NCBI GenBank assembly: GCA_950097015.1
Contig: CATNEN010000024.1
Coordinates: 6,510,001 to 6,574,000 of the forward strand
Direction: 5' to 3'
DNA length: 64,000 nt
Origin: Macrostomum hystrix
Lineage: Eukaryota; Animalia; Platyhelminthes
Within the stretch, counting starts at the first letter, position 1. Every line of letters begins with the position of its first letter. The notes under the pieces are model-generated. The model ran no database searches and was not told the origin of the DNA. It worked only from the letters and a program-made list of their open reading frames with translations. Of this stretch, positions 1 to 64,000 are shown in pieces. A program made the position numbers and the translations under genes.

Positions 1-340
1 TCCCCCCAGAATAACAGATTCTTGCCCCCCAGAATATCAGATTCTTCCCCCCAGAATATCAGATTCTTCCCCTCCCCAGAATATCAGATTCTTCCCCCCA
101 GAATATCAGATTCTTGCCCCCCAGAATATCAGATTCTTCCACAAAGAATCTTCGATTCTTCCACAAAGAATCTTCGATTCTTCCCCTCCCCAGAATATCA
201 GATTCTTCCTCCCAGAATATCAGATTCTTGCCCCCCAGAATATCAGATTCTTCCACAAAGAATCTTCGATTCTCCACCCAGAAACTCGGATTCTTCCCCC
301 AAGGAATCTCAGATTCTCCCACAAAAGAATCTCAGATTGC
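1..340. repeat. Intronic minisatellite, ~21 bp unit CCCCAGAATATCAGATTCTTC
   Basis: Visible tandem copies immediately downstream of the donor at 356. Confidence 0.9.
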
Positions 341-356
341 CTCCCGAGCATCTAAC

Positions 357-2428
357 CTGGAGAAGGCCTGTGGACAAAGCTGGCACTCGTAGGGCCGCGT
401 GTTGCTATGCAGACGGGCGTGCCTGCTGAGCATATCGCTGCGATTAAACACCCGATTGCAGACGTGGCACAAGTGACCACCCGAGCGACCAACTGGCGAT
501 GTCGATCCCCCAGGCGTTGTTGCAGCGGCTGGGGCGGCATTAGCTGTGGTAGCGGCGGCAGAAGCAGCAGCAGCAGCCACCGGCTGGCCAGGCGGAAACA
601 CGAACAGCGAAGCGGCGGTCGCACTAGCGATAGACGCCGTCGCAGACGTCATTGCCACGGAGGCCGACGATGTTGAATGCGGATTAATGCAGTCGCCAGC
701 CTGGTCCTGCGGTGTCTGGGGCGCGCTCTGGCACAGCCGATACTGCTGGAACTGGGGCAGCTGCTGGAACTGGTGCAAACTGTGGTGAAACATTTGCAGA
801 CTAAACTGGTTAGACATTGTTGGCGGCGCAGACGGCGGCGTGAAAGCGTCCGACGAGTCGAAATCTACAGACGGATGGCTGGACGGTCCGGAGGCGGTCG
901 AAGATGCGGTGGGGGCGCAGCCGGAATCCGTATCCCGACTGGATAAATAGCGATCGCGCAGGTACTTCTTGAAGCCGCCAGCTTGGCCCAGGGCGTCTTC
1001 GCGATTGCCGCCGGTTGAGCTGCCTGAAACGGTGGCGGCGTCGGCGGCTTCGGCGGACGCGACGGCCGAGGCATCGGCCCTCGGCTGGCAGACAGGGCCG
1101 CTGGTGCTGCTGTTTCGGCGCCGCATTCGCTTCTGATAGATGCTGGCCTAGTTGGGATTAGATGGGAATTAAATGAGATTAGATTAGATGGGGTGAGATT
1201 AGACTAGGTGAGGTGAGATTAGATTATATGAGTGAGATTAGATTAGATTGGGTGAGATTAGACTAGGTGAGGTGAGATTAGATTATATGAGTTAGATTAT
1301 GTGAGTGAGATTAGATTATCCGATGTGAGATGTCAGGATTGTGAGATTAGATTTGATGGGTCGATATGAGATGGGATTGGATTAGATGGGGTGAGATGAG
1401 ATTAGATTTGGTGGGATGAGAAAGATAGAATGGGATCGGAATGGGATTCGAGATTAGATTATGAGCTAAAATGTGCTAAACGCAATAAAATGGAAGAAAA
1501 TGAAGTTATAGTAAGCCAGTTAGGTGGGTTATGGGTGATGATATTTGTTGCTTTTTATCTAACTCGATCAGTGTCCAAAAATGGGGTTATATGAAAAGGG
1601 AATCTAATCTTATAGACTTGAAAGTTGGATTTGAAATACGGCCTCACTGTTAGCTACTTGATTCAGCCTTGTGTGAACTGACTAAATTCTCTTAGGCCAC
1701 ATTTTTGGCACTTGTTTGTCCCCCCTGACTGACTCCCAAGACTCCGGCGCCAGTAGCGGTGCAAATGTACTTAAATTCGTTAGAATAATAACAATTGTAA
1801 ACACGGCCATTTCCCAGCCGATGTCTCTCCTCAGTCGTCATAGATTGTAAAATGACAGGGAATTAGTCTACGTCTCTACGACTTGGATTGTCTGATTTCA
1901 AAGGAGGCCGGACTGAATCTGATAACAAAATAATCAAGGAATGAATGCAGTGAATCGCATTTCGTCCCAGACTAACACTAACAGATTTAGACCGATTCAT
2001 TAAAGCGTATCAGTCTAGCAAAATAAAACTAATTTAATCACACATGACTCACGAATCCATCGGTTCTTCGTTCAATTAAGGTAGATTACCTGAGTTATAT
2101 TCTCCAATAGGCGACTCAAATCCGGAGCCGCAGTACCGCCGACTGTCGATGTCGAGTAAGCCATCATCCCGTTGTAGTTGTTATTATTATTGTTGTTGCA
2201 GCCCATTATGGTCATTTCTATCAACTGCGACGCTTCAATTGGTGTTGCCGTTGCACTGACGAGGCCTTGTTGGACTATTGTCGGCTCTTCGATGAAGTTG
2301 AAATTCAATTGACGCTTAACGCCTCGAACTAGAGGCGACGTCAGGCTGCCGGCCGAGTGCGGAGGTGGTCCGGGGCTGCAGTGCTCGCTGTGGTCCCTCA
2401 TGGCAGCTTGGTCTCGGTTTATTTGCAT
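357..2428 (-). CDS. C2H2 zinc-finger transcription factor, Klumpfuss/EGR-WT1-like (3' part lies outside the window)
   Basis: Exons 2428(or 2401)..2090 and 1147..357. Donor CAG|GTAATC and acceptor caactag|GCC join in phase 0 (NITQ|ASIYQKRMRRR). The second exon ends with CHVCNRVFNRSDMLSRHARLHSNTRPYECQLCPQAFSR at a phase-2 donor AG|GTTAGA. RSDML-RH and FSR resemble Klumpfuss fingers. N-terminus is Q/A/S-rich. Confidence 0.8.
1153..1450. repeat. Low-complexity GAGATTAGATTAG-type repeat in zinc-finger intron 1
   Basis: Degenerate tandem GAGAT/TAGAT units next to the acceptor at 1148. Confidence 0.8.
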
Positions 2429-3790
2429 GGATTAACTTGAGAGTGCTAGATTTTTTCTTGAACACTTTCGATGAAGCTTGACGATAGATGAATACCCTTT
2501 TCACCAAGAACGTAAGCTCTTTCTTAGAGATGATGCCTTGTGATTTTTTCCTCCCTGGAGGGGGCGCCCATGCGCAAGTGGTACTTTCTACTGTATTTAT
2601 AACTCGCGGCCAGGGAAGAGGGGCCCACCACAAGGCTAAAACATTGGGGGAGGGCTGGGAGGGGCCTTCCTCTATCACATCCAGGGTAAACTAGGAGGCC
2701 ATCCCTCTACACCCTTCAAATATTCCAGACCACTGCCCCACCTTAGCCAATCAGAGGCCAGTCCCAACCCTACGGACCACTTTAGACTGTGGTCCGGTCT
2801 GACTTAGGCTAGGAGGTGGAAGGAGGCGGGGTGGGTTCACCCTCCAGTCCCCCCCCCACACTCAAACTAGCCTCACCCACGCTAGTTTGTTTGTGTGCGC
2901 GCGCTGGCCCCCGCCCCCCACCCCACCCACCCACAACATGAGAGTTTGCGTTCCGGAGAAAAAAGTAATGCGAAGGGGTCGCCCGATCTGTGTGGGCGGA
3001 ATTACGCAGCCGGCCGCCAGGGTGCGGCTCGCTTTAGTCCAGGCCAGGCTTTTCTGCCCAATGGCTCATTGGCTCAATGTGCGTCACAGTCTTACATTAT
3101 TTTTTCTCAAAGTGAGAAGAGAAGCAGAATAAGCAGAAGGTAAGGAAAGGGGTCGTCTTAGACTTCGAAGGTTAGAAGAACAAGGCAAAATTAAATGCGC
3201 GCATTGAAGTCATGCGTTGGGGCATTCTCTAGTAAAATACCTATTAGCTTATTTGTAAATGGGGTTCAAAGTGGGGTGACAGGGTCCGAATTCAGAGCAG
3301 CAGTTTCAATTTCCACTATCGCTTAGGTCTCTTATAATTTCAATATCTTGCTCTTTATATGCGAGAGCAAAAGTTTTTTTAGCGAGGCCACTATATCGTT
3401 AGAGCCGCAACCCCCGATGAAGAGAATTACCAAGCCATTTGAGAGACTGAGTTGGGAGGGCATTGTGCAGTGTTTTCTTTATTCTTTTTTTTATATTATT
3501 ATTTTCTGCCAGTCATGTGTCCAGCGTCTGCAATGGGAAGCATTACCGATGCGAGTTCTTTATTTTCCTGTTGAGCAGTAGGTCACTTTTATACAGACTA
3601 CAGCCTGGGCTGCAGATTGTGTTTGCTTGCACCCCAAGTGTTTGCTATTAATAAATCAATCAGCATTTACGATTAAGTTGATAAAGTTTGAGTTGGCAGT
3701 GTGAGCATTTCCGAGTGCAATTTCATACTAATTTTTAAGCCTACTCACTAGTCTTTATATTAGCGATTGTGTGTAAATAGAAATAATGAA

Positions 3791-3930
3791 TCATCTCTCC
3801 AATGTCTCATCTCTCCAATGTCTCATCTCTCCACTGTCTTATCTCTCCACTGTCTTATCTCTCCACTGTCTCATGTCTCCACTGTCTCATCTCTCCAATG
3901 TCTCATATCTCCACTGTCTCGTCTCTCCAC
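3791..3930. repeat. 16-bp minisatellite TGTCTCATCTCTCCAC
   Basis: About 8 tandem copies. Confidence 0.85.
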
Positions 3931-4164
3931 TTTGCTAGGCTTTCGCTTAGAAAAACATAGAAAGGCCTTAAAATATACCCAGAGTCAGCACAGCGTGCTT
4001 CAGTCCTTGTTGCTCTTTTAGTTCTCCGCCAGAAATTTTACGTCGAAAAAGTAGTTTCCTTGGTGCACTACTGATGAGTAGCAAGTTTGGACAACGTAAA
4101 GTATGTTTTTTTAATTGAAAAAAGACGTAGGACTTAAAAAGAGCTCGCTCACTACGAGATAGAT

Positions 4165-4811
4165 CAGGGGTCGGCAAAGTCTGGCCAGCGGGCCATATGC
4201 GGCCCTCGAAGCTCACAAATCCAGCCCGTTGCCCTATCCAACACCTACAGTATACTGTCTCATCTCTTCCGTTTCTTATATATCCCCTGTTTCATCTTTC
4301 CCTTGTCTCATTTGTCCTGTGTGGCTGTGTCTCATCTTTCCCCTGTCTCATACCTCCCGTGTCTCCCGACTCATCTCTTCCCTTTCTCCTGTCTCCCGTG
4401 TCTCATCTCTCCTGTGCCTTATCTCTCCTGTGCCTCATATCTCCTGTGCCTTATCTCTCCCGTGTCTCATCTCTCCTGTGCCTCATCTCTCCCGTGTCTC
4501 ATCTCTCCTGTGCCTCATCTCTCCTGTGCCTCATCTCTCCCGTGTCTCATCTCTCCCGTGTCTCATCTCTCCTGTGCCTCATCTCTCCCGTGTCTCATCT
4601 CTCCTGTGCCTCATCTCTCCTGTGCCTCATCTCTCCCGTGCCTCATCTCTCCCGTGCCTCATCTCTCCTGTGCCTCATCTCTCCTGTGCCTCATCTCTCC
4701 TGTGCCTCATCTCTGCCCTTTCTCTGTCTTATACTCGTATTCCTACTGTGGCGCACCGTATTCTTTTATATTCTCTCCGTGGCCCGCTTGCTAATGAGTT
4801 TGCCGACCCTG
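4165..4811. mobile_element. hAT-type non-autonomous element (MITE) carrying a minisatellite
   Basis: Left TIR CAGGGGTCGGCAAAGT at 4165. Right end AGTTTGCCGACCCTG ending 4811. GGCCC subterminal motifs. Flanking 8-mers AGATAGAT and AGCTGGAT match 6/8, consistent with a decayed 8-bp TSD. Confidence 0.7.
4255..4730. repeat. 16-bp minisatellite TG(T/C)CTCATCTCTCC(C/T) inside the hAT MITE
   Basis: Roughly 25-30 copies, best conserved in 4400-4715. Confidence 0.9.
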
Positions 4812-4829
4812 AGCTGGATAGGCAGTGCT

Positions 4830-5294
4830 TAGCAAGAGGATACGAAGGAGGCGGCTTCCAGAGTGCCAGTCAGACGCATCATCCGTGGTGGAGGAGAAGC
4901 CATCGTGCAGAAGTGCAGATCTGCATTGACCTACAACCGATGCATGGGCGGCGTTGACCGAATGGATGGTCACATGCAGCCTCATCAACCTGGCAGAAAA
5001 ACCATGAAGTGGTTTCTGAAGCTTGGTCTGCACCTGTTCCTGCAAATGGTTCGTAATGCTTGGATTGTGTACTGTCGGTGTGGCGGGCGGAAGGTTTTTT
5101 CCAAGTTTCTGGAGGCCAACATTCGCGAATTGGTGCAGTGCACTGGAGGGAGTAGAAAGCGACCGGCTGCTGTAACTCTGGCAGTCCAGGCAATCGGTCT
5201 GATCGGCCCGCACTTTCCAACAAAAACACTTTTGGCCATAGACACTAATTTGCTTGCTTTGGGCCAGACTGGAATTGGTGTGTCTACGTGGTAA
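4830..5294 (+). pseudogene. piggyBac-family transposase C-terminal remnant
   Basis: YNRCMGGVDRMD...RKTMKWFLKL...NAWIVY matches the piggyBac YN..MGGVD..D / RKT.KW..K / NA.I.Y signature. There is an upstream in-frame stop, and no N-terminus or TIRs were found. Confidence 0.8.
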
Positions 5295-5681
5295 GCAGTG
5301 CATACCATCAGACTTTTGGAGGTTAAACACTGTTAGACACAGAGTTCTGTTGTTTATGAATAATGCGCTTATGTTACCCATTTGCGTCAGTAACAGTTTA
5401 CCACGCCCTACCGTTAATATATTTAGTTTCAGTCTCGCGATTCGATAAGTACATTTGGAGTACATGCACAGACCTGATACAAATATAGTAACACAACTGT
5501 ACAAAGTGTACATGCACATGCTCTTATCAATGCGGAAAGTCCGTATTTAAAATATATAGTCTCAACTTTTATCTCAACCGAAACTGCTCTGGTTAGGCTT
5601 TGGAACTGATCAAATCAAACCGACTTTGACAATTAAAGTTCTTTCTTAGTAAATTGCTCAATAATCCTATTTGAAGATAGA

Positions 5682-8284
5682 ATGGCCTGCAAATTTGAGG
5701 TATTCGACATTAAACTAGAAAAGACTTGTCCCTATGTGTCTGGTGACGTCGTACGCGGAGATCTGCTGCTAAAATCGAAGAAGGACAAAAACTTGGCTCG
5801 AGTTGTCATTCACCTGTTCGGCGGAGGGCGCGTGCAAATTCCCTGCGTCAAGGTTTGTTATAAGCCGCTCTCTGTCTAACAGCTGATCTCCCTGTCTAAC
5901 ACCCAATGTCCCTGTCTAACACCCGATATCCTTATCTAACACGCGATTTTCCTTATCTAACACCCGATATCCTTATCTAACACGCGATTTTCCTTATCTA
6001 ATACCCGATATCCTTATCTAACACGCGATTTTCCTTATCTAATACCCGATTTACTTATCTAACACCCGATTTACTTATCTAACACCCGATATCCTTATCT
6101 AACACCCGATTTACTTATCTAACACCCGATTTACTTATCTAACACCCGATTTACTTATCTAACACCCGATATCCTTATCTAACACCCGATTTACTTATCT
6201 AACACCCGATTTACTTATCTAACACCCGATTTACTTATCTAACACCCGATTTCCTTATCTAATACCCGATATCCTTATCTAACACCCGATTTACTTATCT
6301 AACACCCGATTTACTTATCTAACACCCGATTTACTTATCTAACACTCGATTTACTTATCTAACACCCGATTTACTTATCTAACACCCGATTTACTTATCT
6401 AACACCCGATTTACTTATCTAACACCCGATTTACTTATCTAACACCCGATATCCTTATCTAACATCTGATATTCCTGTATTCCTAACGGAATGCTAGTTC
6501 ATTACACTAAGACATCGGACTTCCCAAACCTAAATACAGGACAAGTCCTCACTGGCAGGGCATCGGGACAGTCAAACTTTTCTCCGTCAGAGCCAGGTGC
6601 TCCTTGATCGGGGCTCTCTAGCCAAGAGCCGACTGCTCAAGCTGGCATTTGAGCTGCGATTGCCAGAGCGTCTGCCCAGCTCGTTCGGCTCCGTCATCGT
6701 CTACAGCCTGACAGCGCTGGTGGACAGGGGCACTCCAGGCAAGGCCAGCGCAATCACTCAGCCCATTGTTGTCATTGCAAATCTTGACCTAAACAATAGG
6801 ATTAGCGGCGGAGACCTGTGGCAGCCAATTGAGGCGTGGGCTCATTGGCAGCAGCAAATTTCGGCTAGGTACGTTTACTTATTGCGCAAGGGGAATGACA
6901 GAGGGGAACGAGGGACAAGGGGAACGAGGGAACGAGGGGAACCCAGAGCTGACTGTACACCCTACGCCCATAGAAGTGCGGCTCCGAGTCATCAGCAGCG
7001 TCAGCAGCAGGAGTGTCTTGGCCTGGCGACAGTCCGCCTGATTGCTGACAAGCGCGGCTTCGCAATCGGCGAGTCGATCAGCCTCAGTGTGGAGCTGCGG
7101 AACAACACTAAAGCGCGGCTGGACTCTATCCGGGTCTGCCTCACCCAGAAGGCGGTGCTTAAGGCATCGGCCGACGCCAGCGGAGAGGGTGGCGCAGTGG
7201 CCAGGCAAGAGCAGCGACAAGCGGTGGAGCTCAGCCGGCTGCAGGAGCGCTTGAAGCCCGGCGCCTCGCTGCTGGAGGACAGCCTCCACCTGACGGTGCC
7301 CTGCGTGGCCACCGCGTCACCTCCCGGGTGTTGTCGCCTGCTTCGCATCAGTTACTGGCTGCAGGTACAAGTCGACGAGTTCTGTCCTTCAAAGTATCAT
7401 CAGTTACTCCACTCTGTCCCTCAGAGTATCATCAGTTACTCCACTCTGTCCCTCAGAGTATCATCAGTTACTCCACCCTGTCCCTCAGAGTATCATCAGT
7501 TACTCCACCCTGTCCCTCAGAGTATCATCAGTTACTCCACCCTGTCCCTCAGAGTATCATCAGTTACTCCACCCTGTCCCTCAGAGTATCATCAGTTTCT
7601 CCACCCTGTCCCTCAGAGTATCATCAGTTACTCCACCCTGTCCCTCAGAGTATCATCAGTTACTCCACCCTGTCCCTCAGAGTATCATCAGTTTCTCCAC
7701 CCTGTCCCTCAGAGTATCATCAGTTTCTCCACCCTGTCCCTCAGAGTATCATCAGTTACTCCACCCTGTCCCTCAGAGTATCATTAGTTACTCCACCCTG
7801 TCCCTCATAGTATCATCAGTTACTCCACCCTGTCCCTCATAGTATCATCAGTTTCTCCACCCTGTCCCTCAGAGTATCATCAGTTACTCCACCCTGTCCT
7901 TCAGACAGTGAAGACCAGCCAATTGACTTGCCTTGCCCAACCCTTTACCAGGTGGTGTGCTCAGCAACAACCGAGCTGTTGCCTGTGGCAAGCTTTGAGC
8001 CCGCAGTGCAGAATCTGCTTATTGGTTCCGAGCTGGAGCAGGTGACAGTCCTCCTGGAGGAGCCTGTCATCATCGGCACTAGTCGTCTCGCGCAGGCGGA
8101 AGGTTCCGCTTCAGCAGCCGAGTCGGTGAATGCTCCAGGTAGTCGTCAGCTGGTACCGCCGGTTCCACCGCCCCGACCGTCGGCTCCGCCGCCAGCTGCA
8201 GTCCACCCAAGCGCTCCGCCAAGCTACGAAGAGAGCCTGCTGCAGAGACTGCGACAAGAGGACTCAACTGGCGTGTTTTCCTAA
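5682..8284 (+). CDS. Alpha-arrestin (arrestin-domain-containing protein), 390 aa
   Basis: join(5682..5852,6591..6868,6974..7364,7952..8284) = 1173 nt, all GT-AG and phase-consistent. Contains GDVVRGDL, FELRLPERLPSSF, FAIGESISLSVELRNNT, ISYWLQV, PVIIGT and a C-terminal PPSY (PY) motif. Confidence 0.85.
5872..6478. repeat. 20-bp minisatellite ACCCGATTTACTTATCTAAC in arrestin intron 1
   Basis: About 30 copies. Confidence 0.95.
7385..7904. repeat. 32-bp minisatellite TCAGAGTATCATCAGTTACTCCACCCTGTCCC in arrestin intron 3
   Basis: About 16 copies filling the intron. Confidence 0.95.
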
Positions 8285-8361
8285 CTGCTGGCCACAGATG
8301 AACGAATTTAAATATGCACTCTCTCTACCGACACTAAAAATAATATCCGTAATCACTGAAA

Positions 8362-10815
8362 ATATAGACATCCCTCAGGCAATCTAGACATTCTCCTGGA
8401 AATCTAGACATTCTGCTGGAAATCTAGACATTCTCCTGGCAATCTAGACATCCTCCTGGCAATCTAGACATTCTCCTGGCAATCTAGACATTCTGCTGGA
8501 AATCTAGACATTCTCCTGGCAATCTAGACATCCTCCTGACAATCTAGACATTCTGCTGGAAATCTAGACATTCTCCTGGCAATCTAGACATCCTCCTGGC
8601 AATCTAGACATTCTCCTGGCAATCTAGACATTCTCCTGGCAATCTAGACATCATTCAGGCAATCTAGACATCCTTCTGACAATTTAGACATCATCCTGAC
8701 AATCTAGACATTCTCCTAGAAATCTAGACACCCTTCTGACAATCTAGACATTCTCCTGGAAATCTAGACATTCTCCTGGCAATCTAGACATCCTCCTGGC
8801 AATCTAGACATTCTCCTGGCAATCTAGACATTCTGCTGGAAATCTAGACATTCTCCTGGCAATCTAGACATCCTCCTGACAATCTAGACATTCTGCTGGA
8901 AATCTAGACATTCTCCTGGCAATCTAGACATCCTCCTGGCAATCTAGACATTCTCCTGGCAATCTAGACATTCTCCTGGCAATCTAGACATCATTCAGGC
9001 AATCTAGACATCCTTCTGACAATTTAGACATCATCCTGACAATCTAGACATTCTCCTGGAAATCATGACATTCTCCTGGAAATCTAGACATTCTCCTGGC
9101 AATCTAGACATTCTCCTAGAAATCTAGACATTCTCCTGGAAATCTAGACATTCTCCTGGAAATCTAGACATTCTCCTGGCAATCTAGACATTCTACTGGA
9201 AATCTAGACATCCTTCTGACAATCTAGACATCATCCTGGCAATCTTGACATTCTCCTGGAAATCTAGACATTCTCCTAGAAATCTAGACATTCTCCTGGC
9301 AATCTAGACATTCTCCTGGAAATCTAGACATTCTCCTGGAAATCTAGACATTCTCCTGGAAATCTAGACATTCTCCTGGCAATCTAGACATTCTCCTGGA
9401 AATCTAGACATTCTCCTGGAAATCTAGACATTCTCCTGGCAATCTAGACATTCTCCTGGCAATCTAGACATTCTCCTGGCAATCTAGACATTCTCCTGGA
9501 AATCTAGACATTCTCCTGGCAATCTAGACATTCTCCTGGAAATCTAGACATTCTCCTGGAAATCTAGACATCCTTCTGACAATCTAGACATCATCCTGGC
9601 AATCTAGACATTCTCCTGGCAATCTAGACATTCTCCTGGCAATCTAGACATCCTTCAGGCAATCTAGACATTCTCCCGGAAATCTAGACATCCTCCTGAC
9701 AATCTAGACATTCTGCTGGAAATCTAGACATTCTCCTGGAAATCTAGACATCCTTCTGACAATCTAGACATCATCCTGACAATCTAGACATTCTCCTGGA
9801 AATCTAGACATTCTCCTGGAAATCTAGACATTCTCCTGGCAATCTAGACATTCTCCTGGCAATCTAGACATTCTCCTGGCAATCTAGACATCCTCCTGAC
9901 AATATAGACATTCTGCTGGAAATCTAGACATTCTGCTGGAAATCTAGACATTCTCCTGGAAATCTAGACATCCTTCTGACAATCTAGACATCATCCTGAC
10001 AATCTAGACATTCTCCAGGAAATCTAGACATTCTCCTGGCAATCTAGACATTCTCCTGGCAATCTAGACATTCTCCTGGCAATCTAGACATTCTCCTGGC
10101 AATCTAGACATCATCCTGGCAATCTAGACATTCTCCTGGCAATCTAGACATTCTCCTGGCAATCTAGACATCCTTCAGGCAGTCTAGACATCATCCTGGC
10201 AATCTAGCCATTCTCCTGGCAATCTAGACATTCTCCTGGCAATCTAGACATCCTTCATGCAATCTAGACATTCTCCCGGAAATCTAGATATACTTCTGAC
10301 AATCTAGACATCCTTCTGACAATCTAGACATCATCCTGACAATCTAGACATTCTCCAGGAAATCTAGACATTCTCCTGGCAATCTAGACATTCTCCTGGC
10401 AATCTAGACATTCTCCTGGCAATCTAGACATTCTCCTGGCAATCTAGACATTCTCCCGGAAATCTAGACATCCTTCTGACAATCTAGACATCCTTCAGGC
10501 AATCTAGACATTCTCCTGGCAATCTAGACATTCTCCCGGAAATCTAGACATCCTTCTGACAATCTAGACATCCTTCAGGCAATCTAGACATTCTCCCGGT
10601 AATCTAGATATACTTCTGACAATCTAGACATTCTTCTGACAATCTATAGACATTCTTTTGACAATCTAGACATTCTTCTGACAATCTAGACATCCTTCTG
10701 ACAATCTAGACATCCTTCTGACAATCTAGACATCCTTCAGGCAGTCTAGACATCATCCTGGCAATCTAGACATCCTTCTGACAATCTAGACATCCTTCTG
10801 ACAATCTAGACAATC
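8362..10815. repeat. 20-bp minisatellite AATCTAGACATTCTCCTGGC
   Basis: About 120 copies with variant units. Each unit contains TCTAGA. Confidence 0.97.
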
Positions 10816-11639
10816 TTCCAGTTAATCCAGGGATAAAGCTGCCTAAACGATATCTGTACGTTTATCAGTTTGACTTGGTATACGATTTTAAAGAAAGTGG
10901 AGAAATGTTTAATATTTGGAATCGATGCAGCAAAGTATGCCTTTTATACTAAATAAACTGAATTACCTGTAAACATTTCACAAAATTTATTGTTTAAGCA
11001 AATAATTATACTCGTAAGTTAGTTCATAAGCATATCTGTTCCGAAAAAAGGCTTTTAATTTAAATCTAACTGATAAGATGACAAAGCCACAAGAGAATAA
11101 TTAAAATAGGAACATTAAAAGCTAGTCAATATTTTCGCAGTCAATCCAAGCAGGCACTGAAAAACGATCTACGAGCTAACAGGATGTTCCTGTCAGATTC
11201 AATATCATTAGCAAGTGAAAAGAGGTAATTGGCAAAACTGAGAAAAAAGTAGTTTCACAACCTAATTTTTCAGAACAGGGTTAGAAGTGATTATCAAGCT
11301 GGTTAATCTTAGGGGATATCACAGAGCTGCTCGACACTATATGAGTAGGAGCGCGAGTTTAGGGGTCGAGACAAAATGTTTTGCAATCCCCTCTTTTGAT
11401 AGAGCTTAACCTTTTTCGGCAAAAATTTGGCTTCTAACCTCTCGTTTATGCAGAAGCTACGTAGAAGCTATCTAACTTTTAGGAATCGAATTCAGGACCT
11501 TCTCGCACCATGACTGATTTTAAATTTGTGAGATTGCTAAACAGAAAACATCCTTTGTTCTCGACCCCTTCATCAAATCATAAATTAAATACAAACAAAA
11601 GAACGATGACCCATCCGCTAGTCCTTGGTCCGCAGAGGA

Positions 11640-14600
11640 CTATCTTCTCTCGTCGGTTTCGTCTGTGTCGTTGTTGTCCAGCTCGATGGTGCCATAGCCG
11701 TTCAGTTTGGCATCGTCATCCTGTGGGCCTGCGCAGAATCGCTGCAGCAGCACGTTGATGATGAGGGCGGCCAACTTGATGAAGATCATTCCGGCCTGGA
11801 TGAGGAAGAACCAGCGGTAGTCGTTGCGCTCGGCGATCAGCGCTGTCAGCGCCGGCGAGATGGCCATGCCGACACCCATGCCAGCCAGGCTAAACGGGTA
11901 GGCGTAGTGGCCAGGCAGGGTCGTGAGCTCCTCGCCAGCCGGGAACAGGAATGTGATGCTGGGGCCCATGGTGAAGCCGGTTAGGAAGGCCAGGAAGTTG
12001 CTGAGCATGCGGTGCCAGGCGAAGAATTCCCAAAGTACTAGCAGGCAGGCCATGATTGCAGTGCAGACGATGAGAATCCATTTCAGACGATTGTGCAGAA
12101 AGTTGCGCGTGAACGCCGTGATGATGGCGCCGATGGCGTACGTGCTGGCCTCTCCGGATGCGAACAGCAGAGTCAGGTGGGCCGCTTTGGACAGGCTGCT
12201 CTCGCGGCGGCGAACATAATCGGCCAGGTTCAGCAGCATGCCGTAGGTTACCACGCTGGTCATGACCCGGTCAACAAACCACAGGAACAGGTAGGGCGCG
12301 CGATGCCTGTCCACCTGCGGCCATAAAAAAGTCCATGAAAACCCTTTGAATCAAGATAGTCCAGAAAACCCCATAGAATCAAGACAGTCCATAAACACCC
12401 CGAGAATCAATACAGTCCAGAAACACCCTTAGAGTCAAGACAGTCCAGAAACACCCTTAGAATAAAGACAGTCCAGAAACACCCTTAGAATAAAGACAGT
12501 CCAGAAACACCCTTAGAATCAAGACAGTCCAGAAACACCCTTAGAATAAAGACAGTCCAGATACACCCCTAGAATCAAGACAGTCCAGAAACACCCTTAG
12601 AATCAAGACAGTCAATAAACGCCCTTAGAATCAAGACAGTCCAGAAACACCCTTAGAATAAAGACAGTCCAGATACACCCCTAGAATCAAGACAGTCCAG
12701 AAACACCCCTAGAATCAAGACAGTCAATAAACGCCCTTAGAATCAAGACAGTCCATAATCAGGCAGTACAGTACGCAGGCAATCTAGCCGGGTCTCACCT
12801 GTGCCACCGCGGACACGCAGCTCTTGTTGCTGACGTAGTCACCCAGGCCGGGCCTTTTGGCGAAGAAGATAACGCCGGACATGTTCACAAAGAAGTAGAT
12901 GGCTCCCAGCACTAAGAAGGCGTTTCTCCAATTGTACACCTCTATCAGGTTGGCGTACATTTGAACAAACACAATGGACGCAATGGATCCGCCGGACACG
13001 AGAGTTGTAGCCAGGATGTGGTACTTGTGCTGCTTGTCAAAGTACTCGTTAACAATTAGGCCAACCACGCTGAGAATGAACGAGCTGCCGATGCCATGGA
13101 ACACAGTGTGGGTCAGGAACAGCCAATGGGGATTCGGCACGTAGGCCGAGGTGACGCAGGCCAATAGGATGAAGACAGAACCGGCGAATTGAAAGATTCG
13201 AAATCTCCTAGCCGACATGAGAATGGCTGTGCTGCTCAATGTTGTTGTCATGTAGCCCAGGGCAGCGTAGCTGTCACCTGTGATAGTCATTAGCGGGGCT
13301 TCTTATAAACCGACTGTTCTCATAAACAGACTGTTCTCATAAACAGACTGTTCTCATAAACAGACTGTTCTCATAAACAGACTGTTCTCATAAACAGACT
13401 GTTCTCATAAACAGACTGTTCTCATAAACAGACTGTTCTCATAAACAGACTGTTCTCATAAACAGACTGTTCTCATAAACAGACTGTTCTCATAAACAGA
13501 CTGTTCTCATAAACAGACTGTTCTCATAAACAGACTGTTCTCATAAACAGACTGTTCTCATAAACAGACTGTTCTCATAAACAGACTGTTCTCATAAACA
13601 GACTGTTCTCATAAACAGACTGTTCTCATAAACAGACTGTTCTCATAAACAGACTGCTCTCATAAACAGACTGCTCTCATAAACAGACTGTTCTAATAAA
13701 TCTCGCATCAGGAATTTTGTAAGATTGCTTTTCAACTCCAGATAAATAGTGGCATGCGCTTCTACTCGTACTAGAGGAAAATTATTGGTATTTTTCTATT
13801 CCATATTAACTAGGTAAAAAATGCTAGGCAAAAATTGCTACGAGAATAAATCTTCGAAAATAAATAAATATTTAGATGCCCATTGCGATTTGAAAATACG
13901 TAATACGAGAAGCAAATTGAGCTGCTGTTAATTATAGATATAAAACTTGGCACAAGCAACACTGGCTGGTGGGTGCTTCCAGTGGCAGCAACACTAGAAA
14001 GATAGGCAGGGTTTTAACTAAATCTAGGAACTTCCTTGGTTAGAAGAGCAGCTGCCTTGATTTCGACTGATAATTTTCTAAACTTAGCCCCAAAGGTATA
14101 AATTTCACAGACCTCATAAGTATAACTACCCAAACCACACTCCCATGCAACCGCCACCCCATATCAGACATTTGAACAAACAGAATCAGACACAGTCCCG
14201 CACCTACCACCCCATATCAGACACAGTGCCTGCACCCGCCACAACATATCAGACACAGTCCCCGCACCCACCACCCCATATCAGACACAGTCCCGCACCC
14301 ACCACAACATATCAGACACAGTCCCCGCACCCACCACCCCATATCAGACACAGTCCCGCACCTACCACCCCATATAAGACACAGTGCCTGCACCCACCGC
14401 CCCATATCAGACACAGTGCCCGCACCCACCACCCCATATCAGAAACATTCCCCCGCACCCACCACCCCATATCAGACAGAGTGCCCGCACCCACCGCCCC
14501 ATATCAGACACAGTCCGCGCACCTACCACCCCATATCAGACAGTGCCCGCACCCACCACCCCACCAGCACTGACCAATCCAGTTGAGTTCGGCCAGAGAA

Positions 14601-15359
14601 ACGGTGTGGTTGAACTCCACATGCAGCTGAGCTACGAATACGCCGAACGCGCGCCGTTTGCCGCCCAGGAAGATGACGTTAGTGGCAGCGCAGGCCAGAA
14701 CCAGCCAAGCCCAGAACGGGCGGACGTAGACGCCACTGCTTCTAGAAGGGAATCGCCGTTTTAACAAATTAAGCTGTGTCGAGTTGTAAGCTAACATTGA
14801 AAAACTCTAGATATATAATAATTTTTAATAATAATAATTGATTACACCTGCCCCAATCAGATCAGATGTACAGCCGACAGCACAGCCGCAGCTATTGCGC
14901 TGCGCATCTAAAGGCTGCGTACAGCTGTTCAGTCCATGGACTGGGGGGACGCCACACCCACCCTCAGTTACCCCAGCTAATGCTGGTACCCATATTACAG
15001 CTGGGTGAACTGAAGCAATGCAGAGTTAAGTGTCTTGCTAAAGGCCAAAAATTGTTCCAGTGGAGTCGGGAATCGAACCCCCGACCTTAAAGTCGTGAGT
15101 GCGACACTCTAACCACAAGGCTACAACCTCCTCGATATTTCTAGACATTTCAAGACCTTTCTACACGTTTAAAGTCTTGTTTACAGCTGTGTGAACTAAA
15201 AAATTTGTAATTGTATTTCCAAGGAATCACACTTGTGCATAGAATCAAAATCAGGTAGTTGCTAAGCAGATGTTTTACTCACTCGAACAGTCCCTGGCGT
15301 TCTCCCTTGGACTCGTCCGCTTCTGTCTTCTTCTCCTGCTTCTCCTCTGCCTGGGACAT
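11640..15359 (-). CDS. MFS monocarboxylate transporter (SLC16/MCT family), 465 aa
   Basis: complement(join(11640..12314,12799..13277,14575..14741,15283..15359)) = 1398 nt, phases 2/1/0 consistent. WAWLVLAC..FGVF..SLAELNWIG|DS, GIGSSF..NEYFDK and WRNAF motifs, with multiple TM helices. Confidence 0.85.
12335..12756. repeat. 28-bp minisatellite CCAGAAACACCCTTAGAATCAAGACAGT in MCT intron 3
   Basis: About 15 copies. Confidence 0.93.
13311..13697. repeat. 17-bp minisatellite GACTGTTCTCATAAACA in MCT intron 2
   Basis: About 22 near-perfect copies. Confidence 0.95.
14150..14560. repeat. ~31-bp minisatellite ACCACCCCATATCAGACACAGTCCCGCACCC in MCT intron 2
   Basis: About 13 copies abutting the donor at 14574. 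Confidence 0.9.
14822..15132 (-). mobile_element. tRNA-derived CORE-type SINE, apparently full length
   Basis: Minus-strand head has an A box (TAGCCTTGTGG) and a B box (GGTTCGATTCC). The segment read on + as CCCATATTACAGCTGGGTGAACTGAAGCAATGCAGAGTTAAGTGTCTTGC resembles the MIR/CORE domain. (TTA)n tail. Related copies elsewhere in the window. Confidence 0.8.
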
Positions 15360-16139
15360 TGCTCTAACACTGCGTTTATTTTACTGTTCTTTACCGCCAA
15401 GGGTGATTAAACTTCTATCTTTAAAAGGGATCTTTAGCTAACACAAATCAATATTTGGAGTTAGTTAATGAAGTTTAAATTATAGAAAAAAGCAATCACT
15501 AAACTTGGTTTTATTTTTCGTCCTACTTAAAACCAAAGGTATAATTTGAGCACTGCTCAATGGTAAGTAGGGTGGGTGGGCTGGATAGATTTGGACAACA
15601 CGCTCAGCTTCGGGCACGTGTTCATATGTCGGAAAAGTTAGGCTATTTGTGCGAGCTACGCCTCAAAAACCTCAACCCCTCCCCCTGCCTCACCTGGGGT
15701 ACGCTGCTGTACATGCGCATATCTCAGGCTGAGAGTATAGAGTAATTGTATGTACATACCCTAGCACTGAGCCAAATGTAAAGAGGAGAGAGAGAGTTGA
15801 GTGGTAGCTGAGGTGTCTGTGCTAGTGTGTTTCCGTATTTCAGCATTCTTAAAGCATTCTTTGCCATTAGAGAGTTTAATAATATAATATCATTGTGCTA
15901 TTGTACAAAGATAGACCGTACATTTATTATTGATGGCTCATTGTGTCTCCCTCACCCTCTAGCTATTTTTTTCTCTTCTTAAGTTGTTATTTTTTTGTTT
16001 TAAATGCAAGGCAAAGTTGAAGAAGTTAAAGAGTTTTATCTAACATATGAAATGCAAAAAAATAAAACAAATATAATACTTCTTCGCCTATCTCCAGGAG
16101 TTTGCAAATGAGGACCAGTTCCTGGACAGTTAGGCGACA

Positions 16140-17035
16140 TTGAGACAGGAAAGGAGTCAAGGAGAGGGAGTCAGGGAGAGGAGTCAGGGAGAGGAGACAG
16201 GGAGAGGAGACAGGGAGAGGAGACAGGGAGAGGAGACAGGGAGAGGAGACAGGGAGAGGAGACAGGGAGAGGAGACAGGGAGAGGGAGACAGGGAGAGGA
16301 GACAGGGAGAGGAGACAGGGAGAGGAGACAGGGAGAGGAGACAGGGAGAGGAGACAGGGAGAGGAGACAGGGAGAGGGAGACAGGGAGAGGAGACAGGGA
16401 GAGGGAGTCAGAGAAAGGGAGTCAGGGAGAGGGAGTCAGAGAGAGGGAGTCAGGGAGAGGGAGTCAGGGAGAGGAGACAGGGAGAGGGAGTCAGGGAGAG
16501 GGAGTCAGGGAGAGGGAGTCGGGGAGAGGGAGTCAGGGAGAGGAGACAGGGAGAGGAGCCTGGGAGAGGAGTCAGGGAGAGGAGACAGGGAGAGGGAGTC
16601 AGGGAGAGGGAGTCAGGGAGAGGAGACAGGGAGAGGAGACAGGGAGAGGGAGTCAGAGAGAGGAGACAGGGAGAGGAGACAGGGAGAGGAGACAGGGAGA
16701 GGGAGTCAGGGAGAGGAGACAGGGAGAGGAGACAGGGAGAGGAGACAGGGAGAGGGAGTCAGGGAGAGGGAGTCAGGGAGAGGAGTCAGGGAGAGGAGAC
16801 AGGGAGAGGGAGTCAGGGAGAGGGAGTCAGGGAGAGGAGACAGGGAGAGGAGACAGGGAGAGGGAGTCAGGGAGAGGAGACAGGGAGAGGAGACAGGGAG
16901 AGGAGACAGGGAGAGGGAGTCAGGGAGAGGGAGTCAGGGAGAGGAGACAGGGAGAGGAGACAGGGAGAGGGAGTCAGGGAGAGGGAGTCAGGGAGAGGGA
17001 GACAGGGAGAGGAGACAGGGAGAGGGAGAGAGACA
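16140..17035. repeat. Purine-rich GGGAGAGGAGACA / GGGAGAGGGAGTCA repeat
   Basis: Tandem 12-14 bp GA-rich units. Confidence 0.95.
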
Positions 17036-17590
17036 CAGAGGGAGATTACGCAGAAGAAGAGGCAGTGAAAAGTAATTAAAATGCGAAATAAAAACGCGCA
17101 AAGGAACACAAGTGCACGGGCGTGTCTCGATGCCGCGGGGAAAATATCCCTACACACGTATATTTTCAATTGATTCTCCACTGACAGAATTCCGCGAAAT
17201 CGTATTATTCGTCGTTCAATCTGACCGGGCCCCTCATTCATTTAGGTTGTGATTGGCTTGAGTTCTGGCCAACACGTTCGCTCTGGCCTGCCACTGACAG
17301 ACTCAGTCGAAGGTTGAGCTCAGTCCAGAATTCTATGAAATCGAATCACAACAGCCTAAGTGAATGAGGGGACTTAAGGAGCTCTGGCCTATGGTCAGAT
17401 CGTTCCAAATTTCAGTTTTTCAAAACTCAAACTTCCTGTACATAAGTGGCTTTGAGAGCTGCTGCGGTGAGTTTGAGATGTGTGAGCAAGTCTGAGAGCA
17501 CATTCTCCTATTTAGCTGAGCTGAAGTATTGTCAGACATAAAGGATAAAAATATTTTGCAGAAAATGAGAGAGAGAAAATATTTGAGGGA

Positions 17591-20500
17591 ATCATTGTTG
17601 ATGTCACAGTGAGAGTCATTGTTGATGTCACAGTGAGAGTCATTGTTGATGTCACAGTGGAGTCATTGTTGATGTCACAGTGGAGTCATTGTTGATGTCA
17701 CAGTGGAGTCATTGTTGATGTCACAGTGGAGTCATTGTTGATGTCACAGTGAGAGTCATTGTTGATGTCACAGTGAGAGTCATTGTTGATGTCACAGTGA
17801 GAGTCATTGTTGATGTCACAGTGGAGTCATTGTTGATGTCACAGTGGAGTCATTGTTGATGTCACAGTGGAGTCATTGTTGATGTCACAGTGGAGTCATT
17901 GTTGATGTCACAGTGAGAGTCATTGTTGATGTCACAGTGAGAGTCATTGTTGATGTCACAGTGAGAGTCATTGTTGATGTCACAGTGGAGTCATTGTTGA
18001 TGTCACAGTGAGAGTCATTGTTGATGTCACAGTGAGAGTCATTGTTGATGTCACAGTGGAGTCATTGTTGATGTCACAGTGAGAGTCATTGTTGATGTCA
18101 CAGTGGAGTCATTGTTGATGTCACAGTGGAGTCATTGTTGATGTCACAGTGGAGTCATTGTTGATGTCACAGTGAGAGTCATTGTTGATGTCACAGTGGA
18201 GTAATTGTTGATGTCACAGTTAGAGTCATTGTTGATGTCACAGTGGAGTCATTGTTGATGTCACAGTGAGAGTCATTGTTGATGTCACAGTGAGAGTCAT
18301 TGTTGATGTCACAGTGGAGTCATTGTTGATGTCACAGTGAGAGTCATTGTTGATGTCACAGTGGAGTCATTGTTGATGTCACAGTGAGAGTCATTGTTGA
18401 TGTCACAGTGAGAGTCATTGTTGATGTCACAGTGGAGTCATTGTTGATGTCACAGTGAGAGTCATTGTTGATGTCACAGTGGAGTAATTGTTGATGTCAC
18501 AGTTAGAGTCATTGTTGATGTCACAGTGGAGTCATTGTTGATGTCACAGTGAGAGTCATTGTTGATGTCACAGTGAGAGTCATTGTTGATGTCACAGTGG
18601 AGTCATTGTTGATGTCACAGTGAGAGTCATTGTTGATGTCACAGTGGAGTCATTGTTGATGTCACAGTGAGAGTCATTGTTGATGTCACAGTGAGAGTCA
18701 TTGTTGATGTCACAGTGGAGTCATTGTTGATGTCACAGTGGAGTCATTGTTGATGTCACAGTGAGAGTCATTGTTGATGTCACGGTGGAGTCATTGTTGA
18801 TGTCACAGTGAGAGTCATTGTTGATGTCACAGTGAGAGTCATTGTTGATGTCACAGTGGAGTCATTGTTGATGTCACAGTGGAGTCATTGTTGATGTCAC
18901 AGTGAGAGTCATTGTTGATGTCACAGTGAGAGTCATTGTTGATGTCACAATGAGAGTCATTGTTGATGTCACAGTGAGAGTCATTGTTGATGTCACAGTT
19001 AGAGTCATTGTTGATGTCACAGTGGAGTCATTGTTGATGTCACAGTGAGAGTCATTGTTGATGTCACAGTGAGAGTCATTGTTGATGTCACAGTGAGAGT
19101 CATTGTTGATGTCACAGTGGAGTCATTGTTGATGTCACAGTGAGAGTCATTGTTGATGTCACAGTGAGAGTCATTGTTGATGTCACAGTGAGAGTCATTG
19201 TTGATGTCACAGTGAGAGTCATTGTTGATGTCACAGTGAGAGTCATTGTTGATGTCACAGTGGATCCTTGTTGATGTCACAGTGAGAGTCATTGTTGATG
19301 TCACAGTGAGAGTCATTGTTGATGTCACAGTGAGAGTCATTGTTGATGTCACAGTGGAGTCATTGTTGATGTCACAGTGGAGTCATTGTTGATGTCACAG
19401 TGGAGTCATTGTTGATGTCACAGTGGAGTCATTGTTGATGTCACAGTGAGAGTCATTGTTGATGTCACAGTGGAGTCATTGTTGATGTCACAGTTAGAGT
19501 CATTGTTGATGTCACAGTGGAGTCATTGTTGATGTCACAGTGGAGTCATTGTTGATGTCACAGTGAGAGTCATTGTTGATGTCACAGTGGAGTCATTGTT
19601 GATGTCACAGTGGAGTCATTGTTGATGTCACAGTGAGAGTCATTGTTGATGTCACAGTGAGAGTCATTGTTGATGTCACAGTGGAGTCATTGTTGATGTC
19701 ACAGTGAGAGTCATTGTTGATGTCACAGTGAGAGTCATTGTTGGTGTCACAGTTAGAGTCATTGTTGATGTCACAGTGGAGTCATTGTTGATGTCACAGT
19801 GAGAGTCATTGTTGATGTCACAGTGAGAGTCATTGTTGATGTCACAGTGGAGTCATTGTTGATGTCACAGTGAGAGTCATTGTTGATGTCACAGTGAGAG
19901 TCATTGTTGATGTCACAGTGAGAGTCATTGTTGATGTCACAGTGGAGTCATTGTTGATGTCACAGTGGAGTCATTGTTGATGTCACAGTGAGAGTCATTG
20001 TTGATGTCACAGTGGAGTCATTGTTGATGTCACAGTGAGAGTCATTGTTGATGTCACAGTGAGAGTCATTGTTGATGTCACAGTGAGAGTCATTGTTGAT
20101 GTCACAGTGGAGTCATTGTTGATGTCACAGTGAGAGTCATTGTTGATGTCACAGTGGAGTCATTGTTGATGTCACAGTGAGAGTCATTGTTGATGTCACA
20201 GTGAGAGTCATTGTTGATGTCACAAGTGAGAGTCATTGTTGATGTCACAGTGGAGTCATTGTTGATGTCACAGTGGAGTCATTGTTGATGTCACAGTGAG
20301 AGTCATTGTTGATGTCACAAGTGAGAGTCATTGTTGATGTCACAGTGAGAGTCATTGTTGATGTCACAGTGAGAGTCATTGTTGATGTCACAGTGAGAGT
20401 CATTGTTGATGTCACAGTGAGAGTCATTGTTGATGTCACAGTGAGAGTCATTGTTGATGTCACAGTGAGAGTCATTGTTGATGTCACAGTGAGAGTCATT

Positions 20501-22655
20501 GTTGATGTCACAGTGAGAGTCATTGTTGATGTCACAGTGAGAGTCATTGTTGATGTCACAGTGAGAGTCATTGTTGATGTCACAGTGAGAGTCATTGTTG
20601 ATGTCACAGTGAGAGTCATTGTTGATGTCACAGTGGAGTCATTGTTGATGTCACAGTGAGAGTCATTGTTGATGTCACAGTGAGAGTCATTGTTGATGTC
20701 ACAGTGAGAGTCATTGTTGATGTCACAGTGGAGTCATTGTTGATGTCACAGTGGAGTCATTGTTGATGTCACAGTGAGAGTCATTGTTGATGTCACAGTG
20801 AGAGTCATTGTTGATGTCACAGTGAGAGTCATTGTTGATGTCACAGTGAGAGTCATTGTTGATGTCACAGTGAGAGTCATTGTTGATGTCACAGTGAGAG
20901 TCATTGTTGATGTCACAGTGAGAGTCATTGTTGATGTCACAGTGAGAGTCATTGTTGATGTCACAGTGAGAGTCATTGTTGATGTCACAGTGAAGTCCAT
21001 TGTTGATGTCACAGTGAGAGTCATTGTTGATGTCACAGTGAGAGTCATTGTTGATGTCACAGTGAGAGTCATTGTTGATGTCACAGTGAGAGTCATTGTT
21101 GATGTCACAGTGAGAGTCATTGTTGATGTCCACAGTGAGAGTCATTGTTGATGTCACAGTGAGAGTCATTGTTGATGTCACAGTGAGAGTCATTGTTGAT
21201 GTCACAGTGAGAGTCATTGTTGATGTCACAGTGAGAGTCATTGTGATGTCACAGTGAGAGTCATTGTTGATGTCACAGTGAGAGTCATTGTTGATGTCAC
21301 AGTGAGAGTCATTGTTGATGTCACAGTGAGAGTCATTTGTTGATGTCACAGTGAGAGTCATTGTTGATGTCACAGTGGAGTCATTGTTGATGTCACAGTG
21401 GAGTCATTGTTGATGTCACAGTGAGAGTCATTGTTGATGTCACAGTGAGAGTCATTGTTGATGTCACAGTGGAGTCATTGTTGATGTCACAGTGAGAGTC
21501 ATTGTTGATGTCACAGTGAGAGTCATTGTTGATGTCACAGTGAGAGTCATTGTTGATGTCACAGTGAGAGTCATTGTTGATGTCACAGTGAGAGTCATTG
21601 TTGATGTCACAGTGGAGTCATTGTTGATGTCACAGTGGAGTCATTGTTGATGTCACAGTGGAGTCATTGTTGATGTCACAGTGAGAGTCATTGTTGATGT
21701 CACAGTGAGAGTCATTGTTGATGTCACAGTGGAGTCATTGTTGATGTCACAGTGAGAGTCATTGTTGATGTCACAGTGGAGTCATTGTTGATGTCACAGT
21801 GAGAGTCATTGTTGATGTCACAGTGAGAGTCATTGTTGATGTCACAGTGAGTCATTGTTGATGTCACAGTGAGAGTCATTGTTGATGTCACAGTGAGAGT
21901 CATTGTTGATGTCACAGTGAGAGTCATTGTTGATGTCACAGTGAGAGTCATTGTTGATGTCACAGTGGAGTCATTGTTGATGTCACAGTGAGAGTCATTG
22001 TTTGATGTCACAGTGGAGTCCATTGTTGATGTCACAGTGGAGTCATTGTTGATGTCACAGTGAGAGTCATTGTTGATGTCACAGTGAGAGTCATTGTTGA
22101 TGTCACAGTGAGAGTCATTGTTGATGTCACAGTGGAGTCATTGTTGATGTCACAGTGGAGTCATTGTTGATGTCACAGTGAGAGTCATTGTTGATGTCAC
22201 AGTGAGAGTCATTGTTGATGTCACAGTGAGAGTCATTGTTGATGTCACAATGAGAGTCATTGTTGATGTCACAGTGAGAGTCATTGTTGATGTCACAGTG
22301 AGAGTCATTGTTGATGTCACAGTGAGAGTCATTGTTGATGTCACAGTGGAGTCATTGTTGATGTCACAGTGAGAGTCATTGTTGATGTCACAGTGGAGTC
22401 ATTGTGGATGTCACAGTGAGAGTCATTGTGGATGTCACAGTGAGAGTCATTGTTGATGTCACAGTGAGAGTCATTGTTGATGTCACAGTGAGAGTCATTG
22501 TTGATGTCACAGTGAGAGTCATTGTTGATGTCACAGTGGAGTCATTGTTGATGTCACAGTGGAGTCATTGTTGATGTCACAGTGAGAGTCATTGTTGATG
22601 TCACAGTGGAGTCATTGTTGATGTCACAGTGAGAGTCATTGTTGATGTCACAGTG
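17591..22655. repeat. 5-kb minisatellite of interspersed 24-bp (GTCATTGTTGATGTCACAGTGAGA) and 23-bp (...CAGTGGA) units
   Basis: About 215 copies with two dominant variants. Confidence 0.98.
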
Positions 22656-23021
22656 ATTTGAGCTTACCAGCAGGTCCTAAAAGCAGAATTGATGCCGGCA
22701 TATTCTCGCCAGTGGATGCTGAAACAATTTCTCAGCACTGCAATCTGACTTGATCATTGTAAGACAGTGATGGCACGATGGCCGCACTGGTGAGGGGATT
22801 TTTTAGGATGCAGTGGGGGATTTTAAGCATGCTCCCATCGATAACCGGCCTCCTCGTCTCTCATTGGTCAACTTCCGCCTGAAATCTCGTTCATCTCTCC
22901 AACACATTTTGGACGAAAAATCTTCCTAGCGCTCCACTTGGCTCATCAGCACTCTCATCGTCACACTACTTGTCACACTAGTTATTATACAGTCTATTAA
23001 CTAACTTTTCATCACTGGATG

Positions 23022-23797
23022 GTCACTCTTCTGTTCACTCCTGCTGTCACTCTTCTGTTCACTCCTGCTGTCACTCTTCTGTTCACTCCTATCGTCACTC
23101 TTCTCTTCACTCCTATCGTCACGCTTCTGTTCACTCCTACTGTCACTCTTCTGTTCACTCCTATCGTCACTCTTCTGTTCACTCCTATCATCACTCTTCT
23201 GTTCACTCCTATCGTCACTCTTCTGTTCACTCCTATCGTCACTCTTCTGTTCACTCCTATCGTCCCTCTTCTGTTCACTCCTATCGTCACTCTTCTGTTC
23301 ACTCCTATCGTCACTCTTCTGTTCACTCCTATCGTCACTCTTCTGTTCACTCCTATCGTCACTCTTCTGTTCACTCCTATCGTCACTCTTCTGTTCACTC
23401 CTATCGTCACTCTTCTGTTCACTCCTATCGTCACTCTTCTGTTCACTCCTATCGTCACTCTTCTGTTCACTCCTATCGTCACTCTTCTGTTCACTCCTAT
23501 CGTCACTCTTCTGTTCACTCCTATCGTCACTCTTCTGTTCACTCCTATCGTCACTCTTCTGTTCACTCCTATCGTCACTCTTCTGTTCACTCCTATCGTC
23601 ACTCTTCTGTTCACTCCTATCGTCACTCTTCTGTTCACTCCTATCGTCACTCTTCTGTTCACTCCTATCGTCACTCTTCTGTTCACTCCTATCGTCACTC
23701 TTCTGTTCACTCCTATCGTCACTCTTCTGTTCACTCCTATCGTCACTCTTCTGTTCACTCCTATCGTCACTATTCTGTTCACTCCTACTGTCACTAT
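23022..23797. repeat. 24-bp minisatellite TCACTCTTCTGTTCACTCCTATCG
   Basis: About 32 copies, with variants at the edges and a homogeneous centre. Confidence 0.97.
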
Positions 23798-24127
23798 TCA
23801 CTATTCGCTTGACTCGTGCTGCTTTTGTCTCTTGAATGCCTATTCTTTTTCTTGCACGCTCCTAGCCAGCGGTAGACGGGTTGTTACGGGTTACTATCAG
23901 TCAATCAGCAGTGTAAGATGATTGGAGGATCCAGATCTGAGTTTGGCTGGCCCTGCGACAATGACAGAAAAAATTGACTCAAAATTCCTTTGTTGAAACT
24001 GCTTGGCTTTTTGTCCCAAATAAGGCCAAAATTCCAAGAAAGACAACGATTCAAAAGAAAAGAAATTAAAAAATTTAAAAGCAATCCCGTTTGATCTCAA
24101 GGGAGAATTGAATAGGATCTAATATGT

Positions 24128-24665
24128 TTGAGATGCAATCTGGATGGCTGAGATGAGATCTCGATGGTTGAGATGAGATCTGGATGTTTGAGATGAAATC
24201 ACAATGGTTGAGATGAGATCTGGATGTTTGAGATGAGATCTAGGTGGTTGAGATGAAATCACGATGGTTGAGATGAGATCTGGATGTTTGAGATGAGATC
24301 TAGGTGGTTGAGATGAAATCACGATGGTTGAGATGAGATCTAGGTGGTTGAGATGAAATCTAGGTGGTTGAGATGAGATCTAGGTGGTTGAGATGAAATC
24401 ACGATGGTTGAGATGAGATCTAGGTTGTTGAGATGAGATCTAGGTGGTTGAGATGAGATCTAGGTGGTTGAGATGAGATCTAGGTGGTTGAGATGAAATC
24501 ACGATGGTTGAGATGAGATCTAGGTGGTTGAGATGAGATCTAGGTGGTTGAGATGAGATCTAGGTGGTTGAGATGAGATCTAGGTGGTTGAGATGAGATC
24601 TAGGTGGTTGAGATGAGATCTAGGTGGTTGAGATGAGATCTAGGTGGTTGATATGAGATCTGGAT
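24128..24665. repeat. 20-bp minisatellite GATGAGATCTAGGTGGTTGA
   Basis: About 27 copies. Confidence 0.95.
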
Positions 24666-25539
24666 AGTTAAGAATGGAGTGAACCAGATGGAATCCTAAT
24701 CGAAAATGAGATTTCGATGGAGATAAGATCTTCTAGGGAGATTAGACCCTTGCGAGATACTTGAAAGATCTTCAGTAAATGTAGACTTTGAGGGACAGAA
24801 AAGGAGAAGCAAAAAAGCGAGCGCATCCGCAAATTCCAATGAAATTGGTCTGGTGAAGAGGCGGGGATGACGGAAGATCTGTCAGTGGGACGCAGGAAGT
24901 GCAGGAAGCGGCAGGAAACAGAAGCCACTGAGCAGTTGAGTGATGAAGAACCGCGGCTTGGCGGAGGCTGAAGCGGAAGGCAATTTCTGGTCGGGGATTA
25001 TTCCCCAGTGCAGTGTGGGGCTCACCCTACGGCTGGCTCGGTTTAGGCGGCAATTCTCCTTCACATTCTCTTCCCAACTTTGCTGAGGAATGGGATGCTC
25101 CGTTGGGATTACTGCTCAATTAGGGTGGCTGATGATGCAGGAGCTCCGAGGGAGTTTGAGACGGGTAGGTTGGGGTCACGCAGCTGCCTTCTTGAATTAC
25201 TTGAATTTGGTTGCCTAGCAGCCGTGTGCTTCTCTGAAATCGGTGGCAAAGTTCAGGAATCAATGAAACAAACAGTCAACGATAAATTTGCGAAACTATA
25301 TTTCAAAACTGGGCGTGACCAGGAAAAAAGAGAGAACCAGATCTAATACATTGTCAGCTTATTAACTACTCAAACACAAATTGTTTCAGAAGTAATTATC
25401 GAGTTAAAGTACCATTCCACTCGAATTCATAATAACAAAGACAGTTTTCCTACCAAACAGCCATGCAGTTATAGGATCTTTTAATCAACAGGATCAGCAA
25501 GTTCTGAAAAAGCTTCACCAGGCACAGGTTTCAGAGCTG

Positions 25540-25750
25540 AATGCCAGGGACACGATAGGAGTGACTATCGTCATCCACTCTGACAGCCAAGCGGCCTTAC
25601 AAGCCCTTTGCCACACCACCACGTGCTCCCGGACAGTCGCTGACTGTGCCCGGCAACTCAACCTCCTGCAGGCTCGTAGCAATACGGTCAGGCTAAACTG
25701 GAGTCCCGGACATGCGGGCTTCCCAGGGAACGAGCTAGCGGACAACCCTA
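25540..25750 (+). mobile_element. Non-LTR retrotransposon RNase H domain fragment
   Basis: IVIHSDSQAALQAL..SRTVADC..L..L..TVRLNWSPGHAGFPGNELAD matches the RNase HI-like SDS/WVPGH.G..GNE.AD signature. No RT is attached. Confidence 0.8.
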
Positions 25751-26124
25751 GTTCCTCCGGGCGACAAGATGAGCCACGTTCTTCCCTACGGAAGACAACG
25801 CCGCAGGACGGACCGGCGGACCACCTGACCGGACCGTTAGCGGTATGGGCGACCCTCGCCTCCCCTCTGTGTCCATGGACCACCGCTATATTGATTCATG
25901 TTTTGGTTGAAACAAGTCATAGCTGCTACTGCAGCACAAGTAATAAGAAGTGTTTTTTTCTCAAATGATTGGATTTGCAGTGTCAGGTTTTCTTAATGAA
26001 AAGAAAATAAATCAAAATACTTGACTTGACGAACTGCGGTAAGAACAAAGCTTCGCCGTTTCTCTGCCGGTTAAAAAAAGTAAACTGTTTTTTTGAGCAG
26101 TCCTGAAGTCCTAAAAATCCCAGT

Positions 26125-29100
26125 TCAAGTAGACTCGTTGCCGCCACCTCCGCCAGCCTTCGGGCCGCCCATCTTGACCGACAGCTCGTCGGCGATCTCA
26201 TCAACGCTGCGACTCTTCGTCTCTGGCATGAAGAAGTACAGAAATATTGAGCCCGCTGTGACCGGCACGATGTAGATCAAATAGACAAAGTGGCCCAAGG
26301 ACTTCTCAATGGTGTAGTAGGTCAGCACAACCACGGCATTGCTGCTCTGCATCACGCCCATCGCCACTGAATTAGCAGCTCCGCGCGCCTTCTGCTGAAA
26401 GATCTCGCTGATGTACATGACCGTGATGCAGCCGAGACCGACAGCGAAGCCCACAACGTAGATGAAGACGAAAGCGCAGGCGATTCCAGACAGCGCCTTC
26501 TCGGCTGACGTGGCCGTCCCGAAAGACTTCGGAGTGAATTGACTGACAATCAGCAGGGCTACAAGGCTAAACAGAACAATCAGCAGCGACACCAGCAGCA
26601 GCAGCCGGCGACCAAACTTTTCTAGTATCGGCAGCGCCACGATGGTTGACACGACATTTAGGGCGTACAGGCCCAGTGTTACGATGGGAACAGCGGTTTT
26701 CTGCACACCCGTGTTCTCCAGCATGATGCTGGAGTATTGCATCACCTGCGAAGATGGAGGAGGAATTGAAGAGTACAACAGATCGATTATCAAGCGATTA
26801 TCAGTAGATAGACCACGGGGTATTTCAAATACCCAGATTTTTCTTTTTTCTGTATCTCCTAAAATACCCAACCAATCACCATTGAAATTCAGAACACGGG
26901 CTAAAATTCTCCGCTCTATCCGATGAAACAACGATGAAACAACGATTCTCGTCGGGGTGTCTGGTGGCAAAAACGACAAAAACTAGGCAAAGATTGGTCA
27001 TTCGGTTTGGGAGCTTTTGTGAAATAGGTAGTGGGTATTTGAAATATCCCCGGTGTTTCTACTGTTAAGAATGAAATGATTGGTGTCGTATAAAGGTCAT
27101 TAGTATCCTAAAAGGATTGATATCATAAGAGTTCATTGGTATCATAAAAGTTCATTGGTATCATAAAAGTTCATTGGTATCCTAAAAGTTCATTGGTATC
27201 ATAAAAGTTCATTGGTATCTTAAAAGTTCAATGGTATCTTAAAAGTTCACTGGGATATCATTAAAGTCTTTAGTATCGTATAAAGTAAATTGGTATCGTA
27301 TTAAGTAGATTGTTAATCGAACCAAGGTCCTATTCACCTACCACATTGATTCCGCTGAGCTGCTGTACCACCACCAGTACTAGGGCCAGCATCAGAGCGA
27401 GTCGGTATCTCTTGCTAGTAAATAAAGTCACCGTTGAGAATTTCTCAGCCGCCTCCTGCCGTTCCATGAGTTCCTTCTCGACCTTCAACGACGCCATAAC
27501 TTCATCGACTTCTTCTGGTTTGCAAAATTTTTCTACCGCCTGCTTGGCTCCAGCCTTGTCGTCCTTGTTCAGATAGAGAAAGCGGGGACTCTCTGGCAGG
27601 AATGTCAGCGCAATACTCGACACCAGCGACGGTACACCGCTGAGGGCGATGGCAACTACCCAGTAAGTCTCGCGATTCAGCACCTGTTCAAGGCCAACTA
27701 GGCCTCCGATGAAGATGCCGATGGTGATTGACAGCTGGCCGCTGGAGCCGATGGCGCCTCTCAGCCTGATGGGCACAATCTCCATCACGTACATTGACTG
27801 CATGGGGATTGTTAGGCCTTGAGTCGGGAAGAGTAAATAAAGTCTGTCAATTTTTTAAAGTATTTTTTCCTGTACTTTAAATATTTTTAGGAGGTTTTAC
27901 TTTGAAATGTCGTATTTTTATTATATTAGGAAACATTATTTTAAAACTAAATTGTTATAAAAAAGAATTTTCTTCGGAAAAATACTTTTTCAGAAATGCA
28001 CTTTATGGCAATGTACTTTTTTAATGTACTTTTTAGAAATGTACTTTTCGGAAATGTATCTTTTTTCGGTAATGTACTATCTCATTCTTTTTCGAAACAT
28101 ATCTGATAAAAGCGCGATATGCAGCAACAAAAAGTATTAAAGTTTAATATGCAGAAATCTAACTCACCATTGTGAAGGCCGGACAAGGCCCTTGTAATGT
28201 AGATGAAGATGGGCGATTTGGTGGCCAGGGTTGGTGCGATGAACAGAGCTGCCAGCACCGAAAATCCATTGGCCATGATCAAACCAGTGCGCCTGCGGGC
28301 GATTCATGGCGACACATGGACTGAGATTGATAGCTTGATATGGACTGAGATTGAAGGTGAGACTGGGTGAGATTCAAGGTGAGACTGGGTGAGATTCAAG
28401 GTGAGACTGGGTGAGATTCAAGGTGAGACTGGGTGAGATTCAAGGTGAGACTGGGTGAAATTGAAGATGAGACTGGGTGAGATTGAAGGTGAGACTGGGT
28501 GAGATTCAAGGTGAGACTGGGTGAGATTCAAGGTGAGACATGGACTGAGATTGAAGGTGAGACTGGGTGAGATTCAAGGTGAGACTGGCTGAAATTGAAG
28601 GTGAGACTGGGTGAGATTGAAGGTGAGACTAGGTGAGATTGAAGGTGAGACTGGGTGAGATTGAAGGTGAGACTAGGTGAGATTGAAGGTGAGACTGGGT
28701 GAGATTGAAGGTGAGACTGGGTGAGATTGTCAGCAAGACTCACCTGCCGAAGCGGTCACTAATGAGGCTGGTCATGAAGCCGCCGGCCGCGGCAAAGAGG
28801 ACCCACACCACCTGAGTCATAGTGTACATCCAGCGCAGCTTATTGTCGTCCGTGGCAGAGAGCATCGCTGAGAGGTTTTCAATCAGCGCGCAATTATCCA
28901 GGAAGGCGCTGCGATCGGCCGTGCTATTCTTCATCGTGAAGTTTTGCAGCCAGGTGCGCAGAAAGAAGCACTCGATTTTCTGAGACAGAAACAAAATAGG
29001 TCATATTTGTTTTAGTTTCTTTGCCGAAAATTTGACAAACCTTCTCTCGCTTGTCTCCTAATTTACTCTATCTGCCAGTCTCACCTGCCTTGGCGAGTTA

Positions 29101-31011
29101 AGTACAGAAATGCAATAGCCGAACACGAAGGTGGAGCCCAAGCATGAGATCAGTACGGCCAGAGTTATATAGGCCCCTGTTTGATTTGAACATTATTTAG
29201 TAGACAATTATAATGTATTATAATTTGGGACACTATCTAGGGAGAATAAAAATAGTCAGATTCAACTCATCGTATCTAACACTCTTTCATCATATCTAAC
29301 ACTCTTTCATAATATCTAACACTCCCTCATCATATCTAAAATACCCTCATGATATCTAACACTCCGTCATGATATCTAACACTCCCTCATGATATCTAAC
29401 ACTCCCTCATGATATCTAACACTCCCTCATGATATCTAACACTCCCTCATCATATCTAACACTCCCTCATGATATCTAACACTCCCTCATCATATCTAAC
29501 ACTCCCTCATCATATCTAACACTCCCTTATCATATCTAACACTCCCTCATCATATCTAACACACCCTCATCATATCTAACACTCCCTTATCATATCTAAC
29601 ACTCCCTCATCATATCTAACACACCCTCATGATATCTAACACACGCTCATCATATCTAATACACCCTCATCATATCTAACACACCCTCATCATATCTAAC
29701 ACACCCTCATCATATCTAACACACCCTCATCATATCTAACACACTGTCATCATATCTAACACACTCTCATCATATCTAACACACCCTCATCATATCTAAC
29801 ACACTGTCATCATATCTAACACACTCTCATCATATCTAACACACCCTCATCATATCTAACACACTGTCATCATATCTAACACTCCTTCATAATATCTAAC
29901 ACTCTCTCATCATATCTAACACACCCTCATAATATCTAACACTCCCTCATAATATCTAACACTCCCTCATCATATCTAACACACCCTCATCATATCTAAC
30001 ACTCCCTCATGATATCTAACACACTGTCATCATATCTAACACACTCTCATCATATCTAACACACCCTCATCATATCTAACACACTGTCATCATATCTAAC
30101 ACTCCTTCATAATATCTAACACTCTCTCATCATATCTAACACACCCTCATCATATCTAACACACCCTCATCATATCTAACACACCCTCATCATATCTAAC
30201 ACACCCTCATCATATCTAACACACTCTCATCATATCTAACACACCCTCATCATATCTAACACACTGTCATCATATCTAACACACTCTCATCATATCTAAC
30301 ACACCCTCATCATATCTAACACACTGTCATCATATCTAACACTCCTTCATAATATCTAACACTCTCTCATCATATCTAACACACCCTCATAATATCTAAC
30401 ACTCCCTCATCATATCTAACACACCCTCATCATATCTAACACACTGTCATCATATCTAACACACTCTCATCATATCTAACACACCCTCATCATATCTAAC
30501 ACACTGTCATCATATCTAACACTCCTTCATAATATCTAACACTCTCTCATCATATCTAACACTCCCTCATAATATCTAACACTCCCTCATCATATCTAGC
30601 ACACCCTCATGATATCTAAAACTCCCTCATCATATCTAACACTCCCTCATCATATCTAACACTCTCTCATCATATCTAACACTCCCTCATAATATCTAAC
30701 ACTCCCTCATCATATCTAACACACCCTCATCATATCTAACACTCTCTCTTCATATCTAACACTCCCTTATCATATCTCACATGATGAAACACACCTCGTC
30801 AAATGCTACAGGCAGTGAAATTGTTGACTGCCAACTCGTGACAGTGAAATGACAGTCTATATCTCAGAACTGTTATGTATTTTTTCGATTTCTCCATCAA
30901 TTAATGAGCCTTCGATTTTAAGCAAAGGCAAAAAGTATTGATTTGTTACTTACTTGGCGATATTGAGCTCTTTATTTCATCTCTTTTGTTCTTGTCCTCC
31001 TCATTTGCCAT
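26125..31011 (-). CDS. Facilitative sugar transporter (SLC2/GLUT family), 535 aa
   Basis: complement(join(26125..26745,27342..27817,28168..28292,28744..28979,29085..29176,30954..31011)) = 1608 nt, phase-consistent. Motifs FVFGY..VLNSP, DRFGRR, EIVPIRLRGA, PESPRFL, QQLSGIN, EKFGRR, PETK. Confidence 0.9.
26801..27065. mobile_element. Tc1/mariner-type MITE in GLUT intron 5
   Basis: Imperfect TIRs (T/A)CAGTAGA..ACC..GGGG.TATTTCAAATACCCA at both ends, flanked by TA at 26799-26800 and 27066-27067. The right end is shared with 32358-32427. Confidence 0.7.
27115..27300. repeat. 19-bp degenerate minisatellite AAGTTCATTGGTATCATAA
   Basis: About 9 copies in GLUT intron 5. Confidence 0.8.
28315..28728. 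repeat. 22-bp minisatellite GAGATTCAAGGTGAGACTGGGT in GLUT intron 3
   Basis: About 18 copies filling the intron. Confidence 0.95.
29268..30782. repeat. 20-bp minisatellite CATATCTAACAC(T/A)CCCTCAT in GLUT intron 1
   Basis: About 75 copies with recurring variant blocks. Confidence 0.97.
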
Positions 31012-31513
31012 GAATTAATTGTGTCAGTGTGACAAAGAAGGTTAATACAAACCGGTTCTATAAAACAAGATTTTAGTTAGTAAAACCAATTCTTTCTTAA
31101 TTAAACAAACAGCTCAACTTTTAGAAATGAATTAGATCGCTAGCTAACTAATTAGCCATCAGCATCAACCTGTCTGCCCGGTTTGGGACATAGACAATAA
31201 TACACATTTTTTCGTTCAATTTCAATCAAATTTTGCAATCAAATTCATCTATCTATTTTTAACCAGTCGCAGACCAGCATCCAAATTTGGCAACCTTGCA
31301 TTCGATTTCAACAAAAGATATTCATCTGCAGCCAAGTGCACTTGATTTCAATCCGTCACATTTTTTCTTGTATTGTCTATGGCAAAAATTTGTTGCAGCT
31401 TGTGAAAATATAGTCATTCGCTTTCAACAATTCGCACTATTAAAGCTAGGAAGAAATAGCGAATAAAAATAAATAAACAAATAAAGAAATAAATAAATAT
31501 ATCTTTTTGCAAT

Positions 31514-32427
31514 AGAATTCGCCGAAATTGCAAAACAATTCCCCATAGAAGCCAATGTGGTCTAAAAATAGTAAGCCCATAGAGATTAAGCCGTTATGAT
31601 TACGAGCGGACAACGAGGGAGAAACCTGACAATTTGTCTGGCAGTTTCACCCCATGCGCTGGTGGATGGCGGATTCACAAGCGACCATTTCGCAGCATTT
31701 TTGTCTGAGTTAAATGAGCTAGTGGACGAGCCATGGACTCTGGTGTATGATGGCGCTCGCGCTCACAACAATGTTCCTGGGCTTGATGCAGGTCATTCCA
31801 CCAAACAGCTGGCTCCATACTCGCCCTTTTTAAATGCGGCTGAGATTGCTGGCTCCTGCTTAAAGACTGCCGTCGGACGCTTGCTCTCACAGCCTGAAGT
31901 TCGTGCGGAACTGCTCAATACGGCTGCAGCAGCAAACCTTGGCATCACATTGCACACCTGGAGAATGGGAATTCTGAGACGTGAGGTGACGGTCGCCCTA
32001 CAGGAGATCACACAGCAGTAAGTGCTTGCAGTGGGCTAATCACACGGCAACCTACTTGAAATGCTGCCTGAATCATGAAGACATTTTGGCATAATTGATT
32101 GCTCTTTTCTTTGATCGTTCGGTTGACTTCATTCTACATCAGTTCGCAAACTTTGTTTCCTCTTTGATTGTTTCCCCTTCGAAGCTTTTTGTCCTGTCAA
32201 ATGAATACAAGCCATTGGCGCGTAACCCGAATTCAAATGAAATTTCGGCGAATTCAATCTCGACTTTTAGCTTAATTTCTATGGGCTTAGTATTTTTAGA
32301 CCACATTGGCTTCTATGGGGAATTGTTTTGCAGTTTCGGTGGACTTTCACGAAAATCGGTCATTCGGTTTGGGAGCTTTTGTGCAGTAGGCAGTGGGTAT
32401 TTGAAATACCCCCGGTCTTTCTACTGT
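31514..32427 (+). mobile_element. Deleted IS630-Tc1-mariner DNA transposon with DDE_3-type transposase C-terminus (ORF 31596..32021)
   Basis: GQRGRNLT..AVS, LVYDGARAH and LAPYSPFLNAAE motifs. A ~75-bp subterminal inverted repeat pairs 31514-31592 with 32268-32345. Right terminus CTACTGT|TA. The left terminus and transposase N-terminus are missing. Confidence 0.8.
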
Positions 32428-33096
32428 TAATCACGTGATGACAATGAAAGCGCGATTAATCGTGAAATTAGTCAGCAGTTTGTCAACGTCAGTGGTCTGG
32501 TTACCAGTCATCCGCCGTTATAACTAGTAGATCTCAATCGTTTGTTTGCTATCTACATTTTTGGCATTTATACATCATTTATTTAATTCAAAATGCCTCA
32601 CTTAACAATTCAAGACAATGTGAATCATAAGGCCAAAGCTTGCTAGATCTAGCTAAGATGAGTCAGACCTTTATGAAAAGGTATTCACCTGCTTGGCTAG
32701 AATCTGAACTTCATCTTACCAAGTGGGTACGCAGCTAGCAAGCTTATCTTTGTGCGGAAGCACATAATTTAGAGAACTTTCTTGGCTTCAGAATACAGTT
32801 TTACAGATATTTTAGCACAGATAAACAAGCATTTAATTTAAATGATCAACGCGGGTGTACAATCAGTTGCCGATGACGCCAAAATGACGCGTTTTTAAAC
32901 CCCACTGGCACATAAACATTTTCCCCAGTCAAACCTTTTACCAAAGAAAAGGCATTTCAGCCGGATTTCTTAAAATAGTAGTCTATTCATCATGACGCAT
33001 TTGACCCAAATACATGGACTTTGAAACTCACATGACCAGAAAGCATTTCATCTGTACCGAAATTCAGCTTGCATTGCAGGTGTGTGCATAGCTGGC

Positions 33097-33102
33097 TATA
33101 AA
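33097..33102 (+). promoter_or_regulatory. Candidate TATA box of cathepsin L
   Basis: TATAAA about 90 bp upstream of the ATG at 33191. TSS unknown. Confidence 0.4.
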
Positions 33103-33190
33103 TGTTTATAAGAAACTGCAGCAGAATGTTTGCCTTGCAGTCCCGCTCTACAGATAGCTAGTCAAGATTTGCTGCTAAAGTTGATCGATC

Positions 33191-35074
<1,884 letters not shown>

Positions 35075-35265
35075 TCAGCCTATGCCTGTTGATATCCAGC
35101 ATTGAATCAATTCAATACTGATCCGTGTGGCCAACTGTCTGCACTTTAACTGAAGCACTCTTACTCTTTGTTACTACATCGTTACTCTAGATGTAACGAT
35201 GATTCATCAATCCGAAATTTTACACACGATTTGGCCATTTAAAATCCTATAATCCCACCCTGAAT

Positions 35266-35400
35266 CAGGGGCGTAGCCTTGGGGGGGGCAAGGGGCCCCG
35301 CCCTTAATCCGCTGACGAAACTATGTGGCGCCCCCCCAGTAGTGGGGCGGTGCCCCCAAAAAACGTCGCACATCCCCAGCCCAAGACAAAATTCGTGATC
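35266..35400. mobile_element. Possible hAT-like terminal fragment (CAGGGGCGTAGCC...GGGGGG)
   Basis: GC-rich start typical of non-autonomous hAT ends. The partner TIR was not found. Confidence 0.3.
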
Positions 35401-35879
35401 CCGAATTCCATAAAAATATAACAAAATCCCCTACAAATAAACACCTAAAGTCACATACTTAAATCTGAAATGACAAGAATCGAAAGTCTTCATTTAAGAC
35501 TGTCCCTCATATTCGGTAAAGAAGGCCTAGGACAGGAAAGATGGTCGCCATATTGAAATCGAAACAGCTTAGTCACCCTGCAATACGAAAGCTGTACCAA
35601 AATTAATCTTAAGCCAAAACTCGTAATATAAACTTTGCTACACTGTAAATTCAATACCAGTTGATTACCTTTTATTGCTTGATACGAGTATACCTGATAC
35701 AAAGTTGTTTACTTTAAATCCAGACAGACGCAAGTCATGAAAATATATGCAGAATACAGTTTGGCTTTCAACACCAAGCCACTTAGTTTAGCTTTAAACA
35801 CATCAGCTGGTATCTGCCCAGGAGAACATTGGGCAAAATCATTAATCGTATAATTCTCAACTGGACTGCGCCAAAAACA

Positions 35880-36568
35880 CAGCAGGACTCCGCCCAGATT
35901 CTCAGCAGCAAGAATCCGCCCAGTTCCCAGCAGCAGGAATCCGCCCAGTTCCCAGCAGCAAGAACCCGCCCAGTTCCCAGCAGCAGGAATCCGCCCAGTT
36001 CCTAGCAGCAAGAACCCGCCCAGTTCCCAGCAGCAGGAATCCGCCCAGTTCCTAGCAGCAGGAATCCGCCCAGTTCCTAGCAGCTAGAACCCGCCCAGTT
36101 CCCAGCAGAAGGAATCCGCCCAGTTCCTAGCAGCAAGAACCCGCCCAGTTCCCAGCAGCAGGAATCCACCCAGTTCCTAGCAGCAGGAATCCGCCCAGTT
36201 CCTAGCAGCTAGAACCCGCCCAGTTCCCAGCAGAAGGAATCCGCCCAGATTCCTAGAAGCAGGAATCCGCCCAGTTCCTAGCAGCAAGAACCCGCCCAGT
36301 TCCCAGCAGCAGGAATCCGCCCAGTTCCTAGCAGCAAGAACCCGCCTAGTTCCCAGCAGCAGGAATCCGCCCAGTTCCTAGCAGCAGGAATCCGCCCAGT
36401 TCCTAGCAGCTAGAACCCGCCCAGTTCCCAGCAGCAGGAATCCGCCCAGTTCCCAGCAGAAGGAATCCGCCCAGTTCCTAGCAGCAGGAATCCGCCCAGA
36501 TTCCTTGAAGCAGGAATCCGCCCAGTTCCCAGCAGAAGGAATCCGCCCAGTTCCTAGCAGCAGGAATC
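35880..36568. repeat. 25-bp minisatellite CAGCAGGAATCCGCCCAGTTCCTAG
   Basis: About 27 copies between the convergent CTSL and eIF2D 3' ends. Confidence 0.95.
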
Positions 36569-36783
36569 CATGTTGCATATGGTCGTTGTTGGTTTTTATC
36601 TTTGAACAAAAAAGTTTTTTATATGAATGCAAGTCAAATTTAACACATAAATACATATAGATTAACTTTATCATGTAAATGCCAATTACATATATTTGTC
36701 AGCGCTGTCACAATATTATTTTCAAAAGAAACCAAAAATATCTTTAGAGTGGGATATTGACAAATCAAACGCTAAAAAATCTG

Positions 36784-39700
36784 TCACTTCTTTCCCTTGC
36801 CTTTATTGTTTTTCTTTTTGCCACCCGGCGTGAAGCCGGTAATGTATTTCTTAGAAATCTGGTAGTTCTCGGTCAGCAGTTTGTACAGGTAGGCCAGCTG
36901 ATCGCCCTGCACCGAGACGACCTCGGCACCGCCAACGCCAGCAGCAGCAGAGCCCTGCTGCACACCCGCACTGACAGACAATGCCCGCTGAACCCGCTTG
37001 GCGAACTGGACCGGATCGACACCAAAGTCTGGCAGGCCGGTCAGCAGGCTGACGGACTTGCCCGCCGCCCTGGATTCCACCCGCATTGAAACGCGCGGAG
37101 CGGCGCCCCGCCTCTCCAGCAGGACGGCGCCGTGTTTGTCCAGCACCCGGTAGCCAGGCGTCATGCAGGCTGAGCACACCTTGAGTGAGCACAAGGATGA
37201 GGAAGGAAATTCGCTGATATTGGAATTATAGCAGAAGCTTCTGACTTCTGACCAGGAGGCCGGGAGTTCGATTCTCAGCCCCAGTGAATTTGAAATGAAT
37301 TTGAACACAAAATACATGTGATTACAAAGATAATCACATTTTATGTGTTATAAGATGTGTATCCGTTATAAGACATGTAAATACTGTGATAAGACAAGCG
37401 AATACCGTGATAAGACATGTGAAAATGTGATAAGACATGTCAATACCGTGATAAGACATGTCAATACCGTGATAAGACATGTGAATATCGTGAAAAGACA
37501 TGTCAATACCGTGATAAGACATGTCAATACCGTGATAAGACATGTCAATACCGTGATAAGACATGTCAATACCGTGATAAGACATGTCAATACCGTGATA
37601 AGACAAGCGAATACCGTGATAAGACAAGCGAATACCGTGATAAGACATGTCAATACCGGCTGAACCGGTATTTTGTAAACCCAGATGATTTCTGTGAAAT
37701 TCTGTGAAATTCTGCGCCAATTTGCAGAGCGCCCATGAGGGCTAGCCTCCAAGGCACAGTGAGATAGTGTACACTGCCTGACGATGAAAACGAACCTGAA
37801 ATAGGCGCTCCCACGGCAGCGAGTCCTCAAGGATTGGCCGGCCGCACTGACTGGCCAGTCGGCTCAGCAGGATGTCCAGGGTCACCTCGCCCTGTCGATC
37901 CGGAGACTGCGAAAGAAATATGGAATTTTTTAGGTAGGGGTTAGTGCAGGGGAATATGTGGGAATGGAAGTGGGGAAGATGTTGGGAGTGGGAGTGGGAA
38001 ATGTGTGGGAATGGGAGTGGGAAAGGTGTGGGAATGGGAGTGGGGAAGGTGTGGGAATGGAAATGGGGAAGATGTGGGAGTGGGAGTGGGGAAGATGTGG
38101 AAATGGGAGTGGGGAAGGTGTGGGAATGGTAGTGGGGAAGGTGTGGAAATGGGAGTGGGGAAGATGTGGGAGTGGGAGTGGGGAAGATGTGGAAATGGGA
38201 GTGGGGAAGGTGTGGGAATGGGAGTGGGGAAGATGTGGAAATGGGAGTGGGGAAGGTGTGGGAATGGGAGTGGGGAAGATTTCAGTATGGGAGTGGGGAA
38301 GGTGTGGGAATGGAAATGGGGAAGATGTGGGAATGGGAGTGGGGAAGGTGTGGGAATGGTAGTGGGGAAGGTGTGGGAATGGAAATGGGGAAGATGTCGG
38401 AATGGGAGTGGGGAAGGTGTGGGAATGGAAATGGGGAATTGATGTGGGAGTGGGAGTGGGGAAGATGTGGAAATGGGAGTGGGGAAGATGTGGAAATGGG
38501 AGTGGGGAAGATGTGGGAGTGGGAGTGGGGAAGATGTGGGAGTGGGAGTGGGGAAGATGTGGAAATGGGAGTGGGGAAGGTGTGGGAATGGTAGTGGGGA
38601 AGGTGTGGGAATGGTAGTGGGGAAGGTGTGGGAATGGTAGTGGGGAAGGTGTGGGAATGGAAATGGGGAAGATTTCAGTATGGGAGTGGGGAAGGTGTGG
38701 GAATGGTAGTGGGGAAGGTGTGGGAATGGAAATGGGGAAGGTGTGGGAATGGTAGTGGGGAAGGTGTGGGAATGGAAATGGGGAAGATGTCGGAATGGGA
38801 GTGGGGAAGGTGTGGGAATGGTAGTGGGGAAGGTGTGGGAATGGTAGTGGGGAAGGTGTGGGAATGGTAGTGGGGAAGGTGTGGGAATGGAAATGGGGAA
38901 GATGTGGGAATGGGAGTGGGGAAGGTGTGGGAATGGTAGTGGGGAAGGTGTGGGAATGGAAATGGGGAATTGATGTGGGAGTGGGAGTGGGGAAGATGTG
39001 GAAATGGGAGTGGGGAAGATGTGGAAATGGGAGTGGGGAAGATGTGGGAGTGGGAGTGGGGAAGATGTGGGAGTGGGAGTGGGGAAGATGTGGAAATGGG
39101 AGTGGGGAAGGTGCGGGATCGTTTACCTGCAGTCCCTCCGCCTTGACATACTCGGTGACAAAGTGGCGCAGCTGTTTGGCGGTGAGGCAGCTGCCCTTGA
39201 CGTGGCCCCATCGCTTGAACAGCTCACCGCTGGTTGCGGTGACGAAGAGCGCATCCTCGATGGTCAGCGGGCCTTCTCCGCCAGCTGAGTCGGATTCGGC
39301 AGCAGCAGCTGATGAGCCGATGACTGGCTCGGAGAACATGAGCTCGGGATGGAGATCGGACTGGAGCAGAGGGTGTCGCCAATTGATGGCCACCACGGAC
39401 AGCACGCCTTTGTCGTTGTGCAGCTCCAGCAGGCCGTCGTCTCGCATGGCTTGCATAAAGAGGCCAAACTTTTTATAGCTGGTGGCTTTCAAATTTAGCG
39501 GTTTATTGTGCGAGTAGCGGGACATGTAGTTGGCCAATAGGGAGCTGCATAGCAACGGCAGGTCTTTGTCGCGAATCTTTTGTATCAAAGAGTGCAGCAG
39601 ACAGTTTAGCAGGTGCCGATCAGAGGCCTGCCGAGGATTTTGAGGATTTCAGCTTTTAGGATTGAATATTGAGGATGTGGGCTGTGTAAGTTCAAATTTG

Positions 39701-40575
39701 AGGATCTGGATTAAGGAAACTGGAAACTGGTGGAAACTGATTTATTTTTTCTTCGGGAATATCGAAAACAGTTACGAGTATCACAGAGTACAAGCAGCTG
39801 TGCTCACATCAACCGACGTCTCGGCCTCGCTTTCGCTGGAATTCCCAGCCTCCGCCGGGTCAGCTGCCTCCGCTGAGGCTCCGTCATCGCGACTTAATAA
39901 GGCGGACAAGGCCAACTCGGACACCTTCTCGGACAGCGGCTCAGAAGTGTCCGGAGTTTCTTCCTCAGCGGCTGGACAGGCGCTCTGGTCGCCTTTCTGC
40001 CACAGGTGATCGCCGATCACGTGATCAATCAGGACCGCTTTGCCCCGACCGCCTCCGGCTGCCAATTCAGCCGCGGTGGCGGCGGTCCGGCCGACGGCGA
40101 CAACCGGGCCGCCGGCCAGCCGCACGCAGCAGAGGCCGCCGCGCGACTCGGCCAGCGACTCCGGCAGCGGCGCCAGCAGGCCGGGCGCCATCAGGTCGGC
40201 GCCATTCTGCAGCACAGGCAGCAGGCCGGAGGCGGCCTCGATTCTAATCCGACCGGCCAGCCGGGGGACGCGCCATAGAGCGTAGACGGTGGGGCTCAGC
40301 CGGCCATCGTCGAAGTCGTAGAGTATCGGCTGGCTGGCGGCGAAGTACACGAAGCCGGTCTGCTCAGTGTGGGTGACAATCTTGGACCGGAACAGATCCT
40401 GCTTCCGGTTGCCGCCCAGCAGGCGCACTTCTGCATCGTCAGCGCCACCGCTGTTGGAGGCGGCGAATGCGTCAGGAAAGCGTCGACGAAGCTCGTCCAG
40501 GAGCTGCCGGCGCTCTGTTGACTTCAGTTTGACGTGCGACTTGACCCGGTAGGGCTTGTGGAAGAGGCCGGGCAT
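36784..40575 (-). CDS. EIF2D: Eukaryotic translation initiation factor 2D (ligatin), 591 aa
   Basis: complement(join(36784..37179,37796..37906,39127..39627,39808..40575)) = 1776 nt, all phase 0. N-terminal FHKPYRVKS..K.TERRQL, PTVYALW, PUA-like LQNGADLMAPG, LNLKATSYKK, and a C-terminal SUI1 domain (RAAGKSVSLLTGL..VQGDQ..Y.I.KKYI.G). Confidence 0.92.
37240..37281 (+). mobile_element. Isolated tRNA-like SINE head fragment in eIF2D intron 3
   Basis: GACTTCTGACCAGGAGGCCGGGAGTTCGATTCTCAGC resembles the head of the 34596-34846 copy (GACTTCTCATTGAGAGGTCGTGAGTTCGAATCTCAGC). Confidence 0.45.
37383..37657. repeat. 21-bp minisatellite GTGATAAGACATGTCAATACC in eIF2D intron 3
   Basis: About 13 copies. 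Confidence 0.93.
37950..39118. repeat. G-rich degenerate repeat (TGGGAG/TGGGGAAG/TGGGAA) in eIF2D intron 2
   Basis: Continuous GGG/GGGG runs on the + strand for 1.2 kb. Confidence 0.95.
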
Positions 40576-41384
40576 TGCGCAGCTGCTGCTGAAAGGGATT
40601 TTGATCCCGCTAGCTCGTACAGCTGCATCAATGCATCCGCCCGGCCAAGCAATGAATATGTTTACCCTAGCAACTGTTAACTACTATACCATAAAATGTA
40701 GAAGCACATTGGCCTACCTTAACAACGAAGGATTAGCACCCAGCAACGGGGAATTTACACTAACGACGAAGAAATTACCCCTAGCAACGAGAAATTTACC
40801 ATAACAACCTCAACACAGAAATTCCTATCGGAACATTGGAGGTAAGAGGAGCTAGCAAATATATATTTCACTTGAAATAGCGTAAGTTATCATTGCAATC
40901 GTTGCAATTATTTTATAACTTATCAATTATTATTCTGTATCAGTTATCAAAGATAAAAGATAACATGAAATTTATATACTCGTAGTTTTCATATTAAGTA
41001 TAGTTGAAATGATTTACGGAAAAAATTATATAAAAATTTAAATTTTGCTTCAATGACAATCTATTATTTGAGGTAGAAATGGATATTTAGATCAACAAAG
41101 TTTACAGAAGTTTAACATAAATAAAAATAAGCAAAAAGTCGACAAGTTTACAGTATCATTTAGAGGTTATTGAATAAGATAATTATGCTTGAAAATGCTT
41201 CAGACAACAAAAAGGCTATACAACAAATCTACGAAAAATTAAAAATACAAAAATGACTGTCGTAAGAATCACAATACAACTGCTAAACATTTAGGAGCTT
41301 AAATGCTTTGAAATTGCATAAACTCAATCTCAAACAAAGCTCCTAAATTCTAAGAAAAATTCTAGCTCACTCATAGGGTGCCGA

Positions 41385-42200
41385 AACACCCTCAAGGTCA
41401 TTCATAAGATGACCAAACACCCTCAAGGTCATTCATAAGATGACCAAACACCCTTAAAGTCATTCATAAGGTGACCAAACACCCTCAAGGTCAATCATAA
41501 GATGACCAAACACCCTCAAGGTCATTCATAAGATGACCAAACACCCTCAAGGTCATTCATAAGATGACCAAACACCCTCAAGGTCAATCATAAGATGACC
41601 AAACACCCTCAAGGTCATTCATAAGATGACCAAACACCCTCAAGGTCATTCATAAGATGACCAAACACCCTCAAGGTCAATCATAAGATGACCAAACACC
41701 CTCAAGGTCATTCATAAGATGACCAAACACCCTCAAAGTCATTCATAAGATGACCAAACACCCTCAAAGTCATTCATAAGGTGACCAAACACCCTCAAGG
41801 TCAATCATAATATGACCAAACACCCTCAAAGTCATTCATAAGGTGACCAAACACCCTCAAGGTCAATCATAAGATGACCAAACACCCTCAAAGTCATTCA
41901 TAAGGTGACCAAACACCCTCAAGGTCAATCATAAGATGACCAAACACCCTCAAGGTCATTCATAAGATGACCAAACACCCTCAAGGTCATTCATAAGATG
42001 ACCAAACACCCTCAAGGTCAATCATAAGATGACCAAACACCCTCAAGGTCATTCATAAGATGACCAAACACCCTCAAAGTCATTCATAAGGTGATCAAAC
42101 ACCCTCAAGGTCAATCATAAGATGACCAAACACCCTCAAGGTCATTCATGATATGACGAAACACCGTCAAGGTCAATCATAAGATGATGACCAAACGCCC
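41385..42200. repeat. 31-bp minisatellite AAACACCCTCAAGGTCATTCATAAGATGACC
   Basis: About 26 copies. Each has an internal inverted repeat GGTCAT-7-ATGACC. Confidence 0.95.
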
Positions 42201-42301
42201 ATAAGGTAAGTCATCATTGGGTGCCGAAACACGCACAAAGGAAAAATCCTTGACGACCTGCTGAAGACTTATGGCTTATGGATGCATGCTGATGAAGCCG
42301 A

Positions 42302-43236
42302 TCAATCTCTGCCATCATCCTCACTGGGACAGTAGTGAGAGTACCAGGATAGGAACACATCCCACACAGCAGCCAGGCTGGTTACATAGATCAAGCGCAG
42401 TCTGGTTGGCAGCCAATAGAAATTCACCACTTGCGCGACCGGCCAAACGCAGACTTCAACAGCCAGAGCCGTGGGAAATTTTTCCCGACAATAGGCTACG
42501 CTCTGGCGCAGGGAGCGGCCTTCCATTAGAGGCAGGGCGGTGAAGAATGCCAGATTGAAGGACACTCCAAGGACTGCCTGGTCTAGCAACACCTGGCAAG
42601 AGAGAACATTGTGAGCACTGTCTACGAGTTCTTTGGTAGATGTTCATTGATTTGAATCACCCTCACAGTCACTCAGCTGTCCAGCATCTCCCTCCCAGTC
42701 ACTCAGCTGTCCAGCATCTCCCTCCCAGTCACTCAGCTGTCCAGCATCTCCCTCCCAGTCACTCAGCTGTCCAGCATCTCCCTCCCAGTCACTCAGCTGT
42801 CCAGCATCTCCCTCCCAGTCACTCAGCTGTCCAGCATCTCCCTCCCAGTCACTCAGCTGTCCAGCATCTCCCTCCCAGTCACTCAGCTGTCCAGCATCTC
42901 CCTCCCAGTCACTCAGCTGTCCAGCAAATGCTTCCCAGTCACCTTAGCCACCATGGTCCCGGGAGTGCGGCCTGGCAGGCGTTTGTCCAGAGCCAAGTAC
43001 CAATAGTGAGCCGGAGCAGCAATAGCCAAGCCAAGCAAGCCAAGCCTACCAGAACGGGGCCAGTCGTGCACCTTGGCTTGACTGCTATCAGCATGGCTAC
43101 TGGCAATAGTTTCTAAGCGCTGGGCTACGCAGTCAGCTAGGACAAAGAGGCCGCCAGCTGTGACACAGTTGGTGGCCAACAGGTAGCGTGGTGAATAGGC
43201 AGCTGTTAGCAGCCGCCTTGCTGCAGACTGCCAGCG
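42302..43236 (-). CDS. Mpv17/PMP22-family membrane protein, MPV17L2-like (ATG supplied by an upstream spliced segment)
   Basis: Exons 43236..42943 and 42592..42302, donor AAG|GTGACT, acceptor ccag|GTG. YLLATN..GGL..LAD.VAQ, HYWYLALDK, KVLLDQ, VWP.AQ.VNF..LP..LR..YV motifs. There is no in-frame ATG upstream of the acceptor cattgcag at 43237. Confidence 0.85.
42660..42942. repeat. 30-bp minisatellite in the MPV17L2 intron whose first unit begins at the donor GT
   Basis: Minus-strand unit GTGACTGGGAGGGAGATGCTGGACAGCTGA, about 9.4 copies. Confidence 0.95.
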
Positions 43237-45312
43237 CTGCAATGTGGTAGCAAATTATATAATTCATTTACCTACTAGAGTGAATTTGAAAACTACACTA
43301 TTTTATCTAGCTTTTTGCAAGAATTTTTTGTGCAAAATCCAATTCAAATCAGTGATGAGAATCTATTTGTAATGTAGCTAATGATAAAAAATACTCTAAT
43401 TGAAAGAAAGGAACACAAATAGAAACCATTTTATTACCATCTGTACTAGTGATTAGTGATGTAATAAATTGACACCGTGCTCAGGCGTACATTATTGCAC
43501 TAAATGAAAAGTAAGCAGTGGAGCTCTCACATTATTAAGCAGCAATGTCATAGTTTCCTGCATTGAATTATTTAGACCCATTTTTCTTCATTTTCAGTAA
43601 AAATCATGGCTAGATGACCTCAAGTACCTATACATATTATACTCGTACTACCTGAAAGTAGGGAAAATAGATATGAGAGAAAAGGGGGAGTGAGAGAGTA
43701 GAGTGAAGAGACTGAAATTGAAAAAGAGAGAAAATATGAGTAGAAATTACAATACAACTTTTACAATAGAAGAGTTTTGGCAACTTTCTGTACTGGCTGA
43801 CCTACTAGTATACTGTGTAATACTGTATTTAAGTGTTATGACCTGTTTTACTGTTTTAATAAATTTGCTTTTGTTTGTTTGCCTACAATTAGGGGTCAAA
43901 ATAAATTAATTTGGGAAACTAGGACATCACCCGTTATGTTTAGTAGGCCTAGCTTATACTAGAAAAAAATATACAAAATTATAGGGTCAACAATCAAGCA
44001 TTTATATTTTATACCACTAATAAGCAACCATGCATTTGTTCACTTTGAAATTTTAAGGAAGGATTAATTATAGCAAGGTCATCTGCTAACTTCATTATGT
44101 ACCCTTATATTGCTAAGAAATTACCCACATATGGTAAGAAATTCACTTTTATTTAGTCCTAGGTCTAAGTCAAATTAAATTATATGCTGAACCTTCAGCA
44201 TTTCCTGCTTATCCTATCCTATCCAATTAATAAATTACTTATATTGTCATTTTTTCTTTTTTTAGCTAATAAACTGACTGAGACAAATTGAAATGAAATA
44301 TAGGATAAGATAGGATTGTCATAGCCAGGACTAGGCTAGGCCAAAATAGCTGTTTACAGGCCTAGACAGACTAGTGAAATAAAATGTGAGAAATAACTTA
44401 AAATTGCATGCTTATCCCAATCATTTCAATACATATAGTTAACAGTAGAGTAGGTAGCAACATACATGCGCAACCTCCTAAATCTTAGCTGGTGGTGCAA
44501 CTTAGTTTGCTCTCATTTGCGACTTATTTCATTTCATTGCTCTATTTACAACTTAGTTTGCTCTCATTTGCTCTCTTTTTCTCTCCCATTTTTCCTTTTC
44601 TTCACACCTTCCCTTTTGTCCCTTGGTCCCCCCTTTGATTTCTTTGCTCTTGGTCGATTGGTTTTAGCGACTTACCTTGCTTGGCCCTCGTTTCACCCGG
44701 CCAGTTCAGCCGGGTTGGCCAGGTGTTGCGCATGTATGGGTAGCAAGCATTTTGCTAACAATTGTAGCAGAGCTTACAAATGAACACAGAAGATGCATTA
44801 ACCAAGTTGATGTAATTCAATGCTTCAATAACCACATAACAAGTTTTTATAGTTAGTTAGCTAAATGTCTACACAAATATGGTAGAATATATAAAAAAGT
44901 AAGAGCTTGATTAGATTTAAATCAAAAGTCAATGATGGATCATGTATTTGGTTTTTGGGTCAGTCTTTGGTTTTCTAAGGAGCTAGCTAACCAGGCAGAA
45001 CTTTATTTGGATGTTAAGCTAAGACTAAGTATGTATAATACACATTGTATTCAGGCATTCTGCTTAAAATGTAATACAGGCAAATCTTGCAGATACAAAA
45101 GTACCCAGATGTAAAAATAGGGGCCAATTTTTCGTTAAAAATAAAATAAAACAGAAAATAGTTTGTAAACTAACACATCTAGAGACTAGACCTGGACTAC
45201 GTTAGACAAGCCTAGGCACGGAACAACTATTTAACTAGAACCGACACGAATGAGTTTAAATAAATGCGACACCACGGAATTAGAATGACAATTTACGCTT
45301 AATGAATTTTAA

Positions 45313-45713
45313 CGAGGGCTGTTTTCCAAAAACATCCCGAATGTAACATGCAAAAGTTCGCATATTTATCCTGCGATAACATGTTACCGACTTACCGTGT
45401 TACAGAATTCGAGCATTTCTATGAAAGTAAATCGTGAAAACAAACGTATAATGTAATTTCTATAGTATTCTATAGTATTCTATAGTAGTCTATAGAATTC
45501 TATAGTATTTCTATACATTTCTACATTTCTATTGTACTTTGACAGTTATTTCAAGCCGCTGAAAGTATTCATTAATATAAATTATGTTTTTAATTTATAA
45601 TTTATTATTTTCGTTTATAATAAATTATAATGTAACTGTAACACGGTAACATGTTATCGCAATGATAAATATGCGAACTTTTGCATGCTATATTCGGGAT
45701 GTTTTTGGAAAAC
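45313..45713. mobile_element. MITE with ~80-bp inverted repeats (mariner-like CGAGGG start)
   Basis: 45321-45405 is the near-perfect reverse complement of 45636-45713. AT-rich interior. The right-hand CCCTCG is missing. Confidence 0.7.
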
Positions 45714-45971
45714 AAGGGTAATTTTAACATATCCGCCGGAATTCAGAGTAAGGATGTATGAACATCAATCTACATATAATTCTTGAAAATAGCGCAGACA
45801 CAACGCAAATCATTTTCTCTACAATGTCGAATGCGTCTATATGATGGAGAACCTTCAGTAAAATTTGGAACTGAAATGTATATTTAATGAAAGCTGAATT
45901 TCAGTATTTGCGCATAATCTGGATTTTTCGAAAATCAATAGTTTTCCTGTACTGACTAGATTATTTTTTAT

Positions 45972-46200
45972 GATCAGCTGCAACGCCCGTCCACCATCCT
46001 GCGCCAGCGGCGACTTCGACTAGCGGGCCATGTGATTCGGGCTGAAAATTACTGCCGTCAAACCTGTCCAGGACGTCCTGCTGCTCACCTTGCAGGGCCC
46101 GTTCAGGCGCGGCCAGGCTCGGACCCTCCGCTAAGCGATGCCGGTGCGCCAGACACTGCCAACGGGGCGGACTTTGTTCGCATGTCGCATGCTGGCTCTG
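45972..46200 (+). mobile_element. RTE-like non-LTR retrotransposon 3' ORF remnant (frameshifted)
   Basis: STILRQRRLRLAGHVIRAE, then after a frameshift QPVQDVLLLTLQGPFRRGQART. This matches the post-RT RRLR.AGH..R / G.R.RG motif of RTE-clade elements. Confidence 0.65.
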
Positions 46201-46417
46201 CGTCTTGCGTCCTTTGTTGTTGCCGTTGTTGTTGATCAACGAACGCAGTACTTTAAATGCTCAAAAGAACTCATGGGAGGTGCTGTAAAGTAACAATGAG
46301 TTGTCGCTTAACTCTAGCTTGAGCTTCATGGTTTAAAAAATGTGCTGTTACATATCTTACCAATAAACTAGTGGTAAGAAAATAAAAATATAGATAAGTA
46401 GTTAAAAATCCCACAAT

Positions 46418-46670
46418 AAGCTATCGCTTTCAAAGGAGCTTATGTACGCAGCTGTTCAGTCCGTGGACTGGCGGGAGGCCGCCACACCCACCAAGCTTTC
46501 AACCCGAGCTGATGCTGGCGCCCATTTTACAGCTGGGCGAGCATTGAACATTGGACATTGAACTGAACAGCCGTACGCAGCTTTCAGATTCGCCGCGCAA
46601 TAGCTTAGTCGGCTGCACATGTGGCTCAATCAGGGCAGACAGATTAAGTAAAATAATTTATTTATTGATC
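46418..46670. mobile_element. Two 5'-truncated CORE-SINE pieces in head-to-head orientation
   Basis: 46418-46545 matches the 14880-15010 segment in the same orientation. 46562-46670 matches the 14840-14935 tail in reverse orientation and ends in (TTTA)n. Confidence 0.65.
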
Positions 46671-46837
46671 CAATAGTCTACTCTTTTACACCAAGATGTA
46701 TTCAAGTAAAATCTTTGAATCGTTGCCTTTTCAATTTTGTGTTATGGAGTTATCATTAAGCATTATAGCATTAAGCGCTACTACTAAAGTCAATGTTGCT
46801 TTCCGAACAATAACTCGGCGGCCGGCTGATCAAATGG

Positions 46838-47215
46838 CTACTTGTTGCAACCGTCACGCACGCACACAACCAGACCGTTCGGCTGGTACCAGCGGCGCAC
46901 ACCCTCGTCTGGCGGCTGCGCCGACTGTACGCAGCCGCGCATCACCCGGCCCGCCCTCACAGGCCAGTTGTACAGCTGGCGGACTCCCAGCTCGCCTAGG
47001 CGCGTTAGACGGCCGCGAAAGCAGAACTGCTTGTCGACGTCGCAGTACTCCAGGTTGTCGCTAAGAGCACCGCTCACTTGGTCTAGGCGAGTTACGAAGC
47101 AGCGCCTGTTTGAAGCGGTCGCAATCTCGTAGTTGCAGAAGCCGATGAGCAGGACGGTCACAATGGCAGCTGTGGCCCTTGGTAATAGCAGCCGAATCCT
47201 GCCACCCAAGTTCAT
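46838..47215 (-). CDS. Small secreted three-finger/Ly6-uPAR-like protein, 125 aa
   Basis: ATG-started GC-rich ORF with a hydrophobic signal-like N-terminus. The mature part has 6 Cys and ends CVRDGCNK, a terminal C-x4-C-N motif. No recognisable orthologue. Confidence 0.55.
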   Translation of the reverse strand: MNLGGRIRLLLPRATAAIVTVLLIGFCNYEIATASNRRCFVTRLDQVSGALSDNLEYCDVDKQFCFRGRLTRLGELGVRQLYNWPVRAGRVMRGCVQSAQPPDEGVRRWYQPNGLVVCVRDGCNK

Positions 47216-47484
47216 ACAAAAGGAGCATTAAAGCTCATCATCATTATGTTTCTATTATTAGACTGGACGCACTGGCTAACCTGGCTCATTACCTGGCTAG
47301 CAATTAGTAGCCTTCACTGTTCAAATATGGCTATTCAAGTTTTTTTTCCGAGATCCCCTTCGTGCTTTTATGCATCGTACTTATTCACTGAGTGACCGAG
47401 TGCACTCTCCTCTAGCTCTCCCATCAGAGTTAGTGCAGCAGCTCTCACGCGATCTTTAAGGATACTTTGCACAGCCAGTATATT

Positions 47485-48768
47485 GATCGGGAGGACGTTC
47501 ACTCATTGATCTGGAAGTAGCTCACTGATTGATCTGGAGGAAGTTCACTGATTGATCGGGAGGATGTTCACTGATTGATCTGGAGGATGTTCACTGATTG
47601 ATCTGGAGGATGTTCATTGATTGATCTGGAGGAAGTTCACTGATTGATCTGGAGGATGTTCACTGATTGATCTGGAGGATGTTCATTGATTGATCTGGAG
47701 GTAGTTCACTGATTGATCTGGAGGATGTTCATTGATTGATCTGGAGGAAGTTCACTGATTGATCTGGAGGATGTTCACTGATTGATCTAGAAGTAGCTCA
47801 CTGATTGATCTGGAGGAAGTTCACTGATTGATCTGGAGGATGTTCACTGATTGATCTGGAGGAAGTTCACTGATTGATCTGGAGGATGTTCACTGATTGA
47901 TCTGGAGGAAGTTCACTGATTGATCTGGAGGTAGTTCACTGATTGATCTGGAGGTAGTTCACTGATTGATCTGGAGGTAGTTCACTGATTGATCTGGAGG
48001 ATGTTCACTGATTGATCTGGAAGTAGCTCACTGATTGATCTGGAGGAAGTTCACTGATTGATCTGGAGGATGTTCACTGATTGATCTGGAGGAAGTTCAC
48101 TGATTGATCTGGAGGATGTTCACTGATTGATCTGGAGGAAGTTCACTGATTGATCTGGAGGTAGTTCACTGATTGATCTGGAGGTAGTTCACTGATTGAT
48201 CTGGAGGTAGTTCACTGATTGATCTGGAGGTAGTTCACTGATTGATCTGGAGGTAGTTCACTGATTGATCTGGAGGAAGTTCACTGATTGATCTGGAGGT
48301 AGTTCACTGATTGATCTGGAGGTAGTTCACTGATTGATCTGGAGGTAGTTCACTGATTGATCTGGAGGTAGTTCACTGATTGATCTGGAGGTAGTTCACT
48401 GATTGATCTGGAGGTAGTTCACTGATTGATCTGGAGGTAGTTCACTGATTGATCTGGAGGAAGTTCACTGATTGATCTGGAGGTAGTTCACTGATTGATC
48501 TGGACGACGTTCACTTATTGATCTGGAAGTAGCTCACTGATTGATCTGGAGGAAGTTCACTGATTGATCTGGAGGAAGTTCACTGATTGATCTGGAAGTA
48601 GCTCACTGATTGATCTGGAGGAAGTTCACTGATTGATCTGGAGGATGTTCACTGATTGATCTGGAGGAAGTTCACTGATTGATCTGGAGGTAGTTCACTG
48701 ATTGATCTGGAGGAAGTTCACTGATTGATCTGGAGGAAGTTCGCTGATTGATCTGGAGGTTCTTCACT
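47485..48768. repeat. 23-bp minisatellite GTTCACTGATTGATCTGGAGGA(T/A)
   Basis: About 55 copies. Confidence 0.97.
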
Positions 48769-49928
48769 ATTGGTATTTCATTATTGACAATGACAAGCTC
48801 GTCGGTTATTTGACTAATCGAATAGACTAATATGACTGATCATGAAAGTTTGAGTAGACTTACATGCCTGCCGAGAGGAAATAGTTTTCTGCGACTCTAG
48901 TACTGATTAGTCAGCTGTGTGGAGGTGACTAGCACAGACAGTGTCCGTGAGCCTGTTTTATTAAAAGCTCCAGCCAATCAGAGCTGATCGCGTGGGTGGC
49001 CACTGCTCAGGCTTTCTCTAACACTGTCCATTCTGTCTCTGGGAATTTAGACTTTTTTTAATTCATTTCTTGTGACAGATTTTTTATTCATCAACTTTTA
49101 TCCCATTTCCTTTTTACAAAGCTAATTAAATCAAATCCCTTTTATTAGAGAAAATGGAAATTTTGTGTTCAGTAATTGCAGATTTTAAGTCGTCTTTGGA
49201 ACAGTTTTCTTGCTGAAAAAGGAGAAAATTAACAGTCGCGAGGCTTTTGAGAACAATGAGGGAACAAGTAGATAGATAAGCAGTGGATTTTCCGGCAGAG
49301 ATTAAGAAAAGCATTTAGAAATCTAAATATAACACACTTATGTGTACCTGCTCAAAGTAACTATTTAAAATTATATAATAACAGTTCATATGTATCCTAT
49401 TTTCTATTATATAAATGCCATAAGCAAATCGATAGCCAAGTCAAATATTGTACTCAAAGCAGAGTACTCTGATGTCGCACTGAGCACATAAGGCAAAATA
49501 ACAAAAGCAAATCCTAAATTATCGATTAGATAGTTTTAATGATGTTCAACAGGGAGATCATAACTACGAGTTTCTGCCAGTATATTTGATAATTGTTAAG
49601 AAAATAATGTTTTCAGGAACACGAATTGTATAATTACGCATAATAATTAACATAATCACGCTTTCATAGAATACGAGAACTGGGGCAACGGAATGGAAAT
49701 AGATAGTGTTAGACAGTAAAAAATAAACTATTAGTTATAAAATAAATAAATGTCTCTATTGAGCACATTTTTGTGGCAATTTCATCAAATTTTGTAGTTG
49801 TCATGTTTCACCGTGAGAATAATTTTTCTTTGATCGCCGATACAAAATAAAAAACGCCGATACATATAAATTGTTTCTAATTATAAGAAACTAACAAAAT
49901 GTGGTTACTGATCAGGTTTCAGTTTGAG

Positions 49929-52900
49929 TTATTCTTCCACGGTGCTAGTGTACGTTGTCGTGCGGGTGATGAACACGCTGCCGTCAGCCTCCTTCTTGCA
50001 CTGACACTTGCCAGCAGAGCCGTGGACGTTGCAGTTGAACTCTGTACCAGAGCTGGACGCGGTCACGCAGCTGCCATCGGCACTGAGACAGTCGGAGCGG
50101 TAGGGCCGGCTGGAGCTGGGGTCAGTGCCGCACTTGAAGTGGAAGCACATCTGCTCAGCCTTGCTCATCCACGACTGGCCTGGCTTGTACCTTTTGTTGG
50201 TGTACGGATCGACGCAGAGTCGTTCAACGTGAGTTGAGGTCTCCCAGCCGTCGGAGCCTGAGCCGCTGCCACCGCTGGTATCCGTACTGGTGCTGGTCTC
50301 AGTACTGGTCTCCGTACTGGTGCTGGTCTCAGTACTGGTGTCCGTGCTGGTGCTGGTCTCGTCGGTGCTGGAGCTCGAGCCGCGATCAGGGACGATGAGT
50401 CCAGTGCCAGCGCACTTGGAGACACGCACGAACCTGCATCCGCAGTCTGCAATGCCAATGTTTCGACATGCCATAAAAGAGAGAGATAATAAATATTTCC
50501 ACAAACTTTTCAATGAAGAATTCTGAATTCAAAACTTACGGCCAGACAACACCTTGTCCAACTCTCCGTGAGATCGCGGGAACACCCCGAAGCTAATGTC
50601 ACCGGCAACGGCCTTCTTGATGAAAGTCATGACCTGCGGTTGGCGGTTCGCGATTTTCGAGTAAAGATGAGGTTCGACCAACAAAAGTACAAGTATTACA
50701 CGACAGACACCTGGTTACAAATATGTCACCTTATTAGCGAGGCCCATTCCGAGCTGGGAGAATCGACCGCCAGTCTTGGAGGCGATGGCCTTGTACACAC
50801 CGCCATCAGTTCTGCACAGGTTTCCGGAGGCCACGGTGAAGAAGCGGATCTTCTTGCGGGCCAGAGTGTTGGCCACCGAGTCGCGAAGGTGGGCATCCTT
50901 GGCGGACGCGTCAGTGAACAGGAACAGGACGGAGTTCTGGTCCGCAGCCGCGGCGGCATCGCGCACACCTTGCAGGGCCATCTCAGGACAGTCACCACCG
51001 CCGTGAGGTCGGACGCGGCTCAGGAATGAGCGGACCTGGTGGATGTTCTTCGTCTTGAGCACGTTCCTCCTGTAGGGATCTCCGTAGGTGGCGATCACAT
51101 AGTTGTCGAAGCGCTTGTTGGCGGACAGAATGCTGTTGATGTGGTTCCTGACGGCGTTGATGACGCGGCCCATGCTGCCAGTGTCGTCGATCACGAAGAT
51201 GAGCGAGCCCTTCTTGCTGGGTCGCGGGCTGACAGGTCGGCAGGAGCAGACCTTCTTCTTGATGGATATTTCATGGCTGCCGCTCGGACAGCCCTTGCTT
51301 GGCGGTCGGACGGGCGGTCGGACGGGCGGTCGGACAGGTGGCAAAACGCCACCAGTTCCTACGCACCTGTGGCCCTTGACGAAGCGGCATCCGCAACCTG
51401 AAAAGTAAAAAATGTTTTAGTTATGCGACAAGGCAAATTCAATCCTGATGATAAAGGCGCACTTCTTTAGAAATCACCCATATTTCTTGCGCAACTCCGC
51501 ACAATGTTGGTGGAAGGTGCAAAGTAGCCAAGGCTCACTAGAATGTCTGCAGTGCGCAGGTATTTAGTCACACGAACCAGGGCAAGTTACAAGGATTTGA
51601 AACCGAGCAGCAAAGAACTTTTCATTTCGTCAATTAGGTAAAAAACGGTCGATAAATAGAGCCGCTATCCAAAGGCCACTGATCAAATCCACAAATTCAA
51701 CTTGTTTTCGAAAACTCTAAACTTTAAAATATACTTGCAGTTGTAGTTACTTAGGTATTTGCAGCTAATGCTTAGCGCTTCCAAAGGCAGTGTTGAGTCT
51801 GTTGAGTCTATTGAGATTTTAGTCTATGGACTGGGGAGACGCGGCATCCACAACAATATCTACCCCAGAAAATGCTGGTACCTTTTTTTCAGCTGGGCGA
51901 GCTGAAGCAGACTGAAATCAACCCCTTGATGCCAAATGAATTTTTTGTCATAGAATGTGAGTCGATTTCATGAAGCCCTCCCTCGCTGAGAATTCTGAAC
52001 CTAAAACACCTGTGCTACCATCACGACAGCCTTCACAAATAATTAAAAAACTTTCTGGAAATCAAAGCTGCAAACCTGCGGCACAATCACTTACGGCCAG
52101 CCAGCACTCGCGACAGCTCGCCGGCGTTACGCGGGAACACTCCGAAGCTGACGTCACCGGCGACGGCCTTCTTAATGAACGACATCACCTAAAAAGCAGA
52201 TATTGAATTTAATATATGTAGCTCATTACTTTTCTTTAGACTTTGATAAACTCAGAAAGGAAATCCGGTACATACGCTGTTAGCGAGGCCCATTCCGAGC
52301 TGGGAGAATCGACCGCCAGTCTTGGAGGCGATGGCCTTGTACACACCGCCATCAGTTCTGCACAGGTTTCCGGAGGCCACGGTGAAGAAGCGGATCTTCT
52401 TGCGGGCCAGAGTGTTGGCCACCGAGTCGCGAAGGTGGGCATCCTTGGCGGACGCGTCAGTGAACAGGAACAGGACGGAGTTCTGGTCCGCAGCCGCGGC
52501 GGCATCGCGCACACCTTGCAGGGCCATCTCAGGACAGTCACCACCGCCGTGAGGTCGGACACGGCTCAGGAATGAGCGGACCTGGTGGACGTTCTTCGTC
52601 TTGAGCACGTTCCTCCTGTAGGGATCTCCGTAGGTGGCGATCACATAGTTGTCGAAGCGCTTGTTGGCGGACAGAATGCTGTTGATGTGGTTCCTGACGG
52701 CGTTGATGACGCGGCCCATGCTGCCAGTGTCGTCGATCACGAAGATGAGCGAGCCCTTCTTGCTGGGTCGCGGGCTGACAGGTCGACAGGAGCAGACCTT
52801 CTTCTTGATGGAGATCCTTCGGGTTCCGCTCGGGCAGCGCTTGCGCGGCGGTCGGACGGGCGGTCGGACGGGCGGTCGGACAGGGGGCAAAACGCCACCA

Positions 52901-55586
52901 GTTCCTACGCACCTGTGGCCCTTGACGAAGCGGCATCCGCAATCTAAAAAGAGATCGAGACGTTAGTCGAGTTCAACGTGGTTGTACTCGTTCATCAAGG
53001 ATAGTGTTTGGAGAATTGTAGTTTCTTGTTCTTCCTTCCCAATTTATTTTTCATATCTTATATTTTGTGTGTTTTGTTTTACAGAATTTTCAATTAGAAA
53101 TAGCTCATTATTCCCTTTTGTGCATTGAAACAACACAAAAAGGTAGAAATTGCTGTCTCGATCAGGTAAGTGTCATTTATGATCGCAATCTCCAAGAGAG
53201 AGAGACCTCAAAAATGTTTTTGCTATGATTTAGAATCCTAAATTTAATAAAAGGTGAATAGGTCGCTTTCTGCAAATATATATACCAGTATTTAAGCCCA
53301 CACAATGCAAGTGAGGGGCAATAAAAACTCAGATAATAATTTAAACACACAGCACAACATGATCCGCTACTAAATTAAGCCGAATTGCACAAGTCTTCCA
53401 GTGACGAAGCATCAAAGTGTATTGAGTGAGTCTTTAGTGCCAGTCAGCGCATGAATTGGGTGAAATGTACTCTCATATAAAATGTTTAGTTAAGGCACTA
53501 CGGGAGGCTCAATCAGGGACTCCGTAGCGAATGATTGACGATTCAAGAGGATCATTATATTTACTGCAGTAAACAGAAATCAGGGCAACACTTACGGCCA
53601 GCCAGCACTCGCGACAGCTCGCCGGCGTTACGCGGGAACACTCCGAAGCTGACGTCTCCGGCGACGGCCTTCTTAATGAACGACATCACCTAAAAAGCAG
53701 ATATTGAATTTAATATATGTAGCTCATTACTTTTCTTTAGACTTTGATAAACTCAGAAAGGAAATCCGGTACATACGCTGTTAGCGAGGCCCATTCCGAG
53801 CTGGGAGAATCGACCGCCAGTCTTGGAGGCGATGGCCTTGTACACACCGCCATCAGTTCTGCACAGGTTTCCGGAGGCCACGGTGAAGAAGCGGATCTTC
53901 TTGCGGGCCAGAGTGTTGGCCACCGAGTCGCGAAGGTGGGCATCCTTGGCGGACGCGTCAGTGAACAGGAACAGGACGGAGTTCTGGTCCGCAGCCGCGG
54001 CGGCATCGCGCACACCTTGCAGGGCCATCTCAGGACAGTCACCACCGCCGTGAGGTCGGACACGGCTCAGGAATGAGCGGACCTGGTGGATGTTCTTCGT
54101 CTTGAGCACGTTCCTCCTGTAGGGATCTCCGTAGGTGGCGATCACATAGTTGTCGAAGCGCTTGTTGGCGGACAGAATGCTGTTGATGTGGTTCCTGACG
54201 GCGTTGATGACGCGGCCCATGCTGCCAGTGTCGTCGATCACGAAGATGAGCGAGCCCTTCTTGCTGGGTCGCGGGCTGACAGGTCGGCAGGAGCAGACCT
54301 TCTTCTTGATGGAGATCCTTCGGGTTCCGCTCGGGCAGCGCTTGCTCGGTGGTCGGACGGGCGGTCGGACGGGCGGTCGGACAGGTGGCAAAACGCCACC
54401 AGTTCCGACACACTTTCGGTCCTTGACAGTCCGGCATCCGCAATCTATGGAAGCAAGAATAGGAGAGCATCTTGCGAATGAATCGAAAATTCCAATCACT
54501 TTTTTTTCAATCGCATTGGAATTCGTGGATTATGTTATGAATGGAAAAAACCGTATATTACAATTTTAGGTAGGTACAAGGTATGACGTAAAGCTCGATG
54601 CCCACAGCCATTGTTTCGACTCAAGGTATTGCAAAGATAAAAACAACACTTACGGCCAGCAAGCACCCGAGACAATTCACCGGGGTTACGCGGGAACACT
54701 CCGAAGCTGACGTCTCCAGCAACTGCCTTCCTGATGAACGTCATCACCTGCAATTAAAGTGACGATATAGTTTTGAATACAAAGTTGTCTTAACGACGAT
54801 GCAGAGCCGAACTTTTGTTAAGGTAAAGGAAATCCGGTACATACGCTATTAGCGAGGCCCATTCCGAGCTGGGAGAATCGACCGCCAGTCTTGGAGGCGA
54901 TGGCCTTGTACACACCGCCATCAGTTCTGCACAGGTTTCCGGAGGCCACGGTGAAGAAGCGGATCTTCTTGCGGGCCAGAGTGTTGGCCACCGAGTCGCG
55001 AAGGTGGGCATCCTTGGCGGATGCGTCAGTGAACAGGAACAGGACGGAGTTCTGGTCCGCAGCCGCGGCGGCATCGCGCACACCTTGCAGGGCCATCTCA
55101 GGACAGTCACCACCGCCGTGAGGTCGGACACGGCTCAGGAATGAGCGGACCTGGTGGATGTTCTTCGTCTTGAGCACGTTCCTCCTGTAGGGATCTCCGT
55201 AGGTGGCGATCACATAGTTGTCGAAGCGCTTGTTGGCGGACAGAATGCTGTTGATGTGGTTCCTGACGGCGTTGATGACGCGGCCCATGCTGCCAGTGTC
55301 GTCGATCACGAAGATGAGCGAGCCCTTCTTGCTGGGTCGCGGGCTGACAGGTCTGCAGGAGCAGACTCGTTTGTTAGTGGTGACCGGCCGACTTCCATCG
55401 GAGCATCCTAGAGAAGAAGGTGAGAAAAATAACAGGCATAAATTTGACAGCAGGTAAATTCTCTTGTTCATACAGTACCCTAGCTAATTAAACAGCATCT
55501 TTCTGCAACTTACTTGGCATGCTTCGCCCCTCGGTCACCGCCAGGATGACCAGGGCCAGCGCCAGAACTTTCAGCAGCTGACGCAT
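49929..55586 (-). CDS. Secreted protein with four tandem hemicentin/VWA7-type VWA modules, an S/T-rich stalk and a C-terminal Cys-rich (VWC/FnI-like) domain, 1177 aa
   Basis: complement(join(49929..50446,50540..50633,50730..51397,52095..52188,52276..52943,53596..53689,53777..54444,54654..54747,54845..55407,55514..55586)) = 3534 nt, all GT-AG and phase-consistent. Signal peptide MRQLLKVLALALVILAVTEG. Each module has SLIFVIDDTGSM, GGGDCPEM and LFLFTDASAKD. Confidence 0.88.
51822..52030 (-). mobile_element. Degenerate CORE-SINE copy in a VWA-gene intron
   Basis: GTCTATGGACTGGGG..TACCCCAG..ATGCTGGTACC..CAGCTGGGCGAGCTGAAGCA aligns to 14930-15020. Confidence 0.6.
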
Positions 55587-56782
55587 TAGCAGTTCTCAGT
55601 TGAAATTCAGCTCTAACTCAACTGGACGAATTTCGTTTCAATTTTACGCGCCCCTGTTTTGGCCCCACGCGAGCCTTTTTATTAGCTTCTGGCGCAGTGT
55701 CAGTTGTCTTGGCGACCCCTCTTGAGGCAGCCTCTCTCACCCCAGCTGCGGTGCCCTCCTCCAACGGCACGTTTTTGCTGCACGAGCCACCGAATACTCT
55801 TCGGCTATTGTGCTTGTTTCCATTTTTCTCGGTGTAATTAGCCTGATATGTCTATGGCTGGGCTTACGAGCTTCGGTGCTGTGTAATTTGCTTCATTTTC
55901 TGTCAGCCACGGTTTGGGAGGCGGTGACTATGAATTCGAGCGATGCTAACCCCATGCGTGTGCCATTGTGCAACACTTCGCGCAAAGCATTCAACCGTGG
56001 AAACAAGAGAGAGAGAGTTGAGTGCTGCGGACCCCTCCCTCCTGGACAAAATGCAACTGCTTCAAAAGGCCAATAAAAGATTACAAGGGTAAACCATTCA
56101 GCTATATCTCACTCTGCGCATGCGAACACGTGCCTAGCAGCTGGCTCGCTTGTCTGCTGCTGCTGTTGTTGTTGTTCGGCCGACACGGAATTCGTTTGCA
56201 GCTCGTGAACATTTAAATCAGAGCATTCCGCTGCAAGTTAATCTATTATCGCATTTAGGGTCACGAAGAAGCCGTTTACTTTGCTCAATTATAACTGCTT
56301 TGTTATCGTAAAGTAGATTGATAATTGATGATCGATGATGATGTGCATTTGCGAGGCCTCAGTTTTAGTTTTGGGACAGTGACAGAAGAGGGCACTCAAA
56401 GCAAAACTTTGGCAGCTAGCAAAGCAAACCAATAAAAATAAGATGCTGCTTCTACAACGCTTTGCCGCGAGCAAAATGTGCTCGTGTTAGGCTTCTCAAA
56501 CAAGAACTATAATTGGCCAAATTGGGCCAAGCTCAGTGGGCCAAATTGCAAAAATATGAAATGTTTCTATTGAACCATGTGCCGCTCGCTGCTAAAGACG
56601 AAGCGAAGAATAGAACAATGAGACATTCTAGAAAATTCCGAAAGCAAAAAATTACATAAAAACGCAAAGGCTTTCTTTTTGAGGTCTGAGATAAAAGGTT
56701 CTAAGTTTCAACAAGGGTTTTTATAAGAGGCCGAACAGAGCTCAAAGAAAATTAGCTGAATCGCGACAGCGAAGACTGAGTT

Positions 56783-57050
56783 ATAGCTGGAATCGTAGCA
56801 GGAATCGTAGCAAGGCTAGCTAGAATCGTAGCAGGAATGGTAGACAGAAACCTCACCGGAGTCGTGGCTGGAATCTTAGCAGGAATCGTAGCTAGAATCG
56901 CAGCAGAAGCTACAGCTGGAATCTTAGCAGGAATCGTAGCTAGAATCGCAGCAGAAGCTACAGCTGGAATCTTAGCAGGAATCGTAGCTAGAATCGCAGC
57001 AGAAGCTACAGCTGGAATCTTAGCAGGAATCGTAGCTAGAATCGCAGCTG
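56783..57050. repeat. 48-bp repeat built from 12-bp subunits (GGAATCGTAGCA-like)
   Basis: Three exact 48-bp units plus degenerate 12-mers. Confidence 0.85.
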
Positions 57051-57384
57051 ACTAATTTATCTGCCAACGATTAAAAATTGAAGTTTGAGACACTCAAAAG
57101 TTAATTTTTTACTCGTGCAAGATGTTTATGTAAAAAATAGGGCCAATATAAATCAATACACGTACGAGCGAATATATATTAAATCATCACTCAGTAGTTC
57201 AGAATATATACAACAGCAGCAGGATCAATAGCTATATTGGCACAGACCGACCAAAGAAAGAAAAACACTAATTTAATAGAAATTAAAGCACAGATAATTA
57301 CTAAGAGGCGAATCGCATTAAAACTAGACCGAGATTTCAGAATCATTGTGCAAAAATAGACGCATATCCCTTGTCATAATTATA

Positions 57385-59678
57385 GTCCAGTCTGTTGTAA
57401 TAGCAGCAACCCACACTCTTCTAGTCTGTTGTGATAGCAGCAACCCACACTCTTCTAGTCTGTTGTGGGAGCAGCAACCCACACTCTTCTAGTCTGTTGT
57501 AATAGCAGCAACCCACACTCTTCTAGTCTGTTGTGATAGCAGCAACCCACACTCTTCTAGTCTGCTGTGATAGCAGCAACCCACACTCTTCTAGTCTGTT
57601 GTGAGAGCAGCAACCCACACTCTTCTAGTCTGTTGTGAGAGCAGCAACCCACACTCTTCTAGTCTGTTGTGATAGCAGCAACCCACACTCTTCTAGTCTG
57701 TTGTGAGAGCAGCAACCCACACTCTTCTAGTCTGTTGTGATAGCAGCAACCCACACTCTTCTAGTCTATTGTGATAGCAGCAACCCACACTCTTCTAGTC
57801 TGTTGTGAGAGCAGCAACCCACACTCTTCTAGTCTGTTGTGGGAGCAGCAACCCACACTCTTCTAGTCTGTTGTGAGAGCAGCAACCCACACTCTTCTAG
57901 TCTGTTGTGAGAGCAGCAACCCACACTCTTCTAGTCTATTGTGATAGCAGCAACCCACACTCTTCTAGTCTGTTGTGAGAGCAGCAACCCACACTCTTCT
58001 AGTCTGTTGTGATAGCAGCAACCCACACTCTTCTAGTCTGTTGTGATGGCAGCAACCCACACTCTTCTAGTCTGTTGTGATAGCAGCAACCCACACTCTT
58101 CTAGTCTGTTGTGAGAGCAGCAACCCACACTCTTCTAGTCTGTTGTGAGAGCAGCAACCCACACTCTTCTAGTCTGTTGTGAGAGCAGCAACCCACACTC
58201 TTCTAGTCTGTTGTGAGAGCAGCAACCCACACTCTTCTAGTCTGTTGTGATAGCAGCAACCCACACTCTTCTAGTCTGTTGTGATAGCAGCAACCCACAC
58301 TCTTCTAGTCTGTTGTGAGAGCAGCAACCCACACTCTTCTAGTCTGTTGTGAGAGCAGCAACCCACACTCTTCTAGTCTGTTGTGATAGCAGCAACCCAC
58401 ACTCTTCTAGTCTGTTATGAGAGCAGCAACCCACACTCTTCTAGTCTGTTGTGATAGCAGCAACCCACTCTTCTAGTCTGTTGTGAGAGCAGCAACCCAC
58501 ACTCTTCTAGTCTGTTGTGAGAGCAGCAACCCACACTCTTCTAGTCTGTTGTGATAGCAGCAACCCACACTCTTCTAGTCTGTTGTGATGTCAGCAACCC
58601 ACACTCTTCTAGTCTGCTGTGATAGCAGCAACCCACACTCTTCTAGTCTGTTGTGAGAGCAGCAACCCACACTCTTCTAGTCTGTTGTGAGAGCAGCAAC
58701 CCACACTCTTCTAGTCTGTTGTGAGAGCAGCAACCCACACTCTTCTAGTCTGTTGTGATAGCAGCAACCCACACTCATCTAGTCTGTTGTGATAGCAGCA
58801 ACCCACACTCTTCTAGTCTGTTGTGAGAGCAGCAACCCACACTCTTCTAGTCTGTTGTGAGAGCAGCAACCCACACTCTTCTAGTCTGTTGTGATAGCAG
58901 CAACCCACACTCTTCTAGTCTGTTGTGATAGCAGCAACCCACACTCTTCTAGTCTGTTGTGAGAGCAGCAACCCACACTCTTCTAGTCTGTTGTGAGAGC
59001 AGCAACCCACACTCTTCTAGTCTGTTGTGATAGCAGCAACCCACACTCTTCTAGTCTGTTATGAGAGCAGCAACCCACACTCTTCTAGTCTGTTGTGATA
59101 GCAGCAACCCACTCTTCTAGTCTGTTGTGAGAGCAGCAACCCACACTCTTCTAGTCTGTTGTGAGAGCAGCAACCCACACTCTTCTAGTCTGTTGTGATA
59201 GCAGCAACCCACACTCTTCTAGTCTGTTGTGATGTCAGCAACCCACACTCTTCTAGTCTGCTGTGATAGCAGCAACCCACACTCTTCTAGTCTGTTGTGA
59301 GAGCAGCAACCCACACTCTTCTAGTCTGTTGTGAGAGCAGCAACCCACACTCTTCTAGTCTGTTGTGAGAGCAGCAACCCACACTCTTCTAGTCTGTTGT
59401 GATAGCAGCAACCCACACTCATCTAGTCTGTTGTGATAGCAGCAACCCACACTCTTCTAGTCTGCTGTGATAGCAGCAACCCACACTCTCCTAGTCTGCT
59501 GTGAGAGCAGCAACCCACACTCTTCTAGTCTGTTGTGATAGCAGCAACCCACACTCTTCTAGTCTGCTGTGATAGCAGCAACCCACACTCTTCTAGTCTG
59601 CTGTGATAGCAGCAACCCACACTCTCCTAGTCTGCTGTGATAGCAGCAACCCACACTCTTCTAGTCTGTTGTGATAGC
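57385..59678. repeat. 34-bp minisatellite AGTCTGTTGTGA(T/G)AGCAGCAACCCACACTCTTCT
   Basis: About 67 copies. Confidence 0.97.
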
Positions 59679-60279
59679 AACATACTACCAAATAAAGTAC
59701 TGTAATCATGTGTCAATTTTTTTGAATAATGTATCTTACACCGATAGCTTCTGAAACCAATTTAATATCGAAGACAAGTATACAGGCATTTCACCTTCAG
59801 CATTCAGTAACAAGCCATTGTTAGTGTTGATATTAAAAAACTAAAAAACTACATAGCAGCGAAGCAGAAGAGCAATATAGCAAGCAGACATGATGGGACC
59901 ATAATCTTGTAATGCAAATATTAGTAAGAAATATAGATCACGAAAATACTGATAAAAACATATGAAGATTCGCGGCAAGCACAGCGAATTCATTCATACG
60001 GCCAAAGTGGATAAAAGTGCATTGTGAAATAACAGGAAAGTTTCTGGTACAGGGTACGCTACAGTTTAAAATCTTAATTAAAAAATACAAAGATTTGAAT
60101 CGACATTAAAATAGCATCTATTAGGAAAAAATAAAAGAATAGGAACCTTATTTTGTGCATTAGTGGAACTAATAATCGAAAATTGGTTGAACTAATGCTC
60201 AAAAACTTATCAAAGAATAGCGTGTGGCTCATATTTAGGCGATTTCAAAACATTCTAGCTCGTACTTAGAGTCGTCGAA

Positions 60280-61241
60280 TCATGAATCGAAGGATTATGA
60301 ATTGACAAATCATGAATCGAAGGATTATGAATTGACAAATCATGAATCGAAGGGTTATGAATTGACAAATCATGAATCGAAGGGTCATGAATCGACAAGT
60401 CACGAATCGGAGGGTAATGAATAGATGAATCATGAATCGAAGGGTTATGAATTGACAAATCATGAATCGAAGGGTAATGAATTGACAAATCATGAATCGA
60501 AGGGTAATGAATTGACAAATCATGAATCGAAGGGTTGTGAATTGACAAATCGTGAATCGAAGGGTAATGAATTGACAAATCATGAATCGAAGGGTTATGA
60601 ATAGACGAATCATGAATCGAAGGGTTATGAATCGACAAGTCACGAATCGAAGGGTCATGAATCGACAAATCATGAATTGAAGGGTAATGAATTGACAAAT
60701 CATGAATTGAAGGGTAATGAATTGACAAATCATGAATTGAAGGGTTATGAATTGACAAATCATGAATTGAAGGGTTATGAATTGACAAATCATGAATTGA
60801 AGGGTAATGAATCGACAAATCATGAATCGAAGGGTTATGAATTGACAAATCATGAATCGAAGGGTCATGAATCGACAAGTCACGAATCGGAGGGTAATGA
60901 ATAGATGAATCATGAATCGAAGGGTTATGAATCGACAAATCATGAATTGAAGGGTTATGAATCGACAAATCATGAATTGAAGGGTTAAGAATCGACAAAT
61001 CATGAATTGAAGGGTTAAGAATCGACAAATCATGAATTGAAGGGTTAAGAATCGACAAATCATGAATTGAAGGGTTGTGAATCGACAAATCATGAATTGA
61101 AGGGTTAAGAATCGACAAATCATGAATTGAAGGGTTAAGAATCGACAAATCATGAATTGAAGGGTTAAGAATCGACGAATCATGAATCGAAGGGTTATGA
61201 ATCGACAAATCATGAATTGAAGGGTTAAGAATCGACGAATC
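60280..61241. repeat. 30-bp minisatellite ATGAATCGAAGGGTTATGAATTGACAAATC (two 15-bp halves)
   Basis: About 32 copies just downstream of the TMEM104 stop. Confidence 0.96.
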
Positions 61242-61335
61242 TTAAGTTGACTAAATTTGAGTCATAAGAAATCCCAATGACTCTCTCACTAAAACAGGGA
61301 ACCTCAGAACTCCAGCCAATTAAACGTCGCGCCCA

Positions 61336-63962
61336 TTAAGCCCCCAGTCGAAGCGTCAAAGCGGGTTGGAAAATTGAAACAGAGGCGCCAGGCGCTGTAG
61401 CATTGGTCAATGGCGTCGTCAGATGGTCAGCGGTGACCAAAGCCATGCAGATGATAGTCCAGATGAGCATGGCTAGCACAACTAGCCAGTGGCCAAACGG
61501 GCTGACATGCAGTGGAGCATATCTGGAGTCGGCATCGAGCGGCGGCAGCTGAGATGCAGCCCGCCGCCTACTATAGTACAGCAGAGCAGCTGGCACTGCG
61601 TATTGCAACAGGGCGCCAGCGTAGGAGCCGGTGTAGTCCACCAGCATGCCCACACTGCTCGTGGCGAAGGCTACGGCCACTGGCGGAGCCACCGCTAACA
61701 GGGGAAACAGCAGCCTCTCCGTGATCCAGTGGAAGCTGCGGCCGCTACGGCGAGTGAACCCCAGCAAGGCTTTGAGATTGCCGCGCAGTGTGATGGCGAT
61801 GATGGGAAATGAGGTGCTCAGCGCAAACACTGGGAACAGCGCCAGGAAGTAACGAATCGGCTGCCACACCTGCGATTGATCGAGAAGCTGGCTTGCTCAG
61901 GTTTGGGCTGGGAATCTGGGATCAGCTGGGGATCTGAGATCAGGTGGGGATCTGGGATCAGCTGGGGATCTGAGATCAGGTGGGGATCTGGGATCAGCTG
62001 GGGATCTGGGATCACCTGGGATCTGAAATCAGCTGGGGATCTGGGATCAGCTGGGGATCTGGGATCAGCTGGGGATCTGGGATCAGCTGGGGATCTGGGA
62101 TCAGCTGGGGATCTGGAATCAGCTGGGGATCTGGAATCATCTGGGGATCTGGGATCAGCTGGGGATCTGGGATCAGCTGGGGATACGAGATCAGCTGGGG
62201 ATCTGAGATCAGCTGGAGATCTGGAATCAGCTGGGGATCTGGGATCAGCTGGGGATCTGGGATCAGCTGGGGATCTGTGATCAGGTGGGGATCTGGGATC
62301 AGCTGGGGATCTGGGATCACCTGGGATCTGAAATCAGCTGGGGATCTGGGATCAGCTGGGGATCTGGGATAAGGTGGGATCTGGAATCAGCTGGGGATCT
62401 GAGATCAGGTGGGGATCTGGGATCAGCTGGGGATCTGGGATCACCTGGGGATCTGGGATCAGCTGGGGATACGAGATCAGCTGGGGATCTGGAATCAGGT
62501 GGGGATCAGGGATCAGCTGGGATCTGAGATCAGCTGGGGATCTGGAATCAGCTGGGGATCTGGAATCAGCTGGGGATCTGGGATCAGCTGGTGATCTGAG
62601 ATCAGGTGGGGATCTGGAATCAGGTGGGGATCTGGGATCAGCTGGGATCTGAGATCAGCTGGGGATCTGGAATCAGGTGGGGATCTGGGATCAGCTGGGG
62701 ATCTGGGATCAGCTGGGGATCTGTGATCAGCTGGGGATCTGTGATCAGGTGGGGATCTGGGATCAGCTGGGGATCTGGGATCAGGTGGGATGCTCAAACC
62801 TCGGGATCTGCGGAAGGCTGTAAACTAAATGTAAGTCTCTGACCTGTACCGCCAGTTGCCGACCTGGTTGAAAATTGAGCGTGTACAAATCCTCCAAATC
62901 CTTGAACGCGAATATGCCTGTGTAGGCCAGGCTGAGGTAGAAAACCAGGATTAGCGAGAAGTCGGCCAGCAGCACCAGACGGAGGCGCCGCTTCGGCGAC
63001 ATCGGCGTCAGTAGAGCCGGCAGCGAGTGATGGCACATGAAGGAATACACAGAGGCGCCAAACAGCTGTGGAATGTGCGCCCAGCTCACAGGCTTCGGAG
63101 TTCCATTGCCCTTGCCGTTGGCCAGTGTAATAGAGGCCAGGGCTAGCATCACACCGAAGGCTAGCCACCTGGACAGCGTAGTTGCCACCTGCAGGTATTT
63201 AGTCTTCTGCACATTGAAGAAGGCGAACGGACAGACCAGCAGGCTAAACGCGGCCACAAATATTCGATAGGCGTCGCCTCTGGTGAGGCCGGATTTCGGC
63301 GACCAGCAATAATCCGAGTCGGTTAGATTGTCTATGCTGGCATTCAGCCAGGGATTATAAGAACAGGCCACATCCCTGAGGGATTTCGGTACTGCCACGG
63401 CGTAGATTGCCAGATCGCCGTACAGATAGACGCAGATCACAGCGTAGAACGCCACGATCAGGTAAGAGTTGAAGTACATGTGAGCCATCTGGCCCAGTTC
63501 AAATCGGCGCGTAATTTCAAACGGCAGCAATTCGGACGCGCTGCAGCTAGCAGTATTATTATTACTACTATTAGTAGGAGCCGAGCGGCCGGGATAGCGC
63601 AGCTCGTCGGTTTCGTTGCCAAAACTGGCGGCGGGACTGCGAATCAGAGGCGAGTTCTCACTATCCGTGACGTCATTGTTACTTAGGGCGGCGTCAGCTG
63701 ATTGGCGACGCGCCGACTGTATCAAGCGCTGTTCCTCTTCGCGCTTCACTAAAGCATTAGTTGTAGACATGACTTCCACTACGTAGCTAACTGTGATGTA
63801 GCTGAGGAAGGCCAGGCAGAAGATTGTCACACCGCCAGCAAGCCATCCAGCACTTGCGAACACCCTTGGCAATGTCAGAGCGCCGGTGCCAACTATCAGA
63901 TTGAATATGAACACCATTCCAGTCAGGGGACTGTAGACTGGCTCTGCTGAACTGACAGCCAT
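61336..63962 (-). CDS. TMEM104: Transmembrane protein 104 (amino-acid transporter fold), 548 aa
   Basis: complement(join(61336..61869,62850..63962)) = 1647 nt. FNLIVGTGALTLP..F..AGW, ELGQMA, YLYGDLAIYA, FFNVQKTKYLQ, VYSFMCHHSLP, LYTLNF and FPVF..STSFPIIAITLR.N motifs. Acceptor-like cccttgcag lies 8 nt before the ATG. Confidence 0.92.
61912..62790. repeat. 18-bp minisatellite GGGATCAGCTGGGGATCT in the TMEM104 intron
   Basis: About 48 copies filling the intron. Confidence 0.96.
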
Positions 63963-64000
63963 GCCTACCACTGCAAGGGAGAGCATATAGGAAAGTGTCT

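Follow-up and report, generated by a model that had tools for sequence, protein, structure and literature searches.

In the Macrostomum hystrix window analysed here, a stretch of 64 000 nucleotides from a single contig, an intact single-copy gene encodes a putative secreted polycationic protein built from four VWA_4 beads. The most probable function, at a rough probability of 0.55, is to cross-link, multivalently, glycan-rich secreted or extracellular material or to serve as one of its structural components; the glue, mucus or egg-coat role considered in a preliminary description of this DNA is a plausible candidate. By its modules and closest relatives, the gene is a member of an uncharacterized, Macrostomum-expanded family of predicted secreted VWA_4 proteins with one to four modules.

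The gene consists of 10 exons on the minus strand (55586..49929; Table 1), with GT-AG boundaries in all introns. The spliced coding sequence is open over 3534 nt and translates to 1177 amino acids plus a stop codon (126.6 kDa). Translation starts from the ATG at 55586; 4 codons before it, the frame is closed by a TGA. Thus, splicing and translation confirm the previously given length of 1177 amino acids, but for a 10-exon model, not for one continuous ORF. The intron phases are symmetric, a single exon encodes the putative signal peptide, and the inner modules have neither a start nor a signal exon of their own. A search of the 220-Mb assembly finds the gene in a single copy, with a last exon that is unique in the genome. 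The genes adjoining the locus encode ordinary transporters and translation factors and provide no functional context. Database searches and structure predictions were run exon by exon, whereas the joined 1177-aa model was used for translation, composition and local BLAST against fetched proteins.

Table 1. Exons of the four-module VWA_4 gene (coordinates in the window).
Feature	Coordinates	Strand	Content
Exon 1	55514..55586	-	ATG and signal-peptide-like N-terminus MRQLLKVLALALVILAVTEG|RS; 73 nt; ends in phase 1; GTAAGT donor
Exon 2 (A1)	54845..55407	-	N-terminal 3-Cys hairpin (C26, C40, C42) and VWA_4 domain 1; Pfam E 7e-37
Exon 3 (B1)	54654..54747	-	Module 1 tail, 31 aa, VMTFIRKAVAGDVSFGVFPR...
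Exon 4 (A2)	53777..54444	-	CGC-x8-C hairpin closing module 1, (PVRP)3, C-x13-CSC hairpin, VWA_4 domain 2
Exon 5 (B2)	53596..53689	-	Module 2 tail
Exon 6 (A3)	52276..52943	-	Hairpin, (PVRP)3, hairpin, VWA_4 domain 3 (Pfam)
Exon 7 (B3)	52095..52188	-	Module 3 tail
Exon 8 (A4)	50730..51397	-	Hairpin, (PVRP)3, hairpin, VWA_4 domain 4; GTGACA donor
Exon 9 (B4)	50540..50633	-	Module 4 tail; most diverged B exon
Exon 10	49929..50446	-	Last CGC-x8-C hairpin, acidic S/T-rich stalk, orphan 8-Cys C-terminal domain, stop codon

The N-terminus is, by inspection, of the classical n/h/c signal peptide type (MRQLLK, VLALALVILAV and TEG|RS, with T-E-G at positions -3 to -1), so that the product is predicted to be secreted; the paralogues start with similar signal-peptide-like sequences. 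A motif scan of the model finds DDTGSM, GGDCPE, its longer form GGGDCPE, and FTDA four times each, along with four CGC-x8-C hairpins, four C-x13-C-S-C hairpins (three by regular expression and the first one from the cysteine positions) and three (PVRP)3 spacers, the short, basic and proline-rich joints between modules. The spliced model and Pfam agree with the architecture proposed earlier, namely, a signal peptide (by inspection), four VWA domains, (PVRP)3 repeats, an S/T-rich stalk and a Cys-rich end. The whole protein has a pI of 10.24, with 183 Lys and Arg residues, 82 Asp and Glu residues and 40 cysteines, for a net charge of about +100. The earlier characterization as K/R-rich holds for the four modules, each of which is strongly basic (net charge +22 to +27), but not for the stalk and the C-terminal domain.

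In Pfam, the four large exons all match the family VWA_4 (PF25106), with individual E-values of 7e-37 to 1.2e-36 and scores of 126–127 bits (gathering cut-off, 27 bits); for comparison, the classical VWA family PF00092 scores 33–34 bits. VWA_4 is the best family in all four cases, in line with the hemicentin/VWA7 type initially proposed from motifs. The AlphaFold2 model of exon 4 (pLDDT 88.7) comprises two β-hairpins and a VWA fold, for which Foldseek reports probability 1.00 to the VWA structures of integrin β-I, ITIH1, α2δ, CLCA1 and CMG2. The D-D-T-G-S stretch (DxTGS) aligns with DGSQS, the DxSxS MIDAS motif in a VWA domain of collagen VI α3; a functional MIDAS is defined by the DxSxS, Thr and Asp metal-coordinating set together with cation binding. 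Across an alignment of 44 family sequences, D135, C136, E138 and D162 do not vary, and C194 is conserved in at least 90%; the β4 Asp of the TDA motif is invariant in this alignment. The conserved motif set of VWA_4, namely DxTGS, GGGDCPE with its Cys, TDA and a second conserved Cys, is present in all four domains. A search of PDB sequences with one module yielded a chance match only.

The four modules are highly unequal in their degree of divergence along the sequence. The VWA cores are ~99–100% identical in DNA (0–4 differing codons per 474 nt), exon B is 73–86% identical (exon B4, 73–75% to the others), and introns of 209, 652, 697 and 93 nt are unalignable with one another; every copy has its own linker variants and its own exon B. 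Exons B2 and B3 differ at 1 of the 94 nucleotides, and the short intron before each is identical. In the phylogenetic tree, the four modules form one clade, the sister group to both modules of the M. lignano protein P0001. The locus is a clear-cut instance of concerted evolution that is restricted to the stretches of exon encoding the domain, with linkers, small exons and introns diverged.

Near-identity of the cores is also a typical cause of assembly errors, and the preliminary description named separate genes or an assembly duplication as a finding that would overturn it. That the locus is such a duplication, a mis-join of separate genes or a set of pseudogene copies is, however, extremely improbable because the introns are unalignable between modules and the assembly contains only one copy of the gene; it was rejected. 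The unique linkers and distinct B exons, the open frame through all 10 exons, the canonical splice sites, the symmetric phases and the lack of a start or signal exon in the inner modules argue in the same direction. The M. lignano proteins likewise read from module to module: P0001, an orthologue fragment that is 77% identical and has the same exon junctions, runs module-tail-hairpin-linker-hairpin-module, with A-to-B and B-to-A junctions as in the present gene.

Each VWA_4 domain is flanked by 3-Cys hairpins, C-x13-C-x-C on the N-terminal side and C-x-C-x8-C on the C-terminal side. The vicinal cysteines were originally thought to cross-link chains, which now appears doubtful: hairpins are found on both sides of the VWA domain throughout the family, single-module secreted proteins included. 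The hairpin cysteines more likely form intramodule clasps, a reading drawn only from cysteine parity, which fits. Such disulfide clasps would rigidify each VWA_4 bead, and covalent multimerization, if any, would more likely involve the C-terminal 8-Cys domain.

The S/T-rich stalk (approximately residues 1027–1075, ~50 aa) is acidic, with a net charge of -9, and is underlain by a 30-nt tandem repeat at 50275–50360. The last 100 residues contain 8 cysteines. No relatives of this 8-Cys domain were detected in the M. hystrix genome, among PDB sequences or by a word search (exon 10 residues 70–171; proteins of 94–299 aa covered), the best ESM Atlas value (0.76) was below the useful level, and the single-sequence AlphaFold2 model of exon 10 is uninformative (pLDDT 47.9). 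All Pfam matches of exon 10 are below threshold. The match to New_glue (19.5 bits vs a cut-off of 31) was dismissed because it is caused by the low-complexity TSTSTE repeat; the one to Fn1_2 (E 0.056) is only a hint.

The family is defined by a VWA_4 domain capped by C-x(13-19)-C-x(1-5)-C and C-x-C-x(8-9)-C hairpins, an exon-B-type tail and closest relatives in the genus, all of which are found in this protein. At least 54 related exon matches are present in the M. hystrix genome, clustered with 2–3 modules per cluster, and M. lignano, the source of all named close public relatives, encodes uncharacterized proteins with 2–4 VWA_4 matches; such tandem proteins are common in both species. A scallop and a midge have proteins with two copies as well. 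The notion that this type of VWA domain is normally found once per protein is therefore not supported, and the one that tandem copies have no recognized counterpart is wrong in detail. The best-stretch identity to the nearest non-flatworm relatives is ~27–44%. Domains found beside VWA_4 in the relatives include WSC, SUEL lectin, LCCL and VWD, and the VWD-bearing relative also has ~3000 aa of K/R/C-rich sequence. The positive charge is not constant in the family because some members are neutral (pI 6.7–8.6). In the literature searched on Macrostomum and on rhabdites, including the in situ hybridization screens of tail and cement glands and the supplements of PMC5977470 and PMC4490696, no mention of this family was found.

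As a cross-linker, the protein would act extracellularly, in gland secretion, mucus or matrix. Each of the four MIDAS-type sites would bind an acidic ligand residue via a divalent cation, and the overall charge would in addition attract polyanions electrostatically, for example, glycans that are sulfated or acidic. A precedent for the electrostatic part is the cohesive protein Mlig-ap1 of Macrostomum, which is extremely rich in Lys and Arg and has been proposed to act through charge interactions with glycans (PMC6410801). A more far-reaching version, which we consider speculative and rather unlikely, is that these proteins are an undescribed class of polycationic flatworm cross-linkers, with VWA_4 beads that are clasped by disulfides and carry a MIDAS, in which exon-limited gene conversion keeps the cores identical, such that one chain would offer four equivalent metal-dependent sites, and which, together with the lectin-, WSC- and VWD-bearing relatives, would form a cohesive network in a macrostomid secretion. 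The secretion in question would be mucus or rhabdite, adhesive, egg-shell or seminal material, and a VWA-based network would be a second solution beside the glue proteins ap1 and ap2 with their vWD domains and KR repeats.

Alternatively, the protein could be a hemicentin-like tissue matrix organizer that anchors tissues at basement membranes or at cell–cell and cell–matrix junctions and is not released from glands. This reading is compatible with the VWA_4 type, which is that of the extracellular matrix protein hemicentin (PMC3707829), and with the result of the family profile search, where the sole match among PDB sequences is the α3 chain of collagen VI, a multi-VWA matrix protein. It is nevertheless doubtful: the galactose-binding-like domain, the Ig array and the EGF/fibulin end are all absent, the genus-level expansion and fast evolution of the family are unusual for core matrix organizers, and the extreme positive charge and the lectin- and WSC-bearing relatives suit secretions better. 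The same charge, the many paralogues produced by lineage-specific expansion and the carbohydrate-binding SUEL-lectin and WSC domains of relatives would also fit a defence protein that binds microbial surfaces or serves as an antimicrobial or agglutinating factor in mucus. The charge, however, is distributed over folded domains rather than amphipathic peptides, no link to immunity was found in the sequence or the literature, and the maintenance of four identical VWA cores speaks more for an endogenous ligand that does not change than for an arms race, so a defence function is improbable.

If the cross-linker reading is correct, macrostomid flatworms, which serve to study reversible bioadhesion and secretions as a model, have an unstudied family of VWA_4-based polycationic matrix proteins. 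What VWA_4 does is little understood, even in hemicentin (PMC3707829), and obscure in VWA7 as well; a small, repetitive secreted protein that looks highly expressed and consists almost entirely of this domain would provide a convenient handle on its ligand. If that reading fails, the protein is just another lineage-specific secreted multi-VWA protein. The concerted evolution of the domain-coding exon parts makes the locus a clear example in its own right.

Among known systems, the closest are the VWFA domain-containing proteins of M. lignano (A0A1I8GPA0, that is, P0001; A0A1I8I2M0, P0012; A0A1I8J8Z7, P0168; BOX15_Mlig027525g6, P0170), none of which has a described function. They share the VWA_4 modules, the 3-Cys hairpins, the exon-B-type tail and the tandem layout, and many are basic and have signal peptides. 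The public entries are fragments or contain 1–3 clear modules, with four Pfam matches over the 823 aa of P0168, and all of them lack the (PVRP)3 spacers, S/T stalk and 8-Cys C-terminal domain of the present protein. Hemicentin-1/2 (him-4, fibulin-6/8) and VWA7 (NG37/G7c) have VWA_4, DxTGS and GGGDCPE in common with the protein described here and are secreted, as is predicted for the latter, but their one VWA_4 precedes a galactose-binding-like domain along with Ig, EGF or other modules, which are absent here. In hemicentin, the Ig array is long and the C-terminus is of TSP1/G2F/EGF/fibulin type (PMC3707829; Pfam of P0017 and P0020). VWA7 has a VWA7_N domain and an Ig_VWA7/galactose-binding-like domain; neither is matched here, although the same Pfam search detects the VWA7-specific domains in the hagfish relative P0017. 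At E<=1, all exons match VWA-type families only, apart from the sub-threshold matches of exon 10. Orthology to hemicentin or VWA7 was rejected, VWA_4 alone being in common.

A gel-forming mucin or VWF-type polymer was rejected as well, given that VWD, C8, TIL and cystine knot (CTCK) domains are lacking and the S/T stalk is just ~50 aa long, where such polymers have a long PTS region. Mlig-ap1 and Mlig-ap2, which are marked by expression in adhesive gland cells, belong to the same genus and are secreted, as the present protein is predicted to be; they were rejected on Pfam domain content. These are giants of 5–15 kaa with KR repeats, ap1 combining vWD/C8/TIL with C-type lectin and EGF domains, and ap2, LDL and TSP1 domains with long central repeats; VWA domains are not reported in them, and their domain set is not found here. 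Collagen VI α3, matrilins and cochlin/vitrin are secreted multi-VWA chains that serve as multivalent matrix connectors, as proposed for the present protein. These classical proteins use PF00092, the present protein shares no collagenous, coiled-coil or EGF parts with them, and the hairpin caps and polycationic character belong to this family, not to theirs. Cochlin combines LCCL with VWA domains, and one M. lignano relative that joins LCCL with VWA modules resembles it.

The predicted four-VWA protein is encoded by ten exons on the minus strand, with borders obtained by reading the reverse strand and then tested by a script. All introns in this model are bounded by GT...AG, and the joined exons form an open frame of 1177 codons followed by a stop, with an in-frame TGA four codons 5' of the ATG. 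The length given in the preliminary description, 1177 amino acids, is confirmed, but not as a single ORF, because these residues come from the spliced ten-exon model; the sequence features listed there (DDTGS, GGGDCPE, CGC, CSC, (PVRP)3, the S/T stalk and the Cys-rich end) are all present in the spliced translation. The predicted product has a mass of 126.6 kDa, a pI of 10.24, 183 K+R versus 82 D+E, and 40 cysteines. Its N-terminus, a short basic stretch followed by eleven hydrophobic residues, T-E-G and R-S, is predicted by inspection to be a classical signal peptide. An alternative in-frame ATG at 55471 within intron 1 (window 55408-55471) would yield a hydrophobic N-terminus, MNKRIYLLSNLCLLFF..., reading directly into exon 2; because it overlaps the acceptor's polypyrimidine tract, this ATG is probably a coincidental by-product of that tract, and secretion is predicted from either start, the ATG at 55586 or that at 55471. 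Across the whole model (49929-55586, minus strand), there are no N-x-S/T sequons in 1177 residues, though Ser and Thr together number 189, and the S/T stalk is the sole obvious candidate for glycosylation.

Exons of the four-VWA gene and genes around it (window positions; exon borders were tested by script)
Feature	Position	Strand	Remarks
Exon 1	55586-55514	-	start and signal sequence here alone
Exon 2	55407-54845	-	large exon, module 1
Exon 3	54747-54654	-	exon B, module 1
Exon 4	54444-53777	-	large exon, module 2 (A2)
Exon 5	53689-53596	-	exon B, module 2
Exon 6	52943-52276	-	large exon, module 3
Exon 7	52188-52095	-	exon B, module 3
Exon 8	51397-50730	-	large exon, module 4
Exon 9	50633-50540	-	exon B, module 4
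Exon 10	50446-49929	-	last exon
Neighbouring genes	36787-40575 and 61339-63986	-	Pre-PUA + SUI1 (DENR/eIF2D-like) translation factor; amino-acid transporter
More distant neighbours			sugar/MFS transporters and a C2H2 zinc-finger exon

None of these neighbours is out of the ordinary, and they provide no functional context for the VWA_4 gene. Long minisatellite arrays, built of 13-34-nt units, abound in the window (1-64000; for example, 8378-10816, 17592-22656, 29266-30781, 47482-48759 and 57389-59679), the biggest being a 24-mer in 214 copies; two arrays bracket the gene, and many of the mechanical ORFs in the window are minisatellite arrays only.

Database searches, Pfam included, and fold predictions took single exons as input, the joined protein being used for script-based analysis alone. 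The four large exons all match VWA_4 (PF25106), with E-values of 7e-37 to 1.2e-36 and scores of ~126 bits where the cut-off is 27; the classical VWA family reaches only 33-34 bits. VWA_4 is the hemicentin/VWA7 subtype to which these domains had previously been assigned, here matched four times. The AlphaFold2 model of exon A2, built from an alignment of 44 family sequences (A1), is confident (mean pLDDT 88.7) and consists of two beta-hairpins, the CGC-x8-C and C-x13-CSC segments, ahead of a Rossmann-like VWA domain, with low confidence for the (PVRP)3 stretch between the hairpins. Foldseek searches with this model returned generic VWA structures only, at 11-18% identity (integrin beta I-like domains, ITIH1, the calcium-channel alpha2delta subunit, CLCA1 and CMG2), and no solved structure of a close relative. 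The sole PDB sequence match of the family profile is collagen VI alpha3, the first MIDAS motif of which, D-G-S-Q-S, aligns with DdTgS; in A1, the invariant positions are the D, C and E of GGGDCPE and the D of TDA, a second Cys being nearly invariant. The 'MIDAS-like' label is thus upheld at the level of the motif, the metal-binding sites themselves being putative.

Each VWA domain of the family is preceded and followed by a three-cysteine hairpin, including those in the first and last modules and in single-module secreted proteins such as P0005. Two cysteines within the VWA domain are conserved far outside the family (A1) and, for this reason, presumably pair with each other. The 40 cysteines are made up of 3+2+3 in each of the four modules and 8 in the tail: pairing of the N-terminal hairpin with the C-terminal hairpin of its own module leaves no Cys over, and pairing across the junctions would leave the first and last hairpins stranded. 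The N- and C-termini of the VWA fold are adjacent, and in the VWF A domains an N-to-C disulfide closes the domain. From this parity and the adjacent termini, we infer that the hairpins form intramodule disulfide clasps and that (PVRP)3 is a true spacer, a reading at odds with the disulfide cross-linking that had been proposed for CGC and CSC.

The last exon encodes the final CGC-x8-C hairpin, an acidic S/T-rich stretch (net charge -9) based on a 30-nt repeat, and 100 residues with eight cysteines. This eight-cysteine domain has no second copy detectable by genome search in the same genome, no relatives in a word search among proteins of 94-299 aa, no useful match in the ESM Atlas and no match among PDB sequences; for the last exon, Pfam offered only a hint of Fn1_2, below threshold, and a New_glue match due to low complexity. 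The AlphaFold2 model of this exon from a single sequence (pLDDT 47.9) is too poor for use.

The family to which the protein belongs is uncharacterised and has expanded within the genus. Searched in six frames, the same genome yielded 54 related exon matches clustered on at least eight contigs; in the seven clusters that were read, 2-3 same-strand modules lie ~1 kb from one another and carry the hairpin motifs described above. In one cluster, which has three modules or more, a paralogous exon (L016:1616-2749; G000:C1:8495616-8496749, minus strand) encodes a WSC domain (carbohydrate-binding; E 6e-20) in one open frame with a VWA_4 module capped by both hairpins. A word search with one module as the query found Macrostomum lignano proteins up to 77% identical. 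The exhaustive representative search, run to test the claimed absence of relatives, returned only 11 representatives at E<=1e-30, and those named at E<=1e-44 are all uncharacterised M. lignano 'VWFA domain-containing proteins'. According to Pfam, P0012 (A0A1I8I2M0), P0170 (BOX15_Mlig027525g6) and P0171 have three VWA_4 matches each, P0168 (A0A1I8J8Z7) has four within 823 aa, P0013 combines two with LCCL, and P0027 combines one with a SUEL lectin domain. P0014 (M. lignano PAA86075.1; 4112 aa), another polycationic secreted protein, combines a signal peptide with two capped VWA_4 modules and one VWD, followed by a region of ~3000 aa (K+R 26%, Cys 8%); its N-terminus has a counterpart in the M. 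hystrix genome (L019, G000:C11:3451764-3453882). Many family members have a pI of 10-11.7, and some are neutral (6.7-8.6). Beyond flatworms, two-copy proteins come from scallop, midge (with a chitin-binding domain) and hagfish (a VWA7-like model), and the weaker matches include bacterial proteins. Given the 2-4 matches in M. lignano and two in scallop, midge and hagfish, the earlier view of one such VWA domain per protein goes too far; even so, none of the relatives examined has a larger arrangement than this protein's four complete capped modules and tail.

Three lines of evidence argue that the modules belong to one gene: all large exons are entered and all small exons are left in phase 1, the start and signal sequence are confined to the first exon, with no internal module having its own, and P0001 (A0A1I8GPA0), a 77%-identical M. 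lignano orthologue fragment, reads continuously through module, tail, CGC hairpin, basic linker, CSC hairpin and next module, with identical junctions. Unique flanks around every module copy exclude an assembly duplication, which the preliminary description, along with separate genes, had allowed. The same observations make it highly improbable that the locus is an artefact. The 220-Mb assembly contains the gene once. Between copies, the 474-nt VWA core of the large exons differs by 0-4 codons; outside it, the 5' linker part of these exons is variable, the introns are unalignable and differ in length (209, 652, 697 and 93 nt), and exon B (94 nt) has 73-86% identity among modules 1, 2/3 and 4, with synonymous changes (8-11) equal to or exceeding non-synonymous ones (3-7). 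Modules 2 and 3 are exceptional in having an identical short intron and a nearly identical exon B. In the maximum-likelihood tree, the four window modules form one clade (96/89) and the two modules of P0001 its sister clade (99/94), the two joining at 96/94, which argues that the modules are homogenised within each species and that the multi-module architecture is common to both.

The homogenisation (50730-55407) ends a few bases from the donor site of the large exon: compared with the near-identical VWA core, the short intron is 46-67% identical and exon B, ~90 nt away, 73-86%, modules 2 and 3 sharing both. In the four large exons, concerted evolution is restricted to the 474 nt that encode the VWA core, and the M. 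lignano fragment has the same pattern of within-protein identity.

No mention of the family was found in the literature and supplements searched. The architecture, the relatives with lectin, WSC and VWD domains, and the precedent of charge-based cohesion by the adhesive protein Mlig-ap1 (PMC6410801) together favor, with a probability of roughly 0.55, a predicted role outside the cell, in a glycan-rich secretion or matrix, as a multivalent cross-linker or structural component. Each chain would present four identical predicted metal-dependent sites, to which a strong electrostatic attraction to polyanions would be added. That the protein instead organises an internal matrix, in the manner of hemicentin, seems unlikely, and a role in defence less likely still.

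The preliminary description is borne out as to the sequence features and in part as to their interpretation. As a putative cross-linker or structural component, the protein is a candidate of value to researchers of bioadhesion and secretion, and the gene offers an entry point to the little-understood VWA_4 domain. The known glue proteins of Macrostomum, Mlig-ap1 and Mlig-ap2, differ from it in their domains, and the family is a kind of the well-known 'secreted multi-VWA matrix protein', neither categorically new nor unique in architecture.
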